DNA from: Thermodesulfobacteriota bacterium
GTDB lineage: Bacteria; Desulfobacterota_D; UBA1144; Nemesobacterales; UBA2774
Direction of reading: 5' to 3'
DNA: 64,000 nucleotides
Assembly: GCA_041753155.1 (NCBI GenBank)
Contig: JBGSVA010000041.1
Coordinates: 7,583-71,582 of the forward strand
Shown: positions 1-64,000 of the stretch, in pieces
Position numbering within the stretch: position 1 is the first letter of the stretch
How the letters are laid out: each line of letters opens with the position of its first letter
Notes under the pieces: generated by a model
What the model was told of the DNA's origin: nothing
Database searches by the model: none
Seen by the model: only the letters and a program-made list of their open reading frames with translations
Translations under genes and position numbers: made by a program

Positions 1-1
1 C

Positions 2-715
2 GAGCACCTGAGCTTCCGTGAACGATTTTTATACTCTGTGAGCGAGCTCTTTATGGCCGGCGACAGGTACATCAGGAGGATGGACCCTTCCGGGAGCATG
101 GACATGCGGCCGGACTTTACACTCTTGAGCCCTTTTTATTACGGTTTCCTCCATTATAAAACGCAGATGGAGAACAGCGTAACGTTCATCGAAAAACAGC
201 TCTGGGACCCGGAGCTGGGCATGATAATGAGGTACCTCCCGTATTACAGGGATTTCTCGACTCACGTCCACGCGGGCAACGGCCCCTGGCTCCAATACAC
301 TGCCGTGCTCGCCCAATATCACTATTGGAACGGGAACACGAAACGCGGCGACGAGATAATGGCCATAATCGACTCGTTCAGGAGCGATACGGGGGAGATC
401 CCGGAACACCTCTCGACGCTCAGGAGGTTCGAGGAATTCATGGAGAGGGAATGGAAGACCGGGATCGATTTCCGGAAGGAGTTCTATAAGGACATTCTTC
501 TCGACGACGTGGACTTTAACAAAATCCTCGAAGAAGCGAATAACATGCACCACTCATACGAAGAGTGCAGAAAGCGGCGCATGGTCAGAAAAGATAAAAA
601 GTCAGGCGGCGGATACATCCAGTTCGCCGCGCCTCTCATGTGGTCGCATGTGGAATACGCGAGAGCACTCCTCGTAAGGGCCGGGGACTGGTGGAAGGTC
701 CACGGGGAAGAATAA
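2..715 (+). CDS. Glycoside hydrolase family 15 (glucoamylase-like), C-terminal portion. The reading frame is open from the window edge, so the CDS is 5'-truncated.
   Basis: The frame has no stop from position 2. The translation carries GH15 C-terminal signatures (GNGPWLQYTAVLAQY, PLMWSHVEYARAL). Confidence 0.65.
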   Translation, partial: EHLSFRERFLYSVSELFMAGDRYIRRMDPSGSMDMRPDFTLLSPFYYGFLHYKTQMENSVTFIEKQLWDPELGMIMRYLPYYRDFSTHVHAGNGPWLQYTAVLAQYHYWNGNTKRGDEIMAIIDSFRSDTGEIPEHLSTLRRFEEFMEREWKTGIDFRKEFYKDILLDDVDFNKILEEANNMHHSYEECRKRRMVRKDKKSGGGYIQFAAPLMWSHVEYARALLVRAGDWWKVHGEE

Positions 716-809
716 TCCGGCGCCCGTTAAATCCCGGCAATATAAAAACAAACGAATCCGCGTGTCACATTAAAGCGTATACTCCTATTAGTGCCGGAGC
801 ACTCGTACA

Positions 810-1601
810 ATGATAATCCGTCAATACATGCGGCAGCCCGCTCTCAAGATTCTTTGGACTTTTGTTTTGTCGCTAGTCATATGGACGGTTTCGGAGGCCT
901 CTTCCTCCGCGTTCGATAATTCACACGGCGCTTATGGAGAGGTGCTGTCCCTCTACGTCAGGGACGGCCTCGTAGATTACAGAGGACTTAAATCCGATCC
1001 CGGCGGTCTCGAGGCGTACCTTGAATCGACAGCGAAAGTAACCAGGAAGGATTTCGAGAGCTGGCCCGAGGATGAACAACTCGCCTTTCTCATCAACATC
1101 TACAACGCCCGGACGCTCGAGCTCATAGTCGATAATTACCCTGTAAAAAGTATCAGGGATATCGGAAGCAGCGGTAAAGGGCCGTGGGATGAGCCCGTTG
1201 TCAAACTCTTCGGCGAAACTATAACTCTTAACGCTCTTGAGAACTGGATGATACGCAGGAATTACAAAGACCCCAGGATACACTTCGCCCTCGTCTGCGC
1301 GGCAGTAGGGTGCCCTCCCCTTCTCGGTGAGCCGTACCTCGGGGGCAGTCTCGACAATCAGCTCGAAGCGCGGACAAAGAAATTCCTGTCCGATCCGGGA
1401 AAAAACTCGATCGACAGGGAAAATAAAATACTACGCCTCTCTCCGATATTCGAATGGTATGCGGAAGATTTCAAGGCTGAGGCGGGCTCGGTCCCGGGGT
1501 ATTTGAAAAAATATTACGGAAATGAACCGTTCAAAGGATATATTATTGTATATACGGACTACGACTGGTCGCTTAACGATATCTCCGCTAAAGAGAAATA
1601 G
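810..1601 (+). CDS. DUF547 domain protein
   Basis: The translation has LAFLINIYNA ... HFALVCAAVGCPPL, typical of the DUF547 family. The N-terminus is hydrophobic and signal-like. Confidence 0.65.
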   Translation: MIIRQYMRQPALKILWTFVLSLVIWTVSEASSSAFDNSHGAYGEVLSLYVRDGLVDYRGLKSDPGGLEAYLESTAKVTRKDFESWPEDEQLAFLINIYNARTLELIVDNYPVKSIRDIGSSGKGPWDEPVVKLFGETITLNALENWMIRRNYKDPRIHFALVCAAVGCPPLLGEPYLGGSLDNQLEARTKKFLSDPGKNSIDRENKILRLSPIFEWYAEDFKAEAGSVPGYLKKYYGNEPFKGYIIVYTDYDWSLNDISAKEK

Positions 1602-1671
1602 ACGCTCGATGTCGGATTTTAATTGAGAGCGCGGATAAAGACACGGCATTAATCCCGCCTGAGGAGACGAG

Positions 1672-4053
1672 ATGTTCGGATTGATAAAAAAATATACGAG
1701 GTGGCTCCACACCCAGTGGCCTGCGGGAATAGTGGAGAAGCTGCCGGAGGTAAAAGAGGACTACTCGACCAACGTCCCCGGTCTCTACATAGCCGGAGAC
1801 CTCACGGGGATACCGCTCCTGAAATTCTCCTCCGATTCGGGCGCCAGGGCTGTGATGAACATACTCATGGACGAGGGGTTCCTCAAAAGCCGTGAGGCGC
1901 TCAGGGATGGCGGCATACTCGACCTCGTGATAGTCGGGGCCGGTGTCTCGGGAATGGCGGCCGCGCTCGAAGCGAAGAGAAACGGGCTCAGGTTCGAGAT
2001 ACTCGAAGCGACCGAGCCCTTTTCAACCATCGTAAATTTCCCGAGAGGGAAGCCCATATACACATACCCGACGGACATGGTCCCTGCCGGAGACCTCCAG
2101 TTCACGAAGGACGTAAAAGAGCCCCTTGTCGAGGAGATAAAGGAAGAGACGCTCGGGAGAGGCATACAGCCGAAAATCCAGAGGGTCGAGAAGGTCGTCA
2201 ACAGGGGCGGTTTCATCGAAGTAGTAATCCCCAATGCCGAGAGCCTAAAGGCGCTGCGGGTGATAGTGGGCATCGGTCGCTCCGGCAACTTCAGGATGCT
2301 CGGCGTGCCCGGTGAGGACAAGGACAAGGTCTTCAACAGGCTCCACGACCCCAAGGACTACGAGGGCAAGAACGTCCTCGTCGTGGGCGGGGGGGACAGC
2401 GCTCTCGAAACGTCGATAGCGATAGCGAAGGCGGGCGGGAACGTAACCCATTCATACAGGAACGAGGAGTTTTCCCGTCCCAAGCCCGAGAACGTGGAAT
2501 ACATAAAGATGCTGATGGCAGACCCGATGGCGGAAGTCTCCGTCGAAACTCCGACGTCAGAGCGCGTAACGACGAGCACGGGCGGATTCATGCCGGGAGA
2601 GCACAAGCCCGGGAAGCTCAGCCTCATGATGAAGAGCCGCGTGAAAAACATAGGGGATACAGACGTCACACTCACAGACCGCGAGGGTAAAGAGATCACT
2701 ATCCCCAACGACGCGGTCTTTACCATGATAGGGCGCGAGGCCCCGCTCGATTTTTTCAGGAGAAGCGGCGTGAGAATCAAGGGCGAGATGGGCGCCAAGT
2801 CCATAACCGCCATGGTCCTCTTCCTTCTGTTCATGACTTTCATTTACAACTGGAAGGCGGGGGGCCCGCTGACGAAACTCTTCGAGAAGAATAATTGGTT
2901 CCCGTTCAACCTGCCGGGGTTCTTCAATAGCTTCGGAGAATCATTCACCGGCATGGTGAACGACCCTTCGACCCTCGTCGGGACACTTTCGATAACATTG
3001 AGCGAGCCCGGATTCTATTATTCGCTTCTGTATACGACCATAATCATAATCTTCGCCATTCTCCGCATAAGGAGGAGAAAGACGCCCTACATTACCGTAC
3101 AGACGATCTCTCTCGCAACGTTCCAGCTGATACCGTTATTTCTCCTGCCGTACATACTGCTCCCCTATCTCGGACACAACGGATTCTTCGACTCGGGGTT
3201 CATGAAGTCGGTCGGCGACGCACTCTTTCCCGCGGCGAATTACGGGCACGGCCGGGAGTACTGGCGGGCGTTCGGATTCATACTGGCGTGGCCGCTCTTC
3301 GTATGGAACGTATTCAGCAGCGAGCCCCTCTGGACCTGGCTGATTATCAGCCTGATTCAGACCTTTGTGCTGATCCCGCTCATAATTTACTTCTGGGGCA
3401 AGGGGGCGTACTGCGGGTGGATATGCTCTTGCGGGGCGATGGCCGAGACACTCGGCGACACGCAGCGCCACAAGATGCCCCACGGGGCCAGGTGGAACAG
3501 GCTCAACATGGTGGGGCAGATAATACTGGCGATCGCATTCATAATACTGATAGCCCGGGTATTGAGCTGGGGGTTTCCGAGCTCCGCGTTCGGACAATGG
3601 GTCTACAAATTCTACGAAGGAGCGTTTTACGGCTGGAAGCCCTTCGGCATCGAGCTTAACTACAAGTACGTAGTCGACCTCGTACTCGCCGGCATAGTCG
3701 GGTACGGGCTCTATTTCTGGTACAGCGGCAGGGTATGGTGCAGGTTCATGTGCCCGCTCGCCGCGCTTATGCACATATACGCGAGGTTCAGCCGCTTCGG
3801 GATCTTAGCCGACAAGAAGAAATGCATATCGTGCAACGTATGCACGTCTGTATGCCACCAGGGGATAGACATAATGAACTTCGCGAACAAGGGCCTCCCG
3901 ATGAGCGACCCCGAATGCGTCCGGTGCAGCGCGTGTGTCCAGTCCTGCCCCACGGGCGTGCTCATGTTCGGGCAGATAGACAGGAAGAGCGGAAGGGTTA
4001 TAAAAATCGACTCCCTCGCCGCCTCTCCCGTTCTTATGAGAGAAGGGAAATGA
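1672..4053 (+). CDS. Fusion protein. An FAD/NAD(P)-binding pyridine nucleotide-disulfide oxidoreductase domain is followed by a polytopic membrane domain and a NapH/NosR-type 2x[4Fe-4S] ferredoxin module.
   Basis: GAGGAG RBS 5 nt upstream. Two GxGxxG dinucleotide folds (LVIVGAGVSGMAAA, VLVVGGGDSALE). Long hydrophobic stretches. CGWICSCG motif plus CISCNVCTSVC and CVRCSACVQSCP ferredoxin motifs. Confidence 0.65.
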   Translation: MFGLIKKYTRWLHTQWPAGIVEKLPEVKEDYSTNVPGLYIAGDLTGIPLLKFSSDSGARAVMNILMDEGFLKSREALRDGGILDLVIVGAGVSGMAAALEAKRNGLRFEILEATEPFSTIVNFPRGKPIYTYPTDMVPAGDLQFTKDVKEPLVEEIKEETLGRGIQPKIQRVEKVVNRGGFIEVVIPNAESLKALRVIVGIGRSGNFRMLGVPGEDKDKVFNRLHDPKDYEGKNVLVVGGGDSALETSIAIAKAGGNVTHSYRNEEFSRPKPENVEYIKMLMADPMAEVSVETPTSERVTTSTGGFMPGEHKPGKLSLMMKSRVKNIGDTDVTLTDREGKEITIPNDAVFTMIGREAPLDFFRRSGVRIKGEMGAKSITAMVLFLLFMTFIYNWKAGGPLTKLFEKNNWFPFNLPGFFNSFGESFTGMVNDPSTLVGTLSITLSEPGFYYSLLYTTIIIIFAILRIRRRKTPYITVQTISLATFQLIPLFLLPYILLPYLGHNGFFDSGFMKSVGDALFPAANYGHGREYWRAFGFILAWPLFVWNVFSSEPLWTWLIISLIQTFVLIPLIIYFWGKGAYCGWICSCGAMAETLGDTQRHKMPHGARWNRLNMVGQIILAIAFIILIARVLSWGFPSSAFGQWVYKFYEGAFYGWKPFGIELNYKYVVDLVLAGIVGYGLYFWYSGRVWCRFMCPLAALMHIYARFSRFGILADKKKCISCNVCTSVCHQGIDIMNFANKGLPMSDPECVRCSACVQSCPTGVLMFGQIDRKSGRVIKIDSLAASPVLMREGK

Positions 4054-4221
4054 GTCAAGGATTCACGGCCCGCTCCCGGCTCCGAGATCCAGCAGATCCC
4101 CACGAAAACCCCCGGTAAAAAATCTGGAGCACGTCTCATGAACGTGCGGGAGAATAACTTGCGACTTTCACACGCCGCGAGTGTACGGGTACTATGTTCA
4201 TATCCCGGCGCAGGTAAGCCC

Positions 4222-4923
4222 ATGACTCCCAGAATCCTCGTTATAATCCCCGCACTTAATGAAGAGATGTCAATCGGAAAAGTGATCGCCGATATCCCGC
4301 GTGATCTCGTGAGCGAGGTAGTCGTAACGGATAACGGCTCGACCGACAGGACGGCCGGGGCTGCAGCGGGCGCGGGTGCGACCGTGCTAACGGAAAAGAG
4401 GCGCGGATACGGCTACGCGTGCACGAAGGGCATAGAATACGCGCTCTCAAAACCCGCGGGCGAAAGGCCCGACATCGTCGTATTCCTCGACGGCGATTAC
4501 TCCGACTACCCCGGGGAGATGCGCTCACTCGTAAGACCGATTATCGAGGACGGCTTCGACATGATCATCGGCTCAAGAACATCGGGCGAGCGAGAGAGAG
4601 GGGCGCTTCTCCCTCAGGCCCTGTTCGGCAACGCGCTCGCGACGACGCTAATAAAATGGCTCTACGGGGTCAGCTTCACGGACCTCGGCCCTTTCCGCGC
4701 GGTGAGGTTCGATAAGCTCCTGGGACTCGGGATGTCGGACATGACATACGGCTGGACCGTGGAGATGCAGATAAAGGCGGCTAAACAAGGTCTCAGGTGC
4801 GGGGAGGCACCCGTAAGCTACAGGAAGCGTATAGGTGTCTCGAAGGTAACGGGGACCCTCGGGGGCACGGTCAAGGCCGGCTATAAAATACTTTGGACGA
4901 TATTTAAAAACATGAGGGACTGA
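4222..4923 (+). CDS. Glycosyltransferase family 2 (DPM1-like polyprenol-phosphate glycosyltransferase). The ORF could start at 4138, but the ATG at 4222 gives the typical short N-terminus.
   Basis: ILVIIPALNEE...VVVTDNGSTDRT...FLDGDYSD motifs are seen in the translation. Confidence 0.7.
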   Translation: MTPRILVIIPALNEEMSIGKVIADIPRDLVSEVVVTDNGSTDRTAGAAAGAGATVLTEKRRGYGYACTKGIEYALSKPAGERPDIVVFLDGDYSDYPGEMRSLVRPIIEDGFDMIIGSRTSGERERGALLPQALFGNALATTLIKWLYGVSFTDLGPFRAVRFDKLLGLGMSDMTYGWTVEMQIKAAKQGLRCGEAPVSYRKRIGVSKVTGTLGGTVKAGYKILWTIFKNMRD

Positions 4924-4978
4924 AACGGGCGGGCGAAAGTTTCCTTTCGGAAGTGACAATAGCGGATGCAGGTTTCAA

Positions 4979-6088
4979 TCAATAAACAAAATCGACGAGG
5001 CTTCCTATGCGGAGCCACAATTTGGCGAGCGGGTTTAGTATTATATTCTCACCCGTGAACACAGCGACGCTCACGGACGCCCCTATCCTGAGCTTGTACT
5101 TATCGTGGTCGATGTTCGAGATCTTGAGCCGCACGGGGAAACGCTGAGCGAGCTGCACCCAGTTCTCCGAGTCCTGAACGACGGGAAGGAACCCCGAGGG
5201 GACCCCCTGCCCCGTGCTCACGCCCCAGTCGGTGCTTTCGACGACGGCTTTGAATATCGTCCCAGGGTATAGCGCCAGGCTTACTTCGGCTTCCTGACCC
5301 GCCTTGATCTGTCCCACGCTGTTCTCCCTGAAGTTCGCGACCACCCACCAGCTGTCGTCGTCCACGAACGTTAGCACGGGCTCTCCCGTTTTTATATAGG
5401 ACCCGACCGTAAGCTGCAGGTTGGTGATATATCCGTCGGTCGGGGCATAGAAGGTTGTCTGCGTGAGGTTATATTCGGCGGTAGCGAGCGCGGCCTCTAC
5501 TTCCTTTATAATCGCGTAATCGCCGTCGATCTTATATTCGAGGGCCTGCGTCGCCTTATCATAATCTGCCCTCGACTGATTCAATTGCGCCAGGGTCGAG
5601 TTCAGCTGTTCCGTGGCCTGGTCGAATTCGAGCCTGGCTATGTAATTTTTCTCGACGAGCGGCTCGAGGTCCCGATAACGCTGCGCCGCATAGGCGTGGT
5701 CCGCCTGGGATTTCTTCACGGCCTGCCCGGCGGCCGCTATATCGCTCTTGAGCTCGTCGATGTTCTGCCTCGTCTGGACGAGCTTCGCTCTCAACTGCTG
5801 CACCTGGTATTCGTAGGGCCTCTGGTCGAGGCTGAACAGCTTCCGGCCTTTGTCGACGTACTCGTTGTTTCTTACATAAACTTCATCTACCTGCCCGTCC
5901 ACCTGAGGCGCCACCTGGAGCACGTAGGCCTGAACGTAAGCGTCGCTCGTATAGGGCGTGTACCTGTCGAGCAGGATATAGTAGACGATCAGCAGCACGA
6001 TCAGGGAGATTATGAAAATCACCCAGAACTTCGCCGTATAGGTCAATTTGCCCGGCTTGAATCTGGAGGCGATGTCTTTAAGGTTCAT
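4979..6088 (-). CDS. HlyD-family membrane fusion protein (EmrA/AaeA-like efflux adaptor)
   Basis: N-terminal TM anchor, a long coiled-coil region and a beta-barrel C-terminus are seen. YVQAYVLQVAPQVDGQVDEVYV matches the MFP biotinyl-lipoyl-like fold. Confidence 0.8.
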   Translation of the reverse strand: MNLKDIASRFKPGKLTYTAKFWVIFIISLIVLLIVYYILLDRYTPYTSDAYVQAYVLQVAPQVDGQVDEVYVRNNEYVDKGRKLFSLDQRPYEYQVQQLRAKLVQTRQNIDELKSDIAAAGQAVKKSQADHAYAAQRYRDLEPLVEKNYIARLEFDQATEQLNSTLAQLNQSRADYDKATQALEYKIDGDYAIIKEVEAALATAEYNLTQTTFYAPTDGYITNLQLTVGSYIKTGEPVLTFVDDDSWWVVANFRENSVGQIKAGQEAEVSLALYPGTIFKAVVESTDWGVSTGQGVPSGFLPVVQDSENWVQLAQRFPVRLKISNIDHDKYKLRIGASVSVAVFTGENIILNPLAKLWLRIGSLVDFVY

Positions 6089-6153
6089 TGAATAATGGCA
6101 CCGGATACCGCGCTATAACCTGCATCGAAAAAATGGCCGATCTGTTATCAACC

Positions 6154-6558
6154 TCACCAGCCCCAGGGCCCTCCCGCCCATCCCCATAAGCCGGGCCCGA
6201 ATTCGGCCTGCTCGGCCATCATCGCGGCCTCTTCCTCTTCGTTGACGACGTTGGATTCGTACACCATCTGCTGGTATCTGTCATAAGCCGCCTGATCCCC
6301 GGTCCATATACATTGACAGTTATTCGGGTCGGTATACCAATAGAGGGGCTTGTTGTCCCTTACGCTGAACTGGATCTTGTAAGGTGTAACTGAGCTCAGC
6401 ATCTTCAGCTCCTCCGGCGTGTCAGCCGAGACGATCTGGAACCCCGCGGCGGCAAGCAATTCCTCGGTACTCTTCGCCTGCTCGCCCTGTATCGCCGCGC
6501 ATCCGCTCAAAATAAAAATCGCCGCCAATAAGGATAAAACCATTCTGACCTGTATCAT
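6154..6558 (-). CDS. Small lipoprotein, hypothetical. The likely start is MIQVRMVLSLLAAIFILSGC, which carries a lipobox.
   Basis: Signal peptide plus LSGC lipobox. The C-terminus is Trp/Gly-rich. Confidence 0.4.
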   Translation of the reverse strand: MIQVRMVLSLLAAIFILSGCAAIQGEQAKSTEELLAAAGFQIVSADTPEELKMLSSVTPYKIQFSVRDNKPLYWYTDPNNCQCIWTGDQAAYDRYQQMVYESNVVNEEEEAAMMAEQAEFGPGLWGWAGGPWGW

Positions 6559-6671
6559 AAAATCGTTCCTCCTTTCCAATCTCGCCGATCGGGCGGGGCC
6601 GGGCGCCCCGCCGCCAGACAGCGGACGATGTAAAACTAACACCTAAATCCATATAATTAAATAGCCGGCTG

Positions 6672-7937
6672 TTATTTGGAATTCGTCCTGGACCTGTTCC
6701 ACCGGAGGGCGTTCTCGAGCGTGAGACCCTGCACGGTGATGGAAAATACCACGACGACATACGTCATGAGCACTATCAGGTCCCTGTGCGGGGAATCGGT
6801 CAATGCCAGAGCGAGCGCGATCGAGACCCCACCCCTGATCCCGCTCCAGGTCATGATAAAACCGGAGAGGGAAGGGATATTCCTGAATAGTTTCAGGAAT
6901 ACGAGCGGAAGCTCGACGCTTACGTACCGCGCCCCGGTGATAAGGGGTATGGATATCAGTCCGCAGATTATATAAGGCTCCTCGAGGTCGAGCACCAGGA
7001 CCTCCAGACCGATTAGAACAAAGAGAATTGCGTTAAGCACGTCGTCGATCACTTCCCAGAGGCTCGACACATACGACCTTATGTGATCGGCGGAGCTCGG
7101 TATGAACCTTCTCCTCCTGGCCAGGAATAGACCCGCCACGACGCACGTAAGGGGAGCCGAGACTTCGAGCGTCTCGGCCAGGAGATATCCGCCCGATACA
7201 AGCGACAGTGTTAACAGCGCCACGACGATCCTGCCGTCCGCGCCCCGCTTGATTATCTCGAATATCATCCGGTGGGTGATATAACCGAGTGCGATTCCCA
7301 GGAAAAGCCCGCCCAAAGCTTCTTTCAAGAAGAACTCGCCAATATGGATAAATGACACCTGCGTTTCCCCCGATGCTATCTCTGCGAAGAGAACGAAGAG
7401 CACGACAGCGACAGCGTCGTTGAAAAGGGACTCTCCCGATATTATCGATTCAAGAGTCTTGCCGGGCTGAATGCGCCTGAAAAGCTTGAGGACGATAACC
7501 GCGTCTATGGGGGATATGATCGCGCCGAAAATGAGTGCATATATCAAAGGCAGATCCACCCCTATCGCGCCGAACACCCACCAGACTACCGCGCCCGTCA
7601 GGAAAGTGGCGATGATCATACCCAGCGTCGCCAGGTACGAGATCGTCCACTTGTATTCCCCGAGATCATCGATATTCACGCTTGAAGCCCCGGCGAATAG
7701 CAGGAAGCTCAGCATACCGTTCATGAAGAGGTGGTCGAAATCGGCCGCCTGCACAAGCTCGACCGCCCAATCCACGCTGCCGAACCCCAGATACCCGAAG
7801 GCGATTATCAGGACGGAGGACGCGAGGGACGCGAGCATTACCCCGATAGTCGTCGGGAGCTTGACGAATGCCTCGTTGACGAAACTGAAGAGAGCCGTGA
7901 GGGTTATTAGTATTGTGAATACCGCGAATAAGTTCAT
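6672..7937 (-). CDS. Na+/H+ antiporter, CPA1 (NhaP-type) family
   Basis: About 12 predicted TM helices. The layout follows a sodium/hydrogen exchanger (ATLGMIIATFLTGA ... FAEIASGE). Confidence 0.75.
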   Translation of the reverse strand: MNLFAVFTILITLTALFSFVNEAFVKLPTTIGVMLASLASSVLIIAFGYLGFGSVDWAVELVQAADFDHLFMNGMLSFLLFAGASSVNIDDLGEYKWTISYLATLGMIIATFLTGAVVWWVFGAIGVDLPLIYALIFGAIISPIDAVIVLKLFRRIQPGKTLESIISGESLFNDAVAVVLFVLFAEIASGETQVSFIHIGEFFLKEALGGLFLGIALGYITHRMIFEIIKRGADGRIVVALLTLSLVSGGYLLAETLEVSAPLTCVVAGLFLARRRRFIPSSADHIRSYVSSLWEVIDDVLNAILFVLIGLEVLVLDLEEPYIICGLISIPLITGARYVSVELPLVFLKLFRNIPSLSGFIMTWSGIRGGVSIALALALTDSPHRDLIVLMTYVVVVFSITVQGLTLENALRWNRSRTNSK

Positions 7938-8050
7938 AGAGCTCTTGTTCCGGAGACAGAACGCATGACCGGAATTCGAATCCCGATTCTAATCCGGCAT
8001 TATACAAAGTGCGGCGGTAGTTGTCCAGAAGATAACCGGCCGCAGTACCT

Positions 8051-10282
8051 CTAGGCTTTAGAAGCCGCGAGCCCGGTCCCCGGAGCCTCCTCCGCTATGT
8101 TTATCCCGCTGATCGAGACCGTTATCTTATGCAGGGAGGCAAGCACCGTATCGACGCTCGCAGCAACGAGCACGTCTTTTTCCAGGTCCTCGAGCGGGAA
8201 CTGTTTCCAGAACCCGGTCTCACGAAACTCCTGTCTGTGCTCTTGTATCTGCAGGGTTAACTGCAGCGCCGCAGGCGCCGGATCGTCTTTGGTGTAGAAT
8301 TGCCGCGAAACCCTGTCGAACAATCCGCAGAGCGCACTGTAATCGGGACCCATGTGTTCGAGGTATTTTATCAATAGCGGATTGTTTGCTTCCGAGTACA
8401 TGGTTTTTTTCAGTGTCTCGAGCTCCGCGTAGATAACTTCGAGCGACTCGATTATGTCTACGAAGTCCTCGGCGTGGAGCTTCTCGTCGCTGATGATATA
8501 CTGGGCGTCGAAAAGCAGCGAGCTGCTCGTGGGCATGGCCGCGGCGAGCGGGTTCACGAGGGATTCTATCCTGCCCTTCTCGCTCTCGTCTAACATCAGG
8601 AGCTTGCCGAATATAGTCCCGCTGATCGCTATCGCGGACGATATCTTCTTTTTGAGCTCGCGATAAGGACTGACGGGCCAGATATTGTGCAGCACGAGAA
8701 GGCCGATAGCTGACGCCATGAGCAGGGCGAACATCCTCATCATTGCGAGCGTGAGGCTTATCTCGGGCCCCGGGCTCGAGAGAAAAACGTAGGGGAGCAT
8801 TAAACCCGCCTGGAGACCTGAGTAAGCTATTCTCTGGCTGCCGCTGGCGACATAGGCGGAGACAAAAGTCCCCAACGCGAAAATAAGTATGAGCAATAAG
8901 AAATGAGGTATGAGCGAGATTGCAAATAGACCTGTTATGCCGTAGAGGAGACCTGCGCCCACACCTACGATAGCGAGCTTACCCCGGAGGTGGGCCTGGC
9001 CGGTATTCGGTATAGAGCCGAAGAGCACGCCGTAAAAAGAGGCCTGATAACCGCCCGGCAGTTTCAGTAGAAGCTCGCCGAAGAGAAGAAGCATGATCAC
9101 TATCACTGATTTTACGGACTGGCGGGCCGATTCCCTGGTGATTTGAGGCAGCCATCCGGATTTTATGCTCTCCACAGTGGGAGACCTGGTAACCCTGTCA
9201 CTCACGAGCTTATCATATTCGCCGCTGTTGACCAGATTCCACGTCCTGCCTGCTTTACCGAGAATTTCGAGCGTGTCTTCGAACAAGGGAAGTATGGCTC
9301 CGAAAGCGAGCAGGTCCTCGAAATAGTCCTGGTCTTTCCCTTCCGCCGAATGCATGGCTTCATAGAGATTCTTCAGCTCCCCGATTTTTGTTCCGAGATT
9401 GTCCTGATACGACCCGGCAGAACGGACTTCGACAATAGCTGAAGCCAGGTCTGTAAAACCCTCAGACAATAAAGCGAACAGACCGTTTAACTCGTCCGAA
9501 ACATTTTTATCCTCCAGGCATTTGTGCCCGGCTCTCATAAACCCGTCCAGAACGTCGAGCTTGATATAAATGCTCTTGGCATAGGCGACGAGCATAAGCA
9601 CAGGCTCCGCGTGGAAGCTGCCGCCCCTCGCCTCGCGCTCGGTACGCCTGACGAGATTGACCAGGTTATTGAAAACATCCATGGACGCAGATTCGAATTT
9701 CCCGTCCTTCGCTTCTTGCGTTTCAGTGCGGATATAGGACTCGAACTTCGCGGCATAATCTTTATATACTGTGGACAGTGTAAGACAGAGGGCTCCGCCG
9801 CTCCTGTGTGGCCATATTATCTCGTCGACGAGCCACGAGACAGCCGCGGCGACGAATAGCTGAACCATGTAATTTTCTACGGAGGCCGTTGTCTGGGCCA
9901 CCGTGCCGAAAACCGCGACGAACATGCTCATGGCTGTCAGGATAGCGCTCAGCACCGAGGCGATGGGGTATTTACCGATGAAAGTTATACAGCCGAATAT
10001 CCATACCGCCGCAAGTATGAGGTAAACCGGAATCGAATCGAGAAAATAGTAGATTATGAATAACGAATAGATGCCGCTCACGAGGCACCCTATCAGCGAC
10101 TGGACGCCGACCTCGAACGTCTTACCGTGATAGCCTGCCATAATCATGTAAAGTATCACGGGGGCTAGAAATCCCGACGGGAGATGGAAGAAATTGCAGA
10201 TAAGGGCCGCGATTACGCCGCCGAGCGTAATCTTGAGCGCGATCTTGACGCGGAACACGGAGAGATAATGTTTAAGGTCCAT
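8051..10282 (-). CDS. FUSC-family (fusaric acid resistance / AaeB-like) efflux membrane protein, paralogue 1
   Basis: Two hydrophobic 6-TM blocks are separated by a long cytoplasmic domain. The architecture and length match the FUSC family. Confidence 0.7.
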   Translation of the reverse strand: MDLKHYLSVFRVKIALKITLGGVIAALICNFFHLPSGFLAPVILYMIMAGYHGKTFEVGVQSLIGCLVSGIYSLFIIYYFLDSIPVYLILAAVWIFGCITFIGKYPIASVLSAILTAMSMFVAVFGTVAQTTASVENYMVQLFVAAAVSWLVDEIIWPHRSGGALCLTLSTVYKDYAAKFESYIRTETQEAKDGKFESASMDVFNNLVNLVRRTEREARGGSFHAEPVLMLVAYAKSIYIKLDVLDGFMRAGHKCLEDKNVSDELNGLFALLSEGFTDLASAIVEVRSAGSYQDNLGTKIGELKNLYEAMHSAEGKDQDYFEDLLAFGAILPLFEDTLEILGKAGRTWNLVNSGEYDKLVSDRVTRSPTVESIKSGWLPQITRESARQSVKSVIVIMLLLFGELLLKLPGGYQASFYGVLFGSIPNTGQAHLRGKLAIVGVGAGLLYGITGLFAISLIPHFLLLILIFALGTFVSAYVASGSQRIAYSGLQAGLMLPYVFLSSPGPEISLTLAMMRMFALLMASAIGLLVLHNIWPVSPYRELKKKISSAIAISGTIFGKLLMLDESEKGRIESLVNPLAAAMPTSSSLLFDAQYIISDEKLHAEDFVDIIESLEVIYAELETLKKTMYSEANNPLLIKYLEHMGPDYSALCGLFDRVSRQFYTKDDPAPAALQLTLQIQEHRQEFRETGFWKQFPLEDLEKDVLVAASVDTVLASLHKITVSISGINIAEEAPGTGLAASKA

Positions 10283-10329
10283 TGATTATCTACGGGGCGG
10301 CAGAACGGTCATTCATTTCCAGATCCGTT

Positions 10330-12579
10330 TCAGCGCGCCCCGGCGAATTTGTAATCATTAGCGGATCGATCGCTTTCATCGATTTCATTCACCGCGTGCG
10401 AGATCGTGGCAATTGATCCCAGTATCCCGTCTATCCCGGTAAGGACGAGAGAAAACCTTTCGAGCTCCTCGCTCCCGTATGCAAACGTCGCCCTCCTGGA
10501 CCTGAATTCGTCTCTGGCTTTGCGAATTTCCTCGACGACCGCGACCGTGTCCTGCGAGCCTGCAATTTTACCCGGACTCACGAGCTTCGATGCCGCATCG
10601 GCGAAGCAATCCGTCATTTTCTCGTAATGTCCGCCCATGTACTCCATATACTTGTCGATCAGACTCTGGTCAGGCCCCTCATATATAGCGCGCTTGAGTG
10701 ATTCCGACTCGACGTATATCTTTTCGAGGGACTCGATGATCGTAAGGTACTGGCCTGCGTGCTTATAATCGCCGAACAGTATATATCCCGCATCTTTAAG
10801 AAGCGCGGAGCTCGAGGGGAGCTTCGACTCCAGGGAATCTATTTCCCGGCCGAGCTCCTCCATGTCTCCGGCCCTGCGTCCCAGAATAAGATTAAGTATA
10901 AGACCGGAGTCGGAGATCGCTGCCGACAATTTTTGTTTCAATAACTTTATCGGGTCCTGAGGCCATATGAAATGAAGGACAAATAAAACGACCAGGCAGC
11001 CCAGTATGATCCCGAGGAACCTGTCGAGAGCCAGGTTCAATGACACGGGAGGTCCGTTCGTTATAAGAAGCGACAGGGGCAGGACCAGACCCGCCTGTAC
11101 CCCCGCATAAGAAACCCTTTCGCTCCCGAGCGCAACGTAAGTCGCGAGGAAAAGGCCGAGAAAGAGGAGCATCACGAGTATCGGCATGTGGGGGGACTGG
11201 CTCAATATGTATAGACCCGCGAGTCCGTATAATCCGCCGAAGAGACACCCGAGAAACCTCAGCCTGGCTTTCAGGTGGGACATCCCCAGATTAGCCTGGT
11301 AGGAGATAACGAGGATCGTAATAATCGCCGAAAGCCCCACACCGGACGGAAGCGAGAGATACAGATACCCGAACACTATGACCATCACAGCCAAACCCGT
11401 CTTTATCCCTTTCTTGAGACTCTCGATATTGAGTTTAAATTCCCGCCGTGCAATATATGACCCATCTTTCGGCGGGGCTGATAGTGGTCGAGGGGATTCA
11501 CTGGAAACGATATGGGACTGAATCGCCCTCCATGCCGCCGAGATCTCATCAAGGTCTTCAGCCGCATTTTTCAGGAGACTGATAAAAGAACCGAGCTCGA
11601 GGACTTCCTCATATTCCCAGTCCGAGAAAGCCGCTTCCTTCCTCATGGCGATATATTTTTCTTCGAGTGCGCGCAGCCTTTCATGTATTTCGCCTCCCCC
11701 GTATTCGAAGGAGCTCTTTCTCAGGATCGAATCTTCGAGGTCGGAAAAGGTGCTCTCCGTGGCTTCGAGAACTCCGTAGATTCCCGACGACAGCTCGCCT
11801 TCGGATAAAAACGGCGCGTCCTTATGCAGCATTACGTCGATCGATTCGAGCTTTACGAAGAGGCTCTTCGAATGCGCGATTAATTTAATGTACAGGTCGC
11901 CGGGAAAGAGCCCTTCTCTCTCTTCTTTTTCCGCACGCGTTATCAGAGAGGAGATGCTGCTAATAGTGTCGAGCGTAAGCCTATTCCTGACCGGCCCGGG
12001 GCTCTCGCCTTCCTTCGCTTTCGAAATGAGGGCGTGAACGGTATCCCTGAACCCGCCTGCGACTCTGGACATGCTCTCCTTTATGGATGTCAATGTTTTC
12101 GGAGGCCATAGTAAATAGTCGATCAGCCAGACGACGAGGACGCCCAACGCTATCTGTATTATCCAGTCGACGGTCAAAGCCTCCGCGGCGCCGATGGAAA
12201 CGAGCCCGGTGTACATCACGCCCGCGGTCGCTACCGAGACCATCAGCGACGCGTATGAAAACTTTTGTTCGACGTAAAGGTATGTGCTGAGACACAGCCA
12301 GAAAAAGATGGTAAACAGATACAAGGGCAGCATGTTGTGAAAAATGTATACCGATATAAGGCCTATTACGGCGCCTAAAGAGCGCCCGAGCCATCTCTCG
12401 ATCCCCTGCTCGAAGGTATTGTCCCTGTGCACGGTCATCATGATGTGCACGGTCATAACCGCGAAATAGGGCGCCGGTATATGGAGGAACGCGCTCAGTA
12501 TCACACAGAGAGACCCCGCAAGGGCGACCTTGAGCGAATGCCTTACCCTGTAGGATTTGATATGCTCCTCGATTGTCAT
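10330..12579 (-). CDS. FUSC-family efflux membrane protein, paralogue 2, in tandem with paralogue 1
   Basis: Same architecture as paralogue 1 and alignable by eye (HSLKVALAGSL.. versus KIALKITLGGV..). Confidence 0.7.
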   Translation of the reverse strand: MTIEEHIKSYRVRHSLKVALAGSLCVILSAFLHIPAPYFAVMTVHIMMTVHRDNTFEQGIERWLGRSLGAVIGLISVYIFHNMLPLYLFTIFFWLCLSTYLYVEQKFSYASLMVSVATAGVMYTGLVSIGAAEALTVDWIIQIALGVLVVWLIDYLLWPPKTLTSIKESMSRVAGGFRDTVHALISKAKEGESPGPVRNRLTLDTISSISSLITRAEKEEREGLFPGDLYIKLIAHSKSLFVKLESIDVMLHKDAPFLSEGELSSGIYGVLEATESTFSDLEDSILRKSSFEYGGGEIHERLRALEEKYIAMRKEAAFSDWEYEEVLELGSFISLLKNAAEDLDEISAAWRAIQSHIVSSESPRPLSAPPKDGSYIARREFKLNIESLKKGIKTGLAVMVIVFGYLYLSLPSGVGLSAIITILVISYQANLGMSHLKARLRFLGCLFGGLYGLAGLYILSQSPHMPILVMLLFLGLFLATYVALGSERVSYAGVQAGLVLPLSLLITNGPPVSLNLALDRFLGIILGCLVVLFVLHFIWPQDPIKLLKQKLSAAISDSGLILNLILGRRAGDMEELGREIDSLESKLPSSSALLKDAGYILFGDYKHAGQYLTIIESLEKIYVESESLKRAIYEGPDQSLIDKYMEYMGGHYEKMTDCFADAASKLVSPGKIAGSQDTVAVVEEIRKARDEFRSRRATFAYGSEELERFSLVLTGIDGILGSIATISHAVNEIDESDRSANDYKFAGAR

Positions 12580-12623
12580 CCAGATTCAGATTATCACACG
12601 CGGCGCCAAAACATGTCAAACTG

Positions 12624-12653
12624 TTGACAAAACCTCGATACTGATGGGATAAT
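12624..12653 (+). promoter_or_regulatory. Sigma70-like promoter (TTGACA-N18-GATAAT) for the downstream membrane-protein gene
   Basis: TTGACA at 12624-12629 and GATAAT at 12648-12653. The -10 overlaps the first ATG of the ORF track, which argues the real start is the ATG at 12706. Confidence 0.45.
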
Positions 12654-12705
12654 GGCTTCATTACGAGCATTTGCAGGCCGATATCACAATAACCCGGGGA
12701 AAAAC

Positions 12706-13539
12706 ATGATAATACCGGATACGATGACTGGGGGCGCGCTTGTCCTCTGGTACATACTCACCGCGGCGTCGCTCGTCTTCCTAATATACGACCTCGAGAC
12801 GAATACCCCTGCCCAGTGGGTGATGAAGCTCGCCTGGATATTGATAGTCCTCTACACGGGTCCCCTCGGGCTTTTTATATACATGCTCTCCTGCCGGGAG
12901 CCCCTTCCGGGGACGCACGACGCATTCATTGCGCCTCACTGGAAGCAGTCCGTGGGCTCTCTCATGCACTGCGTCGCGGGGGACGCGACCGGGATCATAT
13001 TGGGCGCAATCGTCACGTACCATCTCGCTCTCCCTAACGGCATAGACCTGATAATCGAATACGCGGCCGCTTTCGTCGTGGGGCTCCTCATATTCCAGGC
13101 CCTGTTCATGAAATCCATGGCCGGGGGGAACTACCTGGAAGCCGTAAAAAAGACGTTCTTCTCCGAGACCGTATCGATGAACTTCGTAATGGTCGGCATG
13201 ATCCCCGTGATGGCGATAATGAGGATGAAGATACCGGGCGGGGACGACCCGAAGGGCCTCATGTTCTGGGGGATATCCGCAATTGCGACGATAGCGGGGG
13301 CGATAACCGCGTACCCTGTAAATTCCTGGCTCGTCGGGAGCGGGCTCAAGCACGGGATGATGTCGGCCGTATCGGGCAAGCCTTCGATGGAGGGAATGCC
13401 CGGAATGCCGGGAGATATGAAGCATAAAACCCCGCATGTGACGTTCATGAAAAAACTGGGCGTGTTTTTCCTATCGGCGGGGTTTCTTCTGGCAGCCGTA
13501 TGGATTACGTCGCAGTTCATCGAACTTAAGCTTCGCTGA
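12706..13539 (+). CDS. Integral membrane protein (DUF4396-like). The ORF-track start at 12652 is probably too far upstream.
   Basis: Multiple TM helices. The start is chosen at MIIPDTM, downstream of the putative promoter. Confidence 0.5.
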   Translation: MIIPDTMTGGALVLWYILTAASLVFLIYDLETNTPAQWVMKLAWILIVLYTGPLGLFIYMLSCREPLPGTHDAFIAPHWKQSVGSLMHCVAGDATGIILGAIVTYHLALPNGIDLIIEYAAAFVVGLLIFQALFMKSMAGGNYLEAVKKTFFSETVSMNFVMVGMIPVMAIMRMKIPGGDDPKGLMFWGISAIATIAGAITAYPVNSWLVGSGLKHGMMSAVSGKPSMEGMPGMPGDMKHKTPHVTFMKKLGVFFLSAGFLLAAVWITSQFIELKLR

Positions 13540-13573
13540 TACTATTGAGGCCGGTCCGCATAACCCCGGCGAA

Positions 13574-14245
13574 TTGCATGCTAGAATTACTTCAATGGTC
13601 AAAGGCAACACACTCGAAGAATTGAAATCCGAATATGCCCGCAGGAAGGACACGATCGAGGCGCAGCTCGGTGAGTTCAGGAAGATACGCGAGAGTGCCG
13701 ACGACAGGAAGATATTCGAAGAGCTCGCGTACTGCATCCTGACGTCCGCCGTAGGGCCTAAGGTCGGTCTCAAATCGCTCGAAGCGATAAGAGATATTCT
13801 TCTCGACGGGACGGCGGAGTACACCGAAAGTACACTAAAAGGTATCCATAAGTACCCCGAAAAAGCATATTTTATCGTCCACACGCGCGAATACCTTAAA
13901 AAGGAATACGGTTTCAAGCTCCGGGAGCTCGTCGATTCGTTCCCGGGCCCCGAGGAAAGGAGGGACTTCTTCGCGCTGAATAAAGATATAAAGGGACTCG
14001 GCTATACGCAGACGAGCCATTTTCTGAGGAACATCGGATTCCAGGGGTATGCCATACTCGATAAAAACGTCATTAAATCGCTCTACGATTTAGGTATAAT
14101 AGACTCCCCGAAGCCGCCTTCGACCGGAAAGAAGTACAAGGAGATAGAAGACAGGATGAAATCTTTGGCCGGTGAGCTCGGAATAGGTCTCGACGAGCTC
14201 GACATGCTCCTCTGGAGCCTCAAAACCGGACGAATACCCATATGA
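13574..14245 (+). CDS. ogg: N-glycosylase/DNA lyase (Ogg2-type 8-oxoguanine DNA glycosylase, HhH-GPD). The start is TTG at 13574 or ATG at 13595.
   Basis: HhH-GPD region LNKDIKGLGYTQTSHFLRNIG and an overall Ogg2-like sequence. Confidence 0.7.
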   Translation: MHARITSMVKGNTLEELKSEYARRKDTIEAQLGEFRKIRESADDRKIFEELAYCILTSAVGPKVGLKSLEAIRDILLDGTAEYTESTLKGIHKYPEKAYFIVHTREYLKKEYGFKLRELVDSFPGPEERRDFFALNKDIKGLGYTQTSHFLRNIGFQGYAILDKNVIKSLYDLGIIDSPKPPSTGKKYKEIEDRMKSLAGELGIGLDELDMLLWSLKTGRIPI

Positions 14246-15318
14246 CGCTGATATTTTTCGCAATCGGAATTATTATTCTGATCGCGGGCGCCGAGGCCCT
14301 GATAAGAGGGGCGTCGAGGCTCGCTTCCACGGTAGGAATATCCCCCCTCGTAGTCGGCCTGACAGTGGTCGCGTTCGGGACGAGCTCTCCCGAGCTCGCA
14401 GTGAGCGTAATCGCAAGCGTGAACGATAAGGCGGATATCAGCCTCGGCAACGTAATCGGAAGCAACATCTTAAACGTGCTCTTCATTCTGGGCTTATCCG
14501 CAGTCATAGTCCCCCTCGCCGTATCGCGGCAAATCATCAGGTTAGACGTCCCAATTATGATCATCTGCTCGGTCCTCGTGCTCCTCATGGGGCTCGACGG
14601 GAGCATCAGCCGGACGGACGGTATACTTTTTACGGCGGGTATTGTTGCATATACAACCTTCTTAATACTGCAGAGCAGAAAAGAAAAGGAGAGGCCTTCA
14701 GACGAGTTCGTAAAGGAATACAAAGCAAACGGGAAAAAAACGCTCCTCATCGACATTGCGCTCGTAGCGGCGGGTCTAGGGCTGCTCGTGCTCGGCTCGC
14801 GCTGGCTCGTGAACGGGGCAGTAATGATAGCGACTTACCTCGGATTGAGCGAGCTGATAATAGGGCTTACCATCGTAGCCGCGGGAACGTCTCTCCCCGA
14901 AGTCGCGACTTCAGTCATCGCCAGCATACGCGGGGAGCGGGACATAGCCGTGGGGAACATCGTCGGGAGCAATATATTCAATATTCTGGCAGTGTTAGGA
15001 ATCTCGAGCATAGCGGCGCCCGATGGGATCACGGTACCGGAATCGGCCCTGAGGTTCGACATACCGGTTATGACTGCCGTCGCAGTCGCCTGTCTGCCGA
15101 TCTTCTTCACGGGGAACGTGATCGCCCGCTGGGAAGGAAAACTCTTCCTGCTCTACTATGCGGCCTATACGACCTACATCGTGCTCGATTCGACCGACCA
15201 CTATTTCGAGAGGACCTTCGCTTTCGGGATGATCTGGTTCGTTATACCGCTCACCGCCATTACCCTCGCCGTACTGGTAATCCGTTCTATCCGGCGTAAC
15301 CGGAAGGGATATGCGTAA
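14242..15318 (+). CDS. Ca2+/Na+ antiporter, CaCA family (YrbG-like)
   Basis: Duplicated alpha-repeat motifs GTSSPELAVS and GTSLPEVATS. About 10 TM helices. Confidence 0.8.
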   Translation: MTLIFFAIGIIILIAGAEALIRGASRLASTVGISPLVVGLTVVAFGTSSPELAVSVIASVNDKADISLGNVIGSNILNVLFILGLSAVIVPLAVSRQIIRLDVPIMIICSVLVLLMGLDGSISRTDGILFTAGIVAYTTFLILQSRKEKERPSDEFVKEYKANGKKTLLIDIALVAAGLGLLVLGSRWLVNGAVMIATYLGLSELIIGLTIVAAGTSLPEVATSVIASIRGERDIAVGNIVGSNIFNILAVLGISSIAAPDGITVPESALRFDIPVMTAVAVACLPIFFTGNVIARWEGKLFLLYYAAYTTYIVLDSTDHYFERTFAFGMIWFVIPLTAITLAVLVIRSIRRNRKGYA

Positions 15319-15420
15319 CGGGGAGGCGCTTCCCATTTATCAGCGCACATTGTGTGTTGCTGATTCCGTGCATGTCGGGGAAAAAAAAGAGATTGCCGCG
15401 CTGAGCTCGCAGTCATAATT

Positions 15421-15710
15421 GTAGGAGCGGCTTCCAGCCGCGAATGGTAAAGACAAAGAAAAGGCAAGAATAATTCTCTTCTTTTCCTTGATGAAAAGAA
15501 GCAAAAATCATCCGACGCACATAATTTGCTAAAAATATCATATTAAGGCTAAAATCTTTCAATTCCACCCCATCCCTGAAAGATTTTCACGCCTTAATAA
15601 TCTATTTTCTTAACGCAAATTCTGTAATGTCGGGAAAGGAAAAAGATAGATTTCTCGCCTGCGGCTCGAAATGACAGATAAAATGAATCGCGGCTGGAAG
15701 CCGCTCCTAC
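15421..15710. repeat. Copy A of a structured intergenic repeat family. The core is ~15476-15637. It is bounded by perfect 23-bp terminal inverted repeats (gtaggagcggcttccagccgcga / tcgcggctggaagccgctcctac).
   Basis: The TIRs are exact reverse complements. The core is shared with copies at ~20728 and ~30088. Confidence 0.8.
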
Positions 15711-15737
15711 GGTTTATTATTGCCGCGTTCCGCATAA

Positions 15738-16406
15738 TCAGAGAGTGAGACCGATGAATACCTCGGCGTATTCCATTACCGTAATTCCGTCAGTCTCGTC
15801 GAAGACTGCCCTGTACCTGTTGAGACCCGTGATCCCACCGGTGTAATCCTTATAATCGATCTGGCTCTTGTGGGCGTCGATAGCTGCTGTTTTTAGGTGC
15901 ATTTGAAGCGATATGTCTTCGATCCTGTCGTAGGCCGGGAAAGGGGTCCAGACTTCGTAGCACCAGATCCCGGGCCGGACAGGCATTTCATCAGCCGGCA
16001 TACCCTTGATGGTTTCGAGCGCTATTGATGACACCGCCCTGTGTGTCGGGTGCTTGTCGATTTCCGGATGAGGCATATAAACCTCTTCGGGCTTGAACCT
16101 TCTTAACGCTACTCTCAGCTCCTTTTGAAAGTGATCCCTGTTTTCCCCGCTCTTCACGTCCCCGAGCCCGAGGAGTATCAGGTACTCGACGCCCAGAATA
16201 CCGACCGCTTCCCTGACCTCCGACTCCCGGAGCCGGGCGACCTCGTCCTCGCTGAGACCGTATACGCTCGTACTCCTCCTCCCGTCGGTCACGACGAGGG
16301 ACACGACGTCTATGCCGCTGTCGATAAGCTTGGCGGCCGTACCGCCCATGCCTATCTCCATGTCGTCGGGGTGGGGCGAAATTATGAGGACGTTCCTCTC
16401 CGGCAT
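15738..16406 (-). CDS. PIG-L/LmbE-family N-acetylglucosaminyl deacetylase (BshB-like)
   Basis: VLIISPHPDDMEIGMGGT and HxxH motifs. The start at MPERNVL has an AAGGA RBS; the longer ORF start lacks an SD sequence. Confidence 0.75.
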   Translation of the reverse strand: MPERNVLIISPHPDDMEIGMGGTAAKLIDSGIDVVSLVVTDGRRSTSVYGLSEDEVARLRESEVREAVGILGVEYLILLGLGDVKSGENRDHFQKELRVALRRFKPEEVYMPHPEIDKHPTHRAVSSIALETIKGMPADEMPVRPGIWCYEVWTPFPAYDRIEDISLQMHLKTAAIDAHKSQIDYKDYTGGITGLNRYRAVFDETDGITVMEYAEVFIGLTL

Positions 16407-16476
16407 GGCTTTAGTATTCCTTGACAATTCAATCTTATCAATCACCATTAATTTGTCTGAAAGGAGACCCGACGAA

Positions 16477-17943
16477 ATGGATTACGAACCGGTTATAGGG
16501 CTCGAGGTGCACGCGCAGCTCAAGACCAAGTCGAAAATATTCTCACCGGCCCCGACTGAGTTCGGCGCTCCGCCCAACTCCCAGGTCAACCCCATATGCC
16601 TCGGGATGCCGGGCGTGCTCCCTGTGCTGAACGGGAAGGCCCTGGAATACGCGGTGAAGGCCGCGCTCGCAGTCAACTGCGAGATACACGGCCGGTCCCG
16701 GTTCGCCCGGAAAAACTACTTCTACCCGGACCTGCCGAAGGGCTATCAGATTTCGCAGTACGAAGAGCCCTTTTCCACCGGGGGATGGCTCGACATCGGC
16801 GCAAACGGCGCGGCGAAGAAAATAAGGATAACCAGGATACACATGGAAGAGGACGCCGGGAAGCTCGTCCACGAAAACGCAGGCGGGTCGAGCTACGTCG
16901 ACCTCAACCGCGCCGGGGTCCCGCTCATCGAGATCGTGAGCGAGCCCGATATCGCGAGCGCCGAGGAAGCGGTGCTATATCTGAAAAAGCTCCGCTCGAT
17001 ACTGATGTATATAGGGGTGTGCGACGGCAACATGGAGGAAGGGAGCCTGAGGTGCGACGCTAACGTGTCCGTCCGTCCTAAGGGAAGCAAAACGCTCGGC
17101 ACTAAGGTCGAGATAAAGAACGTGAATTCGTTCAAGTTCATACAGAAAGCCATAGTGTATGAGATAAGGAGGCAGGTCTCGGTCATCGAAGGGGGCGGGA
17201 ATATAGTACAGGAAACGAGGCTGTTCGACGCCGACAAGGGCATCACATTTTCGATGAGGACGAAGGAGGAAGCGCACGACTACAGGTATTTCCCCGACCC
17301 CGATCTGCTGCCGGTCGTTATAGAGAAGGAGAAAATCGAAGAGCTGCGCGCGTCTCTCCCCGAATTGCCCGATCAGAGACTTATGCGATTTACGGAAGAG
17401 TATAAGCTCCCCGAGTATGACGCGTCCGTGCTTACGGCGTCGAAAGAGATCGCCGACTACTTCGAGAAATGCCTCGGCGCTTACAACAACCCGAAAGCGG
17501 TGAGCAACTGGATAATGACAGAAGTCATGAGAGAGCTTAAAGATGAAGATGAAATTAAGGATTTTTCTGTACCGCCTAAAATGGTCGCTGTGCTGGTTAA
17601 GTTTATAGACGACGGCACGATAAACCGTAATATGGCCAAGGAAGTATTTGGAGAAATGGTTACAAAAAAAATAATACTTACTGAAAAAATTGGATTCGAA
17701 GAGTCAATCAAAATAACCAGAGAAATAATCGAGGAAAAAGGGATAGAACAGATATCCGACAGAGGGGAGCTTGAAAATATCATATCCGGAATCCTTAAAG
17801 ACCACCCGGCGGAAATATCGAGGTATAAAGCGGGTGACGAGAAGCTTATAGGGTTTTTCGTCGGCAAGGTGATGAAAGCCACTCAGGGGAAGGCGAACCC
17901 GAAGGTCGTGAACGAGATATTGACCGCGGAGCTCTCGAAATAA
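16477..17943 (+). CDS. gatB: Asp-tRNA(Asn)/Glu-tRNA(Gln) amidotransferase subunit B
   Basis: MDYEPVIGLEVHAQL... is the canonical GatB N-terminus. AAAGGAG RBS upstream. The ORF-track N-extension is an artefact. Confidence 0.9.
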   Translation: MDYEPVIGLEVHAQLKTKSKIFSPAPTEFGAPPNSQVNPICLGMPGVLPVLNGKALEYAVKAALAVNCEIHGRSRFARKNYFYPDLPKGYQISQYEEPFSTGGWLDIGANGAAKKIRITRIHMEEDAGKLVHENAGGSSYVDLNRAGVPLIEIVSEPDIASAEEAVLYLKKLRSILMYIGVCDGNMEEGSLRCDANVSVRPKGSKTLGTKVEIKNVNSFKFIQKAIVYEIRRQVSVIEGGGNIVQETRLFDADKGITFSMRTKEEAHDYRYFPDPDLLPVVIEKEKIEELRASLPELPDQRLMRFTEEYKLPEYDASVLTASKEIADYFEKCLGAYNNPKAVSNWIMTEVMRELKDEDEIKDFSVPPKMVAVLVKFIDDGTINRNMAKEVFGEMVTKKIILTEKIGFEESIKITREIIEEKGIEQISDRGELENIISGILKDHPAEISRYKAGDEKLIGFFVGKVMKATQGKANPKVVNEILTAELSK

Positions 17944-17992
17944 TACAAGCCCGGTATTCTACGGGATTCAGTACAGGATTTACGGTATAGAC

Positions 17993-19153
17993 TCAGAACT
18001 TATACTTACTCAACTCGAACATTAGCTGCTTCAGGTACTCAGAACTCGAGCCGGCGATGCGCCTCTTGATGCCCTTCCATTCCTCGACAGGGATTGTCGC
18101 GAACACTTCGATCACTTCGGGATCGAACTGGGAGCCCGATGCCTCAGTTATAATCTGCACCGCATCCTCGAAAGGTACCGCTTTCCTGTAAGCCCTGCGC
18201 GAGGTCATCGCGTCTAACGCGTCGACCACCGAGAATATCCTCGCGCCTAACGGTATCTCGTCTCCGGAAAGCCCGGACGGATAACCCTGCCCGTCATACC
18301 TCTCGTGGTGCGTATGGACTATCCTTGCCGATGCCTCCAGGAAATCTATCCTTTTAAGGAGGTCGTATCCGAATTGCGCGTGCTTCCTCATATGCTCCCA
18401 TTCCTCTTCCGTGAGCTTGTCGGGCTTGAGGAGAATGTGATCGGGCACGCCTATTTTGCCGATGTCGTGGAGCAGTGCCCCTTTCGCTATTACCGAGAGC
18501 TCCTCTTCGCTCAGGTTCATATGCTTCCCGAGATTGATCGCGAACTCGGTAACCCTGTAGGAGTGATAACCCGTTTCATGCTCCCTCAGGTCGAGCGCCA
18601 GGATCATCGCCTCGAGAGTGCCTGAATACGCCCTCACCAGCTCTTCCGTCTGCTGAATGACCTTCTTTTCGAGATTTTTCTGGTAATCCTTATTCGCTTT
18701 TATGAGATTCGAGCGCTCGATCGCCCGCCTTATCACAGTATCGACGTCCGTCACGTGGAAAGGCTTGAAGACGTAATCATAAGCCCCCTCCTTCAGTGCG
18801 GCCCTTACGTTCTCTATATCGCGAGACGCGGAAACCATTATTATCGAGAGGTCGGGTGAGTAATTTTTCAGCTTCTTTAGCGTCTCTATGCCGTTTAACT
18901 TAGGCATCTGTATATCGAGGAGGACGACGTCATAGTCCTTTACCCTGTAGAACTTCTCCAGAGCCTCGAGACCGTTCGCGGCGACATCGCACCTGTAGCC
19001 GAGCTCTTCGAGCGCCTCGACGAAGAGACTCCTTATCGCATCCTCATCATCTACGATAAGGATTTTTTCTCCGGTGTTTCTCACCGTATCATGTGAGATT
19101 TTTTTAGCCATTTCCATATTATCTATTATCCATGAAGCTGATGCCCCATCCAA
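17993..19153 (-). CDS. Response regulator with receiver plus HD-GYP c-di-GMP phosphodiesterase domains (RpfG-like)
   Basis: REC domain (ILIVDDEDAIR...DVVLLDIQMP) and HD-GYP motifs (HHERYDGQGYPSGL). Confidence 0.8.
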   Translation of the reverse strand: MDGASASWIIDNMEMAKKISHDTVRNTGEKILIVDDEDAIRSLFVEALEELGYRCDVAANGLEALEKFYRVKDYDVVLLDIQMPKLNGIETLKKLKNYSPDLSIIMVSASRDIENVRAALKEGAYDYVFKPFHVTDVDTVIRRAIERSNLIKANKDYQKNLEKKVIQQTEELVRAYSGTLEAMILALDLREHETGYHSYRVTEFAINLGKHMNLSEEELSVIAKGALLHDIGKIGVPDHILLKPDKLTEEEWEHMRKHAQFGYDLLKRIDFLEASARIVHTHHERYDGQGYPSGLSGDEIPLGARIFSVVDALDAMTSRRAYRKAVPFEDAVQIITEASGSQFDPEVIEVFATIPVEEWKGIKRRIAGSSSEYLKQLMFELSKYKF

Positions 19154-19296
19154 GCAGAGTTTTTGCCTGATCTCATACGTTCGGCTTTTTCAGATTAAAC
19201 GGGAGTGATCCACTACCCATCACCCCGATGAGTACCGCATCTAACCCCCATTACATATAAATATACAGTCAAAAGTTTGACACAGGCATTTTTAGT

Positions 19297-20442
19297 ATGT
19301 ATTTTCCAACCAAATTCATGAAAAAAGCGACTCTGGTAATCGAAGACGGTACTGTTTTTGAGGGTTTCAGCTTCGGCAGAGAGGGTGAAGCTTATGGGGA
19401 GGTGGTATTCAACACCTCGATAACCGGTTACCAGGAAATACTCACCGACCCCTCCTACAACGGTCAGATCGTTGCGATGACCTACCCCGAGATAGGGAAT
19501 TACGGGGTCAACCCCGAGGACGTCGAATCGAGAAAGCCTTTCTTAAGGGGCTTCATCGTTAAAGAATATTGGAAAGAGCCCTCGAACTGGCGCTCCCGAG
19601 GCAGCCTCGGGAAATACCTCTCGGATAACGGGGTCGTGGGTATAGAAGGGGTCGATACGAGGTCCCTGACCAGGCTCATACGCTCGAAGGGGGCCCAGAA
19701 GGCAGTAATATCGACGACGGAGTCCGACCCCGAGAAGCTTCTCAGGAAGGTGCGCGCCTCGCAGGGGATAGTGGGAATAGACCTTGTAACGGAAGTAAGC
19801 TGCGATAACCCTTATAAATGGAGTGAGGGGACAGGGGCCTGGAGACCGGCCTCAGATACACTGTCCGGAGAGAAAAAACGCTTCAGGGTGGTCGCTTACG
19901 ATTACGGACTTAAACAAAACATACTCCGAAAGCTAGTCGACCACGGCTGCGAGGTGACAATCACCCCTTCGAGGACACCGCCGCACGAAATACTCTCGAT
20001 GAAGCCCGACGGAATTTTCCTCTCGAACGGCCCCGGCGACCCGGCGGCTGTGGCTTACGCGGTCGAGAGCGTGAGGACGCTCATAGGGAAGAAACCGATA
20101 TTCGGCATCTGCCTGGGACACCAGATACTGGGCCTCGCCCTCGGGGGGTCGACGTACAAGCTCAAGTTCGGACACAGGGGGGCGAACCAGCCGGTCAAGA
20201 ACCTGAGAACCGGCAAGGTCGAGATCACTTCACAGAACCACGGCTTCGCAGTGGACGCCGACAGTCTAGGCGGAGACGTGGAGATAACGCACATCAACCT
20301 GAACGACAATACGGTGGAAGGGCTCAGGCACAGGGAGCACCCCGTGTTTTCGGTGCAGTACCATCCCGAGGCCTCGCCCGGCCCCCACGACTCGTCTTAC
20401 CTTTTCAAGGAATTCATCGACCTCATGGAAGAGCGCGGGTAA
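19297..20442 (+). CDS. carA: Carbamoyl-phosphate synthase small (glutamine amidotransferase) subunit. The likely start is MKKATLV at 19318.
   Basis: CarA N-terminal domain plus a class-I GATase catalytic triad region (GICLGHQ). Confidence 0.85.
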
Positions 20443-20539
20443 GGGAGCGTTTGCTCCGTCCGTCTCCGGTTATTATCTCATCTCACGCTCGTGAATTGAG
20501 TCTTATTGCTTCTTGATGACATCCTTCGACCCTTCGACT

Positions 20540-20700
20540 GCACACTTCGTGTGCACTCAGGACAGGCGGGTTTGGCTTCATTGCTGGTTTGAGTAGGAGA
20601 GGGATGGAAAGATCATAAAACACACATTGTGTGTGTTCTTCTTTGTCTTGATGAACACACGTAGTGTGGTCTATGAACTACTGCACACACAAAGTGTGTT
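20540..20700. repeat. Cluster of four CACAC-N3-GTGTG mini-hairpins at 20540-54, 20619-37, 20656-68 and 20684-99. A partial repeat-core start is also present.
   Basis: Perfect short inverted repeats read directly. A fifth similar hairpin sits at ~15347-15365 next to copy A. Confidence 0.6.
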
Positions 20701-20727
20701 TTATGAAAAGACAACTACAAAATTATT

Positions 20728-20935
20728 TTCTTCTTTGTCTGGATACAAAGAAGCAAAAATCATCCGACTACATAATTTGCTAAAAATCTTGTGTTGAAGC
20801 TAAAATCTTTCAATTAGAAAGCTGAAAGATTTTTATACGCTTAAACACGCGATTTTCTTAACGCAAATTCTGTAATGTCGGGAAGAGAAAAGCAAAAGAT
20901 AGATTTCTCGCGCTGCTCGAAATAACAAGATAAAG
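20728..20935. repeat. Copy B of the structured intergenic repeat family (core 20728-20884 plus tail)
   Basis: About 85% identical to copies A and C. Substitutions in the stems are compensatory. Confidence 0.8.
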
Positions 20936-21074
20936 ATGATATTGCCGCGGTCCGCTAACTTCGTTTGCTGCACTCGCAACGACAGAATAAAGCTCCGTCC
21001 TTCGACAGGCTCACGACGAACGGTGTGGGGGATCACTTGTCGGACGGTGGTGGTAGGGTTGCTGCGCTGTTAAT

Positions 21075-22679
21075 TCAAGCTGCTCTTCTTTCCAAAACTT
21101 CCCGGGCTAACTTCTCCGCCTTGTCTATGCCGTCCACGGTTTCTCCGGATATGAGCTTAAGGGCCTCCTCCCCGATCTCGAGCGTTATATCGTAGTTCTT
21201 CCTCTTACTTTTCTCGAACTCGGCGAGCGGGAATATTACGTTGTCGATAAACCTCGAGAACGCGCTCATCGTTCTCCTTCTGACCTTGCCGTAGCCCTTG
21301 ACCATGGAGACGCTCTTCGCTACGAGACATCCGACCCTGTAATCGAGGGACGCATAGTATTTCACGGATTCCCTGTACTTCTTTATTAATACATGCTCTT
21401 TTCTGTACCGGAACGAGTGTCTCCTCATGTATTTCATCTTGGTAAGGAGCCAGAACATCGCGTATCCCGAGAACGACGTGGTAGTCGGGGTCTGGCCGAA
21501 CGTAAGCGGTTTTTTCCTGGGCCATATTTTTTTGAATAAACCTGTTTGAGTAAACCGCACTATCGGGGCGACGAGGAAATAGGGCAAGAGCCCGTATATC
21601 TCTTCGGCGTCGGGCTTTAGGTAATCTATAACCTTGAAGACCTGGTCGTCCCGGAGCCTCATCTCTTCCTTGATCCTTTTGAACCTGTCCGATTTTATCT
21701 TGAGATCGGCCACGCGTATCCCGTCTTCGTAGCTCATGAGTAAAGCCAGGTTCTTCGCGTAGTGCTCCGTAAGCTTGGACCCTCCGCTTTTCGTCCTCTC
21801 GTCAATTTCATAGACGGCCCTGACCTCTTCCATGTATTCGTCAGCGTATCCGGCGTCCTGGTATTCGAGCAGCCTGAATACCGACTCCGCCAGTATCTCT
21901 CTCAGGTTGGGGGGGAACTCGGATTCGATCCTCGAGACCTTTCCGAGGTATTCCTCCCTGTCGTAATCCTCGAGCTTGTCGGCCCTCTCCCGGATGAAGC
22001 TGTCCCAAACCAGGGCGGGTTTCTTCTGATCGGGGCTCTTCCGGGAGGACACATGCTCGTATCCGACTTCGAACGCTCTTAGACTCGCCTTTACCGAAAC
22101 CCCTACCTTCTCGATCGATTCAACGAACGATTCCTTCCTGAGCGGCAGCACGCCCGAAGCGGAAACCGCGCCGAGGAGGATCGCGTTGACCGCGAGCTCG
22201 TCCATGCCGTTTTTCCTGGATAGTTCGAGTGCGTCGAGCTCTATGAATCTCGACGAAAACGAGGAGGCTATCTTTCTCAGGTTCTCGTCCGCATATATAC
22301 CGCTCCCGACAGGCATTTTCTCGAGAGTCGAGAATACCCTGTGCGTGCTCGTAACTATGGTCGTTTTATCCGACCCGTAGCCCAATTGAAGCGCCCTGCC
22401 GAGCTCGAGGAATTCCTGCGAGATAATTACGTCCACCTCGCCTGGGACCGGGAATTGCGCGAAGATAACCTGCCTCTTCCCGGAGGCCGACCTGGGGTGC
22501 GCCTCCATGTAGTAAACCGTAGACCCTCCCCTCTGAGAGAGGCCGGGGAGGCTTATTCCCTGCACGTCATAATCCTCGAGGAAGAATGCCTGAACCAGCC
22601 ATTCCGTGAGTACCCCGCCGCCCTGTCCGCCGACAGCAGGGATGAATATTTTTATTAAATCGCTCTTATTCTGCATCAC
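21075..22679 (-). CDS. iorB: Indolepyruvate/2-oxoacid:ferredoxin oxidoreductase beta-like subunit (gamma-domain family) with a C-terminal extension
   Basis: IFIPAVGGQGGGVLTEWL is the PFOR gamma-domain signature. It sits downstream of iorA. Confidence 0.65.
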   Translation of the reverse strand: MMQNKSDLIKIFIPAVGGQGGGVLTEWLVQAFFLEDYDVQGISLPGLSQRGGSTVYYMEAHPRSASGKRQVIFAQFPVPGEVDVIISQEFLELGRALQLGYGSDKTTIVTSTHRVFSTLEKMPVGSGIYADENLRKIASSFSSRFIELDALELSRKNGMDELAVNAILLGAVSASGVLPLRKESFVESIEKVGVSVKASLRAFEVGYEHVSSRKSPDQKKPALVWDSFIRERADKLEDYDREEYLGKVSRIESEFPPNLREILAESVFRLLEYQDAGYADEYMEEVRAVYEIDERTKSGGSKLTEHYAKNLALLMSYEDGIRVADLKIKSDRFKRIKEEMRLRDDQVFKVIDYLKPDAEEIYGLLPYFLVAPIVRFTQTGLFKKIWPRKKPLTFGQTPTTTSFSGYAMFWLLTKMKYMRRHSFRYRKEHVLIKKYRESVKYYASLDYRVGCLVAKSVSMVKGYGKVRRRTMSAFSRFIDNVIFPLAEFEKSKRKNYDITLEIGEEALKLISGETVDGIDKAEKLAREVLERRAA

Positions 22680-22884
22680 GAATCAGAAAAGCTCTATCAG
22701 AGAAATACTACAACAATTTTTACGCCTTCCACAAACTTAAAATCCGTTTAAACAAATTCTATACCATTAAAAAAAGAACGGAGAAACTATAATTAATGTT
22801 CGGCGAGAGAAACGAAAGGATTATAGTCATGGTCAGCCTGCCTTTGGGACTCCGGTATAAGATGCCTTGACGGGGGCTGTCTAT

Positions 22885-25014
22885 CTAACCCGACCAGCCG
22901 TTCCGTGAAACCAGGTGAAGCAGCGAGCGGTTTATTTTAGCCCCGAGCCGGTCGAAGAGCGACGGGTTGTCTATTATCTCCACTCTGTAGAAGGAGGGGC
23001 AGAGAACGGCCGCATGCGCTATCTCTCCGCAGAGTCCGCAGCCCACGCACGAGTGCTCTATATGCGCTACCGGGTCGTCCCTGAGTATCGTGGGGCTCGG
23101 CTTGAGCGTGAGCGAAGGGCATCCGTTGAACCTCATGCACGAGTGGTCGCCGGTGCAGACGTCGGGATCGACGCCTAATTTCTTCTGCACAATGCGCCTG
23201 CCATCTTTTATATTCGTTTTCAGAACTATTTTTTCCCTTCTGGTCTTCTCAAGCTGGCACTCGCCCCTCGAAATTATAACTCTTAGCCCCTCGTCCTCTT
23301 CGTACGCTTCACTCAGCACTTCCATGGATTCCCTGAGGTCGTAAGGATCGACCGTTTTAATCCACCTGACTCCTGCTCCTCTCAGCGCTTTCTCTATGTC
23401 CATCCCGACCCCTTCCTGCCTCATGTTCTTGCCCGACGCGGGGTTCTCGTGATGCCCTGTCATGGAGGTCCAGAAATTCTCGAGAATGATCAATATGGCG
23501 TTCTGGTTGTTGTACACGGCGTTCGCGATGCTCGACGTGAGGCCGCTGTGCCAGAACGTGCCGTCTCCCATGAACGATATGACCCTCTTGTTCGCCATTC
23601 TCGAGAGCGCGCCAGCGGACGCGAGACCTATGCCCATGCCCGTGATCGAGTTGCTGAGGTCGAACGGCGGGAGACCGCTCATCGAATAACAACCTATGTC
23701 GGACGCGTAGTACGACCTGCCGAAGTCCTCTTCGAGTATTTTTATCGCGGTGAAAATCGGCCTTTCAGGACAACCCGTACAGAAAACGGGGTTCCTCTTC
23801 GTGACGCGCTGCTTTAAAAAGTTGGCGGCCCTGTCCTTGTGTTTCTCCGTGAATTCGCTTCTCTCTTTTATCCTCTCTTTCTCGTAATCGGAGAGGGTAT
23901 TCTTGAGCAGGAACTGCCCGACGCCCTTTGCGATATGGTCGGGCGTATATTCCCCGGCCTGAGGGAGAATATCCTTTCCGAATATATCGAGACCCAGCTT
24001 AGCCCTCTGTGCGATAGCCCTTATATGTTCTTCCATGAGATTGGGCATGCCTTCTTCGACGATGAGCACGGCCTTCTTGTCCCGGAGGAAGAGTATTATT
24101 TCCTCGGGTACGAGCGGGTTAGTAACGTTCAGGTTGAGTATCGGTATCCTGCACTCGCCGTAAAGGCTCGCCTCTCCCAGGTTATAGAGGCACCTCATCA
24201 GGGAATTGTATATCATTCCGTGAGTGATAATCCCCATACTGCTGTCGGCGCCTTCGAAGAACTCGTTCAGCTTCCTCTCGAGTATGAACCTTTTCGCGGC
24301 CGGCAGCCTCTCGTGGTATTTCTTCTTTTCATGGTCGAACGTGAAAGGAGGGAGAGGGATTTTTTCGAGATCGGTTATGAGGTCGTCCAGCCGGTTGATC
24401 ATGCTGATTTTGGGCTCCTTGTTGTCCCGGCAGGTCATCTTGTTCATTATGTGGGCTACCCTGGTGGACAGAAGATACATGACCGGCATGTTCGAGTATT
24501 CCGAAAGCTCGAAACCGGCCTCGATCATCTTGACCACCTGATCGAGGTCCCCCCTCGGATCGATCACTGCCATCGTTGACTTAAGTGCGAACGGGAGCGC
24601 CCTTTCGGCCACGCACGTGCTGTCGCAGCCGTAATCTTCCCCAACTATAATCATAGCCCCGCCCGTGACCCCGGATGAGGATATGTGTGAAAGGGCGTCC
24701 GAAGCGACGTTCGTGCCCACTATCTTCCAGTTAACGGAGCCTCGTATCGGATAGCTGATCGACGCTGACAACAGCGACGCGGCAGACGCCTCGTTGCCGG
24801 AACAGTCGAAGTATATTCCCTTCTTTTTGAGCACCGGTTCGTATGCGTCGGAGATGACATCGATGAGCCCGGCCGTAGGAGAGCCCGGGTATCCCCCGAG
24901 GTAGCTCACCCCCGACTGGAGGAAAGCCTTCAGTATCGCAAGCGGTGTATCCCCGTAAAGAGTTTCCCCTTCGCCGTAATTCAACTGTTCGAGCAGTTCT
25001 TTCGAGTAACCCAT
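22885..25014 (-). CDS. iorA: Indolepyruvate/2-oxoacid:ferredoxin oxidoreductase alpha subunit (TPP-binding, 2x[4Fe-4S])
   Basis: TPP motif GDGTFWHSGL. Ferredoxin motifs CVGCGLCGE and CTGCPERP. Confidence 0.75.
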   Translation of the reverse strand: MGYSKELLEQLNYGEGETLYGDTPLAILKAFLQSGVSYLGGYPGSPTAGLIDVISDAYEPVLKKKGIYFDCSGNEASAASLLSASISYPIRGSVNWKIVGTNVASDALSHISSSGVTGGAMIIVGEDYGCDSTCVAERALPFALKSTMAVIDPRGDLDQVVKMIEAGFELSEYSNMPVMYLLSTRVAHIMNKMTCRDNKEPKISMINRLDDLITDLEKIPLPPFTFDHEKKKYHERLPAAKRFILERKLNEFFEGADSSMGIITHGMIYNSLMRCLYNLGEASLYGECRIPILNLNVTNPLVPEEIILFLRDKKAVLIVEEGMPNLMEEHIRAIAQRAKLGLDIFGKDILPQAGEYTPDHIAKGVGQFLLKNTLSDYEKERIKERSEFTEKHKDRAANFLKQRVTKRNPVFCTGCPERPIFTAIKILEEDFGRSYYASDIGCYSMSGLPPFDLSNSITGMGIGLASAGALSRMANKRVISFMGDGTFWHSGLTSSIANAVYNNQNAILIILENFWTSMTGHHENPASGKNMRQEGVGMDIEKALRGAGVRWIKTVDPYDLRESMEVLSEAYEEDEGLRVIISRGECQLEKTRREKIVLKTNIKDGRRIVQKKLGVDPDVCTGDHSCMRFNGCPSLTLKPSPTILRDDPVAHIEHSCVGCGLCGEIAHAAVLCPSFYRVEIIDNPSLFDRLGAKINRSLLHLVSRNGWSG

Positions 25015-25122
25015 GACAACTCCCGCTCCGAAGCCTGTTCTGAACCCCGGCGTCTATAATCTACCAGATAAGGGGCGGATATACCAGATTACCGACCCCC
25101 CGCGCAGCACTGCATATCCCGT

Positions 25123-25599
25123 CTATTCCTGGAGCACTAAACTGTCCCTTATCATGAAGAAATAATCCCTGAGCGCTTCTTCCTGCTCCAAGGTGACTAC
25201 GTGAAATGGCCTTTTCATCTTTACGACGTCGAGAGCCGTACCGGGGTCTATCCTCATATGATGCATAAGAAAGCATGCGAGCATTAAATTAGTCCTCCCC
25301 ATCCCCGCATAACAATGAACTGCCACACGCCTTCTTTCGGCGAGCCGGTCATTGACGAAATCCACGAATTCCCTGAAATCCTCGAACCCGGGGGCCTGGA
25401 AGTCGTTGACAGGTATGTGCTTCACTATAAAGCCTTCGTATTCCCTGGCATACTCTTGTTCCTCGAGGTTCACTATTACGCTGATCCCCTCCCTTCTCAG
25501 GAACTCGAGGTCGTCCTCAAAGCTGTTGAACTGCCCCGGCCTTTCCATACCCGCAATCACACCCTCGACTACCCAGGAGAACCTTTCAGGCACTGTCAC
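25123..25599 (-). CDS. Dual-specificity (Cys-based) protein phosphatase
   Basis: HCYAGMGRT is the CX5R P-loop. The start overlaps the nfi stop (ATGA). Confidence 0.75.
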   Translation of the reverse strand: MTVPERFSWVVEGVIAGMERPGQFNSFEDDLEFLRREGISVIVNLEEQEYAREYEGFIVKHIPVNDFQAPGFEDFREFVDFVNDRLAERRRVAVHCYAGMGRTNLMLACFLMHHMRIDPGTALDVVKMKRPFHVVTLEQEEALRDYFFMIRDSLVLQE

Positions 25600-26288
25600 G
25601 ATCTCCTTTTCTTAAGCTCGGTAACGTATATATCGGCCCGTCTGGTCGGCTCGGGTATCCTGTATCCCCTCGCGCACAGAAGGGCGATCTCCCTCGCCGA
25701 GTCCGTATCGAGCCTGTGGCCCGGAGAAACGAAGACGGGCTTCGTATTATCCCTCGTCCTCAGGACCGAGCCAATCACGCCCCCCTCCTTCGACATCAAA
25801 GGGCTGGAGGAACCCCTTTTCTCCCCCGGCGCGTCGTAATTGCCGTAAAGCCTCTTTTTTGCGATCCCCATGGCGGGAATATCCAGTAATACCCCCACGT
25901 GGCATGCGATACCGAAGCCCCTCGGATGCGCTATCCCCTGGCCGTCAATAATAAGGAGGTCGGGCCTCTGTCCCAGTTTTTTGAACGTCTCTATAATAGC
26001 CGGCCCTTCTCTGAAGGCGAGTAAACCGGGTATGTAGGGGAACCTTTCGTCGCTCACGGTATAAACCCGCTCGATCTCGGCGAGGTCGGGGTATGAAAAC
26101 AATATAATCCCGCATATGAGTTTATTCTCGCTCGTGAGAATCGAAAGATCGGCCCCCGCGACCGTCTTCAACTCTCCGAACTGCCTCTCTCTTATAACTA
26201 TTTTGCTTAATTCTCTCTGGACGTCGAAGGCGCGGGCGGGCCGAGTGCGGGCCTCCCCGGTAAAGGTCTTCGAGCAGGCCGGCGTCAA
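25596..26288 (-). CDS. nfi: Endonuclease V (deoxyinosine 3' endonuclease)
   Basis: Nfi-like sequence (VAGADLS ... YIPGLLAFREGP ... LIIDGQGIAHPRGFG). Confidence 0.8.
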   Translation of the reverse strand: MTPACSKTFTGEARTRPARAFDVQRELSKIVIRERQFGELKTVAGADLSILTSENKLICGIILFSYPDLAEIERVYTVSDERFPYIPGLLAFREGPAIIETFKKLGQRPDLLIIDGQGIAHPRGFGIACHVGVLLDIPAMGIAKKRLYGNYDAPGEKRGSSSPLMSKEGGVIGSVLRTRDNTKPVFVSPGHRLDTDSAREIALLCARGYRIPEPTRRADIYVTELKKRRS

Positions 26289-26545
26289 TGATACCCATAG
26301 ACATCCCCTATTACCCTCTTGAACCTGGGGGCGTAAATAAGCTCGAAGGCGAGCTCTTTCCCCGGAAAGAGCCTGAGCGCAAAACTCCTGACTTTTTCAA
26401 AATGCTCGAGAGCCTCCTCCCTCGTCAAATTTGTCTGATACATGAGGGATATGGTGAGGTCGACCATCAGGCGGAGGAGTCTCAGCTTCCTGTTTTCTTC
26501 GGCTATTTCTTCGGGTTTGGGAATCTGCTTTTCCATGGTAAACAC
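26285..26545 (-). CDS. Hypothetical small protein (86 aa) translationally coupled to nfi
   Basis: ATGA stop/start overlap with nfi. No recognisable motif. Confidence 0.4.
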   Translation of the reverse strand: MFTMEKQIPKPEEIAEENRKLRLLRLMVDLTISLMYQTNLTREEALEHFEKVRSFALRLFPGKELAFELIYAPRFKRVIGDVYGYH

Positions 26546-26699
26546 CGCCTGAGGATTATCGATTGACTATAGAAGTATACATGAAGCGCTCCGACGGATT
26601 AACTTATTTTCTATGCCTTCCGAAGCGCCTGTATTTGTCCGTGACAATAAAATTCGGTAGAATCAAACGGCATCAACTAAAACCTTCAGGATATATGAA

Positions 26700-27650
26700 A
26701 TGAAGCTCAGAATGGCTTTCGTCATGGACCCGGTAGGGGACATAAATACGGAAAAGGACACGACCTACGTCCTCATGCTCGAAGCCCAGGCGAGGGGGCA
26801 CGAGGTCTATTACCTGGAGCTTAAAGACCTCTACGTAAAAAATGCGAAGGCGTACGGTAACGCCGCCCGGATAAGCCTTAAGAGGGGCGCCGACTACTAT
26901 AAGCTCGGTGGGGGCGAAACGGTCGAGATGGAGACATTCGATGCGGTGTGGATGAGGAAGGACCCGCCGTTCAACCAGGACTACATATACGCGACTTATA
27001 TACTGAGCCTCATAGACCCGGGTAAAACGAAGGTGATAAACGACCCGAGGGGTATAAGGGAGTCGAACGAGAAGCTCTACACGCTCTATTTCCCCGAATG
27101 GATACCGAGCTCGGTAGTGACCAAGGATATCGGGCAGCTGAGTAAATTCCTGACCGAGGCGGGTGGGGAAATCGTCGTGAAGCCGCTCGACGGTCACGGG
27201 GGCGAAGGGGTCTTCTACGTCCGGGAGGGCGACAGGAACTCGAACGTGATACTCGAGACCATTACCAATTTTGGAAAACAGTACGTGCTGGCTCAAAAAT
27301 TTATTAAAGAAGTGAGCGAGGGCGACAAGAGGATAATACTCTTAAACGGAGAGCCGCTCGGAGCGGTGCTGAGGGTGCCGAAGCCGGGCGGAGAATTCAG
27401 GTGCAACTTCCATTCGGGGGGGAGCCCGGCCAAATCGGAGCTCACCGGGAGGGATCTGAAAATCTGCAAAGCCCTCTCCCGGAGGCTCAGGAAGGACGGC
27501 CTCTATTTTGTAGGCATAGACGTCATCGGGGGATATATAACGGAGATTAATACGACGAGCCCCACGGGTGTGCAGGAGATAAACAGGCTCAACGGAGTGA
27601 AGCTCGAAGAGGACGTAATCGATTTCGCAGAAGGTCTATGCTCGCGTTGA
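26700..27650 (+). CDS. gshB: Glutathione synthetase (ATP-grasp)
   Basis: MKLRMAFVMDP... N-terminus and an ATP-grasp C-terminus are typical of GshB. Confidence 0.8.
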   Translation: MKLRMAFVMDPVGDINTEKDTTYVLMLEAQARGHEVYYLELKDLYVKNAKAYGNAARISLKRGADYYKLGGGETVEMETFDAVWMRKDPPFNQDYIYATYILSLIDPGKTKVINDPRGIRESNEKLYTLYFPEWIPSSVVTKDIGQLSKFLTEAGGEIVVKPLDGHGGEGVFYVREGDRNSNVILETITNFGKQYVLAQKFIKEVSEGDKRIILLNGEPLGAVLRVPKPGGEFRCNFHSGGSPAKSELTGRDLKICKALSRRLRKDGLYFVGIDVIGGYITEINTTSPTGVQEINRLNGVKLEEDVIDFAEGLCSR

Positions 27651-27708
27651 GTCTTTGATTATTCCCCGCCGCATACCGATGCCGGGACAGAATTATCGGG
27701 AGGATCGA

Positions 27709-27999
27709 ATGAAAATCACTAGAGACGACGTCATTAAGGTTGCGGAGCTGGCAAGGCTCGAATTCAAAGAGGATGAGCTCGATAAATTCACGGAGCAGCT
27801 CGGAAATATTCTTACATACATCGGAAAGCTGAACGAGCTCGACACAAAAGACGTCGAACCAACGTCCCACGTGCTCGACCTCGCAACGCCCCTCAGGGAA
27901 GACGCGGTAGAGGAATGGCTCACCGCAGGAGAAGCGCTCGAGAACGCGCCCGAAGAGGAAGACGGGTTCTTTGTCGTCCCGCAGGTAATAGAAGACTAA
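27709..27999 (+). CDS. gatC: Asp-tRNA(Asn)/Glu-tRNA(Gln) amidotransferase subunit C
   Basis: MKITRDDVIKVAELARLEFKEDEL is the GatC signature. It lies directly upstream of gatA. Confidence 0.85.
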   Translation: MKITRDDVIKVAELARLEFKEDELDKFTEQLGNILTYIGKLNELDTKDVEPTSHVLDLATPLREDAVEEWLTAGEALENAPEEEDGFFVVPQVIED

Positions 28000-28011
28000 G
28001 GAGAGATTTGA

Positions 28012-29472
28012 ATGGAACTCCCGTTTTTATCGATAGGGGAAGCCTCCAGGCTTATAAGGAATAAAGAGATTTCCCCGAAGGAGCTTACCGAGTCGGTCCT
28101 CGATAGAATCTCGAAGCTCGACGGAAAGCTCAATTCCTATATCACAGTCATGGGCGAGAAGGCGATTGATGCGGCGAGGACGGCGGAAGAGGAAATCTCA
28201 TCGGGCTCATACCGCGGCCCCCTTCACGGCATACCAATCGGACTTAAAGACATATTCGTCATGAAGGGCGTCCCCGCTACGTGCGGGTCGAAGATGCTCG
28301 AGAACTTCTTTCCACCCTACGATGCCACGGTAACGAAAAAACTCCGGGACGCCGGCGCGGTTATTGTCGGCAAGAATAACATGGACGAGTTCGCAATGGG
28401 CTCGTCGACCGAGACCTCCTACTTCGGCCCGTCGAAGAATCCCTGGGACGTAGAGAGAGTGCCCGGAGGCTCGAGCGGCGGGTCAGCGGCGGCTACTGCA
28501 GCCTCACTCTGCCTGGGGTCCGTAGGTACCGACACCGGGGGCTCTATAAGGCAGCCGGCCTCCTACTGCGGCGTCGTCGGAATGAAGCCTACCTACGGGC
28601 GCGTGAGCAGGTTCGGCATGATAGCGTTCGCGTCGTCGCTCGACCAGGCGGGCCCCATAACGAAGACAGTCGAGGATACAGCCCTGATCCTGAACGCTAT
28701 ATCGGGACACGACCCGAGGGACTCGACGTGCGTTAATACCCCGGCGCCTGATTTGACTCTGAGCCTGAAAGACAGCATAAAAGGCGTGAAAGTGGGGGTG
28801 CCCGGGGAGTACTTCATTCCCGGCATGGACAGAGAGGTGGAAGAGGCCGCGAAAAAGGCGATCGCGCTCGTCGAAGACCTCGGCGGCGAGATAATCGACA
28901 TATCCCTCCCGCATACGGAATACGCGGTCCTGACTTACTACATAATCGCCCCTTCCGAGGCGAGCTCGAACCTCGCACGATACGACGGCGTGAAGTACGG
29001 CTTCCGGGCGGGCGGCGCCGGGACGCTCCGGGACATGTACTTGAAGACCAGGGCCGAAGGGTTCGGGAACGAGGTCAAGAGGAGGATAATGCTCGGAACC
29101 TATGCCCTGTCCGCGGGCTACTACGACGCCTATTACCTGAAGGCCCAGAGGGTGAGGACCCTCATAAAAAGGGACTTCGACGAGGCTTTCAAAAAGGTAG
29201 ATGTGATCATGGCTCCTACTGCACCGGAGGTCGCGTTCAGGTTCGGCGAAAAAACTGGCGACCCGATAAAGATGTACTTGTCCGACGTCCTGACAATACC
29301 GTGCAACATCGCGGGGCTCCCGGGGATATCCGTCCCCTGTGGATTTTCCGGGGACGGGCTCCCGATCGGGATTCAGGTGCTGGGTAAACCTTTCGACGAA
29401 GGCTCGGTTATCCATGTCGCCCACGCGTATGAACAGCACGCCGGATGGAAAGAAAGAAGGCCTCCCCTCTGA
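28012..29472 (+). CDS. gatA: Glutamyl-tRNA(Gln) amidotransferase subunit A (amidase signature)
   Basis: Amidase signature [10 protein letters not shown]. The catalytic Ser-cisSer-Lys context is present. Confidence 0.9.
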
Positions 29473-29548
29473 TGTTCGTGATAAATCTCGTATAGACTTA
29501 TTGCCGTATGCGTCATCTTAAGCGGAGTTTATAAATCAGGAGAACGAA

Positions 29549-29737
29549 ATGGCCGAGAAGAAAAAGGTATGCATGATATGCGGGAAGCCGTCCGATTCGT
29601 CTATCTGTGATGAGTGCAAGGCGAAGATTCAGGGAGAAGCGGCGGGGGAGAAGCAGAAAATAGAGAAGCAGGTGAAAGTCGGCTCTGAAGTGGAGAAAGA
29701 CAAGATAGTGAAGAAGCATATAGATAAGAAAGAGTGA
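29549..29737 (+). CDS. Small zinc-ribbon protein (CxxC...CxxC) with a Lys/Glu-rich tail
   Basis: AGGAGA RBS. CMICGK...CDEC motif. Confidence 0.5.
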   Translation: MAEKKKVCMICGKPSDSSICDECKAKIQGEAAGEKQKIEKQVKVGSEVEKDKIVKKHIDKKE

Positions 29738-30087
29738 ACGAGCCAACGCTGAACGTGATTCAGGGTTCAGGATGACTGAAATTATTGAGTGAAATGTAAC
29801 ACCCCCATCCTGACCTAATTTGGTTTAAGCAGCCTTGAGCCAGAAGTTAAGTTGCTTCGGCACCTTTGTTGGTAAGGCGACCTGTTGCTCATTTATTCGC
29901 AACAGTTCCCCCGCCTCGGGGGAAGGAATTAAAAGCTCAAAAAGATAAATTTCTCGTTTTGGTTTGTGCAGATCATATACGATGTCAATGCGAGTTATTT
30001 GCAATCAGCAAAGAGCGACCAATTCTTACGCTCGCTCAGAACTGTTGCTCGAAATGACAAAGAAAAGGCAAATATAGGCAACTATTA

Positions 30088-30247
30088 TTTCTTCTTTTCC
30101 TTGATGAAAAGAAGCAAAAATCATCCGACTGTACATAATTTGCTAAAAATCTTATGTTGAAGCTAAAATCTTTCAATTGGAAAGCTGAAAGATTTTCACG
30201 CTTCAACACGCGATTTTCTTAACGCAAATTCTGTAATGTCGGGAAAT
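30088..30247. repeat. Copy C of the structured intergenic repeat family. It is preceded (29935-30087) by head/tail fragments of the same family.
   Basis: Near-identical to copy A's core. The upstream flank shares aaaagataaatttctcg and gctcgaaatgaca...aagaaaaggcaa with the other copies. Confidence 0.8.
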
Positions 30248-30366
30248 ATAAATCCCACAGAATCCCAGCCTCGAATTACTTGACATCTACCGCAATGACA
30301 TATAAAAAGTAAATCCTCTCTCCCGAGATCGAGCCGTTATACTGTTCCCGCAGTTTGTATATTAAT

Positions 30367-31206
30367 TTACCGCTGGTCCCAGATTACGAGAGCACGCTTG
30401 TAAGTCTTACTCTTCGAATATCCGGATTCCCCGGAAACTTTTTTGACAGCATCTTTAAGACTGAGCCCGCTTTTTTTATAGGAGATGAGAAGCTCGTCTA
30501 TGCTTTCTTCAGTAGCTTCACCGCTTTCAGCCGAAGCTCCCTCGACCACTATCGTTACCTCGCCCTTTATCTTATCCCGCTTTCCGAGCGTTTCGAGCAC
30601 ATCCGAGACCTTGCCCCTCAAAGTCTCCTCATACAGCTTCGTCATCTCGCGGCTGACGGAAATATTACGGTCTCCGAGGACTTCGGAAATTGCATCGAGC
30701 GACTTCGTGACCCTGTTGGGGGATTCATAAAACACGAGCGTTTCCGGATAATTTTTTATACGCGAGAGATAGTCGGTCAAGTGCTTCCTCGTCCTCGGCA
30801 GGAAGCCGAAGAAAGCGAAGCTTGAAGTGGGCAGCCCCGACACGCTCAATGCCGATACGGATGCCGATGGTCCCGGTATCGACAGCACCTCGATACCGTG
30901 CCCGGACGCGAGTTTGACGAGCCTGTATCCTGGGTCCGAAATGCACGGGGTTCCGGCGTCCGAGACGAGCGCGACGCTCCTTCCCTCCCGCAGGAGCGAG
31001 AGGAGCTCTTTTGACTTCTCGATCTCGTTATGCTCGTGGTAGCTGACGAGGGGTGTTTCGATCGCGTAGCGGGAAAGGAGCTTTCTCGTGGTCCTCGTAT
31101 CCTCGCAGGCGACGACGTCCGCTTCTTTCAATATCTTGAGCGCCCGAAGTGTTATGTCTTCGAGGTTTCCTATGGGGGTTGAAACGATATAAAGCCTTCC
31201 GCTCAT
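30367..31206 (-). CDS. rsmI: 16S rRNA (cytidine1402-2'-O)-methyltransferase
   Basis: GRLYIVSTPIGNLEDITLRAL...EDTR is the RsmI signature. Confidence 0.85.
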   Translation of the reverse strand: MSGRLYIVSTPIGNLEDITLRALKILKEADVVACEDTRTTRKLLSRYAIETPLVSYHEHNEIEKSKELLSLLREGRSVALVSDAGTPCISDPGYRLVKLASGHGIEVLSIPGPSASVSALSVSGLPTSSFAFFGFLPRTRKHLTDYLSRIKNYPETLVFYESPNRVTKSLDAISEVLGDRNISVSREMTKLYEETLRGKVSDVLETLGKRDKIKGEVTIVVEGASAESGEATEESIDELLISYKKSGLSLKDAVKKVSGESGYSKSKTYKRALVIWDQR

Positions 31207-31315
31207 CTGATCCGAGAACAAGCCGTTAACGGGAAATCAATAATTCCAATTACGCTATATAGTGCGTCAACCCTTTATACGCGCCGGGAAATTTATCAGG
31301 TTGATTACGGCAGCG

Positions 31316-31804
31316 TTAATCCACGTTACATCTCTGATGAGACTCGTAGTTGATACATTTATCCTGATCCTTCCCGCCGTCGATGCTGTCGGTGCCCATT
31401 CCTCCATCGAGGAAGTCCTCACCGTCGTTCCCTTCGAGGTAATCATCTCCGTCACCGCCGTATACGACATCGTCGCCCTTACCACCCCTCAGGTCGTCGT
31501 TCCCGGCGTCTCCGTATATTATATCCTCTCCCGCCCCGCCGGTAATCGTATCTGCGCCGTCGCCGCCGCAAATTACGTCGTCCCCGTCGAGACCCTTTAT
31601 CTGGTCGTTCCCTCCGAGCCCTACTATTACGTCAGGTCCGAGCGACCCGTTCAGGGTATCGTTCCCGTTCGTTCCCACGATTGTCGGCGTTTTACCCTGG
31701 CATGTAGGCGGAGGCTGCGGCGCCGGGCTAGGCGCGGCGTATGAATTTAAAGCAAAAAGCGACATTGCGACTAAAGCGGAAATGCTCAATAATATCCTTT
31801 CCAT
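31316..31804 (-). CDS. Small secreted calcium-binding protein with RTX-like GGxGxD nonapeptide repeats
   Basis: Signal peptide. Tandem GGNDQIKGLDGDDVICGGDGADTITGGAGED repeats. Confidence 0.7.
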   Translation of the reverse strand: MERILLSISALVAMSLFALNSYAAPSPAPQPPPTCQGKTPTIVGTNGNDTLNGSLGPDVIVGLGGNDQIKGLDGDDVICGGDGADTITGGAGEDIIYGDAGNDDLRGGKGDDVVYGGDGDDYLEGNDGEDFLDGGMGTDSIDGGKDQDKCINYESHQRCNVD

Positions 31805-31939
31805 ATCATTCCTCCTTAACGTATGTATGTAATCTCAATTTAACTATTTCGACCGAAGAAAGTCAAGCCGTGTATTGCGGTTATGACTAAGATTAAAATA
31901 CCTACGTTACCTGGCCGGACAGGCGGCTCTTTATGCCGG

Positions 31940-32055
31940 AGGGCGGGGGATTCGAACCCCCAAGTCCTTGCGGACGCAGGTTTTCAAGACCTATACCGCG
32001 CACGTTCTTAAGTCTCCAGAATTGTTGATATATTTTTAATTCCCTTTAACATACG
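31940..32055 (-). repeat. tRNA-Ser(UGA) 3'-half fragment (31940-31997) plus a conserved ~55-bp arm. This is copy T1 of a direct-repeat family.
   Basis: The minus strand reads GGTCTTGAAAACC..variable arm..GGGGGTTCGAATCCCCCGCCCTCCGGCA. No 5' half can be folded. Confidence 0.7.
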
Positions 32056-32118
32056 ATTACCAAAACAACCCCTGACACAAGTCCTGGTTTGTACATATAT
32101 TCACACATGCTCTTCCGA

Positions 32119-34353
32119 TCAGCGAGTAAAACGCCTTTGTCCGCAATAAGTTATAAAAGCGGAAATGACCAGCAGCGAAAGTCCCGCCAGGGAAATTAGA
32201 ACACCCGGAATCAAGCCATAGGGAATGTAACGGAGCTCTAACTGCCCCAATCCGGGACCTACACGGATGCCCATCAGAACCCCGTCCGCGACTTCCGGTG
32301 TAAACCATCCGCCGGGGCCGTGCCCGAATCTTACTCTCCAACCCCTGTCCCAAGTCTCCGCTACGACCAATGTCTTTTCCCGAGGTGTATCCCACGAAAT
32401 ACGCCAGTAGCCCGGCAGCCGCTCGTCAACTCTAAGCCCAATCTCCAGGTCTTCATCCGTATCGCCGGTCTCAAGCCATCGTACAACCGGCAGTCCATCA
32501 ACTAACCGGTATATAGAAGCATCCTCTCCATCATATACCTTTTTCAATCCTTCTACAGGAGCTCCATACCCGGGAGGGGTCAATATCCACCTCACCCCCA
32601 GTTTTCGAATCATCGGGGAGTTCCAGTCCGCTACCGGACTAAAATAGACCGGATTGTATCCGGCTGAGAATGCAGAATATGCCCTTTCATACCTCTCAAG
32701 CTTCACCACGTTATCGCCCCGAATATCATAGAGTCCGTATACCATGGCGGCGTTAGGATGGAGCGCCCCCCCTACCCCGGCGACGCGGCCGGGCTTATCC
32801 CGGAGGAACTCAATCGCCGGGGTGACGGGATAGAGCTCGTTCAGGGACAATCCCGGATTGATATTGCCGTGAGCGGCCAGGAGATCGAGAACCAGGATCA
32901 CCGGAATGGCAGGCCATATGTATTTTCTATAGGCGGGCTTGAAGAACAGAGTAAATGAAAAAATAGTAGCCGATCCGAGGACCCAGATTGTCCAATATAC
33001 CTGAGTATCGACGGTCCCCCTTTGTTCCCAAAGTTCGATAAAACCGAACCAGGTCACCGCGATCAATACCGCGACCGCCGCCGTCCCGATCAACATGGTT
33101 TTACCCGAGCCCTCTATCCAGCGGTTAAATCCGTATCCCGCAAGCAGAGCGAGCGAAAGTCCAATGGCAAACCTGAGTCGATGATAGATCACTTTCCCGA
33201 AGACGGGAATATCCTTGATCAGATCGAATTCAAGCGGCAGGATATACACAGCGAGGAAAGAAATTATCAGAATAGCCGATACCGCAAGCCACCTCCGGTC
33301 TTTCCAAAAATCACTCAGCCCTGCAGAAGCCAGCAATAGCGTTAATACGCCCGCATACACCGTCGTTCCGATATAATTGAATGGCCCCCACCAGGTGCCC
33401 GAAGCCGGGTTCCCCGTCATCTCGGGGAGGACAATCCTCAGAGGCTGAACCAATATCTCAATCCATTCAATGGCAGCACCCTTACCGCTGCCCTCATAAA
33501 GCCACTTACTGCTTTCGAATAAGGTAAATAGAAAAGGCAGGGTCACGACAGCCGAGAGCGCCGCAGCCACAATCCAGCCGAAGGCAAAACCTGCCCACGA
33601 CCGCAGCAAATCTTGCGAACCCCTGACAAGCAAATATAGAGTAGATATCATCGCCGTGAGGATCACTGTCTCGGGATGTCCGGCTAAAAGCTCGAGCCCC
33701 GCGGTCACGCTCAACATCCGCCAGCCGCCTTTTCCGTTCGCAATCCGCTCTACAGACCAGAGGACCCAGGGAACGAGCGCAAAGGCGTTCGACATGGGAA
33801 CCAAAAGCCATGCGACGGGTAAGCCCGAGAGCGGGTAAATGAGACAGGCTACGAGAGAGCCGCGCTGTCCCAATCCAAGCTCTCTCGCAAGATACCACAC
33901 GCCGAGGCCCGCTATCACGAACCTGAGCCACGGCAGCAAAACGAACGACAATTGAAGGGGCAACACCACGAACAACAGATGTAAAGGGAATAAAGGAGCA
34001 CCGGAGCCGTTACTCCAGTAAGGGGTTCCCGAGAACTGATGAGGATCCCAGAACGGAAGCCTCCCCTGCCTCATCTCGTGACGGAGAAACAAGAGCCACG
34101 GCTGAACCTGATGAGTCACGTCCCGCAGGTGGGGGTTACCCTTCCCTGCATCCGCAACACCTTCCCAGGGTGCGAATTGCGCCATTGTCGCAGCGGGGCT
34201 CGGAATTCCGTCGGGGATAGTGAGTGCAGGCATCAATAGCGCTGCTCCCGAGATTCCCAAAGCGAAAAATGCGATCCCAAAACCCCTTCTTTTATATATC
34301 AATCCGATGCAGCTGAGGGCAAGGAGAAGCGGTAAGATCGGGTTAATGTTCAA
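32119..34353 (-). CDS. Large polytopic membrane protein, YfhO/GT-C-like (putative membrane glycosyltransferase)
   Basis: About 20 TM helices with large periplasmic loops. The size and topology fit the YfhO family. Confidence 0.5.
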   Translation of the reverse strand: MNINPILPLLLALSCIGLIYKRRGFGIAFFALGISGAALLMPALTIPDGIPSPAATMAQFAPWEGVADAGKGNPHLRDVTHQVQPWLLFLRHEMRQGRLPFWDPHQFSGTPYWSNGSGAPLFPLHLLFVVLPLQLSFVLLPWLRFVIAGLGVWYLARELGLGQRGSLVACLIYPLSGLPVAWLLVPMSNAFALVPWVLWSVERIANGKGGWRMLSVTAGLELLAGHPETVILTAMISTLYLLVRGSQDLLRSWAGFAFGWIVAAALSAVVTLPFLFTLFESSKWLYEGSGKGAAIEWIEILVQPLRIVLPEMTGNPASGTWWGPFNYIGTTVYAGVLTLLLASAGLSDFWKDRRWLAVSAILIISFLAVYILPLEFDLIKDIPVFGKVIYHRLRFAIGLSLALLAGYGFNRWIEGSGKTMLIGTAAVAVLIAVTWFGFIELWEQRGTVDTQVYWTIWVLGSATIFSFTLFFKPAYRKYIWPAIPVILVLDLLAAHGNINPGLSLNELYPVTPAIEFLRDKPGRVAGVGGALHPNAAMVYGLYDIRGDNVVKLERYERAYSAFSAGYNPVYFSPVADWNSPMIRKLGVRWILTPPGYGAPVEGLKKVYDGEDASIYRLVDGLPVVRWLETGDTDEDLEIGLRVDERLPGYWRISWDTPREKTLVVAETWDRGWRVRFGHGPGGWFTPEVADGVLMGIRVGPGLGQLELRYIPYGLIPGVLISLAGLSLLVISAFITYCGQRRFTR

Positions 34354-34512
34354 CTAGACATGACCGTGAGAGCCGACATTCCATACGATCGATATACGCC
34401 GGACCTCACATATTAATAATTGGAATAATTTCTAATTTACACCATCGATCGGAGAAAAACCAGCCTGCCCGCTTTACTGTTATCGAGGAGCTTGTAAAGT
34501 TATACATTACAC

Positions 34513-35271
34513 ATGAAAAATGAGCTGGTCAGACTCCAGGAAACGCTCTATAACTCCAGGAACCCCACAAGACGCTGGCTCCACCGAACACGCAAGGACT
34601 GGATAGTTCACAAACTCAGACGATTTGCCGGCGAGGAGGGAAAAGGAAAAGTCCTCGAAGTCGGGATAGGCTCCGGAATTTACCTTCCTGTGCTAGCCGA
34701 GTTATTTGAGAATGTAGTTGCGATCGACATAGAGGATTCCTATATCGATAACGCAATGACCATGACAAAGGATTTGACCAACGTATCCATAATCAAGGAC
34801 GATATTACCGAAACCGGACTGGTTGAGAAGAGCTTCGATCTTGTCCTGTGCTCGGAAGTAATCGAGCATATATATGATTCGAACAAAGCGTTTGCTGGGA
34901 TGCAGAGGCTCCTCAAAAACGGATGTCCGCTGATATTGTCGACCCCGCAGCCGTGGAGTCCGCTGGAGCTTCTTTCCAGAATCGCATTCCTGCCGGGTGT
35001 TATAGATATTGTGAGATATATATACAAAGAGCCTATTCTGAAAACGGGGCATATCAATCTGATGACGGAAAAAGAGATTACAAGGCAGCTCGCAGAAAAC
35101 CGTTTTCGTATACGGGAACGTCATAAATCAGGCTTATATCTCCCGTTGATAGCCGAGTTTGCCGGGGAAACGGGCCTGAGACTCGAGAAATGGGTGGAAT
35201 CCCGTATCCGCAAACAACCCCTCGATTGGGCCCTATGGACGCAATACTACGTCGCCGAGCCTGAGTCCTGA
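34513..35271 (+). CDS. Class I SAM-dependent methyltransferase
   Basis: VLEVGIGSGIY...DIED (motifs I/II). Confidence 0.7.
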   Translation: MKNELVRLQETLYNSRNPTRRWLHRTRKDWIVHKLRRFAGEEGKGKVLEVGIGSGIYLPVLAELFENVVAIDIEDSYIDNAMTMTKDLTNVSIIKDDITETGLVEKSFDLVLCSEVIEHIYDSNKAFAGMQRLLKNGCPLILSTPQPWSPLELLSRIAFLPGVIDIVRYIYKEPILKTGHINLMTEKEITRQLAENRFRIRERHKSGLYLPLIAEFAGETGLRLEKWVESRIRKQPLDWALWTQYYVAEPES

Positions 35272-35286
35272 GATTCGTACCGGTTT

Positions 35287-36075
35287 CTAAAATTCAGATG
35301 ACGGAGAACGGCGGACGTATTTCCCAGACCTCAACCTGCTTCTTATCGCCGCTAAATCGGCGAGAGCCTTCACCGTCCCCTTTATAACGCTCACATTACT
35401 CTCCGGGTAATGCTTCCAGGTAATAGGCACCTCTTTCACCTCATATCCCAACTCTCTTGCAATCACCAGGAGCTCCACATCGAAAATCCAGCCCGGGATC
35501 GTTTGCAGGGGAAAAACGTTATCGGCTGAAGACCCCGTAAATATTTTGAAGCCCGCCTGAGTGTCCTTAAATGGAAGGCCGGCAAACAGCTTAACGAAGT
35601 ATATAAACACCTTCCCCATGCTCTCCCTGATCCACGGCTGGCGAGAGGTTATATTGGCGCCCTCTACGCCCCTCGAACCGATAATTATGTCGTATCCCTG
35701 GTCGAAATAGGGCATCATATGACGTATCTCTTCTATCGAGGTGGAATTGTCCGCGTCCATAAATAGCCGGCAGGTCCCCCGCGCCTTGAGCATCCCTTCC
35801 TTCACCGCCGTCCCCTTACCCCTGTTCTCGGGCAGGGTGATCAGCACGAGCTCCGGCATCGCGTCCATCAGGGACGAGACGGTCTCGGCGGTTTTATCCA
35901 TAGACCCGTCGTCAACGACTATAACTTCATGCTTGAATTTCATGTCCGCAAAAAAATGATGAACGGAAAGCAGGGTCGATTCGATGATACTCTCTTCGTT
36001 ATAAGCAGGGATGATCACCGAAAGGATTATTTCATCGTCTATGGATCGATCCCTCACATGGGCGGGAATTAGCAT
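35287..36075 (-). CDS. Glycosyltransferase family 2 (polyprenol-phosphate sugar transferase-like)
   Basis: LSVIIPAYNEE...VVDDGSMD...MDADNS motifs. Confidence 0.75.
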   Translation of the reverse strand: MLIPAHVRDRSIDDEIILSVIIPAYNEESIIESTLLSVHHFFADMKFKHEVIVVDDGSMDKTAETVSSLMDAMPELVLITLPENRGKGTAVKEGMLKARGTCRLFMDADNSTSIEEIRHMMPYFDQGYDIIIGSRGVEGANITSRQPWIRESMGKVFIYFVKLFAGLPFKDTQAGFKIFTGSSADNVFPLQTIPGWIFDVELLVIARELGYEVKEVPITWKHYPESNVSVIKGTVKALADLAAIRSRLRSGKYVRRSPSSEF

Positions 36076-36346
36076 TCCTGTTATCCGCCTAAACCCGGAT
36101 TCACAGGTTTCATTCCGATTATCCTGCTGCTCCGATAAGCCGTGCTCCCGTCCGACATGAGAATAAAGATACAGTATTCTCTCACCCTCATAAAGTAGGT
36201 TGCAGGACTCGTCTGAGTCTATACTTATCAGATTTATAATTACAATTCCGGCTCTTGTAAACTTTCATCGGCTCTTTCGAAACTTCGGTAATAAGATATA
36301 ATGAAACTACAAAAACAGAACTTTTACTAAACATCCGTGAAGGAAA

Positions 36347-37216
36347 TTGAAAGGAATAATCCTCGCCGGGGGTTCCGGCAAAAGACTCTTTCCCCTGACC
36401 CGTGCCGTAAGTAAGCAGCTGCTGCCGGTATTCGACAAGCCGATGATTTATTATCCGCTCTCGCTTCTGATGCTCGCAGGCATAAGGGAGGTACTGATAA
36501 TTTCGAGCCCTCACGATCTCCCGAGATTCAGGGAGCTCCTGCGGGACGGCTCTCATCTAGGAATGTCCTTTTCGTACGCTCCCCAGACAGAGCCCCGGGG
36601 TCTTGCCGAAGCGTTTCTTATAGGCAGGGATTTCGTGGGATGCGATGCCGTATGTCTCGTTCTGGGGGATAATTTGTTTTACGGCCATGGGCTGAGGGAC
36701 CTGCTCAAAAAGAGCGCGGGTCCAGGTCAGGGCGGGATCGTTTTCGGTTATCCCGTCAGAGACCCCGGCCGATACGGGGTTCTGGAATTCGGCGGGAACG
36801 GCAGCGTTATCGGGATTGAGGAAAAGCCGACGAAACCCAAGTCAAGGTATGCGGTCACGGGAATCTATTTTTACGATAATAATGTTTTGGAAATAGCGTC
36901 CGGGCTCTCCCCTTCTCACCGCGGAGAGCTTGAGATAACGGACATCAACCGGGAATATTTAACGAACGGGAAACTGACCGTAGAGCTTTTGGGGAGGGGG
37001 TTTTCGTGGCTCGATATGGGTACATACGAGTCCCTTCAGCAGGCATCCCAATACGTTCAGACCATTCAGGAGCGTCAGGGACTCAAGATAGCGTGTATCG
37101 AAGAGATAGCGTACAGGGAAGGATTCATAGACAGGGCGCGCCTGCGGGAGCTGGCCCTCGAGATGTCCGGGAACGAGTACGGGGCGTATCTGGACGAAAT
37201 ACTGGACCAGGGATAA
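36347..37216 (+). CDS. rfbA: Glucose-1-phosphate thymidylyltransferase (TTG start)
   Basis: [18 protein letters not shown] is the RmlA signature. Confidence 0.9.
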
Positions 37217-37221
37217 CGGGT

Positions 37222-37782
37222 ATGGCGATAAGCGTAATAGAGACATCCCTTCAGGGGGTATTCGTGATCGAATCCGACGTCCATACCGACGACAGGGGCT
37301 TCTTCAAAGAGATATACCGCTACGATAAATACCTGTCAGCGGGACTGGGCATGAAGTTCGTTCAGGATAATCACTGCCACTCGAAAAGGGGTGTTTTGAG
37401 GGGACTCCACTATCAGCTCAATTCACCGCAGGGGAAGCTCGTTATGGCCGTGACGGGCGAGGTGTTCGACGTAGCGGTGGATATAAGGAAGGGGTCTCCC
37501 GGCTACGGCAGATGGACAGGCGTATATCTATCCCCTTTAAATAACAGGCAGGTATATATTCCCGAAGGGTATGCTCACGGATATTGCGTACTGAGCGAGA
37601 GTGCGGACGTTATCTACAAATGCACCTCATTATTCGACCCCGGCGACGAGTACGGAATATTATGGTCGGACCCCGACATAAACATTGAATGGCCCGTAGT
37701 CAATCCGGTTCTTTCAGTGAGGGACGCGGGTAACCCGGCGCTCGGGGAGATAAGCGACGACGATCTGCCCGTGTATATGTAA
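37222..37782 (+). CDS. rfbC: dTDP-4-dehydrorhamnose 3,5-epimerase
   Basis: RmlC cupin motifs (DDRGFF ... RGLHYQ). The ORF-track N-extension is out of context. Confidence 0.85.
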
Positions 37783-37829
37783 ATTACCGGATAGTCGATA
37801 AAAGTATCGGGGGCTCGCGGTCACGTAGA

Positions 37830-38882
37830 ATGGAAAATTTGCTAGTAACAGGCGGCGCAGGTTTTATAGGCGTCAACTTCATCAGGTATCTTCTCACGGA
37901 GACGGGCTTCAGGGGACGCGTTATCAACGTGGACAAGCTTACCTATGCCGGGAACCCTGAAAGTCTTGACGGAATCGATAAGCGTTTTTCGGACAGGTAT
38001 GAGTTTATCAAAGCGGACATCTGTGATAGAGAGAAGCTTGCGCGTGTATTCGACGAGCACGATGTGGATTCGGTGTGCCATTTCGCCGCCGAATCCCATG
38101 TGGACAGGTCGATAGTCAGCGCCGAGGATTTTATCAAAACGAATATCCTCGGCACATACAACCTATTAGAGCTCGCCAGAGAGCGTACGGATCGCATTCG
38201 TCTATTCCATCATATAAGCACCGATGAAGTGTTCGGGGACCTGGACGCCGGGGGTTATTCCGCCGAGGACGCTCCCTACAGACCAAACAGTCCCTACTCG
38301 GCGTCTAAAGCCTCATCCAACCACCTTGCCAGAGCCTATTATAAAACTTACGGGCTTCCGGTGACGATCTCGAACTGCTCTAACAATTATGGACCTTATC
38401 AGTTCCCCGAAAAGCTTATCCCGCTTATGATACTGAACGCACTCGAGGGCAAGCCTCTTCCCATTTACGGAGACGGTATGAATGTGAGAGATTGGTTATA
38501 TGTGCACGACCACTGTGCAGCCGTAAAGACAATTATGGATAAGGAAAGCGGGGGGGAAACGTATAACATAGGCGGAGGGAATGAAATAACAAATATCCGG
38601 GTTGTCGAGATGATTTGCGATATGCTGGATGAGATTTTAGGCCGTCTTCCCGACGGGAAGCCCCGGAGAGACCTCATCACGCTCGTTCCCGACCGACCCG
38701 GTCACGACAGACGTTATGCAATTGAATGGAGGAAGATAAACTCCGAGCTGGGCTGGAGACCGACCGAGAGTTTTGAAAGCGGCCTCCGGAAGACCGTCGA
38801 CTGGTATCTCACCAATAAGGCCTGGGTTGACAGGGTCAGAAGCAGCGAATACAGAAAGTGGATTGATGCGCATTACGGATAA
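37830..38882 (+). CDS. rfbB: dTDP-glucose 4,6-dehydratase
   Basis: Rossmann fold TGGAGFIG. Catalytic YxxxK (YSASKAS). Confidence 0.9.
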
Positions 38883-38954
38883 TTAACCGGAGCGCATTAA
38901 CAGCACTCCCCGTTCTCCTTTGTCTTTCCATATATAGACCTGTGCTGAACCATG

Positions 38955-38973
38955 TCCTGAATTTATTTCAGGA
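38955..38973 (+). terminator. Candidate hairpin (7-bp stem tcctgaa/ttcagga) followed by a T-rich tract after rfbB
   Basis: The inverted repeat is read directly. The stem is AT-rich and therefore weak. Confidence 0.25.
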
Positions 38974-39042
38974 TTGATTTGGTATTCAGGACGCAGGGCG
39001 AAGGGGTTTTCTTGTCGCGGCTGGTAGCTGCCTCAATATCAC

Positions 39043-40146
39043 CTAGCGGTAAAAACTTAAGCTTTCTAACTCCTGTCCCTCACCATCTACAATACGGAAA
39101 TTATATGTGCCCGGTTCCATGTTCATCCAGATATCCCTCGGAAAGCGCCATGATTTAGTTCCGCCGTCGCAAATCCTGACCGCTGCCGCAGGAATACCAA
39201 GATCATTATTCGAAATCTCGACCCATAACGGCAAGCTGCGTATCATTCCCATAGAACTGAACTCGAGAGTAGGAACGCCACACCACGGAAACGAACGCCC
39301 ATGAGCCCCCAAACCACAGTGAAATGCCAGCCGTCTCATCAGCGGGATTAGATATGAAATAAAAGTATCGAAGACTATCCCGTAGTAGCGTTTCCTGAAC
39401 ATACGGCCCGATTCCTCGAACCACTTTTTCGCCCTGGGCTCTTTTACCGCACTCCGGTTATATGCGTGCACAACTTGAGCGTCCGGCACATAGTAAGATT
39501 TCAGTCCGTTTTTCTCAAGCCTCCTGAGCCAGTCCGCCTCTTCATAATATAGCTTGTAGGCCTCGTCGAACGGCCCGACTCTGTTCCAGGTGTCCCTCCT
39601 CACAGCCAGGAGGGCGCCGCTTAAGGAGTAGCTCTCAAAGGCATCTCCGGCTTCCCAATGCCTCCTCGCGTGCACCCTCCATATACTCCTCACCCACCTG
39701 GCCCAGTCTTCCCCGAGCGCAGATGTCCTCCATATCAATTCGTTCCGCCTCTTAAGCTCCATGAGAGGCGGGAGCAGTATTATGCGTTCCGGGTCGAGAA
39801 AAAACTTCGGGCCTGCCGCGGGAGCACCTTTACAGAGCACCGACACGAGGGCGCCTAATGACCCAGGCATCACTTGAACGTCGGGGTTCATAAATATCAT
39901 GATATCAGCATTTGTGGCGCCGGCACCCAAATTGATACCCCCTGCATAGCCGAGGTTCACCCCCGGATCGAGGAGCCTTGCCGGGAGGGATCCGATAAGT
40001 CCCTTATCACGGTCGCCGCTCCCGTTATCTACTATTATTATCTCCCCTTCTATCCCGCTCGATCGCATATCGGAGCGGATTGCCTCTACAGCTTTCCGCA
40101 GCAGGTCGGGGGTGTGGTAATGAACGAGTATTAGAGCCACTTTCAT
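39043..40146 (-). CDS. Glycosyltransferase family 2
   Basis: ILVHYHTPDLL...IIVDNGSGD... motifs. Confidence 0.7.
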   Translation of the reverse strand: MKVALILVHYHTPDLLRKAVEAIRSDMRSSGIEGEIIIVDNGSGDRDKGLIGSLPARLLDPGVNLGYAGGINLGAGATNADIMIFMNPDVQVMPGSLGALVSVLCKGAPAAGPKFFLDPERIILLPPLMELKRRNELIWRTSALGEDWARWVRSIWRVHARRHWEAGDAFESYSLSGALLAVRRDTWNRVGPFDEAYKLYYEEADWLRRLEKNGLKSYYVPDAQVVHAYNRSAVKEPRAKKWFEESGRMFRKRYYGIVFDTFISYLIPLMRRLAFHCGLGAHGRSFPWCGVPTLEFSSMGMIRSLPLWVEISNNDLGIPAAAVRICDGGTKSWRFPRDIWMNMEPGTYNFRIVDGEGQELESLSFYR

Positions 40147-40213
40147 ATTAGAATTAACCTGTTTGTAAAAGGCCGCATATCATATATATGCGGCGGAATA
40201 CAGCCTGGCCGGG

Positions 40214-41218
40214 TCATGCCAGGAGACCCGTGAAAAACCGTAGGAGCGACTTTTCCGTTTCCTCTTCCGAGTACCTGAGAGCGGTCTTGTGGGCGTTCTC
40301 CCTTATCCGGTCGAGCTCGTACTGAATATTGTCGTAATTCTCGATAAGACTGAAGAGTTTATCTATGAGCGGGTAAACGTAGTTGTTCGGAAACACATAC
40401 GCATTCCGACCGTCCTCGAGATAATCCATACCGCCGTAAGCCTCGTAGCAAAGCGGGATGCATCCCGCGGCCATCGCTTCGGGGACAGTCACGTTAAACC
40501 CCTCTATCAAGTTTAGATTTACGAAAAAAGAAGACCCCTTCATAAGCTCCGAAACCCCCCGGTGAGTCATACCGTTTAGCTTCACAACATCCCAATTATC
40601 CCCGGACCTCCGTTCCCATTGTCCCGGAGACTTCGTTCCGACCGTCTCTGCTCTCTTTATCAGCAGCTTGAGGGCAATATCATAATCAACGCACCCTGCT
40701 CCGGCGTATGCGGGGTTTTGGAACAATAAAATTCTCCTTTGACGGTCTCCGGAACGGGCACCCTCATCATGGGCGAAGAAGTAAGGCGCAATAAACGGGG
40801 GGATAACTTCCGATTGAGCGCCGAAGTAAGTGTCAACGATCTTCTTTATATTGGGCATGGTGACGATTACATGGCCGTAACCGAGTTCGTCATAATTTAC
40901 GGCTTTTTCCAGCCTGTGGAGGATAAGGAACCCACCCTGAACAAACACAATCTTTTTACAGCCGGCGCTTCTCGGGAAGTCGTCGAGTACATTGACTTCG
41001 GGGACTACAAGAAAATCATTTTCTCTGATTTTGAAAGAACTGTCATTTAAATATGAAACAGGTACATCCGACTCGAACCATCGGTAGCGGTAGGGCCTTT
41101 TATGATGCAGGACAGCCGCATCGATTCCGTTTCGATTCAGTAATTTCACGTGGCCGTACAACATGCCGATGCCCCAGCTCGGCTTATCGTATTCAGGGGC
41201 AAGATAATAAATCGTCAC
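40214..41218 (-). CDS. Glycosyltransferase family 4 (GT-B, retaining)
   Basis: The C-terminal FFVNLNLIEGFNVTVPEAMAAGCIPL matches the GT4 EX7E region. Confidence 0.65.
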   Translation of the reverse strand: MTIYYLAPEYDKPSWGIGMLYGHVKLLNRNGIDAAVLHHKRPYRYRWFESDVPVSYLNDSSFKIRENDFLVVPEVNVLDDFPRSAGCKKIVFVQGGFLILHRLEKAVNYDELGYGHVIVTMPNIKKIVDTYFGAQSEVIPPFIAPYFFAHDEGARSGDRQRRILLFQNPAYAGAGCVDYDIALKLLIKRAETVGTKSPGQWERRSGDNWDVVKLNGMTHRGVSELMKGSSFFVNLNLIEGFNVTVPEAMAAGCIPLCYEAYGGMDYLEDGRNAYVFPNNYVYPLIDKLFSLIENYDNIQYELDRIRENAHKTALRYSEEETEKSLLRFFTGLLA

Positions 41219-41249
41219 GGTCTACTCACTATTAAATTCATATTGTCAG

Positions 41250-42446
41250 TCAACGGTCCGAACCGGATACGCCCTGAGCAATGTGTCTCAGTAAAGAAAG
41301 AGACTTGTAAATCAAAGAGACCGGTAATTTTGACACATGCCAGGAATCGGGAGCGGTTATTGCGTCTCTGCATCCTCGGCATATAAAATCCGCAGGAGCC
41401 TCTTCGATCCCGTATATCCAGCGCCTCATCTTTGCAAATTCCGGCCCGGTAAGGACCTCGTCCACTGTTTGTCTGTTAAGATCGCCTACTATGTAGGCAT
41501 TATTGTAGTCCTGACAGCAGAGGAAACACTCCCCCTTCGGGTTGATATGCAGGTGCTGTAGGGGGCGGGAACCTAATAACGAACAGCCCCGCAGCTTTTT
41601 ATGCGGGTTATCTGTCTTCAACCCGAGACTGAGATAACCTGCCCGGTTAGTCAAAATAGAATATTTAACATTGAAATATGATTCCGAGAAGTGTTCCGCT
41701 ATCTCTCTGAAGCTGCGGATATGGTCTTCATCCCCCATGCCCAGCACCGCTATATCCATATATTCAGCAATTTTCTTGTCTTTAATATAATCGAGGTTCC
41801 TGATAACCGTACCGACGTGGTCACCTCCGCGGTCTTTCTTATATCGTTCGCGATCCATTGTCGAAAGATTTACGGAAAGATAACCCAGCCCGCCCATGTC
41901 AATGATCTCGTCCGACCTCGATGGCGTAAGACCGGTCGCGTTCGTGTTCACCGCAGGACGGAAGCCGTGTTTCTTAATAAGTCTTATCTGATCCACAAAC
42001 CGCTTGTCGGCTGTAGGCTCGTTGTAGCTGATCATGAAAACGAGCTCCACGGTATTGCGGTAAACCGACAGCTGCCTCAATATATCTTCATAAAACTCGA
42101 TGGGCATAAAATATTCTTCTCTCGGATTTATCGAAACGGGACAGAAATAACACGCCTGATTGCATACCGTATTCGCTTCGATCGATACGAATTTAAGATA
42201 AAAGCGTTTTGACAATTCCTCATTGCTTATATGCGGGATTATCCACCCCTCACTCTCAAGGAGATGTTTTAAATCCGGGGACAAAGAATCCACAGAACGT
42301 TTTCCCGATGCCATAGCCCTCAATTCCCCGTATCCCAGGTCATTAGGCAGGATAGTACGGTTTGTCAAAGGGTTATAGATACGGTCCCGATGTAAATTCA
42401 GATAAGGTTCCGCAATCGACCTCTTACTCGCCTCTTCTCCATCCAT
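41250..42446 (-). CDS. Radical SAM enzyme with a C-terminal SPASM/twitch Cys cluster and a ~95-aa N-terminal extension
   Basis: CNQACYFC (CX3CX2C). The C-terminus has CSLLGS...ECFLCC...CRGC. GGAGGAG RBS. Confidence 0.75.
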   Translation of the reverse strand: MDGEEASKRSIAEPYLNLHRDRIYNPLTNRTILPNDLGYGELRAMASGKRSVDSLSPDLKHLLESEGWIIPHISNEELSKRFYLKFVSIEANTVCNQACYFCPVSINPREEYFMPIEFYEDILRQLSVYRNTVELVFMISYNEPTADKRFVDQIRLIKKHGFRPAVNTNATGLTPSRSDEIIDMGGLGYLSVNLSTMDRERYKKDRGGDHVGTVIRNLDYIKDKKIAEYMDIAVLGMGDEDHIRSFREIAEHFSESYFNVKYSILTNRAGYLSLGLKTDNPHKKLRGCSLLGSRPLQHLHINPKGECFLCCQDYNNAYIVGDLNRQTVDEVLTGPEFAKMRRWIYGIEEAPADFICRGCRDAITAPDSWHVSKLPVSLIYKSLSLLRHIAQGVSGSDR

Positions 42447-42562
42447 TAACTTATTAATCTCTCCTCCATATATATAGTTTTTACATAATGCCGTTCACTT
42501 TAATTACGACATCACCTACTTTATCCACACCACTGGTATACGCGAAAGTTAAAGCCTCATTT

Positions 42563-43384
42563 TTATCTAAACAGTGCATCCCTCACCCTAAACACGATAG
42601 GCGGTACGAATAATGCGACTGCATCTTTTAATTTTTGCGCCCTTTCGGCTTTCCTCAGCGTCTGCCCGGGTTTCAGTTTAAATAAGGTAGTATGATCTTC
42701 GAGCCCTATTTTTATCTCCTCCTCCGGTCTGCCGTTCGTGTAATAGTAGAGCGCGAGGGATTTCCTGCTTCCGCCGTTGGGGCAGTTTACAGGAGTAGGG
42801 TTGCCGTGGTACGAAAAATCCGTTGTAGAAAACACGACTGCCGTATTGTATGCGGGTACAACCATTCTGTGACACACTTTCATTTCCCTGTCCCAGAGTT
42901 CGAGCTGTCCGCCGTTTTCGTCCGTCCACCCTTTATTCAGATAAATGAGAAGATTGAGCCTCCTGTCGAGTCTCATCTTAGGGTGCCTGTTAAAATCTGC
43001 GTGTATGTTGAGAAACCCTCCGTGCTTCAGCTCGTGCAGCCCGCCGCCGAAAAAGTGAGGGTCGGGGACGAGGCCGTCTATGCCCGTCATCCCTTCCAGG
43101 AAATCTATAAACGGTTTTGAATTCAGGAAATGGAGGAACAATGTTGTGCGTGGGCCGAAATGGTCTTCGCCGATACTTGCAAGCTTGACTTCATGCTCAT
43201 TATCGTACTCCAGCTTCATCCGAGACCTGCTCAAATCGGGAAACTCATCAAGCACTGCGTCGAGTATCTCTTCATTAAAAAGACCCTCTATTACGATGTG
43301 GGGAAAAGGAGGATTGTTTTGGTATTCATCCGCCTTTTCCTTTCCAAGTCCGCCGAGATCGGTCTTTAACCAGTGCATATACAC
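42563..43384 (-). CDS. 2-oxoglutarate/Fe(II)-dependent oxygenase (prolyl-hydroxylase-like fold)
   Basis: HxD...H facial triad candidates (NIHADFNRH ... SYHGN). Confidence 0.55.
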   Translation of the reverse strand: MYMHWLKTDLGGLGKEKADEYQNNPPFPHIVIEGLFNEEILDAVLDEFPDLSRSRMKLEYDNEHEVKLASIGEDHFGPRTTLFLHFLNSKPFIDFLEGMTGIDGLVPDPHFFGGGLHELKHGGFLNIHADFNRHPKMRLDRRLNLLIYLNKGWTDENGGQLELWDREMKVCHRMVVPAYNTAVVFSTTDFSYHGNPTPVNCPNGGSRKSLALYYYTNGRPEEEIKIGLEDHTTLFKLKPGQTLRKAERAQKLKDAVALFVPPIVFRVRDALFR

Positions 43385-43740
43385 TATTTATTTAACCTCC
43401 TGTGCCGCTTCGATTTATCATCGAAGTATTTCATCCGGATTTAGTTATTTCGTCACCGGAGCTGAAATTAATGAACTCCACTTATTTTTTTCGAAAATGC
43501 TCAACAGGATTACATTGGAGAACAAAATCACAGTATCCATCCTCTGCGGGGCTTTTGTGGTTATTTTTAAGGCCTCTCCAATATATTTTGCTAGACCAGT
43601 ATACCTTGAAAACACACTTACAATAACATGCACATACATTATTGAAGCATTATACATATATTAATGTATTCGCGCAATTATAATCTCCTACTGTGCCGGA
43701 TATATAACATGAGAATTGTCTGAGGATATATAAGCTTTTC

Positions 43741-43935
43741 TCAGCCGAGGAGGCTCGAAAAAAAACTCCTCATTTCTTGAGAGAATTGCTTTCTTGAATA
43801 ACACCTTAGGGCAATGGACTGCATTTGTTCTATCTCCATAGCGAGCTCATCGGCGCTTTTATTATAAACTTCAATAATGCTTCCGGGAATATCCCTGCGC
43901 TTGATATATGTGTACTCACATCTTTGACCTATCAT
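43741..43935 (-). CDS. Candidate small protein (64 aa) translationally coupled to the upstream sulfotransferase
   Basis: ATGA stop/start overlap with the sulfotransferase. GGAG sits 8 nt upstream of the ATG. No homology is recognised. Confidence 0.3.
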   Translation of the reverse strand: MIGQRCEYTYIKRRDIPGSIIEVYNKSADELAMEIEQMQSIALRCYSRKQFSQEMRSFFSSLLG

Positions 43936-44813
43936 TCAGAAAACTCCGGCCAAAGGGAAGTATCAATTTCCGGAAACATCTTTATCATCGCCTGGACGTC
44001 CGGTGAATAATATCTTGCAAGACGTTCTCTTTCCTCTTTCGTGATATCCGGAATTTTATGCACTATACGATTGACGGGTCTCTCGGGGTTTGCGGGCTTA
44101 TACCCGTCATCAATTCCCAGAAATCTGTACGTTCGCGAAATCTCCGTATAAATATCCAGCTTGCACTTTTCATACTGCAATATCAGAATTTGATCGCGTT
44201 CGAAAAGGGATAAGAGCCTTGAAAGAGAAAACGAGAGGGAACTTTGCGTTATTGAATCAGGAAATACCCAAAACAATTCTACCATATGATTGAGGTCGGT
44301 TCCGAGATCAAAACGCTCGGAATATACAGATGTGAATTGATTTAAATGTGAGATAAACCTATCGATAGGGTTTCTGAGAACTATGAGAATTTTAGTCTCG
44401 GGAGCGGCTCCGGCCAAATAATCCAGGGCTAACGGGTACCAGAGATAACTCGGGGACCATTCTCCGCTTATACAGTTGTCGGGGGAGGCAAAGGCCTGAC
44501 GGTAAACGGAAATATCTTCCTTACTTATCCCATGAGTGCCGAAATGGTAGAAATAAGCGAGTTCCTTTTCTTTCAGTCTGTTCTCCACCACTTGTGGATG
44601 TTCCAGGAGCAACGAATACCACCAGGTAGTGCCAGCCTTAGGACTGGCGACACCTACGAAATCAGGGCCTTTGATCTTCCAGTTATCCGGTATCCGACAG
44701 AGATCCGACGTCCTGAAAGGGCGCGTCATAGGGGTATAAGCAGGGGGTCCGCCGGATTTTCCGGTCCTCGATGTTTTATTCCAAACGCTCTTTAATAAAT
44801 TCTTCATGACCAA
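43932..44813 (-). CDS. Sulfotransferase (PAPS-dependent, Sulfotransfer_3-like)
   Basis: 5'-PSB motif PKAGTTW and 3'-PB motif RNPIDR. Confidence 0.75.
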   Translation of the reverse strand: MVMKNLLKSVWNKTSRTGKSGGPPAYTPMTRPFRTSDLCRIPDNWKIKGPDFVGVASPKAGTTWWYSLLLEHPQVVENRLKEKELAYFYHFGTHGISKEDISVYRQAFASPDNCISGEWSPSYLWYPLALDYLAGAAPETKILIVLRNPIDRFISHLNQFTSVYSERFDLGTDLNHMVELFWVFPDSITQSSLSFSLSRLLSLFERDQILILQYEKCKLDIYTEISRTYRFLGIDDGYKPANPERPVNRIVHKIPDITKEERERLARYYSPDVQAMIKMFPEIDTSLWPEFSE

Positions 44814-44955
44814 TATCCGATTACCGGGAAATAACCTCGATCAAGTCTTCTAAATCGAAATTCATTGCAGCTTCATTTAGGTTCATGTAATTCTTATCGA
44901 ACATTTATCTCCACCCATTCGGTGGTGTAAAAAGCCCAATTTCTCATCTTTCACG

Positions 44956-45801
44956 TTAGCCATATCCCTTTCTTCTGCTGACCGTTCTTTTAATATATCC
45001 AGTGCAGTGCTCAGAACTTATGGTCCTTTTGTCACCCAGACTCCAGTCGTTTGCATAACCGTATCTCTCCATATATTCGGCAAACAACGGTTTGAAAAAA
45101 TCAACATCCTCCGGGAGGAACCAGTTCCTCCAGTCGCCATACCCCCTTGTCCTCGGGACATGGCTGTTTTCCTCGCCGACTTCAGCCTCGCCGGTCAGCC
45201 TGAACCCGAGGTACTGTTCAAGTCCCTGAAGGTCTCCGTCCACAAAATTCTCGTACCTGATCCTGCAATGCTCCCCCATCCTGCCCTCGAATCCATAGAT
45301 CCAATTTTGTTGACTTTTCATCCAATCGGCAACCTTACCTAGCGACTCGCCGGGTATTAAATTCAGAACCTGTTGTAATAATGAAACGAATGAGATACTT
45401 TCCGGGTTCTCTTCCTTTTTTTTGAACAGGGTTAATACAAAATCGAGATTGTCGTCATTTTCATATATAGACGGCGACTGTTGTATTAAGAACAGCAAGC
45501 CGCTTACGACCCAGTCCCTCGGGTCTCTGACTATGTAGATTTTTTTGTCGAATCCCATGAACGATGTGTAATTCGCGACCTCCCGCCCGTCCACGAATCC
45601 GAGAATAACCTTGGCTAATTCGGCCGGATAGGATTTAAGCGGTTCAGGAATGTAATTCACAGGTTCATTAAGAAGCCTGGCTCCGGCAGGGAGAGAGTTA
45701 TAAATTTTGTAGCATAATGCCGTAGTGCCTGATTTGTATTGGCCGAATATAACAATTCTTATCTTATCTGAAAAAGGTACAGTGAGTATCGTCCCAGCCA
45801 T
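44956..45801 (-). CDS. Sulfotransferase family protein (second paralogue)
   Basis: GQYKSGTTAL P-loop-like 5'-PSB motif. IVRDPRD 3'-PB motif. Confidence 0.65.
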   Translation of the reverse strand: MAGTILTVPFSDKIRIVIFGQYKSGTTALCYKIYNSLPAGARLLNEPVNYIPEPLKSYPAELAKVILGFVDGREVANYTSFMGFDKKIYIVRDPRDWVVSGLLFLIQQSPSIYENDDNLDFVLTLFKKKEENPESISFVSLLQQVLNLIPGESLGKVADWMKSQQNWIYGFEGRMGEHCRIRYENFVDGDLQGLEQYLGFRLTGEAEVGEENSHVPRTRGYGDWRNWFLPEDVDFFKPLFAEYMERYGYANDWSLGDKRTISSEHCTGYIKRTVSRRKGYG

Positions 45802-45870
45802 AATTGAATTTTACTATATTCGGAGTGAGGCTGATACCTTCAAATACTAAGGAGATGAATCCCAGCCTGC

Positions 45871-47874
45871 TCACGTAATCGTTCTTCGCCTAAAAAAATT
45901 CAATATCCTGAGAGGAACGATTTTTCTTACGGTGCTGTAGATTGTCCAGATAAAATAATTATTAATCAATGAGTTGCCGGTGGCCGGTTTACGTACTCCC
46001 GCATGTCTTTCAGCCAGGGCTCTCCTCAAATATCGGTTCTCCTCGTAAACCTCATCGATCCGCTTGATAAACCATTTTTCATAATCCCCGGTCTTGAAAT
46101 AGTCGCTGTATTTATCGTATATCTTAAAGCGCCACTCGTTGTAATTATAATCGCGCTCGGCGAATACCCTGTATTCCGCGGTGATACCGGGAAGTCTCTG
46201 TATATAGGTATGAGTCGCTATTCTGAGCCACAGGTCCCAGTCCTCATATATCTCGAGCCCTTCATCCGGATAATCAATCTCTTCGAGCAAAGCCTTCGCA
46301 AACATGAGGGTCATGTTTGGGATGTAGTTAAAGACATGCAGCTGATCGAGATCATGATCCACTCCTCTGAAAGGCTTCTTCTCACCTTTAAGTATGAACT
46401 CGCTGCCGTGCCACTCGTAACCGGCTATTTCGCAATCGCTGTATGCGGCTTTCTCGCCCGTCGTTTCAAGATATCTTGCCAGCTTCTCCACATGACCGAC
46501 ATGAAACAGGTCATCGTCGTCAAGAAAATTGATATATTTCCCCCCGGCAGCTCTAATCCCCTCGTTCCCGGCTGCTGACCGTCCCCTGGGTTCGTCGAAT
46601 TTGATATACCTTACGGGAATATATTTCTGGAATTCCTCTACGACCCCCGTAACATCCTCCCCTCCGTCATTTACAATGACGGCCTCGATGTTCGGATAAG
46701 TCTGCATAACGATGCTCGATAGAGTATCCCTAAGCAAAAGCGGCCTGTCTTTCGTACGCACTATTACAGAGACGAGAGGCGTATCTTCCTTAAACCGGTT
46801 AAAAGCGGACAAAAACTGTTCCCGTGAGAATTTCTCCACGTGATTATCAATCAGCTCTCCGCTCTTCATCAGAAAGAAACCCTCGGCGTAAGCGGCGGAG
46901 CTAAGCGTAAGGGAGCGGAAACGGTTAAGGGAGAGCGCTATGTCGGAGTAGGGAACATTTTCCAGCTGACTCTTGTACGCTTCACAGGCTTTCCGCTTGC
47001 GCTCGACCGCGGATGTGATATCGACAAGCGCGTTCACCCTGATCGCCGTGTTGATTTCACAGAATGCAATTACGCAGTCAGCACATGCTTTTTGCGCGGA
47101 ACGACAGACTATTTCGGCCGCTGCACGGTGGTCGGGATGGAATTCAAACGGCGACGGGACATAAATAAGGTCCGGTCTGTAGTTCTCCAGGAGCACGGAA
47201 AGACGGTCTATATTCCGGTTGTCAGGTTCGAGGCCCCTATCGGGGTTCCTCCAGAACTCGAGATCCGAAACTCCCAGTATTTCGCATGCCCTCCTGGCCT
47301 CGGATTCTCTCAATTCGACATAGTCCTCTTTCCTGTGCTTTCCGGAAAAATCGGCCTTCGACCCGTCGGTGAGGAAAACAACTTTTACAGGGTCACCGCT
47401 TTTCCGATGATGTATGATACTCCCGCCGCAGCCGAAGCATTCGTCATCAGGGTGGGGAGCGATCACCAGAACTTTGTTGCCTGTAAGCTCAGCCGCTTCA
47501 TACGGTATGATCTTCTCCTCGTGGAGGGTATTAAGAACGACAGGGCTGCCCGCCAATTCTTGCCCCGTCTCCCCGAAAATAAACTGTAATTCATGCCTCA
47601 CCCCGTCGAGATACCCGGAAGATATCCGGTATATGAACCCGTGATATCCCCTCCCATACCCTTTTTCCTTGAGGTCCCATCTGTAATAAGAAGGTGTGAA
47701 CCCGTCGACAGGATTCCCGCCTTCCTTCACGATAACACGTAAAGGCTCGTCCGGGCAGGACTTATCAAGCGCCCATCCCTTCACAATGGAATCGTCGTGA
47801 TATTCGATCTCGCCGATGTAATCGGATTCGGCCGCAGGCATGGACTTTCCAAATCTTTCCTTGATATATTTCAT
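45871..47874 (-). CDS. Three-domain protein: N-terminal unknown region, PIG-L/LmbE deacetylase and GT2 glycosyltransferase
   Basis: LVIAPHPDDECFGCGGS (PIG-L). VSVIVRTKDRP...VIVNDGGED...FLDDDD (GT2). Confidence 0.75.
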   Translation of the reverse strand: MKYIKERFGKSMPAAESDYIGEIEYHDDSIVKGWALDKSCPDEPLRVIVKEGGNPVDGFTPSYYRWDLKEKGYGRGYHGFIYRISSGYLDGVRHELQFIFGETGQELAGSPVVLNTLHEEKIIPYEAAELTGNKVLVIAPHPDDECFGCGGSIIHHRKSGDPVKVVFLTDGSKADFSGKHRKEDYVELRESEARRACEILGVSDLEFWRNPDRGLEPDNRNIDRLSVLLENYRPDLIYVPSPFEFHPDHRAAAEIVCRSAQKACADCVIAFCEINTAIRVNALVDITSAVERKRKACEAYKSQLENVPYSDIALSLNRFRSLTLSSAAYAEGFFLMKSGELIDNHVEKFSREQFLSAFNRFKEDTPLVSVIVRTKDRPLLLRDTLSSIVMQTYPNIEAVIVNDGGEDVTGVVEEFQKYIPVRYIKFDEPRGRSAAGNEGIRAAGGKYINFLDDDDLFHVGHVEKLARYLETTGEKAAYSDCEIAGYEWHGSEFILKGEKKPFRGVDHDLDQLHVFNYIPNMTLMFAKALLEEIDYPDEGLEIYEDWDLWLRIATHTYIQRLPGITAEYRVFAERDYNYNEWRFKIYDKYSDYFKTGDYEKWFIKRIDEVYEENRYLRRALAERHAGVRKPATGNSLINNYFIWTIYSTVRKIVPLRILNFFRRRTIT

Positions 47875-47898
47875 CGGATATCAGATCAAAAAATCGAT

Positions 47899-48942
47899 TC
47901 AGAACATATCGGTATCGCCCATTGTAAAATAAAGTCTCCTCGATAATTCATATGAATCCACATTTGAGTCCAAAGGTGTTGTTGTTATAAACAGCGCATA
48001 TGGATTCCCGCCTTCGCTCATATCTCTTGATTTCAGCACCTCTTTTGCTTCCTCATCATTACATAGCCACATTTCCACTTTTCTTGCCCCCAAAAGAACA
48101 GCCAGATTCCAGATCCGCCGCTCTAGTTCCGTAATAGTCGATGGATCCTTTCCATCCCATATCAAATCCACCCACTTAAGAATTCTGTCATCAAGGCTAA
48201 GCACAGCAAAACCATGCGGAACGCCATTGTCTACAACTATTAAATAATAGTATTTTTTTAGCGGATGGCTCAAATACCGCCGATGTATATATTCCATGTC
48301 TCTCACAGCCGAAACGGGGTAACGGACCGAAGCCCTCGACCACAACTCACCGATATAACTTAAATCTACATAGCTGCGGGAGGTAAGAAAACTCCATATT
48401 ATTCGACTCATTACGAGCCCGCGCACCCTATGAAATAAATTCAACCGTTTGCTGAGATATACGATAGGTACGCATTCCGTATAATTCATCATCAATCTGC
48501 CCAATTTCAGATGCCTCTCTCCCAGGCAGCCGTATAATAATGCAATGTTATCCTTGGCTCCGAATTGTGCGCGGAAAGCATCAAACGTTTTTATATATAG
48601 TTTTTTCCTGACTACATATTCCCTTTGAAGAGAATAGCAATCCACGGCCTGAGCGCAGTTCAGAATCTTTCCATTCATCTGTATTCTGGAAAGGAGGGTG
48701 GAGAAATTGACCAGAACCTCGTTATTTTCGTCAACAGCCAGCATTATGCGAGAGCCGGCGTCGCTGTCACGGCCGAATTTCCAGTACCATTCCTCTATAG
48801 TGCGATTCGCACCGAAGACCTCGTTGAAACCCCGGTTGATTGAGATTTCATCCCCTGTCTCATACGGCCGTATTGTCTGGCTATCCATTTGCATCAAGTG
48901 AGCCGACCGAGAATTTCTTAATCCTGTCCATAAGTGCTTCAC
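47899..48942 (-). CDS. Hypothetical protein, GNAT-fold/FemAB-like acyltransferase candidate
   Basis: It sits in the operon context. Weak resemblance to Acetyltransf_6-type proteins. No firm motif. Confidence 0.35.
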   Translation of the reverse strand: MKHLWTGLRNSRSAHLMQMDSQTIRPYETGDEISINRGFNEVFGANRTIEEWYWKFGRDSDAGSRIMLAVDENNEVLVNFSTLLSRIQMNGKILNCAQAVDCYSLQREYVVRKKLYIKTFDAFRAQFGAKDNIALLYGCLGERHLKLGRLMMNYTECVPIVYLSKRLNLFHRVRGLVMSRIIWSFLTSRSYVDLSYIGELWSRASVRYPVSAVRDMEYIHRRYLSHPLKKYYYLIVVDNGVPHGFAVLSLDDRILKWVDLIWDGKDPSTITELERRIWNLAVLLGARKVEMWLCNDEEAKEVLKSRDMSEGGNPYALFITTTPLDSNVDSYELSRRLYFTMGDTDMF

Positions 48943-48945
48943 GGA

Positions 48946-50085
48946 TCAAGTTTTTATAATCACATAAAAACCCTTGGTTTCCAAGCTGTCCATATCTGTC
49001 TCGAATAGACTCGATAGCTTTCTGAACCGCGCCGGGAGCTCGGTCTTCTGGGGGATTATTTTGTAAGAACTTATCCCGGACCTTTCTACCCAGTCTTCCA
49101 ATGTTCTTCTCGTGAAAAAGCGGAAATGCGTATAGCACAAAAGACCGATCGGGACATAATCCCATCTCCCTGCCAAGAGGTCTTCCACGACGGAGTAATG
49201 TCCGACGTTCGGCACGGATAGAACTATACGTCCCCCTGGTCTCAGTACCGATTTCATTTTTAAAAGAAAGTCTTCCGGGTAGTTCAGGTGCTCGAACAGC
49301 TCCGTAGCAAGGACGACGTCGTACTTCTCATCTATGTCCAGCTCCTGAATATCCCCGCAGATAACACGCGAAATGTGACTCCGCGCATCCGACGCGATGT
49401 CGGAGTTGAGTTCAACCCCCGTGACGCGGCATCCAAGCTTATTCTGTAGGAATTCGCCGGTAAGCCCACGCCCGCAACCTATTTCAAGAATCTCTTCGGC
49501 GCCTTCCGGAATATAGGGTAGTATGTCCTCCCTAATCTCGCCGTAATAGTCGATAAACTGATGGAATACGCCCGCATGGGTCGTCCGGTTTCCGAGCCTG
49601 AGGTTCTTGAAAAGCTCTTTGTCCGTCAATACCTCTTCCACGGATGTTCTATTCAATACTTCACGGAATGAATCTGCAGAGAAAAGGGATATCGGGAGGT
49701 GCGAGTCGTTCAATTCAAAGGGCTTATGGAATTCGTTGAATATGCGTTTTTCTATTAGCTCGTAACCGCGAATCGTATAGATAGGCGATTCACCCGTTAC
49801 TTTAAATTTAGATATAGAATTAGGTAATACGGCAGAGACCCGTGTATTCAGCGCATTTGTCATATGAATTAAGGTTTCCGCAGTGAAAAACAAATTCTCC
49901 TTACCCAGAACCAGAACGTAATCGGCTGCCGGCAGTAGAGGCTCTCCGCTGCCTTCACGCCAAACGAGTGTTTCGACCTCGAAGGCTTTTCTTGCCCGAT
50001 TAACGCAATATGAGAAGAGATACCTGAATTCAGGGGATTCGGCGTTTTCAGAGGTCAGATGTTTAAGAACCACCAACTTGGACAT
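48946..50085 (-). CDS. Two-domain protein with a C-terminal class I SAM-dependent methyltransferase
   Basis: ILEIGCGRGLTG ... LRPGGRIVLSVPN. Confidence 0.7.
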   Translation of the reverse strand: MSKLVVLKHLTSENAESPEFRYLFSYCVNRARKAFEVETLVWREGSGEPLLPAADYVLVLGKENLFFTAETLIHMTNALNTRVSAVLPNSISKFKVTGESPIYTIRGYELIEKRIFNEFHKPFELNDSHLPISLFSADSFREVLNRTSVEEVLTDKELFKNLRLGNRTTHAGVFHQFIDYYGEIREDILPYIPEGAEEILEIGCGRGLTGEFLQNKLGCRVTGVELNSDIASDARSHISRVICGDIQELDIDEKYDVVLATELFEHLNYPEDFLLKMKSVLRPGGRIVLSVPNVGHYSVVEDLLAGRWDYVPIGLLCYTHFRFFTRRTLEDWVERSGISSYKIIPQKTELPARFRKLSSLFETDMDSLETKGFYVIIKT

Positions 50086-50185
50086 TTGTCTCCGGTGACT
50101 GCTCTAACGATTATCAGATGTTACCAGCAGGCGTCGAAATTTAAACCAATTAAGTATTATATTCAACCGTTCTCCGAATCGTTTT

Positions 50186-51073
50186 TTAAGGCTTGGGAAC
50201 GGCTTTCCGGCCGTGTCTTATAGAAATATATTCCCCGAGGGCTTCCTCCCATTGCCTGAGCCTTCTTATTCCTGCGCTTTCCAGTTTTGCATTATCGAGG
50301 ACGGAATATCGGGGCCTTTCGGCTCTTGCCCTGTATTGTTCCGATGTGACCGGGACTACATCGGGGCTCACACCCGCCGCATCGAAGATAGCCGTCCCAA
50401 ACCGATACCACGAGCATTCCCCGGAATTCGTGATGTGGTAGGTACCGTAGTCTTCTTCTTCAAGCAGTTCCGCAATCTTTAAGGCAAGGTCCCGCGTGAA
50501 TGTGGGAGACATCACCTGATCGTCGACTATCTTTATCCGTCCCCCATTCTCAGCGAGTCTTATCATGGTCTCTACAAAATTATGTCCGCGTTTTGCCGGA
50601 AGCCCCAGGCCGAAAAGCCCCGAAGCACGGATGATGAAATGCCGGTCGCACTTACCCATTACCAATCTCTCGCCATCGAGCTTTGAAATACCATAGGCGT
50701 TCAGGGGATGAGGCTCGTCTGTCTCCGTATACGGCTTTCCCTTTTTTCCGTCGAACACATAGTCGGAGCTGATATAAACACAAACCGCACCTGCCCCGGA
50801 GCAAGCGTCCGCGACATGACCCGCGCCCTCCGCATTTAGCAGCATCGCATACGCAGAATCAATTTCACAGCCGTCTACATCTGTATGCCCCGCCGCGTTG
50901 ATTACTATGTCGGGCGTGTGATGACCGATAGTGCTAAATACCGAGTCCCTGTCAGTCAGGTCGAGTTCAAGCCTTCCGGCAGAAATAACACCATAGCTCT
51001 CTTTTTCACGGAACACGTGTACGAGGTCAGCGCCTAGCTGTCCTGTCGGACCGATTATCAATACCTTTTTCAT
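50186..51073 (-). CDS. rfbD: dTDP-4-dehydrorhamnose reductase
   Basis: MKKVLIIGPTGQLG plus an RmlD-like sequence. YxxxK is present. Confidence 0.85.
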   Translation of the reverse strand: MKKVLIIGPTGQLGADLVHVFREKESYGVISAGRLELDLTDRDSVFSTIGHHTPDIVINAAGHTDVDGCEIDSAYAMLLNAEGAGHVADACSGAGAVCVYISSDYVFDGKKGKPYTETDEPHPLNAYGISKLDGERLVMGKCDRHFIIRASGLFGLGLPAKRGHNFVETMIRLAENGGRIKIVDDQVMSPTFTRDLALKIAELLEEEDYGTYHITNSGECSWYRFGTAIFDAAGVSPDVVPVTSEQYRARAERPRYSVLDNAKLESAGIRRLRQWEEALGEYISIRHGRKAVPKP

Positions 51074-51209
51074 CCCGGGAATCTAGTTTAACAGATACCG
51101 TATAAACCTGTCTCATTCGATTGATGATAACCTGGCTCTAAATCGAAAAAACAAGTAACTAATATTATCTACAAGCCAGCCGCATCCGATCACAATCGAT
51201 GAATAATTG

Positions 51210-51412
51210 TGGCGGAGGGCGAGGGATTCGAACCCCCAAGTCCTTGCGGACGCCGGTTTTCAAGACCTATATCGCGCACGTTCTTAAGTCTCCAGAATTG
51301 TTGAAATATTTCTAATTCCCCTTTAATAAACGAATTCCATCTATTCCATATGGTCTACTGAGTATATATGATTCGAATAATTACGGATGGTTCTTAGAAA
51401 ATGCTTGGAAAG
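51210..51412 (-). repeat. tRNA-Ser(UGA) 3'-half fragment (51210-51267) plus a ~145-bp conserved arm. This is copy T2.
   Basis: The minus strand reads ...GGGGGTTCGAATCCCTCGCCCTCCGCCA. The arm shares ctttaataaacgaattccatctattccatatggtcta and ggatggttcttagaaaatgctt with T3. Confidence 0.75.
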
Positions 51413-51532
51413 AAAAGACGCAACTCTATCCCGCATAGATACCGGGACACCTCGATGATTACAGTCGACGTGAGCATATTAATTGGAGCCTGATAGAGGC
51501 CTATCGTTATATCTTTCTACAAAAGTTTTCAC

Positions 51533-51561
51533 TTGACATTATACCTACTAGTAGATAGAAT
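51533..51561 (+). promoter_or_regulatory. Sigma70 promoter (TTGACA-N17-TAGAAT). A CTACTAGTAG palindrome (51545-51554) sits in the spacer. The downstream TetR transcript is predicted to be leaderless.
   Basis: The hexamers and palindrome are read directly. The ATG at 51569 lies ~7 nt after the -10 and has no SD sequence. Confidence 0.6.
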
Positions 51562-51568
51562 ATTTGTC

Positions 51569-52135
51569 ATGAGCAACGAAGTGTCTGACAAAATATTAGA
51601 TGTTGCGCTGGATTATATAATGGGAAGAGGTTATAAAGCCTTCAGCTATAAAGACATTTCCAAGGAAATCGGCATTAAAACGTCGAGTATTCACTATTAT
51701 TTCCCAACCAAGGGCGATCTCGGCAAAACATTGGCCCAAAGATTCTTCCAATACATTACAGAGGCGTTAGAGTTAATCGATAAGACCACCGAAGATCCAA
51801 AAGAAAAAATCAGAAAATTCATACGTATTTTTTATGAAAACTTAAAATCAGGCAATAGGGCGTGCCCGGTTGCAATGCTATCATCAGACTATGAAAATCT
51901 GCCGGAGGAAGTTAAACGAGAAGTAATTAACCTTATTCAATTGCAGGAAACATGGCTTGCGAAAGTGTTGGAATCGGGTATCAAAAAGAAGGTCTTTAAA
52001 TTTTCGGGCAAGCCGAACGATAAAGCTAAAGCGATCTTTTCCGCCATTGAAGGCGCAACAATAGCATCCAGAGCATTTTCTGATCCGGGCAGAATACTTA
52101 TAACGGAAGATTTGATCATGAATAGCATTACCTAA
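51569..52135 (+). CDS. TetR/AcrR-family transcriptional regulator
   Basis: N-terminal HTH (YKDISKEIGIKTSSIHYYFPTKGDL). Confidence 0.85.
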   Translation: MSNEVSDKILDVALDYIMGRGYKAFSYKDISKEIGIKTSSIHYYFPTKGDLGKTLAQRFFQYITEALELIDKTTEDPKEKIRKFIRIFYENLKSGNRACPVAMLSSDYENLPEEVKREVINLIQLQETWLAKVLESGIKKKVFKFSGKPNDKAKAIFSAIEGATIASRAFSDPGRILITEDLIMNSIT

Positions 52136-52150
52136 AAAATTTTAAAACCC

Positions 52151-52178
52151 GTATCTATCTAGTGCTAGATAGATACGA
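52151..52178. promoter_or_regulatory. Perfect 13-bp-arm palindrome CGTATCTATCTAG-tg-CTAGATAGATACG. It is a probable TetR operator upstream of the hydrolase gene.
   Basis: Exact inverted repeat. The half-sites resemble the palindrome inside the TetR promoter. Confidence 0.5.
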
Positions 52179-52290
52179 ATATGCGTACAGGAGGGAATTA
52201 AATGAAGACAAAAATATATAGGTAACATTTGACGAAATTTTATTGTGCTTTCGGCAACAGCAAATTATCAAATTTAAGGAGACAATAAAA

Positions 52291-53319
52291 ATGAGCATAT
52301 TAACCATAAGTAGAATCGCAATGTATGCAGTACTCATATTAACGTGGACAGTAAGCCCACTTGTTATCAATGGTAGTAATCTATTTAGTTCACCTGTAAT
52401 AGCAAAAGAGCAGTCCATAAATAATTACCCCATTCTATATAAAACCGTGAAAATCGACGGACTCGATATATTTTATCGAGAAGCCGGACCGAAAGATGCT
52501 CCGACTATTATTCTGCTTCACGGCTTTCCCACATCATCACATATGTTTCGGAATCTAATTCCTGAACTCTCGGACACATACCATGTGATCGCCCCCGATT
52601 ACCCAGGATTCGGATACAGCTCAATGCCTAGTGTCGATCAATTCGAATACACATTCGACAATCTGGCCTTGGTAATTGAGAAGCTTATAAACAAATTAGA
52701 GCTAGGAAAATATAGCTTATACCTTCAGGACTACGGTGCCCCGGTGGGATTTCGTATTGCTGAAAAGAACCCGGATAAAGTCGAGGCTCTTATTATTCAA
52801 AACGGCAATGCTTACGATGAAGGTCTACGTGATTTTTGGATTCCGCTCAAATCCTATTGGAAAGAAAGGACTCCAGCTAATGCAGAACCCCTTAAAGCAT
52901 TTCTGACTCTGGATGCAACTAAGTGGCAGTTCACGCACGGAGTTCGGAATGTTGACACAATTAGTCCCGACAATTGGAACCACGTTCAACCGCTTCTTGA
53001 CCGTCCCGGTAATCAGGAAATACAGCTGCAACTTTTTTATAGTTATGGTTCGAATCCGCCCCTGTATCCTTCCTGGCAAGCTTATCTAAGAAAATATCAG
53101 CCTCCGACTCTAATAGTTTGGGGTAAGAACGATCAGATATTCCCGGCTGAGGGCGCATACCCGTACAAGCGTGATTTAAATAATCTTGATTTCCATTTGC
53201 TCGATACAGGACACTTTGCTCTCGAAGAAGATTTGCATGTAATTGCTTCTCTAATCAGGAGTTTCCTGGATAAAAACGTTATTCAGAAATCCACAATGGA
53301 AAAACAGGCCGAGAAATGA
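52291..53319 (+). CDS. Secreted alpha/beta-hydrolase (epoxide hydrolase/haloalkane dehalogenase-like)
   Basis: AAGGAG RBS and a signal peptide. [11 protein letters not shown] is the oxyanion region. The nucleophile elbow is LQDYGAP. Confidence 0.75.
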
Positions 53320-53416
53320 TGGTCTAATCAGACAGTGCTAAAGAGAGACGTCAGAGTGTGTAATTAAAGCATGAGAGGTGGCGAATAAAATAAGAATTAT
53401 CAAATAAGTAGATTAT

Positions 53417-53620
53417 TGGCGGAGGGCGAGGGATTCGAACCCCCAAGTCCTTGCGGACGCCGGTTTTCAAGACCTAATTAGTATCCATTCTTAACTTTCC
53501 GGGATCATTGAAATATTTTTAACTCCCATTTAATAAACGAATTCCATCTATTCCATATGGTCTATTGATTCTATATGGTGGCAAGAATTACGGATGGTTC
53601 TTAGAAAATGCTTAGAAAAT
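53417..53620 (-). repeat. tRNA-Ser(UGA) 3'-half fragment (53417-53474) plus conserved arm. This is copy T3.
   Basis: Fragment identical to T2. The arm is diverged proximally but conserved distally. Confidence 0.75.
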
Positions 53621-53744
53621 AAGACAGGCTAAATATCAGCTCCATGGCAAACACGCAATTGTATGTCGTTTACCAGAGATGATCTGCCGTCATCATTTTT
53701 CAAGGATAACAAGCTCATTAAGTGACTGAATCGAGTTACCTAGG

Positions 53745-56700
53745 CTACCGCGGGTTATCGCTTTTTGAGGAAACGAAGCCGGTTCGCGGAGATACATAAT
53801 AACGAAATGTAATGCCTGCAGACCATTCCGTAAAATCTGCCGACTGATTCACGTCCCCGAAGACACCTAACGCTGTATGATGAGTTAGCAGTTTGAGGGC
53901 CTCTATATTGAAATCGTACCCGATACGGGAGGTGCTTTCTCCCTTGAATTCCCCAACGGAATCTTTTCCTCCGAGCGGGAGGAAGGGGGAGTCCTCGGTG
54001 CGGAAATAGAGATAGCCTACCGCAGCTTCTGCATTCAAATAGTAGGATTTGTAGGGTTTCGTCTTTATGCCGAGTGTGGGGCCGGCCATCAGGAATACAT
54101 CGGGACTGAAGTAGCCTCCGTGTCCGAAGGTGAAGAAATTCGAGTTCCGTTCGAAATGCTGTGTGGTGAAAAAGAGTCCGAGAGAATAATCCAGGACATT
54201 CCGTGAAAAAGTCTTGCCCGCGGATACCGTTCCGTTGATTGCGTTGTTGCCCTTCACGTTATCGCCCCAGTAATAATCATAGCCCGCTAGGAGGGTCAAC
54301 CAATAAGGGGAGGAAGGTATGATGTTGAGCTCGGCTTCCGCGCCTGTCTGCAACACCCTCCCCCATTCTCTCCCGCCATAAGGGTCTTTCAGGCCCGTGT
54401 AGGACAGTATGGACTCCATTACCGGATACTGGTGAAGGTTTATCCGCCACCTGTCCTGTTTCATTTCAAAGGTAAGGGTGGGAAGAGGATATACGGGCCC
54501 GTTAAGAGGAGTCGTTCCGACTTCGATATCGAGATTTATAACTCCCTCCTTCTCGAAACTAATATTAGGGGTCAAGACCCATAAGGAATTAATCAGACTC
54601 CTTATCTGCGGATTCCCCTTAGGGGCGGTCCCGACGAATGGGGCTTCCGGTGTGCGGCCCGAATATAGCCATTGAGTCGTGAACGAAAACCGGACGTCGT
54701 TACCCCATTTGAACGGATATGAGAATCCGGCAGACAATGAAAACACGCTTAGTTCGGATATCCCGGAATCGCCGGTCTTGTGACCGAACCACGGTCGGAA
54801 TTCGAAGTACAATTTGTCGGAATTACTATACGGGGCGTCGGAATCGGGGTTGATTTGGGCGGCGGTAAGGAACATATTGTGTGAAGCGAAGTATGAACCT
54901 GACACCTCCCGGAAGTCTTTGCCTCCTCCTTTGCCCGCCACATAGCTGAATCTGATGGCGTCATTTCGTCTTCCGAGCTTCTCATAGGTATTGAGGATCG
55001 CTTCCGCGATTTTTGCTTCTTTCTCACTCTCATAAACAGATAGGAATATATCGAGCGCCCGGTCATATTCCCCTTTGCCGTACAATGTCCAGGCCAGCAG
55101 CGTCTGTGCATCCTTATTTTCGGGAGCAATGCTTAACACCCTTTCCAACATCCTCTCCGACCCGGCATAATCTTTTTGTTCGTACAACCTGTTCCCGATT
55201 TTAAGATATATTTGAGATTCAATCTTGTTCTTCTCCGCTTGCTCCAAATCGGACTCTCTTAATAATCCAAGGGCCTTGTCTTCCTCGTTAAGTGCTATGA
55301 GGACGTATATCAGGCCCAGCGTGGAATCGTCATTTGCCGGGTGCTGTTCGTGAAGATACGAAAATATTTCATAAGCCTCCCAGTAGTTCTTTGCATTGTA
55401 GTACTTCCAAGCTTTCGTCAGGAGCGCATCCGGGTCCTGCGGGTCGATAGCTAATATTTCATCCGCCAGTTCTTCGGCCTGAGCAGTATCATCTAAAGCA
55501 ACAGAAAGCCGTTCCTTTAAAACATTCAGGTACAGCTCCGACAGCTGCTCCTTGTATTTAGGAAGCAAACCAGCCCGCTTCATCTCCTCGCCTATGAGTG
55601 GTTTTATTTCGGAATACACGGAATTGGATTTCAGTCCGTAAAACGCGGCGATCCTCAAATCCCAATCATCGGCGCATGCCGAGAGGAGACTATAATAGAT
55701 TCTCCGGGCTTCTTCCTTCCTGCCGCTCTTGTCGAGTATGTTCGCAGCATCGTAAAAAATCCAAGGGTCGTTGCACCTGTCCAATCTGTTTTTATAGTCA
55801 TTGACGAAGCCGATCAGCGCTTCGGTATTGTGCGTCTTTTTCGCTCTTGCGAACTGCCGGGAGATGAGGGGCTGCTCCTGACGCCGGCTCTTCCTTTCCT
55901 CTATTATCTTCCTCCATTCTTCCCTCTCGCCCTCGCCGAGAGCCAATATATAAAGGGCCGCTTTATCATAGTCCTTCATTTCTATTAAGAGGTTGAGCAA
56001 GCTCGGGAGGGTTTCTTTGATTTGATAATTCTGCCCCACAATTAATTCGAGCAGTGCGGCAGCGTCTGCCTTTCTGTCAAGTTTAATATAGCAATATGCG
56101 AGCCCCAGTCTTGCCTCCGACAGGGTATCGGCGTTTTTCTCGGCTTCTTTGAAATAATTAAGCGCTTCGCTACACATGCCCGCCTTATACCCCCTCCATC
56201 CCCGGTCCAAATATTGTCTGGCCTCATCAAAAGAAACTACATCGGTAATTTCTTCGGAACTCGTTACTCGTCCTGTTCCAAGCTGTTCTTTCCTCAACAC
56301 GTCCATTAAGTTAGTCTGACCGCTTTTGCTCTCCGACACCGTGTCGGAACCCGGAGACTGCTCGATCGATTCCTGATTCGGACTTACACTCCTGACATCA
56401 GAAGAGTGCTGTTCCCGAGAAAGCGTCAGGACGTTTGAATTTCGGTTATTCTCCGGAGCGGTGTCCGCAGAGCGGCCGGAGGGAATTTCAAGGACTACGT
56501 GCCTTTCAGACTTAGGGAGGCTCACGATCGTGGCATCCCTGAATCCCGATTCCTTGAGTGTGCTTAAGTTGGAAACGAGAGCTCCTTTTATGCCGGAACT
56601 GCCCGCCCTCACGATATATGAGTTCCCGGACCTTTCTACCGTTACAGTTATGACGACCTTTTTCGACACAAGATTCGCAAATGCAGCTGCCGAATCGAGG

Positions 56701-56801
56701 TTTGCAAATGATGCGATTTCAATCGTGTATTCGTTCTGGGGTTCGGCTAAAGCTGGAAGGTCCACAGCTACGATAAACAATAAGATCAGAGCGGCTTTCA
56801 A
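53745..56801 (-). CDS. bcsC: Cellulose synthase operon protein C: signal peptide, SPOR-like N-terminal domain, TPR repeats and a C-terminal outer-membrane beta-barrel
   Basis: It is the last gene of bcsABZ-. Multiple TPR-like helical repeats. The C-terminal ~380 aa are beta-rich, with an aromatic C-terminus. Confidence 0.7.
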   Translation of the reverse strand: MKAALILLFIVAVDLPALAEPQNEYTIEIASFANLDSAAAFANLVSKKVVITVTVERSGNSYIVRAGSSGIKGALVSNLSTLKESGFRDATIVSLPKSERHVVLEIPSGRSADTAPENNRNSNVLTLSREQHSSDVRSVSPNQESIEQSPGSDTVSESKSGQTNLMDVLRKEQLGTGRVTSSEEITDVVSFDEARQYLDRGWRGYKAGMCSEALNYFKEAEKNADTLSEARLGLAYCYIKLDRKADAAALLELIVGQNYQIKETLPSLLNLLIEMKDYDKAALYILALGEGEREEWRKIIEERKSRRQEQPLISRQFARAKKTHNTEALIGFVNDYKNRLDRCNDPWIFYDAANILDKSGRKEEARRIYYSLLSACADDWDLRIAAFYGLKSNSVYSEIKPLIGEEMKRAGLLPKYKEQLSELYLNVLKERLSVALDDTAQAEELADEILAIDPQDPDALLTKAWKYYNAKNYWEAYEIFSYLHEQHPANDDSTLGLIYVLIALNEEDKALGLLRESDLEQAEKNKIESQIYLKIGNRLYEQKDYAGSERMLERVLSIAPENKDAQTLLAWTLYGKGEYDRALDIFLSVYESEKEAKIAEAILNTYEKLGRRNDAIRFSYVAGKGGGKDFREVSGSYFASHNMFLTAAQINPDSDAPYSNSDKLYFEFRPWFGHKTGDSGISELSVFSLSAGFSYPFKWGNDVRFSFTTQWLYSGRTPEAPFVGTAPKGNPQIRSLINSLWVLTPNISFEKEGVINLDIEVGTTPLNGPVYPLPTLTFEMKQDRWRINLHQYPVMESILSYTGLKDPYGGREWGRVLQTGAEAELNIIPSSPYWLTLLAGYDYYWGDNVKGNNAINGTVSAGKTFSRNVLDYSLGLFFTTQHFERNSNFFTFGHGGYFSPDVFLMAGPTLGIKTKPYKSYYLNAEAAVGYLYFRTEDSPFLPLGGKDSVGEFKGESTSRIGYDFNIEALKLLTHHTALGVFGDVNQSADFTEWSAGITFRYYVSPRTGFVSSKSDNPR

Positions 56802-57835
56802 TTATTTAATCCCGTGGCTAATAGATAAAGGGTGAAGGAATAATAATCGTCTTTCTCTTCAGTCAATTTGAGTTTCGCGTCGGTGAAAAGCTCATCGCTT
56901 AAACTATCATCGCCCATTATTTTAGCGGCGCGAGCCAGGACCGCGTAAAATCCTGCCGGCGCGGACTGTAATGATATGCTGTTATCCTCTAGATTTACCC
57001 ATATAGGTACGTAGCCGTTCTTCCGATATATGTTCAATATCCCCTTTATCCCCTTGGGGAACTCGTCCTTTGCATCCATGGATAGATAGAGAAGCACCCT
57101 GATTGCCTCATATCCGAAATACTCGCTCCTCTCCGCAAATACGGAAAAACCGGACCCATTCGTAATGATCCAATCGGCCGGAAGGTTGAGACTGGAAAAC
57201 AACGCCTCGGACAGAACCGAGCTGCTGCTTTTATATACTTTATCCCAAAAGGTCTTGTCGTCGACTCTTGAAAAGGCTCGGAACGCCGGAAGAATCAAAT
57301 ACGAAGGGTTTATTATAAAATCCTCACCCCTGGTGAATCCGTAATAAGCGGGCAGGAGAAGTGTGCGTCCCTTATGGGTAAAGGCGAGCTCCTCCCTGAT
57401 CGCTATAATGATATTTGATGCATTATCAGTATAGGATTTATCTCCCCACTTTTGCCCGGCCTCCAATAGTGCGTAGGCGATCAGAATGTCTCCGTCCGTG
57501 GCGTTGTTGTAATCGATGATCCCCCATGTCCCGTTCGCCCTCTTTCCCCAGAGCCAGCAGTGGAGTCCATCTTTTCTGGCACGGAGGTTATTATTTGTCC
57601 ACTGCCGAATTTTTTCGAACAACTCCCTATCATCGTGAATCACCGCCAATAGCATTACGTACCCCTGCCCTTCAGAATGAGATGCCTTATTCTGATAGTA
57701 GTCGATAACGCGTCCGTCCTCGCTTATGAAATGCTCCTTATATAATTCCCAGCCGTACTGCTCCCCGGCGCTGTAACTGGCGTGAATAAAGAGGAGCAAC
57801 AAGCAACTGATTATAGGATAGCTTTTAACTGCCAA
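56798..57835 (-). CDS. bcsZ: Endoglucanase, glycoside hydrolase family 8
   Basis: Signal peptide. SEGQGYVM (GH8 catalytic Glu region). DGD motif. Confidence 0.8.
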   Translation of the reverse strand: MAVKSYPIISCLLLLFIHASYSAGEQYGWELYKEHFISEDGRVIDYYQNKASHSEGQGYVMLLAVIHDDRELFEKIRQWTNNNLRARKDGLHCWLWGKRANGTWGIIDYNNATDGDILIAYALLEAGQKWGDKSYTDNASNIIIAIREELAFTHKGRTLLLPAYYGFTRGEDFIINPSYLILPAFRAFSRVDDKTFWDKVYKSSSSVLSEALFSSLNLPADWIITNGSGFSVFAERSEYFGYEAIRVLLYLSMDAKDEFPKGIKGILNIYRKNGYVPIWVNLEDNSISLQSAPAGFYAVLARAAKIMGDDSLSDELFTDAKLKLTEEKDDYYSFTLYLLATGLNN

Positions 57836-60068
57836 CTCTTCCGCTCCTGTTTCTCCTCAGTACATAGTAGATGCTGAAGGTTAAAGCCACGAATGCAAGA
57901 ACCAGCAATACGAAGTAAGCTGATCTCGAACTGTTGAATAATGATTTTAGTTTGTCACCGCTTTTCTGATTACCAGCATAGTAGCTATTCCCCAGGGTCT
58001 GTGACATGACATTATACTCGCCGTCCTTAAAATCGACCAGAACTAAGTCACCGTTAGCCCCGCCTTGCACCGACGTCTTCCCGAGTGCTCGGCTCAAGGC
58101 GAGCAAATCGTTCGGCGTGGCTGCTGTAACGAGGAGCAGGGAGCGACCGGACTGGTAGGGGGACTGGAATTCCATTACCGACCCCTGGCCTTCTCCTAGC
58201 CCGCCTGTCTGTTCCATATAGACCGTCTCATCAGCGAGGGCAAGTTTCTGCTCCGAGTTTCCGGATATATAATTCCTTATTCGTTTCCAGGCGGGAACGG
58301 ACCCGTCCAAACTCATGCTTTTAACCAGCGGGTAAGGCGCGGTCACCATAGAGCCGTACTTTAACGGCGCTCTATCCTTGATGTCTTCCGGCATGTTCCC
58401 TATGTCTCCGACTGCGATGATCTCTCCCTTCCAGTCCCGAGGATTGTCGATGACAACGTTTAACCGCAGCTGCGGGTAACCGATCTTCTGTGTCATGATC
58501 CCTATAAGGTTCAAAGCCGAGCCAACCGTATCGTCGTCTGCTGATGCCACATACAGTGCAGTCTCCCTACCGTCGGGCCACCTCGTAAAGGGGAAGCCGT
58601 CCTGGAAGAACAGTTCGATCTTAGGCAATCCTATCCAGTGAGACAATGAGGGGAACCGAAACGTGGAGTCACCGAATATCGTTAAAAAAAGATTCTCGAC
58701 CCGGATCAATTCGCAGCGCCCGCTAACTGAAGGCGTCAGCACCGGTTCAAACCTGATTGCGTTGTCGCCATTATTAAAGAGATATATCGGGATCGAAATC
58801 TTATAATCGCTGAATACTGCACCGTTTGGATTATTAAGTGGTATGGCGGCAGCCAGTTGGTTATTCAAGCGGATGTTGAGAACAGAATCAGAACGCATTC
58901 CCGCTCCGTACGCGAGATGGAGATAAAGGTCCGCGTATTGATTCTGCTCGAGAAGAAGGTCAGCCGGCAATCTAACCGGCAGGTTCTTCGGCTCGGGTGT
59001 AAATCCGGTGAAAGTGGCGCTAGAGAATCCCATGTCGCTAAATGCGTAAGTCTCTCCAGGATCAAGAATTGACTTTCCCGAATACGGTGTGACTTCAGGT
59101 AGTATTACCTGTGTTATGTCAACCCTGTCGGCATCCGGGAATGGGAACGAAAGTACTGCCAGCGATGTTGCAGCCAACTTCATCTCCTCAAAATTATTGC
59201 CGGATACAATAATGAGCGCTGCTGTACCATTTGGAGCAGGATTGTCGAGAGTGCGGCCCGTAGGTGCATCTTGGGAAGCCAGGACATGTGCTATCTGGAG
59301 ATAGGGTCCGTCAATACTTATATCGCTATCGCCCAGAATACTTTCGACAAACTCTTTTCTTCCTATCACAATATTATCCACTCCGGGCATAATATTTTTG
59401 GAAAAATTGAAATCGACCTGCCTGTAATCGAACCTGAGAGCTATACCAGAGGCTACAATGCTTGCGAGAGAAATTGATTCCTGAGACCCGTCTTCGGTAA
59501 CAATATTTATTTTTCCATAAGGGAGGATCTTCGGGTCGAAAAGGAAACCGGGTATGGACGACAGCTTAAGTGGAACGGGCTTCATATCGTATTCAAGCTC
59601 TATGAATGCCTTGTCTAGCGATAGCGTAGTCCAGAGCTCAGGCGCACACGGCACCTCACAGTCCATTGTATAATGCTGCGAGACGTAGAAAGTCAGGTCG
59701 TTATAGCCCGAGTCCAGAAGCTCCCCGGGAAGACGAACCCTTGCCTTCCCCTCGGGGGCCAAAGGATTTAACTCTATCTGTGCTAGTGGATAGCCGTTCA
59801 ATTTCAGAACCAGACGTGAGTTCTGCGGTAGAAGCGCCGAGGAGTTGACGTAGCTGAAATCGATGAAACCACTTTTGATTCTCCATCTCTCGGGTATAGG
59901 AAGCTTAATATTGAACTCTGCTTCCGAACATTTGAGGTTGGTAATCCCGACCGGCGCTACTTCATGAAGGGGTATTTTAACGGCAGCCGCTCCGGCTCCG
60001 AAGACAGGATACAACAGTGTTGTAAATAGGAAATATTGAACGAATTTTATTACTCTCACTTTATTCAC
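57825..60068 (-). CDS. bcsB: Cellulose synthase periplasmic regulatory subunit B
   Basis: Signal peptide, a ~720-aa periplasmic region and a C-terminal TM anchor. It lies immediately downstream of bcsA. Confidence 0.75.
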   Translation of the reverse strand: MNKVRVIKFVQYFLFTTLLYPVFGAGAAAVKIPLHEVAPVGITNLKCSEAEFNIKLPIPERWRIKSGFIDFSYVNSSALLPQNSRLVLKLNGYPLAQIELNPLAPEGKARVRLPGELLDSGYNDLTFYVSQHYTMDCEVPCAPELWTTLSLDKAFIELEYDMKPVPLKLSSIPGFLFDPKILPYGKINIVTEDGSQESISLASIVASGIALRFDYRQVDFNFSKNIMPGVDNIVIGRKEFVESILGDSDISIDGPYLQIAHVLASQDAPTGRTLDNPAPNGTAALIIVSGNNFEEMKLAATSLAVLSFPFPDADRVDITQVILPEVTPYSGKSILDPGETYAFSDMGFSSATFTGFTPEPKNLPVRLPADLLLEQNQYADLYLHLAYGAGMRSDSVLNIRLNNQLAAAIPLNNPNGAVFSDYKISIPIYLFNNGDNAIRFEPVLTPSVSGRCELIRVENLFLTIFGDSTFRFPSLSHWIGLPKIELFFQDGFPFTRWPDGRETALYVASADDDTVGSALNLIGIMTQKIGYPQLRLNVVIDNPRDWKGEIIAVGDIGNMPEDIKDRAPLKYGSMVTAPYPLVKSMSLDGSVPAWKRIRNYISGNSEQKLALADETVYMEQTGGLGEGQGSVMEFQSPYQSGRSLLLVTAATPNDLLALSRALGKTSVQGGANGDLVLVDFKDGEYNVMSQTLGNSYYAGNQKSGDKLKSLFNSSRSAYFVLLVLAFVALTFSIYYVLRRNRSGRVGS

Positions 60069-60086
60069 CTTGTGTTTAATAATGTT

Positions 60087-62357
60087 TTATGTTTTCTGCA
60101 GCGTTTTGCCGAATCTTATACCGAACACGTTTTTAATTTCCGGCATGAGATACGATTCAGCCAAACCCTTGAAATTTTCCAAGCTACCCTCAAGCCCCTT
60201 TTTCACAAAGAACCTCAATCCCTCTCGTATGCCGACATTTTGAAGTCTTTCCTCTCTCAAATCGTTCCACCTATTGCTGTCACCGTAAAAGAACTTTACG
60301 AGGTCAGCGAATGTTTTTTTGTCTTCAAGCAGCTCATATTCGATTCCGGCTACTGTATATTCTCGTTTGGTACTGGTATGCACTACGCTGCATCTGAACG
60401 TGTATTCTGCACCGTAACCGTCCTTTAAATCTATCAGCGCTTCTTCCCCCTGCCGGATGCTCGGACCCATCGCACTGGACGCGAATTCGACTCTCGCGCC
60501 GCCGAGAGACAGATCTTTAATTTTTGCATCGACGGAATTATTAAATCGAGGGAAGTAGATCTTTGCGGGCATAGTGATCGGGAGTCTGTGATACTTTCTT
60601 ATATGTCTTTTCTCCCATACCACACCGAGGCACGCCAGAACGATGAAAAGGTTGTAAACGCTCCACGCACCGCAAATAGCAATGACATCGCGATAAGCCG
60701 GGTGTGAGAACCATTTGACCGCGGCTATCGGCAAGCTTATAAGGATCAATAGAAACAATAAATAAAAAGGCTTTGCCAATGAACTTAGCGATCCACTGAC
60801 GATATTAGTTCCCTTCGGGGTAATTTTGAAGCTCGGGGACTTAGGTTTTACAACTGCTGACACGACGGCGGGCAGGATGAATATAGATTGGACTGTCTCA
60901 TAAAGCTCCGAGAAAAATGCCCACCTCACCCGGCCATAGAGATAGTCAGTTACCATCAATGTACCGATCACATGCGGGAGCGCATAAGCCAGGACCTGCT
61001 CGAAAGAGGCGTTATAGATTTTGAGACCGAAGAAAATAAAAGCCATGGGCGCAAGATAAAAAACAATCCGAGTAAAACCGAAAAACCAGAATAGGCACGA
61101 GTTCGTGTAGCATAACTTTTGATATAAAGACAACCCCTTTTTGAGTAAAGGGTTTTTTAACATGAAAATCTGAGTCATTCCCTGCGACCAGCGGCTTCTT
61201 TGCAGTATAAAATCATTAAACGTTTCCGGGGACAGACCGCATGACATTGGTCTGGATATATATGCGCTGTTATATCCCTTAGCATGCAATTCGAGCGCTG
61301 TCTCAGCATCTTCGGTTATCGTTTCACCTGATATTCCGCCAACCTCTTCCAAATATTTCCTTCTCAAGACAGCGGCGGACCCGCAGAAGAATGCCGAGTT
61401 CCAGAAATCCAGGCCGAGCAGTATTGAGCCGAAGAACATTTCGTTCTCCATAGGGGCCTGCTCAAAGGTGGCCAGGTTCTTCTCGACCGGATTCGGGTTA
61501 ATAAAGAAATGAGGGGTCTGGACTAAGAATAGTTTCTTGTCCCTAAGAAAAAGACCGACGGTATTTTTCAGAATATCTCTCGAGGGCACATGGTCACAAT
61601 CCAGAATAAGGATCAGCTCTCCGGCCGTTTGCTTCAGAGCGTTATTTATATTTCCGGCCTTGGCTTTTTCGTTACGCTCCCTTGTTATATACTGGACCCC
61701 GAGCTGTTCCGCCAGTTCCGTGAGGTTTCTATACCTGTCACGTGCGTGTTTGCATGTCCTTAGGTCATTCCTTCGCACCTCAGTCGAACCATCGTCCAAT
61801 ATATAGATATTGAGCTTCTCTCTGGGGTAATCTATCTGTGTGCACGCCAGTGCAGTGATATGGACTATGTCTTCGTGTTCGGTGTACGTTGGGATTAGAA
61901 TATCGACTGTCGGAAGGTCAGCCTCGGGAGGTATGGGGACGGGCGCCCGTTTGAGTGGCCATATATTAACAAAAATACCCAAAAGATGAACAACCAGACT
62001 ATAACTTTCTGCTGCATAAAGTATGAGTGCCGCAATAAAATCAAACAAACCAAGGTAAAACAGCGTGCTGTTAGTTCTCCAGAACCAGTACCTGACGGAA
62101 ATGAATGAGGCAATCAGAAGAAATAAGATCCTGACCGGCACCTTGTTTAGTATGTATTGTTTTTGTCTCAGGAAAATGAGTGGGATGAGCAATCCCCAGC
62201 CGAAAATAAATTGGTCCGTTATAGGAAGATATATAGCGGACAGATAAAGGAATACCGTCGCGCCGAAAATAGCCGAGACAATGGCCGCCGCAAACGCATA
62301 ATTTTTATTCGCAGTCGTATGAACTAAATCCGTTGATATAGGAATCGACTTTTCCAT
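60087..62357 (-). CDS. bcsA: Cellulose synthase catalytic subunit (GT2) with a C-terminal PilZ domain
   Basis: DDGS, DCDH, TED and QRSRW motifs. PilZ RKYHR ... DLSLGG. Confidence 0.9.
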   Translation of the reverse strand: MEKSIPISTDLVHTTANKNYAFAAAIVSAIFGATVFLYLSAIYLPITDQFIFGWGLLIPLIFLRQKQYILNKVPVRILFLLIASFISVRYWFWRTNSTLFYLGLFDFIAALILYAAESYSLVVHLLGIFVNIWPLKRAPVPIPPEADLPTVDILIPTYTEHEDIVHITALACTQIDYPREKLNIYILDDGSTEVRRNDLRTCKHARDRYRNLTELAEQLGVQYITRERNEKAKAGNINNALKQTAGELILILDCDHVPSRDILKNTVGLFLRDKKLFLVQTPHFFINPNPVEKNLATFEQAPMENEMFFGSILLGLDFWNSAFFCGSAAVLRRKYLEEVGGISGETITEDAETALELHAKGYNSAYISRPMSCGLSPETFNDFILQRSRWSQGMTQIFMLKNPLLKKGLSLYQKLCYTNSCLFWFFGFTRIVFYLAPMAFIFFGLKIYNASFEQVLAYALPHVIGTLMVTDYLYGRVRWAFFSELYETVQSIFILPAVVSAVVKPKSPSFKITPKGTNIVSGSLSSLAKPFYLLFLLILISLPIAAVKWFSHPAYRDVIAICGAWSVYNLFIVLACLGVVWEKRHIRKYHRLPITMPAKIYFPRFNNSVDAKIKDLSLGGARVEFASSAMGPSIRQGEEALIDLKDGYGAEYTFRCSVVHTSTKREYTVAGIEYELLEDKKTFADLVKFFYGDSNRWNDLREERLQNVGIREGLRFFVKKGLEGSLENFKGLAESYLMPEIKNVFGIRFGKTLQKT

Positions 62358-62916
62358 TTCTACCTGAGAAGCATGAATCAGCTTTAAGATGCATTTGCTG
62401 CATTATAATTATCTTTATTGTGTAACGTGCAAAAACTGTGCCAGAGTTTGTTTTTGGATGCAATTGGTTGTAAGCAAAGGATATTTTCACCGGAATGTCC
62501 AAAAACCGTCATATTGATTGACAAATTTTGCCAGTAATACTCAATGAGTGACCTAAAGACGTTTTCTGTTCGCCGGATAAATTTCTTCTCGATTCGGAAT
62601 AAGTGAAAAAGTAGTTATTTAAATTATATGTCGCCCATGTTCTTTAGAGAGATATAGCGTGCCTGGAGGGAGTTGACCACCAAAGCTTTGTATCCTTAAC
62701 ATGATTTGAGGATATGTCCCGTACTTCAGGAAGAACTTCACAGCTTTCCTCAGATGCATCTAAATCACCCTCAATTTGTATGACAATCTTATAAAATAGA
62801 TTTTATTAATTGTCGCAGGGAATTATAACTCATTGAGATGATTGGTATTATATTACGAATTAACGCCGCCGACTCCAGCCATATGATCTTTTTATCATGC
62901 ATGGAAGAAAGAATGA

Positions 62917-62950
62917 TGGATGGTTCTTAGAATATTCTTAGAAAAAATAA
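62917..62950. repeat. Remnant (T4) of the distal arm of the tRNA-fragment repeat (ggatggttcttagaa.a.tcttagaaaa)
   Basis: A ~30-bp match to the distal arm of T2/T3. Confidence 0.4.
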
Positions 62951-63074
62951 TGAGGAGTTTGAACTAGATCAGAGAAGACTATATAACCTAAAATAGAAGT
63001 ATATTTTACTCATGATGTTCCCTTTTTTAACTCAAGACCACATGTGAAGGGCGTGAGTGGGGGTGGAAGATAAA

Positions 63075-64000
63075 GTGGATGATATAGATAAATCAAAAGA
63101 GCAACTCATACATGAGTTAACCAAACTTCGTGATACCGCTTCTTGCCTTAGCGATGTCTCTACTCATGAGCAGTTCGGTGACAACTTCCAAGAAGCCCTT
63201 TCTCTTCTCCGTGCAACGCTTGAATCAACTGCGGACGGCATTCTTGTAGTGAACAGAGAAGGAAAGGTAACGAGTTTTAACCGAAAGTTTTTCGAGATGT
63301 GGCAGATACCCGAGTCTATTGCATCGTCACGAGATGATAACAAGTTGCTGGAGTTTGTGCTGAACCAGTTAAACAACCCTCAATGCTTTATCTCAAAGGT
63401 GAGAGAACTCTACAACAATCCTGAGGCGGAGAGCCTTGATATCCTCGAATTCCGCGATGGAAAGATATTCGAGCGTTATTCTCGGCCCCAGAGAATCGAG
63501 AATACGATCGTCGGACGAGTATGGAGCTTTCGCGACATAACCGAACACAAGAAAGCGGAAGAGGAGTTGATACTACTTAATACGCTAATGAAAGCAGTAC
63601 ACAGGTTTCTCGACCTGAAAGATGTTTATAAGGTCGCATTAGACATGGTCACTAGTATGGATAATGTAGATATGGTGATGATTTATATTGTAGACAAAGA
63701 CAAAAAGGAGGCGGTACTTCAAGCCGAGAGAAACCTTCCCGAATTTTATATAAAAAGGGCAGGAAGAATACCGTATCCAAGGGGGATTACTTGGAAAGCG
63801 ATTAATAGCGGCACTGTAATAAATATCGAAGACGCCCAGAAAGACCCTGAAATAGGACCTGCAGGCAGAGACCTTGGACACCATAGCCTCTTAGGTGTTC
63901 CTATACTTTTAGAAAATGATGTCATCGGCGTTGTATGGTTTACGAGTTATAAAGAACGCAAGTTTAGTGAGAGAGAAGTACGTTTACTTTCAGCTATGGG
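63075..64000 (+). CDS. PAS-GAF sensor protein, 5' portion. It is open to the window end with a probable GTG start; the output domain lies beyond the window.
   Basis: Manual translation shows a PAS domain (ADGILVVNREGKVTSFNRKFFEMWQ...VWSFRDITEHKKAEEEL) followed by a GAF-like domain. It is absent from the ORF track because no stop falls within the window. Confidence 0.65.
   Translation, partial: MDDIDKSKEQLIHELTKLRDTASCLSDVSTHEQFGDNFQEALSLLRATLESTADGILVVNREGKVTSFNRKFFEMWQIPESIASSRDDNKLLEFVLNQLNNPQCFISKVRELYNNPEAESLDILEFRDGKIFERYSRPQRIENTIVGRVWSFRDITEHKKAEEELILLNTLMKAVHRFLDLKDVYKVALDMVTSMDNVDMVMIYIVDKDKKEAVLQAERNLPEFYIKRAGRIPYPRGITWKAINSGTVINIEDAQKDPEIGPAGRDLGHHSLLGVPILLENDVIGVVWFTSYKERKFSEREVRLLSAM

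What the first reader, a model, noticed from the sequence alone, without database searches (positions are those of the whole stretch)
1672..4053. Flavoprotein reductase fused to a NapH/NosR-type membrane polyferredoxin
The N-terminal ~370 aa carry two Rossmann dinucleotide motifs and a GD-type FAD motif. This is a pyridine nucleotide-disulfide oxidoreductase fold, with an odd extra GLYIAGDLTG segment ahead of the first GxGxxG.

The C-terminal ~420 aa form a polytopic membrane domain. It carries CGWICSCG (a NapH/NosR CX3CP-like motif) and two CxxCxxCxxxC(P) [4Fe-4S] motifs.

The fusion would wire cytoplasmic NAD(P)H through FAD and Fe-S centres into the membrane within a single polypeptide. A DUF547 protein is encoded immediately upstream.
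Basis: partly seen in the sequence, partly recalled or inferred. Interest (0 to 1): 0.55.

Follow-up and report, generated by a model that had tools for sequence, protein, structure and literature searches.

The report
Flavoprotein fused to NapH-like membrane ferredoxin
This gene encodes a real, widely conserved but unstudied membrane enzyme that joins an NAD(P)H-using flavoprotein to an iron-sulfur membrane module, so one protein could carry electrons from cytoplasmic NAD(P)H to the membrane; its final electron acceptor is unknown.

Summary
ORF 1672-4053 (+) encodes a 793-aa protein with a thioredoxin-reductase/YpdA-type FAD/NAD(P)H domain (res 1-372), six predicted TM helices, two cytoplasmic Cys motifs and two [4Fe-4S] motifs.

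It is not a chimera. Colinear full-length homologs occur in 362 species-level genomes across about ten phyla, and the architecture persists down to ~29% identity.

New details:
- The "odd" N-terminal GLYIAGDLTG is the FAD "GD" motif itself, moved to the N-terminus by a family-wide circular permutation.
- The flavoprotein half has no cysteine, so it is not a disulfide reductase of the TrxR kind.
- All 13 Cys are near-invariant. Motif 1 is CX3CXC, not CX3CP.
- All predicted cofactor sites face the cytoplasm.
- The membrane module is only distantly NosR/NapH-like, far below curated cut-offs, and has no solved structural relative.

No nap, nos or respiratory genes are nearby. In 35 of 80 loci the gene lies beside an exported Cys-motif protein, DUF547 or DUF3179 but never both. 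Some DUF3179 neighbours carry an in-frame UGA at the conserved Cys position.

Best reading: a self-contained NAD(P)H→FAD→Fe-S→membrane electron-input enzyme. The acceptor is unproven: quinone and/or exported partners. It is a new variant of a known kind.

The parts
1672..4053 (+). Whole gene, 793 aa: permuted FAD/NAD(P)H flavoprotein + 6-TM NapH/NosR-like module + 2x[4Fe-4S] ferredoxin domain
1661..1667 (+). Shine-Dalgarno-like GAGGAGA ahead of the ATG
   Evidence: read from the sequence
1711..1902 (+). Res 14-77: relocated C-terminal FAD-domain segment (strand, GD motif, helix). The GD motif GLYIAGDLTG is res 37-46 (nt 1780-1809); G42 is invariant
   Evidence: Aligns to Bdr 277-293. The permuted sequence aligns colinearly and scores higher. 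Conserved family-wide
1936..1953 (+). FAD Rossmann GxGxxG (GAGVSG, res 89-94)
   Evidence: G89, G91, G94 invariant
2386..2403 (+). NAD(P)H Rossmann GGGDSA (res 239-244), followed by VTHSYRNEEFSR
2548..2598 (+). Res 293-309: variable, low-confidence insertion in the NAD(P)H domain
   Evidence: pLDDT <50; poorly conserved
2794..2856 (+). TM1 (res 375-395), cytoplasm to outside
3007..3177 (+). TM2 (res 446-468) and TM3 (res 472-502), joined by the cytoplasmic RIRRRK turn. TM1-TM3 and their outside loops match no curated family
3331..3396 (+). TM4 (res 554-575)
3412..3435 (+). Cys motif 1, CGWICSCG (C581, C585, C587): a CX3CXC variant of the NapH CX3CP motif, predicted cytoplasmic
3508..3573 (+). 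TM5 (res 613-634)
3661..3723 (+). TM6 (res 664-684)
3739..3756 (+). Cys motif 2, CRFMCP (C690, C694): canonical CX3CP, predicted cytoplasmic
3823..3951 (+). Two CX2CX2CX3C [4Fe-4S] motifs (res 718-728 and 749-760), cytoplasmic ferredoxin domain
810..1601 (+). DUF547 gene with a signal peptide and invariant H158, C163, C168, P169 (LVCAAxxCP); candidate exported partner
4138..4923 (+). GT2 glycosyltransferase (polyprenyl-phosphate sugar transferase-like). Homologs start at M29 (nt 4222). It follows the fusion in 14 of 80 loci, so the link is uncertain

Best explanation
The gene encodes a self-contained, membrane-anchored flavo-iron-sulfur oxidoreductase of a conserved and uncharacterised family.

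Proposed electron path:
1. A cytoplasmic TrxR/YpdA-fold domain binds FAD and oxidises NAD(P)H. This domain is circularly permuted and has no cysteine. NADPH is the likelier donor, by similarity to Bdr and TrxR.
2. With no redox-active disulfide, the flavin behaves like a TrxR-type ferredoxin-NADP reductase. It passes single electrons to the two [4Fe-4S] clusters of the protein's own C-terminal ferredoxin domain.
3. These clusters sit beside a five-Cys site (CX3CXC + CX3CP) at the cytoplasmic face of a NapH/NosR-like helix bundle. The electrons leave the protein at this bundle.

The most likely acceptor is a membrane quinone, which would make the enzyme an NAD(P)H:quinone reductase without heme. 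Where DUF547 or DUF3179 is encoded next door, the electrons probably serve these exported Cys/Sec proteins as well.

Shown: domains, motifs, conservation, predicted topology, gene neighbourhoods.
Inferred: cofactor loading, direction of electron flow, the acceptor.
For: - Domain identities.
- Circular permutation: native residues 28-44 align to Bdr 277-293. The rearranged sequence aligns colinearly through Bdr 213-293 and rises from 70.1 to 82.3 bits. The YpdA model rises from 124.2 to 134.4 bits, and a lipoamide-dehydrogenase model spans the new junction.
- No Cys in residues 1-580, while all 13 Cys are 96-100% conserved in 51 diverse members; in the 57-member alignment 12 are invariant and C587 is at least 90% conserved.
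- Six TM helices, with the RIRRRK loop, both Cys motifs and the ferredoxin domain on the N-terminal (cytoplasmic) side.
- Confident models: pLDDT 87.6, pTM 0.83 for the full length; 93.6 and 0.90 for the C-terminal half.
- No conserved Cys or His in the outside loops, so no obvious outside cofactor. This favours a diffusible lipid acceptor.
- The membrane module alone matches only NosR (E 8e-7) and NapH/MauN (E 1.6e-4). NapH is regarded as the quinol/quinone-binding subunit (PMC8238504, PMC5928378).
- The gene often stands alone (45 of 80 loci) or sits in housekeeping contexts, as expected for a self-sufficient enzyme.
- Partner signal: DUF547 in 15 loci and DUF3179 in 20 loci, mostly within 400 bp on the same strand and never together. 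DUF547 recurs overlapping the stop codon of a homolog only 35% identical.
Against: - No biochemical data exist. Cofactor binding and direction of flow are inferred from motifs and homology.
- A quinone site is not identifiable from sequence.
- I could not extract model coordinates, so FAD-to-cluster and cluster-to-Cys-site distances are unchecked.
- The role of CX3CP motifs is unknown even in NapH, NosR and PceC (PMC5928378).
- Similarity to NapH/NosR is weak and far below curated cut-offs.
- The closest flavoprotein relative, Bdr, reduces a low-molecular-weight disulfide, not an Fe-S protein.
- The partner association covers under half of the loci and is confounded by shared ancestry within phyla.
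Confidence: 0.6

Rival explanations
1. The primary role is dedicated supply of reducing power to exported Cys/Sec proteins. NAD(P)H electrons are passed through the membrane module, perhaps via a bound quinone, to DUF547 or DUF3179 docked on the conserved outside cap. This would be a DsbD/CcdA-independent route.
For: - DUF547 or DUF3179 lies next to the gene in 35 of 80 loci, and the two are mutually exclusive.
- DUF547 adjacency occurs in three arrangements: Dadabacteria upstream, Planctomycetota on either side, and a 35%-identity subfamily with overlapping stop and start.
- Both partner families carry signal or lipoprotein leaders and a conserved Cys motif.
- Some DUF3179 neighbours have an in-frame UGA at that Cys position. 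DUF3179 is a published selenoprotein family (PMC9312934).
- DUF547 is fused to glutaredoxin in plants (PMC13621322).
- Latescibacterota loci also carry what I read, by eye only (no profile search), as a DUF255 thioredoxin-like exported protein with a DsbD-N-like end.
- An ECF sigma/RskA anti-sigma pair lies upstream in Dadabacteria loci.
Against: - 45 of 80 loci have neither partner nearby.
- The outside loops hold no conserved Cys, His or Met and no cofactor motif, so there is no visible electron path across the membrane.
- Distant members sit in scpAB-rluB housekeeping operons.
- The functions of DUF547 and DUF3179 are unknown, and neither has a solved relative.
Confidence: 0.2
2. It is a CcoG-like metal reductase. 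The Fe-S clusters and the five-Cys cytoplasmic site reduce a metal ion such as Cu(II) or Fe(III) at the inner face of the membrane. The fused flavoprotein supplies the electrons that CcoG must obtain from elsewhere.
For: - CcoG, as I recall it (not tested or read here), is a membrane protein of the same Fer4_5 superfamily with two [4Fe-4S] clusters; its Cu(II)-reducing activity in the cytoplasm is documented (Marckmann 2019, as cited in PMC8456105).
- An extra invariant Cys makes a CX3CXC site that could bind metal.
- Some loci carry VIT1, ferritin or CusB/CzcB-type efflux genes nearby. The window has an HlyD-type gene 0.9 kb downstream.
Against: - The membrane module alone matches NosR and NapH but no CcoG model at E ≤ 1.
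- Fer4_18, which I take to be the CcoG-type Pfam family, scores 18 bits, below its cut-off of 27. No Ig-like C-terminal domain is present.
- No copper chaperone or P-type ATPase was seen among neighbours.
- Efflux adaptor genes are common, so chance proximity is likely.
Confidence: 0.1
3. Electron flow is reversed or used differently. Quinol-derived electrons enter through the NapH-like module and Fe-S clusters to the flavin. The flavin then reduces NAD(P)+ or a low-molecular-weight disulfide, as its nearest relative Bdr/YpdA does.
For: - Bdr/YpdA is the best sequence and structure match.
- NapH is described as a quinol-oxidising subunit (PMC5928378, PMC8238504).
Against: - Quinol to NAD(P)+ is strongly uphill, and no energy-coupling module is present.
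- An intact NAD(P)H Rossmann motif makes a second electron source unnecessary.
- The Cys in Bdr's GGGPCG motif is Ser here (GAGVSG), and the whole domain lacks Cys.
Confidence: 0.05
4. It is an assembly chimera or a frameshifted pair of adjacent genes.
For: None was found.
Against: - More than 100 full-length colinear homologs at 66-95% identity.
- 362 genomes encode a relative.
- Full-length fusions exist down to 29% identity.
- The junction is conserved.
- The same protein sequence is found on a 156 kb NCBI contig.
Confidence: 0.01

Closest known systems
NapH (quinol dehydrogenase subunit of periplasmic nitrate reductase; TIGR02163, PRK09477)
   Same: A four-helix core in which each helix pair is followed by a cytoplasmic Cys motif. 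Two C-terminal cytoplasmic [4Fe-4S] motifs. No heme.
   Different: - Two extra N-terminal TM helices and a ~130-residue outside cap that matches no family.
- Motif 1 is CX3CXC.
- No nap genes nearby.
- Scores 53 vs cut-off 213 and 37 vs 234.
- Carries its own NAD(P)H flavoprotein in place of partners NapG and NapF.
NosR / NirI and RdhC (PceC): NapH-like proteins with an outside FMN-binding domain
   Same: Six TM helices, the two Cys motifs and, in NosR, two [4Fe-4S] motifs. NosR is the best curated match for the membrane module alone (E 8e-7).
   Different: - No extracytoplasmic FMN-binding domain.
- The flavin here is FAD in a cytoplasmic Rossmann domain, on the opposite side of the membrane.
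- No nos or rdh context.
- Scores 33 vs cut-off 1000.
Bdr / YpdA bacillithiol disulfide reductase (PDB 7a7b, 7apr, 7a76)
   Same: Best sequence and fold match for residues 1-372 (E 1e-18; Foldseek TM 0.64-0.66). Also lacks the TrxR CxxC.
   Different: - Circularly permuted.
- Below the family cut-off (121 vs 340).
- The Cys of GGGPCG is Ser here.
- Membrane-tethered and fused to Fe-S domains.
TrxR-type ferredoxin-NADP+ reductases (e.g. PDB 3lzw, 2zbw, 3ab1, 5ygq, 6gas)
   Same: TrxR fold without a redox-active disulfide. The flavin exchanges single electrons with an Fe-S protein. This is the best functional analogy for the N-terminal half.
   Different: Those are soluble enzymes acting on free ferredoxin or flavodoxin. 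Here the 'ferredoxin' is part of the same chain and anchored in the membrane. Sequence similarity is lower than to Bdr.
CcoG / FixG / RdxA cupric reductase
   Same: By recollection, a membrane protein of the Fer4_5 superfamily with two cytoplasmic [4Fe-4S] clusters; it acts on the cytoplasmic side (PMC8456105).
   Different: No CcoG model hit, no Ig-like domain and no copper-handling context.
NQR/RNF-like and other single-chain NAD(P)H-to-membrane fusions surveyed in PMC8238504
   Same: The design idea is the same: a cytoplasmic NAD-binding domain fused to a membrane electron-transfer module.
   Different: Different folds: there an NqrF-type NAD-binding domain joined to an NqrB/RnfD module, and always linked to flavinylated outside proteins. 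That survey did not describe the present architecture.

Membership tests
NapH/MauN (TIGR02163; PRK09477) | Score at or above the curated family cut-off | tested here: not met
   53.4 bits vs 213.05 and 36.6 vs 234. The membrane module alone scores 21.3 bits.
NapH/MauN (TIGR02163; PRK09477) | Four-TM core with Cys motifs and Fe-S domain on the cytoplasmic side | tested here: met
   Met by prediction only. Hydropathy, the positive-inside rule and AlphaFold helices give TM3-TM6 as the core, with motifs after TM4 and TM6. TM1-2 are extra.
NapH/MauN (TIGR02163; PRK09477) | Two CX3CP motifs | tested here: not met
   Motif 2 is CRFMCP (met). Motif 1 is CGWICSCG, i.e. CX3CXC with Pro replaced and an extra Cys, in nearly all members. 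Only P0129 has the canonical CX3CP form.
NapH/MauN (TIGR02163; PRK09477) | Two C-terminal CX2CX2CX3C [4Fe-4S] motifs | tested here: met
   Res 718-728 and 749-759; all eight Cys are invariant.
NapH/MauN (TIGR02163; PRK09477) | Encoded with napG/napA (nap operon) | tested here: not met
   No nap genes within 20 kb, nor among immediate neighbours in 80 related loci.
NosR/NirI | Extracytoplasmic FMN-binding domain | tested here: not met
   No FMN_bind hit in Pfam. The N-terminal domain is a cytoplasmic Rossmann flavoprotein.
NosR/NirI | Curated model cut-off and nos context | tested here: not met
   33.1 bits vs 1000. No nos genes seen.
YpdA/Bdr (TIGR04018) | Score at or above the cut-off, with colinear domain order | tested here: not met
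   121-124 bits vs 339.9. The GD segment is at the N-terminus, and the score rises to 134 only after artificial re-permutation.
YpdA/Bdr (TIGR04018) | Two-domain FAD/NADPH TrxR-like fold | tested here: met
   Foldseek best hits are 7apr, 7a7b and 7a76, E ~1e-16, TM 0.64-0.66.
YpdA/Bdr (TIGR04018) | Cys in the first Rossmann motif (GGGPCG) | tested here: not met
   The alignment pairs Bdr 'iiGgGpcG' with query 'ivGaGvsG'. There is no Cys anywhere in res 1-580.
Thioredoxin reductase (TIGR01292) | Redox-active CxxC in the NADPH domain | tested here: not met
   No Cys in res 1-580. Scores 60 bits vs 343.
TrxR-type ferredoxin-NADP+ reductase | TrxR fold without CxxC | tested here: met
TrxR-type ferredoxin-NADP+ reductase | NADPH-dependent electron exchange with an Fe-S protein | not testable with these tools
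   Needs enzyme assays.
CcoG/FixG | CcoG-type model or Fer4_18 match, plus a C-terminal Ig-like domain | tested here: not met
   Fer4_18 scores 18.1 bits vs 27. No CcoG family hit at E ≤ 1 for the membrane module.

The most novel reading that the evidence does not exclude
The family, together with DUF547 or DUF3179, forms a previously unrecognised system that uses cytoplasmic NAD(P)H to keep exported cysteine or selenocysteine proteins reduced. It would be an Fe-S/flavin-based alternative to the thiol-relay proteins DsbD and CcdA. Electrons would cross the membrane through a NapH-like module that has no heme and no outside cofactor domain.
Probability: 0.2. Interest if true: 0.8.

Novelty: new variant of a known kind. 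Interest (0 to 1): 0.55.

Why it matters
NapH/NosR-type membrane modules are widespread, but how they work is poorly understood. The role of their Cys motifs is unassigned (PMC5928378), and I found no solved structure.

This family offers a natural single-chain version whose electron donor is built in. That makes the module's chemistry directly testable with NAD(P)H as the only substrate.

The family is strongly conserved, about 60% identity between phyla, and present in at least 362 species of mostly uncultured lineages (Latescibacterota, Gemmatimonadota, Planctomycetota, Acidobacteriota, Dadabacteria and others). Its function is therefore probably important for them. If it reduces quinone, it is an unrecognised entry point into their respiratory chains.

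Its repeated pairing with DUF547 and DUF3179 also gives these two domains of unknown function their first functional lead: extracytoplasmic redox chemistry at a Cys/Sec site.

Tried and rejected
- Chimera or frameshift: rejected.
- TrxR-type disulfide reductase: rejected, since the domain has no Cys.
- NapH, NosR, YpdA or CcoG orthology: rejected by curated cut-offs and by missing defining features.
- nap, nos or respiratory context: none in the window to 20 kb or among neighbours in 80 loci.
- Universal conserved neighbour: none. The commonest neighbour families reach 19-20 of 80 loci, and upstream genes in partner-less loci are heterogeneous.
- Solved structure for the membrane module: no PDB sequence hit at E ≤ 10 and no Foldseek hit at E ≤ 0.001.
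- Model coordinates could not be read, so cofactor-site distances were not measured.
- Literature searches on NapH + thioredoxin reductase + fusion, and on Pfam accession pairs, found no description of this architecture.
- The DUF547 homolog search returned only close relatives from the same clade, so contexts of distant DUF547 genes were not sampled.
- DUF547 and DUF3179 have no PDB relatives by sequence.
- Promoter and terminator scans were at chance level.
- No Rfam match in 1-6500.
- The SECIS-like hairpins after the UGA codons are not more stable than shuffled sequence.
Full report
**Observation.** ORF 1672..4053 (+) is real and encodes 793 aa. A GAGGAGA Shine-Dalgarno sequence lies 5 nt before the ATG. 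Pfam places Pyr_redox_3 on residues 86-369 (E 6e-29), together with Pyr_redox_2, two Fer4_5 stretches (best 564-596) and 4Fe-4S dicluster families on 712-764. NCBIfam ranks YpdA/Bdr first for the N-terminal half and NapH/MauN, NapH and NosR for residues ~537-768. All of these score far below their curated cut-offs. DUF547 is encoded just upstream (810..1601), and a GT2 glycosyltransferase just downstream (4138..4923).

**Not a chimera.** A search of 5.8 billion proteins returned more than 100 full-length homologs (about 750-820 aa, 66-95% identity, 94-100% query coverage). Their names are only generic: 'NAD(P)-binding domain-containing protein', 'thioredoxin reductase/ferredoxin', 'NosR/NirI…' and 'polyferredoxin'.
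- A scan of one genome per species found relatives in 362 genomes. The best 80 come from Thermodesulfobacteriota/Dadabacteria, Latescibacterota, Gemmatimonadota, Planctomycetota, Acidobacteriota, Verrucomicrobiota, Krumholzibacteriota, Calditrichaceae and Chlorobi, and are still 58-95% identical.
- At the level of 50%-identity representatives, 527 clusters match at E ≤ 1e-30. Full-length fusions persist down to 29-30% identity (P0266, P0234).
- The domain junction near nt 2750 is colinear and conserved.
- The window's protein occurs identically on a 156 kb NCBI MAG contig.

**The 'odd' N-terminal segment is a circular permutation.**
- In the native sequence, residues 28-44 (KEDYSTNVPGLYIAGDL) align to Bdr residues 277-293 (KETYETNIENCYIAGVI). 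That is the C-terminal FAD 'GD' motif.
- Moving residues 14-77 behind residue 372 produced a single colinear alignment across Bdr 213-293. The score rose from 70.1 to 82.3 bits.
- The same rearrangement raised the curated YpdA model from 124.2 to 134.4 bits and the TrxR model from 64.9 to 70.1. A lipoamide-dehydrogenase model then aligned across the artificial junction.
- G42 is invariant and the segment is conserved family-wide. There is no second GD motif.
- The permutation leaves the flavoprotein's C-terminal end free to run straight into TM1.

**Chemistry of the flavoprotein half.** Residues 1-580 contain no cysteine. The TrxR CxxC is therefore absent, and the Cys in Bdr's GGGPCG motif is Ser here. 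Foldseek on a confident model (pLDDT 87.6, pTM 0.83) gives Bdr/YpdA first (TM 0.64-0.66), then TrxRs and TrxR-type ferredoxin-NADP reductases. A TrxR fold with no redox-active thiol works like an FNR, with the flavin exchanging single electrons with an Fe-S partner. The second Rossmann motif is followed by VTHSYRNEEFSR, which resembles the NADPH-binding HRRxxxR region of TrxR. NADPH is therefore the likelier donor. This last point is an inference.

**Membrane half.**
- All 13 cysteines are 96-100% conserved in 51 diverse members; in the 57-member alignment 12 are invariant and C587 is at least 90% conserved: C581/C585/C587, C690/C694, and eight in two CX2CX2CX3C motifs.
- Motif 1 is CX3CXC, with Pro replaced and a third Cys, in almost every member. 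Only P0129 has the canonical CX3CP form.
- Hydropathy, the positive-inside rule and AlphaFold helices agree on six TM helices: 375-395, 446-468, 472-502, 554-575, 613-634 and 664-684. The RIRRRK turn, both Cys motifs and the ferredoxin domain fall on the same side as the N-terminal flavoprotein, i.e. the cytoplasm.
- The three outside loops (~130 residues in total) are confidently modelled. They carry conserved FPF, PGFxYxLLY and WRAxGxxLAWPL motifs but no conserved Cys or His.
- Scanned alone, the membrane module matches only NosR (E 8e-7) and NapH/MauN (E 1.6e-4), and only over TM4-TM6. TM1-TM3 and their loops match nothing, and no CcoG model matches.
- There is no sequence relative in the PDB and no structural one by Foldseek.

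**Context.**
- Within the window there are no nap, nos or respiratory genes. Downstream lie an HlyD-type adaptor, two FUSC-type exporters, ion exchangers and housekeeping genes.
- Across the 80 loci there is no universal neighbour.
- Profile HMM searches find DUF547 in 15 loci (14 within 400 bp) and DUF3179 in 20 loci (17 within 400 bp, nearly all directly upstream on the same strand). The two never occur together, and 45 loci have neither.
- DUF547 adjacency occurs upstream in Dadabacteria-type loci and on either side in Planctomycetota. In a subfamily only 35% identical to the query it lies immediately downstream, overlapping the stop codon, and is followed by DUF2064.
- The DUF547 partners have signal peptides and invariant H158, C163, C168 and P169.
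- DUF3179 partners carry a CPLT site. In two Latescibacterota genomes, two further tandem DUF3179 genes each have a single in-frame TGA exactly at that Cys position, while their true stops are TAA. This matches the published DUF3179 'UxxC/T' selenoprotein family (PMC9312934).
- DUF547 is fused to glutaredoxin in plant class IV GRXs (PMC13621322).
- Other members sit in scpA-scpB-rluB housekeeping strings or beside unrelated genes.
- GT2 follows the gene in 14 loci.
- In Dadabacteria-type loci an ECF sigma/RskA anti-sigma pair and an unknown 466-aa protein precede DUF547.

**Mechanism.** The best-supported reading is a self-sufficient electron-input enzyme. Electrons would pass from NAD(P)H to FAD, then to the two [4Fe-4S] clusters, then to the five-Cys site at the cytoplasmic face of the NapH/NosR-like bundle, and finally to a membrane acceptor. 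NapH is regarded as the quinone-binding subunit of its complex (PMC8238504, PMC5928378). This protein has no outside cofactor site and is frequently encoded alone. A quinone is therefore the most economical acceptor. The recurrent, mutually exclusive pairing with two exported Cys/Sec protein families suggests that in those lineages the electrons ultimately serve extracytoplasmic thiol or selenol chemistry. How they would cross the membrane is unexplained. I give the general model 0.6, the dedicated periplasmic reductant-supply model 0.2, a CcoG-like metal reductase 0.1, and reversed or Bdr-like use 0.05.

**Comparison and novelty.** The protein works like a NapH/NosR module joined to an FNR-like flavoprotein, but it is a member of none of the curated families. 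It fails their score cut-offs. It lacks NosR's outside FMN domain, the nap and nos contexts, one canonical CX3CP motif, the TrxR CxxC, and Bdr's colinear domain order and Cys (see the membership table). The large survey of NapH-like systems only considered those tied to outside FMN-binding domains (PMC8238504). My literature searches found no description of this architecture. I therefore class it as a new variant of a known kind: sequences already sit in the databases under generic names, but the family, its permutation, its five-Cys site and its partners appear undescribed.

**Limits.**
- Everything functional is inferred.
- Model coordinates could not be inspected.
- Two fold libraries were unavailable.
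- The neighbourhood statistics are not corrected for phylogeny.

Noticed in passing
L083:4382-5953 (-) and L082:3436-5016 (-): Two tandem DUF3179 genes had each been split by the gene caller. Each has one in-frame TGA exactly at the family's conserved Cys position (AVAY-U-PL and AVAF-U-PL), and their true stops are TAA. They are likely selenoproteins, 2-4.5 kb from the fusion homolog. A hairpin 14 nt after each UGA is preserved by a G-C to A-U double change, but it is not more stable than shuffled sequence.
   Followed up: partly
L005:3208-7018 (+); window 38-715 is the 3' part of the last gene: In Dadabacteria-type loci the DUF547-fusion-GT2 string is preceded by two ECF sigma factors, an RskA-type anti-sigma factor and a conserved 466-aa protein with no Pfam domain. 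This suggests envelope-stress regulation. The window begins inside the 466-aa gene.
   Followed up: partly
L088:3698-4669 (-) and 9321-9893 (+): Next to a distant fusion homolog (35% identity) with its overlapping DUF547 gene lie a stand-alone, non-permuted Pyr_redox_3 flavoprotein (322 aa) and a DUF2064 gene. As I recall, DUF2064 is usually paired with a GT2 family; the window's GT2 hits that family's model (TIGR04283) only weakly.
   Followed up: no
window 4979-12579 (-): An HlyD-type membrane-fusion gene followed by a small unknown ORF, a Na+/H+ exchanger gene and two FUSC (fusaric-acid-resistance-type) exporter genes. HlyD and FUSC form an AaeAB-like efflux set, convergent with the fusion operon. 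Efflux adaptor genes also lie near the fusion in 17 of 80 loci, which may be chance.
   Followed up: partly
window 42000-46000, 50000-54000, 62000-64000: GC content falls from ~0.52-0.57 to 0.40-0.45 in these stretches. This may indicate foreign or differently composed DNA.
   Followed up: no
window 2548-2598 (res 293-309): A poorly conserved insertion in the NAD(P)H domain that is modelled with low confidence. It is the only such part of the protein.
   Followed up: no
Latescibacterota loci L016-L046, 0.6-4.5 kb upstream of the fusion (cluster 10): An ~850-aa exported protein. By eye it combines a DUF255 thioredoxin-like N-terminus with a DsbD-N-terminal-like C-terminus. It recurs near the DUF3179-fusion pair.
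   Followed up: no
P0129 (L081:1492-3867): One family member (41% identity) has the canonical CX3CP (CSSICPWG) in place of CX3CXC in motif 1. It is a natural variant that could help test the role of the third Cys.
   Followed up: no

Follow-up and report, generated by a model that had tools for sequence, protein, structure and literature searches.

The 64-kb stretch of DNA analyzed here (the window) carries three look-alike copies of an intergenic sequence element, all in the same orientation on the + strand. Copy A (covariance-model boundaries 15469–15641) lies between genes for a Na/Ca exchanger and a PIG-L protein, copy B (20721–20889) between carA and an iorB-like gene, and copy C (30082–30250) between an amidase gene accompanied by a small ORF and rsmI; the flanking genes are convergent at all three sites. 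An earlier note on this DNA had claimed three copies of about 165 bp, and these are readily recovered: a 22-mer taken from the 3′ block that the copies share turns up three times in the window, where shuffled sequence gives an expectation of 0.00, and a covariance model finds only the three known copies there. Pairwise identity is 86% between A and C and 92% between B and C.

Position-wise information content extends the conserved unit to ~200 nt. It starts ~37 nt upstream of the first hairpin (H1), with a purine tract of ~23 nt and a T-rich tract of ~10 nt, continues through H1, the linker CAAAAATCA and a rod (stems P1–P5), and ends ~10 nt past GTCGG, within a second purine tract. H1 has 9 bp and a 6-nt loop, and the rod is an imperfect palindrome of 125 nt. 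In copy A the full unit spans 15449–15645 (+ strand), with the purine tract at 15449–15472, a T-rich tract, H1 at 15478–15501 (CTTCTTTTC-CTTGAT-GAAAAGAAG), the linker, a long imperfect palindromic rod from TCCGAC to GTCGGG at 15511–15634, and the 3′ purine tract. Copy B occupies 20703–20897 (+), with H1 at 20730–20753 in a compensatory GT/AC variant and the rod at 20763–20882, and copy C occupies 30055–30250 (+), with H1 at 30091–30114 and the rod at 30124–30243.

The stems originally proposed fare unevenly against this anatomy. The first is as described, with CTTCTTTTC/GAAAAGAAG in A and C replaced by CTTCTTTGT/ACAAAGAAG in B. The outer stem of the second hairpin, given as ATTAAGGC/GCCTTAAT in A and GTTGAAGC/GCTTCAAC in C, is present in both copies, with one mismatch at that place in B; in copy A it forms the apical stem of the rod and closes a loop of the long CCACCCCATCC type. 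The inner stem AAAATCTTTCA/TGAAAGATTTT, called invariant, is identical in the three window copies but covaries across the family, and the 3′ part said to be strictly conserved reduces to a shared 33-nt block, ATTTTCTTAACGCAAATTCTGTAATGTCGGGAA; copy A lacks the leading 'cgcg'. That description missed the long-range pairings TCCGAC/GTCGG, TACA(G/T)AATTTGC/GCAAATTCTGTA and AAAATC/GATTTT, which turn the second hairpin into the 125-nt rod, with arms that pair over about 45 bp. Conservation exceeds 95% in H1, the linker and the basal rod parts P1–P3, also in 36 aligned copies that were not picked by the 22-mer, and variation falls in P4, the top of P5 and the loop.

The window holds a second, unrelated repeat family, in which ~200-nt direct repeats (87% identical; 51210–51411 and 53417–53618) flank a low-GC gene pair encoding a TetR protein and an alpha/beta-hydrolase, with weaker copies at 31934–32135 and 62879–62945. 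Between ~41000 and 64000 the G+C content falls to about 0.45 from about 0.54, and almost every gene is on the − strand; this region may be of different origin.

An abundant family restricted to Dadabacteria-type genomes

Exact matches to the 22-mer were found in at least 89 stretches of a genome collection and, among the matches listed, all fall in six Dadabacteria-type MAGs, which are labeled variously as Candidatus Dadabacteria, 'Thermodesulfobacteriota', 'delta proteobacterium' or 'uncultured bacterium'. Dadabacteria, a phylum without cultivated members, is known from MAGs alone. Trained on 84 distinct copies, a covariance model recovered about 165 top-strand copies in 698 kb from the six MAGs, about 40 of them without the exact 22-mer, and what had been presented as a family of three is instead lineage-wide. 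The same model found 0 copies in 459 kb of metagenome loci around carA relatives, the nearest of which are only 60–69% identical; these loci, considered as possible empty sites, served solely as a negative control. An exact look-up of the carA protein gave no record.

A check against Rfam left the element without a match (0 at gathering and E-value thresholds in the window and 13 loci; the best sub-threshold hits were at chance level, E about 2), BLAST searches of plasmid and phage collections returned no match to it, and a limited full-text literature search on Dadabacteria repeats showed no such element in any of the papers listed. The family is, apparently, an undescribed and very abundant hairpin-forming repeat that fills intergenic DNA in Dadabacteria-type bacteria. 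Three IMG/VR contigs catalogued as viral (L170, L171 and L172) each carry two to three co-oriented copies, and L170 also carries up to five copies of a REP-like module described below; these contigs may be host fragments or Dadabacteria prophages.

Density is very uneven, reaching 6 copies per 8 kb in some contigs as against 3 in the 64-kb window. The element-richest contigs carry tandem arrays of paralogous small secreted proteins that end in an IPTL-CTERM-like sorting signal, IPTLSEWGMIAAAAGLGLIGVFFAVRRKRA (32 members in the sample; arrays in L011, L050, L064, L076, L085 and L086), and these arrays are the sole gene family enriched near elements. Element subfamilies are common to all genomes sampled. 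The window copies are 93–97% identical to copies in other genomes, compared with 86–92% to their window siblings, which implies that the subfamilies either predate these genomes or have been exchanged between them. No orthologous genes were found between the window and the MAG loci.

Compensatory change and a possible RNA

Covariation was tested by applying a hand-mapped structure of 50 pairs to an alignment of 148 copies. Standard pairs fill 94.6% of the cells, and 18 of the 50 pairs show changes on both sides, in 232 cells where shuffling predicts 60. None of 500 shuffles reached any of five measures, and sliding the partners by 1–3 columns lowered pairing to 37–47%. Double substitutions therefore preserve complementarity far beyond both the shuffled and the slid controls, which bears out the view of the earlier note that the copies did not arise by neutral duplication. 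Because the family is divided into subfamilies, many of the covarying cells were inherited and do not record independent events; the distinct pair types at single positions (AU/UA/CG/GC in P4, CG/UA and AU/GC in P5, UA/GC with CG/UA in H1) point to roughly a dozen independent double substitutions. The most abundant subfamily tolerates two central mismatches in P4.

Complementarity is thus under selection, and covariation alone cannot separate an RNA structure from a requirement for a DNA hairpin or inverted repeat. Pairing is almost wholly of one class: Watson-Crick pairs account for 6870 cells, G·U for 24 and A·C for 49, so that neither strand shows the wobble signature expected of a selected RNA. 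A structured RNA family, either an sRNA or a cis-acting RNA that stabilizes mRNA 3′ ends or terminates transcription arriving from the 3′ side, would nonetheless draw support from the strong covariation, from folding energies well below those of shuffled sequence (z = -8.6 and -9.0 for the two strands as RNA, -7.8 as DNA), and from the 93–97% sequence conservation between genomes. REP and BOX elements, which are known to affect mRNA stability (reference list of PMC6006769), offer a precedent.

Signals for transcription divide in the same way. All three window copies contain a sigma-70-like TTGCTA-18-TAAAAT site, as an RNA gene might, but the -35-like hexamer is not conserved across the family (TTAGCT, TACGCT, TGTGCT) and the largest subfamily has a different -10, TAAATC, on which grounds we rejected an internal promoter. 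An intrinsic terminator on the element strand was likewise rejected: the rod is followed there by a purine tract with no U-run, and a scan marked no terminator at the element. On the other strand the rod runs into TGATTTTTG, a terminator-like T-run, and in 61 of 99 cases the gene on the 3′ side of the element is directed toward it. Both observations count in favor of a cis-acting RNA, and together they raise the possibility of a side role in stopping antisense transcription.

Coding potential was also considered. A candidate small ORF, ATGAAAAGAC..TGCTAA, running through the purine tract and H1, was discarded because 108 of 151 copies lack an in-frame ATG, and across those 151 copies all three frames are similarly open. 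The family is also largely extragenic, with 4 of 132 copies running into a called ORF of 110 aa or longer.

Genomic placement bears on the same question. Among 99 copies classified by spacer, 25 lie between convergent genes, 19 between tandem genes co-oriented with the element, 36 between tandem genes in the opposite orientation and 19 between divergent genes. Every spacer type is occupied, so the convergent setting, accurately reported for the three window copies, is not a trait of the family, and the 19 copies in divergent promoter spacers count against an RNA. Many copies, moreover, are truncated or have the P1 partner swapped for another module, and RNA genes do not usually number in the hundreds of near-identical copies per genome. 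Weighing these points together with the missing G·U excess, we regard a structured RNA as an unlikely explanation. Of the candidates first listed (an sRNA, a REP/BIME-like element or a MITE), the sRNA gains no specific support and a REP/BIME-like or MITE-like element fits best.

Nesting, turnover and polarity

Spacer A (15319–15737) is a mosaic throughout, beginning with a CACA..TGTG palindrome and continuing with a remnant of an element 3′ end, ATGTCGGGG (15372–15380), a purine tract and a GAGATTGCCGCG..GCAGTCA module (together 15372–15416, + strand). Directly 5′ of copy A follows a REP-like module, GTAGGAGCGGCTTCCAGCCGCGA (15421–15443, +), with a GTAG foot and a GC hairpin; beyond copy A come a partner module, GATAGATTTCTCGC..GCTCGAAATGACAG (15645–15677, +), and an exact inverted copy of the REP-like module (15688–15710, −), so that a perfect 23-nt pair brackets copy A and the module after it. 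The REP-like module occurs 52 times in the MAG loci, often 30–50 nt 5′ of the element, which suggests that Dadabacteria-type genomes also host a classical REP/RAYT system. The GATAGATTTCTCGC module recurs at 20898–20929 and, split in two, at 29944–29957 plus 30042–30062, and is always co-oriented with the element (24:0 in loci). Upstream of copy B, a solo H1 5′ arm, TTCTTCTTTGTCTTGATGAA, is interrupted by a CACACGTAGTGTGG palindrome module (20636–20669, +). The remnant 3′ end (15372–15380) and the interrupted arm (20636–20655) indicate decay and nesting inside the window itself.

Similar rearrangements recur across the family. Truncated copies and chimeras are frequent, among them copies with the CACACGTAGTGTGG module in place of the TCCGAC arm and copies with a TTCGAC..GCTCAG..GAACGG module in place of the distal rod, and at some sites H1 occurs without a rod. 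A ~90-nt domain, whose 5′ part varies and which ends in a conserved hairpin, GGGCGTCCGAWTSC..GSAWTCGTCCC, is nested in about 25 copies, each time at the same position of the P5 loop. It also sits in loops of two further families of hairpin repeats, and its orientation never changes (loci L016, L018, L019, L022, L030 and others; also L013, L023, L040 and L064).

Orthologous spacers whose flanking genes are 78–95% identical differ in module content between genomes, and in one pair the element is present (L087) in one spacer and absent from the other (L006). We recovered no recent insertion or excision polymorphism that was clean and had exact ends, the sole indel among loci at least 92% identical being unrelated to the element, so we infer mobility from turnover rather than from observed movement. 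Target-site duplication was considered and rejected: flank similarity was 6.25, compared with 6.39 for permuted flanks (p = 0.84), and an apparent 15-nt duplication in the L087/L006 comparison did not generalize.

Element orientation is independent of the orientation of neighboring genes, and it is uniform within loci: none of 90 loci, 56 of them with at least two hits, contains both orientations. The orientation is shared by at least seven further repeat modules (80:4, 90:1, 49:1, 24:0, 22:0 and similar), and the REP-like GTAGGAGCGGCTTCCAGCCGC occurs both ways relative to it (32:14). As evidence on the basis of this polarity we used GC3 skew of genes only, in place of whole-locus GC skew, which was set aside because the purine-rich repeats might themselves produce it. 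In MAG loci, genes that run with the element have a GC3 skew of +0.013 and those that run against it one of -0.132 (p = 2.5e-24), and the difference survives removal of the IPTL-CTERM family and of dense contigs (p = 2.6e-7). In 69 of 86 MAG loci the element lies on the G-rich strand. On chromosome-scale contigs the association is weaker (p = 0.007; 13 of 19 loci agree), and in the window it has the opposite sign, with the copies on a strand that is slightly C-rich (GC3 skew of + genes, -0.049; of − genes, +0.009; p = 0.025). The G-rich strand is conventionally taken as the leading strand, which doubles as the lagging-strand template.

Such polarity could also mark a host-domesticated DNA signal, a binding site or architectural element that is orientation-dependent with respect to replication and kept by selection rather than transposition; BIMEs bound by IHF or gyrase and polar chromosome-organizing motifs are comparable cases. 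The correlation of uniform polarity with strand compositional skew, the near-invariance of the basal sequence blocks across species and the presence of the same subfamilies in all genomes would fit this proposal. The extremely uneven density (6 per 8 kb versus 3 per 64 kb), the gain and loss of the element in orthologous spacers, the tolerance of truncated and nested copies and the opposite-skew placement of the window copies would not, and we judge it improbable.

A classical MITE derived from a DDE transposon, with the rod arms as terminal inverted repeats to which a single transposase binds and H1 as a passenger or preferred target, can be weighed against the same observations. The arms align as inverted repeats of 26–31 nt, CCGAC(AT)TACAGAATTTGC.., the ends are conserved and the center variable, the covariance model also matches the reverse strand over positions 44–165, and H1 is found without a rod at some sites. 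Against this, conservation reaches ~70 nt 5′ of the left arm and only ~10 nt 3′ of the right arm, which means that the inverted repeats of the rod are not terminal, and the element shows no target-site duplication. Strict polarity, together with co-orientation with unrelated modules, would be unexpected for a symmetric inverted-repeat element, and the 0.7 Mb examined contains no parent IS or transposase. This origin, too, has little probability in our estimation. The three alternatives — RNA, domesticated signal and MITE — overlap with each other and with the reading developed below.

Relation to known elements and a candidate mechanism

High-copy intergenic palindromes are a known kind of sequence, and one close comparison is with REP, BIME and REPIN elements, which RAYT (TnpA-REP) Y1 transposases mobilize. 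Like these, the element is a high-copy extragenic palindrome with a hairpin-forming doublet of inverted arms, it belongs to several families and subfamilies per genome that form mosaic clusters with other motifs, and it lacks target-site duplications; a canonical-looking REP (GTAG plus GC hairpin) even adjoins copy A as an inverted pair. A hallmark of REPs and REPINs is a conserved 5′ GT[AG]G tetranucleotide at the hairpin foot (PMC6006769). The element lacks this foot, its rod having CTACA(G/T) on one strand and ATTACAG on the other, whereas the neighboring GTAGGAGCGGCTTCCAGCCGC module does carry it. The element also differs in its greater length (~200 nt) and its asymmetry, which comes from an additional hairpin at the 5′ side along with purine and T tracts, in being strictly polar where REPs occur in both orientations, and in the lack of a match in 0.79 Mb to RAYT, whose gene the repeats usually flank.

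PATEs, which derive from IS200/IS605 transposons, resemble it in other respects. Both lack terminal inverted repeats at their true ends, lack duplications and have dissimilar hairpins near the ends, and insertion into single-stranded regions is plausible for the loop-nested modules. PATEs show an orientation bias linked to the replication strand (PMC5027513), to be compared with the preference of the element for the G-rich strand in MAG loci and the opposite placement in the window. In contrast to PATEs, no cognate tnpA or tnpB was found in the sampled DNA and no conserved 4–5-nt target was identified 5′ of the left end of the element, where only a generic purine and T tract lies, and its right-end structure is the 125-nt rod rather than a short subterminal hairpin.

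Further parallels are found in BOX elements of Streptococcus pneumoniae, ERIC and Correia/NEMIS sequences, which are likewise modular assemblies of boxes that recur, are predicted to fold stably, reach 100 or more copies in intergenic DNA and have no known mobilizing enzyme. There is no sequence relationship to any of these, the Dadabacteria modules are polar and nested in loops, and the terminal inverted repeats and TA duplication of Correia elements are absent. Integron attC sites are likewise imperfect palindromes that are used as folded single strands in one orientation, but their conserved R/L box pattern and an integrase are both missing here, and the element lies between housekeeping genes in every orientation context. 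The element is neither a canonical REP nor a MITE by the features that define those classes, and its asymmetric H1-plus-rod build, the polarity it shares with partner modules and the loop-in-loop nesting have no counterpart in Rfam or among the papers listed by a limited full-text search.

The best-supported description is of a new REP/REPIN/PATE-like family of non-coding repeats embedded in a polar mosaic of several such families. Taken together, a small piece of mobile or parasitic non-coding DNA is the most likely identity of the element, ahead of a gene for a regulatory RNA, and we consider it probable, with moderate confidence, that it is a DNA repeat or mobile element in which selection acts on the hairpins. 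On this reading, the near-invariant parts (H1, the linker and 30 nt at the base of each rod arm) would be the ones most likely recognized during propagation or maintenance, and the apical stems would be free to change so long as they still pair, giving rise to the compensatory substitutions. The unit would probably function as DNA, in the form of single-stranded hairpins that become exposed as the replication fork passes.

How such a unit might be copied or moved is a more tentative matter. A strand-specific, duplication-free mechanism of the HUH/Y1 type, as for IS200/IS605 derivatives or REPs and REPINs, is the leading candidate, and we hold it as a possibility that falls somewhat short of even odds. 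It would explain the lack of terminal inverted repeats at the true ends and of target-site duplications, and equally the insertion of modules into hairpin loops and the strict, shared head-to-tail polarity. IS200/IS605 elements excise from and insert into the lagging-strand template (PMC5027513), show replication-linked orientation and need single-stranded hairpins (PMC5027513, PMC6006769). Searches for a responsible enzyme in the sampled DNA were negative: six-frame ORFs of 0.79 Mb contained no HUH/Y1 transposase motif, phmmer with E. coli RayT gave no match at E<=10 in the same 0.79 Mb, and clustering of neighboring ORFs in 0.7 Mb revealed no multicopy enzyme gene, parent IS or transposase near the elements.

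A bolder version, to which we give only a small chance, would unite the element and its co-oriented modules into one previously undescribed, replication-polarized and hierarchical repeat system, with hairpins set within hairpin loops and purine-rich linkers between them. These repeats make up most of the intergenic DNA examined around copies in a Dadabacteria clade, all of spacer A for example, and the system would be driven by an unrecognized enzyme for single-strand DNA mobilization or by a host function that reads polarity.

Beyond its mechanism, the family is a clean example of a case in which covariation by itself does not imply an RNA gene, and it could show how polarity, loop nesting and the absence of duplications originate. 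Should an enzyme acting on single-stranded DNA prove responsible, it would probably recognize the conserved H1 and the base of the rod, and the resulting enzyme-substrate pair would be of interest for HUH-based tools. The covariance model is ready for use in annotating Dadabacteria genomes, in which this dense repeat system shapes the intergenic DNA, breaks assemblies at repeats and can mislead annotation.

Follow-up and report, generated by a model that had tools for sequence, protein, structure and literature searches.

The segment considered here, positions 15421–15710 of the window (the whole 64 kb stretch of DNA that was analysed), sits in the 419-nt spacer of a convergent gene pair, formed by a Na+/Ca2+ exchanger gene on the left (14242–15318, + strand; Pfam Na_Ca_ex, E = 4.9e-65) and a PIG-L/LmbE-family deacetylase gene on the right (15738–16448, − strand; Pfam PIG-L, E = 2.6e-27). 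The sequence GTAGGAGCGGCTTCCAGCCGCGA occupies 15421–15443 and its reverse complement 15688–15710; a repeat search of the window agrees with the preliminary description that these two arms, each of 23 nt, are 100% complementary and that the segment which they bracket, with 244 nt between them, measures 290 bp in full. They are the only matches to the 23-mer in the 64 kb, even with three mismatches allowed, and no match arose in any of 100 dinucleotide-preserving shuffles of the window. A scan of the window for tRNA genes returned none.

The palindrome gcggct-N3-agccgc, noticed earlier within each arm, folds into a GCGGCT-TCC-AGCCGC hairpin, its stem 6 bp long and its loop 3 nt. The folding energy as DNA is −6.9 to −7.3 kcal/mol (z about −3.2), and the GTAGGA and the terminal GA of the arm are unpaired in the folds. 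The left arm (15421–15443, + strand) is composed, in order, of GTAG, GA, GCGGCT, TCC, AGCCGC and GA, with its GTAG tag at 15421–15424. The right arm (15688–15710) is the identical hairpin read GTAG-first on the − strand (tag at 15710–15707) and lies 27 nt past the PIG-L stop codon, so that the pair is oriented head-to-head (HH) with both GTAG ends outward. On the − strand the right arm is followed by a T-rich tail, GATTCATTTT, and was picked up by a terminator scan; the left arm has no T tract.

Three modules lie between the arms, all given here on the + strand. The purine-rich 'head', ATGGTAAAGACAAAGAAAAGGCAAGAATAATT (15444–15475), is loosely conserved, with a column identity of 0.4–0.8 over 78 copies; it is followed by the conserved core of an AT-rich palindromic family (15476–15634), which has its own inverted ends and two hairpins, and by an A-rich 'tail' (15635–15687; GATAGATTTCTCGC, GCTCGAAATGACAGATAAAATGAA), which aligns to 20887–20930 of a second window copy of the family (copy B) and to a related locus, L215. 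The earlier division of the bracketed DNA into head, core and tail is a fair description, but across 78 full-length copies strong conservation is limited to 15476–15634, the columns of the arms being occupied in 10–35%, and modules continue outside both arms. On the left, 15367–15420 (+ strand) combines a partial core 3′ end, GTGCATGTCGGGGAAAAAAAAGAG, with a linker, ATTGCCGCGCTGAGCTCGCAGTCATAATT; it has homologues at L198 843–885 and, in reverse-complement reading, in L034, and its ATGTCGGGG part is common to the orthologous spacers L237, L239 and L240, where it forms the left edge of the variable block. Just past the exchanger stop codon lies the palindrome ATCAGCGCACATTGTGTGTTGCTGAT (15339–15364, no strand assigned), which is of a CACA..TGTG module type recurrent in the mosaic and is conserved in L240. 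On the right, GGTTTATTATTGCCGCGTTCCGCATAA (15711–15737, + strand) reaches the PIG-L stop codon and is identical in L240/L241; its ATTGCCGCG.TCCGC part is also found in the hairpin-less L237 and beside the tail of copy B.

The 23-mer as a member of a dispersed hairpin family

The preliminary description had allowed for the 23-mer being confined to this locus; it is in fact abundant elsewhere, as a free-standing element. In a scan covering one genome per species, at least 115 genome stretches match the 21-nt pattern GTAGGAGCGGCTNNNAGCCGC; hosts among the matches listed include Pseudomonas, Thioalkalivibrio, Woeseiaceae, Xanthomonadales, Syntrophobacteraceae, Desulforhabdus, Verrucomicrobia and Chloroflexi, and close inverted pairs are frequent among them. 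Contigs of the window organism's relatives, 0.68 Mb in all, hold 89 GTAG hairpins, 68 of which are the exact 23-mer (60 distinct by their flanks). The stems of the variants co-vary (GCACCA/TGGTGC, GCGCCA/TGGCGC and GCGGCA/TGCCGC) and retain the fold of GCGGCT/AGCCGC, whilst GTAGGAGC and GCGA are invariant across the stem variants and a GA follows the stem in all. In these contigs the hairpins are mostly singletons, accompanied by 10 TT dimers (spacers of 19–28 nt, plus one of 365 nt) and 5 HH dimers, among them two with 13- and 30-nt spacers. For the nearest relatives, the contigs with the orthologous loci also carry the 23-mer at another place (L071 with L230; L034 with L231).

The identical 23-mer is present in 56 loci (L003–L114) from genomes labelled Gammaproteobacteria, Desulfobacterota, Poribacteria, Omnitrophota, Chloroflexi and others, labels for which contamination of metagenome-assembled genomes is possible; such multi-phylum identity is surprising if REP–RAYT systems are mainly vertical in their inheritance. 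A 29.7-kb contig, L239, terminates exactly on one of these hairpins (3931–3953), an assembly break typical of a dispersed repeat, and copies are therefore probably under-counted in short-read assemblies.

These properties identify the hairpins as REPs. A survey of the GTAG-tagged REP superfamily describes an unpaired terminal GTAG, a stem of 6–13 bp, a loop of usually 2–4 nt and an element length of 20–40 bp (PMC3733652); the arm has an unpaired GTAG, a 6-bp stem, a 3-nt loop and a length of 23 nt, and its family is high-copy, dispersed and extragenic, with subfamilies defined by stem variants (two copies fall in the 64 kb of the window). In the same survey, a dinucleotide between GTAG and stem together with a conserved motif on the opposite side is ascribed to GTAG-1 and GTAG-2 alone (Di Nocera, De Gregorio & Rocco 2013, PMC3733652), and the arm carries GA between GTAG and stem and a GA motif on the opposite side. 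By the textual description given there and by shared host taxa, the arms are GTAG-1-like, the numbered family being a provisional label with respect to the consensus. A scan of the arms against Rfam produced no meaningful match at gathering or at permissive thresholds.

Neither the window nor approximately 1.5 Mb of related fragments yielded a RAYT gene. The best tblastn match of E. coli RayT to the window and all loci had E = 0.44, a regular expression for RAYT motifs found no match in the window and related loci, and a Pfam scan of the genes that hairpin doublets enclose in Desulforhabdus L024 showed them to be unrelated to RAYT. The link to such an enzyme is therefore putative.

The setting of the arms also invites a functional reading, in which they are host-selected bidirectional terminators or mRNA-protecting hairpins that owe their identity to selection and not to membership of a repeat family. 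The spacer is indeed convergent, the right arm combines its position shortly past the PIG-L stop codon with a T-rich tail, and the survey reports most REPs downstream of genes, with a proposed function as RNA hairpins (PMC3733652). The left arm, however, is without a T tract, and a T-rich tail accompanies only 11 of the 60 distinct family copies (0 of 60 on the other strand). Hairpin orientation is independent of the direction of the flanking gene (33/60 versus 32/60), the GTAG side being the nearer to the flanking gene in 42/60. Moreover, an exact sequence common to dozens of unrelated loci and phyla is inexplicable by local selection, and the orthologous spacer of L237 has neither hairpin. 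We therefore regard terminator function as a very improbable explanation of the pair, although a role of the right arm as a local 3′ hairpin is plausible. The earlier suggestion of terminator hairpins in a convergent spacer that had trapped a repeat copy comes closer to the anatomy of the locus than a transposon does, but termination is no property of the family and only the right arm has the T-rich tail.

Orthologous spacers and hairpin junctions

In relatives retrieved through the exchanger gene the arrangement Ogg–exchanger–spacer–PIG-L is preserved, and their spacers can be compared with that of the window (419 nt; right arm, left arm and core all present). L240/L241 (exchanger 93.9% identical at the nucleotide level; spacer 218–219 nt) have the right arm with an identical outer flank, and neither left arm nor core. 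L239 (93.1%; spacer at least 376 nt) likewise has the right arm, on which the contig ends, with an inner flank as in L240, and lacks left arm and core. L237/L238 (94.7%; 248 nt) have no right arm, left arm or core, and the more distant L242/L243 (79.9%; 403 nt) have the core and no arms. The left arm is thus absent from all of the orthologous spacers compared (L237–L243), and the window and L240 part exactly at the inner (GCGA) edge of their common right arm. The presence of right arm, left arm and core differs from spacer to spacer, and the three components have therefore had separate histories at one site. The preliminary description had also envisaged orthologous loci with the same sequence and no insertion boundaries; the spacers of L237–L243 instead differ by whole modules.

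Paralogous sites give a similar view of each junction. When the 23-mer is excised in silico, the sequence around the right junction lines up, with a gap at that point, with copy B (20887–20955) and L215 3249–3314; at both of these hairpin-less sites the tail runs straight into ATTGCCGCG.TCCGC. The joint between tail and hairpin is also present in L034 7721–7765. On the left, the module of core 3′ end and linker joins the head directly, with no hairpin between, in L198 (843–935), as the linker does in window copy C; given the contiguity of linker and head in L198, the left arm looks inserted into pre-existing modules. The left junction itself (GCGA followed by ATGAC or ATGGT..AAAGAAAAGG plus the core) recurs in at least nine other loci with varied outer flanks. 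Comparisons of hairpin sites disagree on what arrives with the hairpin: L215 suggests a bare 23-nt insertion, L237 versus L240 a difference of ~48 nt, and sites of the L170 type an ATGAC repeat, and no single target-duplication rule fits all three.

These comparisons bear on a reading in which a close HH dimer of REPs (a REPIN) came first and was later split by insertion of the AT-rich element with head and tail. The outward GTAG orientation is that of HH dimers and REPINs, HH dimers with 13- and 30-nt spacers occur in related contigs, and insertion of IS and MITE elements beside REPs is known; DNA inserted between the partners is said in the GTAG survey to hide many dimers (PMC3733652). On the other hand, L240/L241 and L239 have the right arm in place in a spacer without a left arm, L237 has neither, and the L198 arrangement marks the left arm as an apparent insertion in its own right. 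In addition, each of the two close HH dimers of the lineage joins two unlike stem variants, but the members of the window pair are identical. A split REPIN is accordingly a distinctly unlikely origin for the pair.

Relatives retrieved through the PIG-L gene (79–89% nucleotide identity) have neither exchanger nor spacer and so provide no empty site for the element itself. The exchanger with its repeat-filled spacer (1,501 nt; window 14247–15747) is present in one sub-clade; in four relatives, L230 (3702–3755) and L231–L233, 12–54 nt stand in place of both, and Ogg and PIG-L are immediate convergent neighbours. The start codon of the exchanger overlaps the stop codon of Ogg (ATGA). Across window 12652–17943, identity to L237 and L240 is 91–95% on the Ogg/exchanger side and 86–87% on the PIG-L/GatB side, and this drop across the spacer suggests, at the level of sequence, that the repeat spacer may be a recombination junction. 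A further difference between relatives lies at window 10270–12586 (~2.3 kb, with a 749-aa FUSC-family ORF at 10330–12579, − strand), to which the 89%-identical relative L234 gave no BLAST match; ~157 nt (12417–12573) take the place of the segment there, and the closer L237/L240 have the 749-aa ORF.

The core family and its association with hairpins

The window holds three copies of the core: A (15476–15634), B (20726–20884) and C (30087–30245). As reported earlier, copies B and C (about 20721–20939 and about 30064–30246 in full) are present without arms, at 79–84% identity to A and with no 23-mer. All three lie between convergent genes. Scanned against metagenomes, a 22-mer of the AT-rich repeat matched 114 contigs (L116–L229), which together with the window and L034 contain 132 core copies; none of these contigs overlaps the unique DNA of the window. 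Copy B is kept at the orthologous site of the 89%-identical relative (L234 5720–5875, 92.5% identity), its flanks differing by whole-module indels (172 nt versus 83 nt on one side). The genes flanking cores are convergent in 18 cases, tandem in 31 and divergent in 8, by a crude analysis that is mildly informative.

The core comprises a 9-bp hairpin (15478–15501) and a long imperfect hairpin of ~40 pairs (15512–15633; z = −8.3), the base of which is formed by the core's own inverted ends (CCGAC..ACATAATTTGC and GCAAATTCTGTAATGTCGG). A joint fold of all 98 core copies was unsuccessful because subtypes with different inserts were mixed; covariation was therefore assessed in 47 copies of one subtype. 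In these, 98.2% of pair cells hold standard pairs, compared with 32–49% when the partners are slid by 1–3 columns, double compensatory changes occur in 11 of 45 pairs, and the covariation score was reached by none of 500 shuffles. The structure is thus conserved, and the core is a separate element with its own ends, not part of the arm family. It matched no Rfam family at gathering or permissive thresholds and could represent a new MITE or structured RNA family.

Core variants are themselves modular, with a CACAC..GTGTG palindrome, ~85 nt of extra sequence in the apical loop, or a terminator-like GC hairpin. In L133, L143, L151, L182, L185, L190, L208 and L218, ~110 nt replace part of the right arm of the long hairpin and end in a terminator-like hairpin, GCGGGCGCTTGCCCGC, followed by TTTTCTT; this sequence suggests a small, possibly transcribed insert within the core. 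The CACAC..GTGTG palindromes are a further recurrent module, seen at window 15339–15364 and 20620–20700 and in many related loci, where they stand after stop codons, beside the GCGA side of REP hairpins and inside cores.

A GTAG hairpin lies within 400 nt of the core in 32 of the 132 copies, at distances of −191 to −317 upstream and +59 to +376 downstream. For the 79 distinct cores with full flanks, a hairpin occurs upstream only in 11, downstream only in 12, on neither side in 55 and on both sides in one, which is the window copy; the single two-sided case compares with 1.97 expected under independence (Fisher p = 0.68, n = 79). A second arm–core–arm composite was found at none of the other 78 cores, and none of 17 close hairpin pairs elsewhere encloses a core.

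The preliminary description had treated the arms as termini of copy A and had offered a MITE-like unit as one reading: a 290-bp non-autonomous transposon with 23-bp terminal inverted repeats (TIRs) recognised by a transposase, which arrived in one piece. Its attractions are the perfect inverted ends, the recurrence of the left junction of hairpin, head and core at several loci, and the single-strand fold of the whole segment, in which the arms close one large structure (−116 kcal/mol, z = −8). Against it stand the singular occurrence of the two-sided arrangement, the inverted ends that the core possesses in its own right, and the orthologous right arm that occurs without the rest. The composite also has no direct repeat at its ends, where the flanks read ..CATAATT on the left and GGTTTATT on the right (AATT and GGTT at the respective edges); to our knowledge, Y1-type elements produce no target duplication, and its absence is a weak criterion. 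Taken as a whole, the segment 15421–15710 is not a mobile unit and the arms are not the ends of copy A. Transposition as one piece is already largely refuted and we consider it extremely improbable; what survives of the MITE-like proposal is that the arms belong to a mobile-type class of element, as separate REP hairpins.

Hairpins near cores obey an orientation rule. The GTAG end points away from the core in 12 of 13 upstream hairpins and 13 of 15 downstream ones, and on the inner GCGA side the neighbour is repeatedly drawn from a small set of modules, the outer side being mostly unique; the recurrent classes at inner flanks are head plus core, the CACAC..GTGTG palindrome, TGTCATTGCGAGC, and GATTCCCGAT..CGGGAATGACA. 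Transcription direction was considered as a cause of the rule and rejected, as orientation bears no relation to which way the flanking gene runs. Independent random insertion leaves the rule unexplained, which hints at a directed relationship between hairpin and module; the pattern suggests one of two processes, in which hairpins insert into particular modules in a set orientation or modules are inserted and exchanged at the GCGA edge. The second of these, in our judgement unlikely, holds that the inner GCGA side of the REP is in this lineage a preferred breakpoint at which modules, including the 160-nt element, are joined, swapped or carried along, by a route that might involve, for example, one-ended HUH-type cleavage and strand transfer. 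If so, the intergenic mosaic would be put together from its modules at REP hairpins, and cargo lying between two REPs could occasionally be mobilised by the pair.

Interpretation and comparison with known repeat systems

The arms are most probably two independently acquired GTAG-tagged REPs within a BIME-like mosaic that fills the convergent spacer, placed around a member of a different palindromic family. The apparent 23-bp TIR arises since two near-identical members of one family stand in opposite orientation, and does not denote transposon ends. A TIR-bounded unit repeated at multiple loci, as expected of a MITE, was not seen, and the pair differs from a REPIN, a short-spacer doublet present in many copies, in having a 244-nt spacer, in being unique and in the discordant presence patterns of its partners. 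What is seen is a set of REPs and a few recurrent non-REP motifs in varied arrangements, with orthologues that differ by whole modules; the components turn over independently of one another.

How such hairpins might move is suggested by analogy with characterised REP systems. A RAYT (TnpA-REP), which is a single-copy HUH tyrosine (Y1) transposase whose gene is typically flanked by the REPs, would spread or rearrange the hairpins on single-stranded DNA; it would recognise GTAG plus hairpin on one strand only and would cut at CT or CA dinucleotides beside the hairpin. In such systems, TnpA-REP binds the single-stranded REP hairpin and not its complement, relying on GTAG for recognition or guidance; its cuts fall on the REP strand only, at a CT (or CA) next to the hairpin, and permit strand transfer (PMC8266576). 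Hairpins transcribed at the 3′ end of a gene may, again by analogy, stabilise or end the mRNA.

Several consequences follow from the assignment of the arms to the REPs. A false lead is removed, as the perfect 23-bp pair marks no transposon here, and GTAG-tagged REPs are extended to an uncultured Thermodesulfobacteriota/'Dadabacteria' lineage. One orthologous spacer, compared among strains that are 80–95% identical, documents rapid gain, loss and exchange of hairpin modules. The by-products may prove more useful, namely a 160-nt palindromic family absent from Rfam and the orientation rule between REPs and modules, which is not predicted by current REP/RAYT models.

ERIC and MITE-like elements are multi-copy intergenic imperfect palindromes, and the core is likewise such a palindrome, of 120–160 nt with conserved inverted ends. 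It differs from them in its extra 5′ hairpin, in the inserts of its apical loop, in having no Rfam similarity and in that no target duplication was identified.

For the arms, the closest parallel in the GTAG survey is GTAG-1, in which TT dimers exceed HH dimers (PMC3733652). The family described here shares with it the excess of TT over HH, the occurrence as singletons and dimers, the extragenic location, subfamilies with complementary stems and a 3-nt loop, and the GTAG-1 hosts Pseudomonas, Thioalkalivibrio and Xanthomonadales are also among the 23-mer matches listed (PMC3733652). It differs in its Thermodesulfobacteriota/'Dadabacteria' host, a lineage outside the coverage of that survey (PMC3733652), and the window pair differs in its 244-bp spacer, compared with the usual 20–100 bp.

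Group 3 REPs are short perfect palindromes, for example of 23 nt with a 3-nt loop, or with two bases between GTAG and stem (Corneloup et al. 2021, PMC8266576). The arm resembles the group 3 REPtron REPs of S. maltophilia (Sm) and Marinomonas (Mb) in its 23-nt length, perfect palindrome, 3-nt loop and 2-base gap; its stem is of 6 bp, compared with 8 bp in Sm and 5 bp in Mb, and the arm is known here from its sequence (PMC8266576).

With the REPIN–RAYT system, the locus shares inverted REPs, outward GTAG ends and a population of near-identical copies (Bertels & Rainey 2011, PMC3116915; PMC3337134). REPINs, however, are short doublets whose two members replicate together, whereas the window doublet is unique, its partners have different histories and a RAYT was not found in the sequence searched. 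Unlike enterobacterial BIMEs and the intergenic mosaics of Neisseria, the mosaic here has companion modules of unrelated sequence, one of them a much larger structured palindrome of ~160 nt, and its REPs do not show the regular alternation of orientation seen in E. coli BIMEs; like both of those systems, it consists of REP hairpins interleaved with a few recurrent motifs in variable combinations (PMC2817692, PMC3733652).

Follow-up and report, generated by a model that had tools for sequence, protein, structure and literature searches.

The DNA analysed here, a stretch of 64 kb referred to as the window, passes from ordinary chromosome into a row of accessory gene blocks whose limits fall on copies of one repeat unit, each unit holding part of a tRNA-Ser(UGA) gene. 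All genes in the first 28 kb are housekeeping genes, and Pfam detected no recombinase among them. The related loci used for comparison, labelled L0xx, are MAGs or metagenome loci of uncultured Thermodesulfobacteriota. The features of the window are as follows, T1 to T4 being the repeat units.

24491..31933, no strand assigned: native chromosomal flank, 80-89% identical and syntenic to L016, L022, L051, L061 and L064, with the homology ending at T1
27655-29472, plus strand: gatC/gatA, in the native flank (Pfam)
30367-31221, minus strand: rsmI, in the native flank (Pfam)
31316-31804, minus strand: RTX-repeat protein, in the native flank
31934..31991, minus strand: T1 core, displaced 3' 58 nt of tRNA-Ser(UGA), decayed (3 substitutions, GCA end)
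31992..32149, minus strand: T1 arm, the element arm of the glycan block (repeat/profile search)
32150..51209, minus strand: glycan module, 19 kb, GC 0.49, without recombinase (Pfam)
51210..51267, minus strand: T2 core, 58/58 to the functional gene of relatives
51268..51424, minus strand: T2 arm, the element arm of the TetR module (repeat/profile search)
51425..53416, plus strand: TetR/hydrolase module, 2.0 kb, GC 0.40 (Pfam)
51533/51569-52135, plus strand: TetR regulator, two candidate starts (Pfam)
52291-53319, plus strand: alpha/beta hydrolase (Pfam)
53417..53474, minus strand: T3 core, 58/58 identical
53475..53631, minus strand: T3 arm, the element arm of the bcs module, 80% identical to the T2 arm
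53632..62877, minus strand: cellulose synthase (bcs) module, 9.2 kb, GC 0.47 (Pfam)
53745-56801, minus strand: bcsC (Pfam)
56798-57835, minus strand: bcsZ (Pfam)
57825-60068, minus strand: bcsB (Pfam)
60087-62357, minus strand: bcsA (Pfam)
62878..62948, minus strand: T4, remnant of a fourth unit, the distal ~70 nt of an arm, with proximal arm and core lost
62949..64000, plus strand: start of a further low-GC block, GC 0.42, with a PAS-GAF sensor gene from 63075 that runs off the window (Pfam)

According to Pfam, the glycan module encodes a YfhO-like protein, methyltransferases, GT2 and GT1 glycosyltransferases, rmlA/C/B/D, a radical-SAM/SPASM protein, a 2OG-Fe(II) oxygenase, two sulfotransferases and a PIG-L/GT2 fusion. 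Native DNA has a GC content of 0.53, and the blocks that follow have, in order, 0.49, 0.40, 0.47 and 0.42. A unit lies at either end of the glycan module and of the TetR module, the bcs module has a unit at one end and a remnant at the other, and all three are without a recombinase. An earlier, sequence-only reading of this DNA had placed the three copies at the boundaries between chromosome and glycan block, glycan block and TetR cassette, and TetR cassette and bcs operon, and the gene content assigned by Pfam puts the limits of the blocks at exactly these places.

The repeat unit is about 205 nt long and occurs in three direct copies on the minus strand, at 31934-32149 (T1), 51210-51424 (T2) and 53417-53631 (T3). 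It has a conserved non-tRNA arm of about 150 nt and behind it a core, the 58 nt at the 3' end of tRNA-Ser(UGA) that extend from the anticodon stem and loop to CCA; read on the minus strand, each copy runs from GGT-CTTGAAA-ACCGG... through the variable arm and GGGGGTTCGAATCCC to GCCCTCC-G-CCA. A 45-nt probe from the tRNA part has exactly three matches in the 64-kb window, all in one orientation (31947-31991, 51223-51267 and 53430-53474), and none is expected from shuffled sequence, which bears out the claim of three copies running in the same direction. A repeat search of the window groups 31934-32135, 51210-51411 and 53417-53618 into a 202-nt family, over which T3 is 87% and T1 61% identical to T2, and a search with a profile of the unit returned copies at 32149-31926, 51424-51197 and 53631-53406 together with the remnant T4 at 62948-62878. 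The same profile search, taken to E<=50, found no further copy in the window, degenerate ones inside the glycan block included, and degenerate extra units were rejected on this basis as the reason for the uneven GC of that block. Two positions have to be corrected: the copy T1 is real but its tRNA part begins at 31934 and not at 31940, and the remnant T4, also real, is not at 62917 following bcsA but spans 62878-62948, upstream of bcsA by transcription and on the tRNA-proximal side of the bcs block.

The tRNA parts of T2 and T3 are identical at 58/58 positions to the intact tRNA-Ser(UGA) genes of related genomes, and that of T1 agrees at 55/58 and has GCA at its 3' end; these matches uphold the anatomy first proposed for the minus strand (anticodon stem and loop, variable arm, T arm, acceptor, CCA or GCA). 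The conservation of the abutting sequence among the copies, and the extra ~100 nt common to T2 and T3, were also confirmed. Despite both cores being 58/58, the arms of T2 and T3 are only 80% identical; within the window array the arms differ by 20-43%, and the closest arms to that of T3 are those of L064 and L016, at 89% identity. Every arm starts with the 19-mer TTTCTAAGCATTTTCTAAG, about 150 nt upstream of the core; the distal end of the T2 arm holds TTTCCAAGCATTTTCTAAGAACC, the T3 arm starts with TTTCTAAGCATTTTCTAAGAACC, and repeats of TTTCTAAG are present in the unit arm and of TTCTAAG in T4. The arms of T1 and T2 are mosaic, with an identical 31 nt beside the core and unrelated distal parts. 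In T1 the proximal 75 nt of the arm are conserved, and the diverged distal half overlaps the end of the YfhO-like ORF.

If the window is a short-read assembly, its joins across an exact repeat of 58 nt may be in error. Exact-protein look-ups with rmlD, bcsZ and the RTX-like gene gave Logan short-read contigs of 0.9-3.2 kb, and the contigs of three runs stop inside T1 or T2 (rmlD, L001, inside T2; the RTX-like gene, L080 and L081, inside T1), as is expected if the repeat is genuine. The bcsZ contig (L067) lies wholly inside the bcs operon, and the exact-protein look-up with bcsA returned no record. Arrangements similar to that of the window are present in other assemblies (L061, L022 and L074).

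No intact tRNA was found in the window by ARAGORN or by Rfam at the gathering threshold. The 5' half had been described as missing in T1 and T2, which both programs bear out, and since neither calls a tRNA, T3, for which the 5' half had not been tried, is likewise without one. The best sub-threshold Rfam alignment over T3, to the tRNA-Sec model, reaches 26.3 bits against a cutoff of 47, with the acceptor, D and anticodon stems broken. Ahead of the anticodon loop, the unit has 29 nt that match a tRNA 5' half in length and resemble one faintly, and 5/7 acceptor pairs could form. A complete or unusual tRNA is ruled out by ARAGORN, Rfam and the broken stems, so the fragments do not fold as complete non-canonical tRNAs, an outcome that the sequence-only reading had named as contrary to its own view. 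The RNAalifold covariation term for the unit is -0.13, and RNAalifold found no conserved arm structure beyond a small hairpin inside the motif; a structured RNA in the arm was rejected, as there is no covariation. Across the 17 distinct family units compared, tRNA identity starts at the GGT of the anticodon stem in 13, and the rest read TAGGA or TAGGTT. A 42-nt pattern of the tRNA part occurs at 51 loci, which comprise 43 copies inside intact tRNA-Ser(UGA) genes, 6 fragments and 2 copies cut by a contig end. On a Hyphomicrobiales contig (L008/L011) two fragments lie 15.4 kb apart.

The native flank that ends at T1 is found in relatives directly downstream of tRNA-Ser(UGA). In L051, an intact tRNA-Ser(UGA) gene is parted from the RTX/rsmI/gatA genes, the same genes as after T1, only by a small unrelated cupin insert, and the blocks of the window are absent. 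In the MAG MFD10007.bin.1.169 (L015/L022) an intact tRNA is followed by a 0.9-kb cupin module, a unit, a 2-kb DUF1254/DUF1214 module, another unit and the native flank; the tRNA stands at the end of the array and points the same way as the fragments. L061 and L064 have a unit joined straight to the native flank TA[A/G]AGAGCCG[C/T]CTGTCCGGC, as T1 is, and in L016 this flank follows the right end of a cupin module, which parts the unit from it. The cupin module is 99.4% identical between two genomes with flanks at 80%. It was rejected as proof of unit-mediated mobility, its right end being a degenerate T-loop-to-CCA copy and not an arm-plus-core unit, and for this reason the cupin module is assigned to a different insertion type.

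The cargo at orthologous junctions changes from one genome to the next. At the T1-equivalent junction L016, L061 and L064 all have a unit, and the cargo behind it differs from the glycan block of the window, being a sigma-54 activator in L064 and a 314-aa gene between two units in L061. The glycan module is absent at this junction in relatives, and part of it is common to L074 at 91-94% identity. At the T3-equivalent position the window has bcs versus copper-resistance genes in L074, the glycan and TetR blocks being common to both. Close homologues of the hydrolase led to the orthologous TetR/hydrolase pair in L074-L077, where glycan and TetR are shared and bcs is not; among these homologous loci of the same cargo, the TetR module showed neither a circular nor an alternative junction. 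The units are 80-89% conserved across unrelated cargo in at least six genomes or metagenomes. Decay is visible in several, namely T1, T4 and the counterparts of T2 and T3 in L074; of these, the T2 counterpart is mostly deleted and retains, of its tRNA part, roughly the final 27 nt. L051 has at 4297-4349 a distal-only remnant resembling T4. The comparison of synteny that the sequence-only reading had proposed was therefore informative in its favour, with an intact tRNA-Ser(UGA) beside the native genes of T1 (L051, L015/L022) and differing cargo in L016, L061, L064 and L074.

The exact 42-nt tRNA-part pattern, the sole scan made by genome, found in MFD09730.bin.2.52 its tRNA and one unit only, and in MFD10007.bin.1.169 the tRNA and one unit, to which BLAST added a second. 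All units of these two MAGs lie at the tRNA-Ser locus and in tRNA orientation. The repeat, with 1-2 units in each of the two MAGs scanned, is thus not common at non-island sites there, and a tRNA-derived mobile repeat, which had been offered as the alternative to island integration, fails on the same evidence.

Across the ~51 main ORFs of the window no recombinase Pfam domain was detected (short and overlapping ORFs were not all scanned), tblastn with the integrase of L060 gave no match in the window, and the glycan, TetR and bcs blocks were found to have neither an integrase or excisionase nor the integrase-proximal arm motif. Together with the ARAGORN and Rfam results, this agrees with the earlier statement that the window contains neither an integrase nor an intact tRNA-Ser. 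The integrase is found in related loci. In L060/L068 a unit, preceded by an HTH_17 (excisionase-type) ORF, is followed after ~85 nt by a tyrosine integrase of 353 aa (Pfam Phage_integrase, E=5e-37) together with a type I R-M island. Relatives of the L060 integrase lie directly after the tRNA in L073 (79% identity), which has an intact tRNA-Ser(UGA), and in L072 (90%), a contig cut inside the 3' end of the tRNA; relatives of ~50% identity lie directly after tRNA-Arg genes. Moreover, the 19-mer that starts every arm is met again in L060, L072 and L073, where it stands some 80 nt beyond the core and immediately in front of the integrase ATG. Arm motif and core are common to the window units and the integrase-bearing elements, and no autonomous element was recovered with both ends. 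L053 and L063 keep half of the integrase-proximal motif, with the integrase gene absent, and this, together with modules devoid of conserved integrase-proximal sequence, points to loss of the integrase by deletion. With regard to a possible phage origin, a search of IMG/VR for the junction pattern gave 0 matches; the 19-mer matches two viral contigs, in which the stretches examined are without a unit or a related integrase.

We consider it quite likely that elements integrated site-specifically, time after time, into one tRNA-Ser(UGA) gene and that the units are the junctions which remain. The conserved sequence abutting the tRNA part is the arm of the incoming element, and each unit would be an attR-type junction in which this arm meets the displaced 3' part of the tRNA. 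It is the related genomes that suggest this, through the intact tRNA by the T1 flank, the varied cargo, the copper genes of L074, and the integrase with its 19-mer. Serial integration at a tRNA-Ser attB, as first proposed, is supported by the tRNA beside the T1 genes, the change of cargo, and the integrase in L073, L072 and L060.

In the mechanism that we propose, a tyrosine integrase, presumably bound to the arm, would recombine the element's site, made up of the ~150-nt arm and a tRNA copy from the anticodon loop to the 3' end, with the tRNA gene. Crossover would take place at the anticodon loop or immediately 3' to it; the tRNA would be completed by the element's copy, and the old 3' part would be displaced to the far end of the insert, beside the element's arm. 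The glycan block would have come first, T1 being its arm together with the original chromosomal 3' part, still touching the native flank; the TetR/hydrolase block (T2) would have been the second and the bcs block (T3) the third. At least one more block would have entered later, with T4 as what is left of its arm. The intact tRNA-Ser is expected beyond the 64 kb, on the minus strand; as this genome's intact tRNA-Ser(UGA) lies outside the window, we infer this anchor of the array from the relatives. Perfect cores in T2 and T3 next to arms of 80% identity are what is expected if each copy was once a working tRNA 3' half; by our own arithmetic, the probability of zero changes in 58 nt at 20% neutral divergence is ~2e-6. 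The blocks have no integrase or excisionase and are thus non-autonomous; they resemble cis-mobilizable elements and would either rely on an integrase from a related autonomous element or now be fixed. That these blocks have a single arm and no integrase-proximal motif or integrase of their own weighs against the mechanism. The mosaic arms, with the 31 nt shared by T1 and T2, are not predicted by simple serial integration with uniform decay. Since glycan and TetR blocks also lie side by side in another genome (L074), the two may have arrived or been inherited together, and not as two events in this lineage.

A bolder form of this view, possible but in our estimation rather unlikely, is that the ~205-nt arm-plus-core is a self-sufficient, portable attachment site by which integrase-less modules, whatever their content, could be mobilized in trans, making tRNA-Ser(UGA) in this Thermodesulfobacteriota lineage an open gene-capture platform. 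As part of the same conjecture, the platform would be integron- or SCC-like in function, but its site would derive from a tRNA and its enzyme, encoded elsewhere, would be a lambda-type tyrosine integrase. We find it more doubtful still that this should replace the reading of the array as decayed-island debris, with the unit as a portable recombination site and the array as an integron- or SCC-like cassette platform on which integrase-less modules of ~2-19 kb, each with one ~205-nt unit, circle out and re-insert at tRNA-Ser(UGA) by means of an integrase elsewhere. Such a platform would suit the conservation of units across unrelated cargo, the varying cargo at orthologous junctions, the perfect cores of T2 and T3, and the fact that 5/5 unit-bounded modules (the three of the window and one each from L022 and L061) are without a recombinase. 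However, neither circular junctions nor polymorphic empty sites were seen for the integrase-less modules, several units are decaying, the traces in L053/L063 suggest that integrases were deleted, and there is no fixed integrase beside the tRNA in L015, L045 and L051, where the upstream genes encode cupin, phytase-like and histidine-phosphatase proteins. Integrase-less modules are, moreover, already accounted for by the accretion/CIME model (PMC3146451). An integron cassette array in the strict sense was rejected: L015, L045 and L051 have no integrase gene upstream of the tRNA, the unit has no attC-like palindrome, and the modules are multigene operons or divergent genes needing their own promoters, in contrast to promoterless cassettes.

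There is very little to recommend a single integration, with the extra units arising by local duplication or unequal homologous recombination of one attR and the blocks arriving via unrelated routes. The 31-nt identity of T1 and T2 beside the core speaks for it, and the direct repeats are long enough for homologous recombination, but arms that differ by 20-43% beside identical cores are unlike a recent duplication, the block limits coincide exactly with units, arrays of other genomes hold different modules between such units, and the integrase-bearing island of L060 begins exactly at a unit. Least credible of all is a tRNA-derived dispersed repeat (MITE/SINE-like) or functional tRNA-like RNA gene independent of the tRNA-Ser locus, which would fit a compact, conserved unit with a faint tRNA likeness in its 29 nt, 5/7 acceptor pairs and tRNA-Sec score, but not its broken stems, its negative ARAGORN, Rfam and covariation results, its single orientation and restriction to the region downstream of the tRNA, its 1-2 copies per scanned MAG with no further copy in the window, or the absence of terminal inverted repeats and target duplications.

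If repeated integration at tRNA-Ser(UGA) is accepted, the bcs operon, the 19-kb surface-glycan cluster with its sulfotransferases and the TetR/hydrolase pair are accessory DNA gained at one hotspot and not ancestral traits of the lineage, and the three pseudo-tRNA fragments should be annotated as att junctions. The comparison also defines a tRNA-Ser(UGA)-specific integrase family, with its probable arm sites, in uncultured Thermodesulfobacteriota. Should mobilisation in trans prove true, unit and integrase might be used for site-specific insertion in these organisms, which are hard to manipulate.

Tandem island arrays are already known from the ssrA islands of Dehalococcoides, tycheposons and ICESt1/CIME, and the process itself is not new. 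In Dehalococcoides, about half of the tandem ssrA islands (15) have no integration module and were proposed to be cis-mobilizable (McMurdie et al. 2011, PMC3146451). Like the blocks of the window, they stand in tandem downstream of one essential small-RNA gene, have a direct repeat of the 3' end of that gene with extra conserved sequence beside it, and differ in gene content from strain to strain (PMC3146451). Their target, however, is tmRNA, with a 20-bp T-loop repeat and a serine recombinase (PMC3146451), in contrast to tRNA-Ser(UGA), a 58-nt repeat from the anticodon loop and an arm of ~150 nt in the window, with a tyrosine integrase in related loci only and none in the window. The tycheposons of Prochlorococcus integrate at tRNA genes, tRNA-Ser(UGA) included, with neighbours parted by a partial tRNA copy alone, old remnants and partial tRNAs scattered in the island, and niche-adaptive cargo (Hackl et al., 10.1101/2020.12.28.424599). 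They were found via their integrases and have replication modules in common (10.1101/2020.12.28.424599), whereas the modules of the window have neither integrase nor replication genes, and integrase family and host phylum differ.

Among the islands of Islander/TIGER, the anticodon-loop crossover class is the commonest (2083/3919 islands; Hudson et al. 2015, PMC4383910). An intact tDNA and a displaced 3' fragment in direct orientation mark the ends of such islands (PMC4383910; Williams 2002), and tandem arrays are recognised (PMC4383910). As for the features of a tDNA island, the window has real tRNA fragments and relatives with an uninterrupted site; an integrase of its own is not found in the window and is present in related elements of the same site (L060, L072 and L073). 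Islander requires each tandem member to have its own integrase, and arrays of at least three are rare there, with 4 cases (PMC4383910). The array of the window would fail this filter because its members have no integrase of their own; it is a clear case in which this holds for every member of a tandem array, and integrase-dependent finders such as Islander would miss such arrays.

The ICESt1/ICESt3 elements and CIMEs of Streptococcus thermophilus, as far as they are described in PMC3146451 (Pavlovic et al. 2004), differ in their site, the 3' end of the protein gene fda, and in that mobilisation was shown experimentally; the window has no autonomous partner within 64 kb. According to the same account, CIMEs are modules that have kept their att sites without integrase or transfer genes, that stand in tandem with, or were left by, an autonomous element of the same site, and that form arrays by accretion and deletion. 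The modules of the window, att-flanked and free of recombination and transfer genes, have this feature of CIMEs.

In this analysis, we show that a unit of ~205 nt is present in the window as three direct minus-strand copies (T1, T2 and T3). A 45-nt probe matched only 31947-31991, 51223-51267 and 53430-53474 in the window, with no matches expected from shuffled sequences. A profile of the unit revealed no copies in the window beyond T1-T3 and a remnant, T4, even at E ≤ 50. The units and the gene blocks that they separate are arranged as follows:

1-31.9 kb: housekeeping genes gatB, carA, oxidoreductase, endonuclease V, gshB, gatC/gatA, rsmI and a small RTX-repeat protein
31934-32135, 51210-51411 and 53417-53618, minus strand: repeat family (repeat search)
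32149-31926, 51424-51197 and 53631-53406, minus strand: unit copies (unit profile)
T1-T2: glycan cluster of 19 kb with YfhO-like, rmlABCD, glycosyltransferase, sulfotransferase and radical SAM genes
T2-T3: TetR regulator and alpha/beta hydrolase
T3-T4: bcsA-B-Z-C
62948-62878, minus strand: T4, 70-nt remnant (unit profile)
beyond T4: PAS-GAF gene

On the minus strand, the last 58 nt of the unit (the core) run from the anticodon-stem GGT to GCCCTCC-G-CCA and take in CTTGAAA (anticodon UGA), a long variable arm and the T arm. The core matches the 3' 58 nt of intact tRNA-Ser(UGA) at 58/58 positions in T2 and T3 and at 55/58 in T1. The sequence-only reading, which had described three direct minus-strand copies with a tRNA-Ser(UGA) 3' part, was thus correct by probe, repeat family and profile; its statement that T1 and T2 lack the 5' half is borne out and extends to T3, since neither ARAGORN nor Rfam found a tRNA in the window. 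In the best sub-threshold model alignment of T3, the acceptor, D and anticodon stems were broken and the score was 26.3 bits, where the cutoff is 47. A scan for the tRNA part (one genome per species) gave 51 loci, 43 of them inside an intact tRNA-Ser(UGA) gene, 6 fragments and 2 cut by a contig end, and the intact matches were found in Gemmatimonadota, Ignavibacteriota, Bacteroidota and Thermodesulfobacteriota MAGs. The fragment therefore derives from a real tRNA that is widely conserved. Between the arm and the anticodon loop, T1-T3 (31992-32020, 51268-51296 and 53475-53503, minus strand) and every related unit carry a 29-nt stretch (GGAAAGTTA.GAAT...TAGGT) of fixed length in 15/15 distinct units; it is faintly like a tRNA 5' half, with 5/7 acceptor pairs possible, and an entire tRNA gene, once captured, may be the ancestor of the element site. 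Independent Logan short-read contigs (SRR28170466, SRR28170468) end within the T1 or T2 core (31976, 51239), indicating that the repeat breaks short-read assemblies.

Synteny with related genomes was compared, and the claim that the copies lie at boundaries of accessory blocks is upheld. The gatA-rsmI-RTX region is about 89% identical to the window in L016 (MAG MFD09730.bin.2.52) and L064, and 80-86% in L022, L051, L028 and L061; in all these relatives homology ends at T1, beyond which empty, occupied and differently filled sites were found. L051 has an intact tRNA-Ser(UGA) beside this neighbourhood with only a small cupin insert between. In L061 and L064 a full unit is directly joined to the flank that follows T1, and in L016 the cupin module separates the unit from that flank. 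L015/L022, adjacent blocks of one contig, read intact tRNA, 0.9-kb cupin module, unit, 2-kb DUF1254/DUF1214 gene, unit and native flank, and L061 has a 1.7-kb single-gene module enclosed by two units. The cargo behind the T1-equivalent unit is glycan genes in the window, a sigma-54 activator in L064 and a 314-aa gene in L061. L074 (GCA_974762455.1) has distal glycan genes and the TetR/hydrolase pair in common with the window (86-94% identity), its T2 unit being deleted to about 27 nt, and its T3-equivalent unit is followed by copper-resistance genes in place of bcs. These sites and their differing cargo indicate that T1, T2 and T3 are true block boundaries. The window blocks are accessory DNA, and the older, tRNA-distal ones are shared more widely than the younger.

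GC content is 0.53 in the native DNA and 0.49, 0.40, 0.47 and 0.42 in the successive blocks, and a scan of the main ORFs throughout the window found no recombinase domain. Within the glycan block, GC is lowest (0.43-0.46) at 41250-45801 (minus strand), where two sulfotransferases, a radical-SAM/SPASM enzyme and a 2OG-Fe(II) oxygenase are encoded; this gene content suggests a modified, possibly sulfated, surface glycan. Given its uneven GC, this block may itself be composite; the unit profile found no unit remnant within it. A second intergenic repeat family of ~210 nt, unrelated to the unit (15455-15683, 20707-20911 and 30042-30246, plus strand; copies 75-97% identical; two perfect hairpins), has no match in Rfam and looks like a MITE/REP-like insertion or small RNA gene. 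Its gatA-rsmI copy sits in a ~650-nt stretch (29735-30387) absent from syntenic relatives.

Identity between unit and tRNA begins at the anticodon stem and loop, which is the signature of the anticodon-centred tDNA integration class, the commonest tDNA site class in Islander (PMC4383910, citing Williams 2002). At integration, the element's own copy of the 3' part would complete the tRNA, and the former 3' part would be pushed to the far end of the insert, beside the element's arm. By this displacement, each unit would combine the arm of its tRNA-proximal neighbour with the 3' part given by its tRNA-distal neighbour, that of T1 being the original chromosomal one. T2 and T3 have perfect cores but arms only 80% alike, presumably because each core once had to work in the tRNA. 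The order of arrival would be glycan, TetR/hydrolase, bcs and at least one more block. Units decay once displaced: T1 has three substitutions and a distal arm that has diverged, T4 retains nothing but distal arm, L051 has a remnant, and most of the L074 T2 unit is deleted. Such decay would lock blocks in place.

An integrase or integrase-proximal arm is absent from all five unit-bounded modules (window and relatives). An alternative to integrase loss by deletion is the accretion/CIME route, in which an autonomous element brings in a neighbour and departs later by itself (PMC3146451; its ref. 54). We consider it rather unlikely that a trans-acting cassette platform operates at tRNA-Ser(UGA). 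The arms are mosaic, identical near the core and distally diverged, in T1/T2 and L061/L064, a pattern not expected from uniform decay. Duplication of a single attR does not fit, because the arms are 20-43% different beside identical cores and T3 is nearer to the arms of L016 and L064 (89%) than to T2. A dispersed tRNA-derived repeat is excluded by copy number, single orientation and confinement to this locus in the window and the MAGs scanned, and a functional tRNA-like RNA by the negative model searches (ARAGORN, Rfam) and the lack of covariation.

A junction-specific pattern search found the unit on ten metagenome contigs. In L060/L068, the end of an HTH_17 (excisionase-type) ORF precedes the unit, and a 353-aa tyrosine integrase follows ~85 nt after it, then a type I restriction-modification island. 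Homologues of the L060 integrase are encoded directly after the tRNA in L073 (79%), which holds an intact tRNA-Ser(UGA), and in L072 (90% identity), which is cut within the tRNA's 3' end. Relatives ~50% identical lie directly after tRNA-Arg genes too, so that, taken together, these proteins form a family of island integrases that target tRNA genes. In most full-length units the arm opens with the 19-mer TTTCTAAGCATTTTCTAAG, ~150 nt upstream of the core; the T2, L030/L066 and L061 arms have variants of it. In L060, L072 and L073 the 19-mer recurs ~80 nt downstream of the core, where it follows a promoter-like TTGACT-17-TAAAAT and precedes the start codon of the integrase. We infer that these same-orientation repeats flanking the core are putative arm-type integrase binding sites. 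The arm is conserved in sequence with no RNA covariation, which fits protein-binding DNA. L053/L063 have no integrase gene but retain, at the correct spacing, one half of the proximal motif, suggesting loss of the gene by deletion in that case. IMG/VR contigs L078 (2380-2433) and L079 also carry the exact 19-mer, near tRNA-Gln and 18 nt beyond a reverse-complemented proximal-arm motif (GGAAAGTTAAGAAC); the stretch examined has no unit, tRNA-Ser part or related integrase.

Other insertions occur at the same tRNA. In two relatives, a tyrosine integrase C-terminal fragment just upstream of intact tRNA-Ser(UGA) (L073 360-600, L028 204-356) may have been left by a further element. The 0.8-kb cupin-gene module lies directly after the tRNA-Ser 3' end (L016 323-1146; L022 7308-8000 with L015 23-141; L051 3110-4913) and is 99.4% identical in two MAGs with flanks only 80% identical, indicating recent transfer. 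At its end lie a GC-rich hairpin and a degenerate copy of the T-loop-to-CCA part (GGTTCGGAT...CACCGCCA), so that it seemingly uses a different site on this tRNA (T-loop or 3' end). The L051 module is itself split by a distal-arm remnant together with DUF2975 and HTH genes. In other phyla, the same anticodon-loop site is found with unrelated arms, as an 8.9-kb island of tRNA, integrase and fragment (Gemmatimonadaceae, CAVTOB010000002.1; L012/L042) and as two identical-arm fragments 15.4 kb apart with an integrase between (Hyphomicrobiales bin, CAYXQJ010000047.1; L008/L011).

The anatomy of the array matches that of tandem island arrays already described: the Dehalococcoides ssrA islands, 15 of which have no integration module (PMC3146451), tycheposon arrays, with elements separated by partial tRNAs, Islander tandems and ICESt1/CIME accretion. 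The window differs from these in detail, namely in host lineage, in its target tRNA-Ser(UGA), in its long core (58 nt) beside a conserved arm of ~150 nt, and in an array built wholly of modules that lack an integrase and carry large functional operons.
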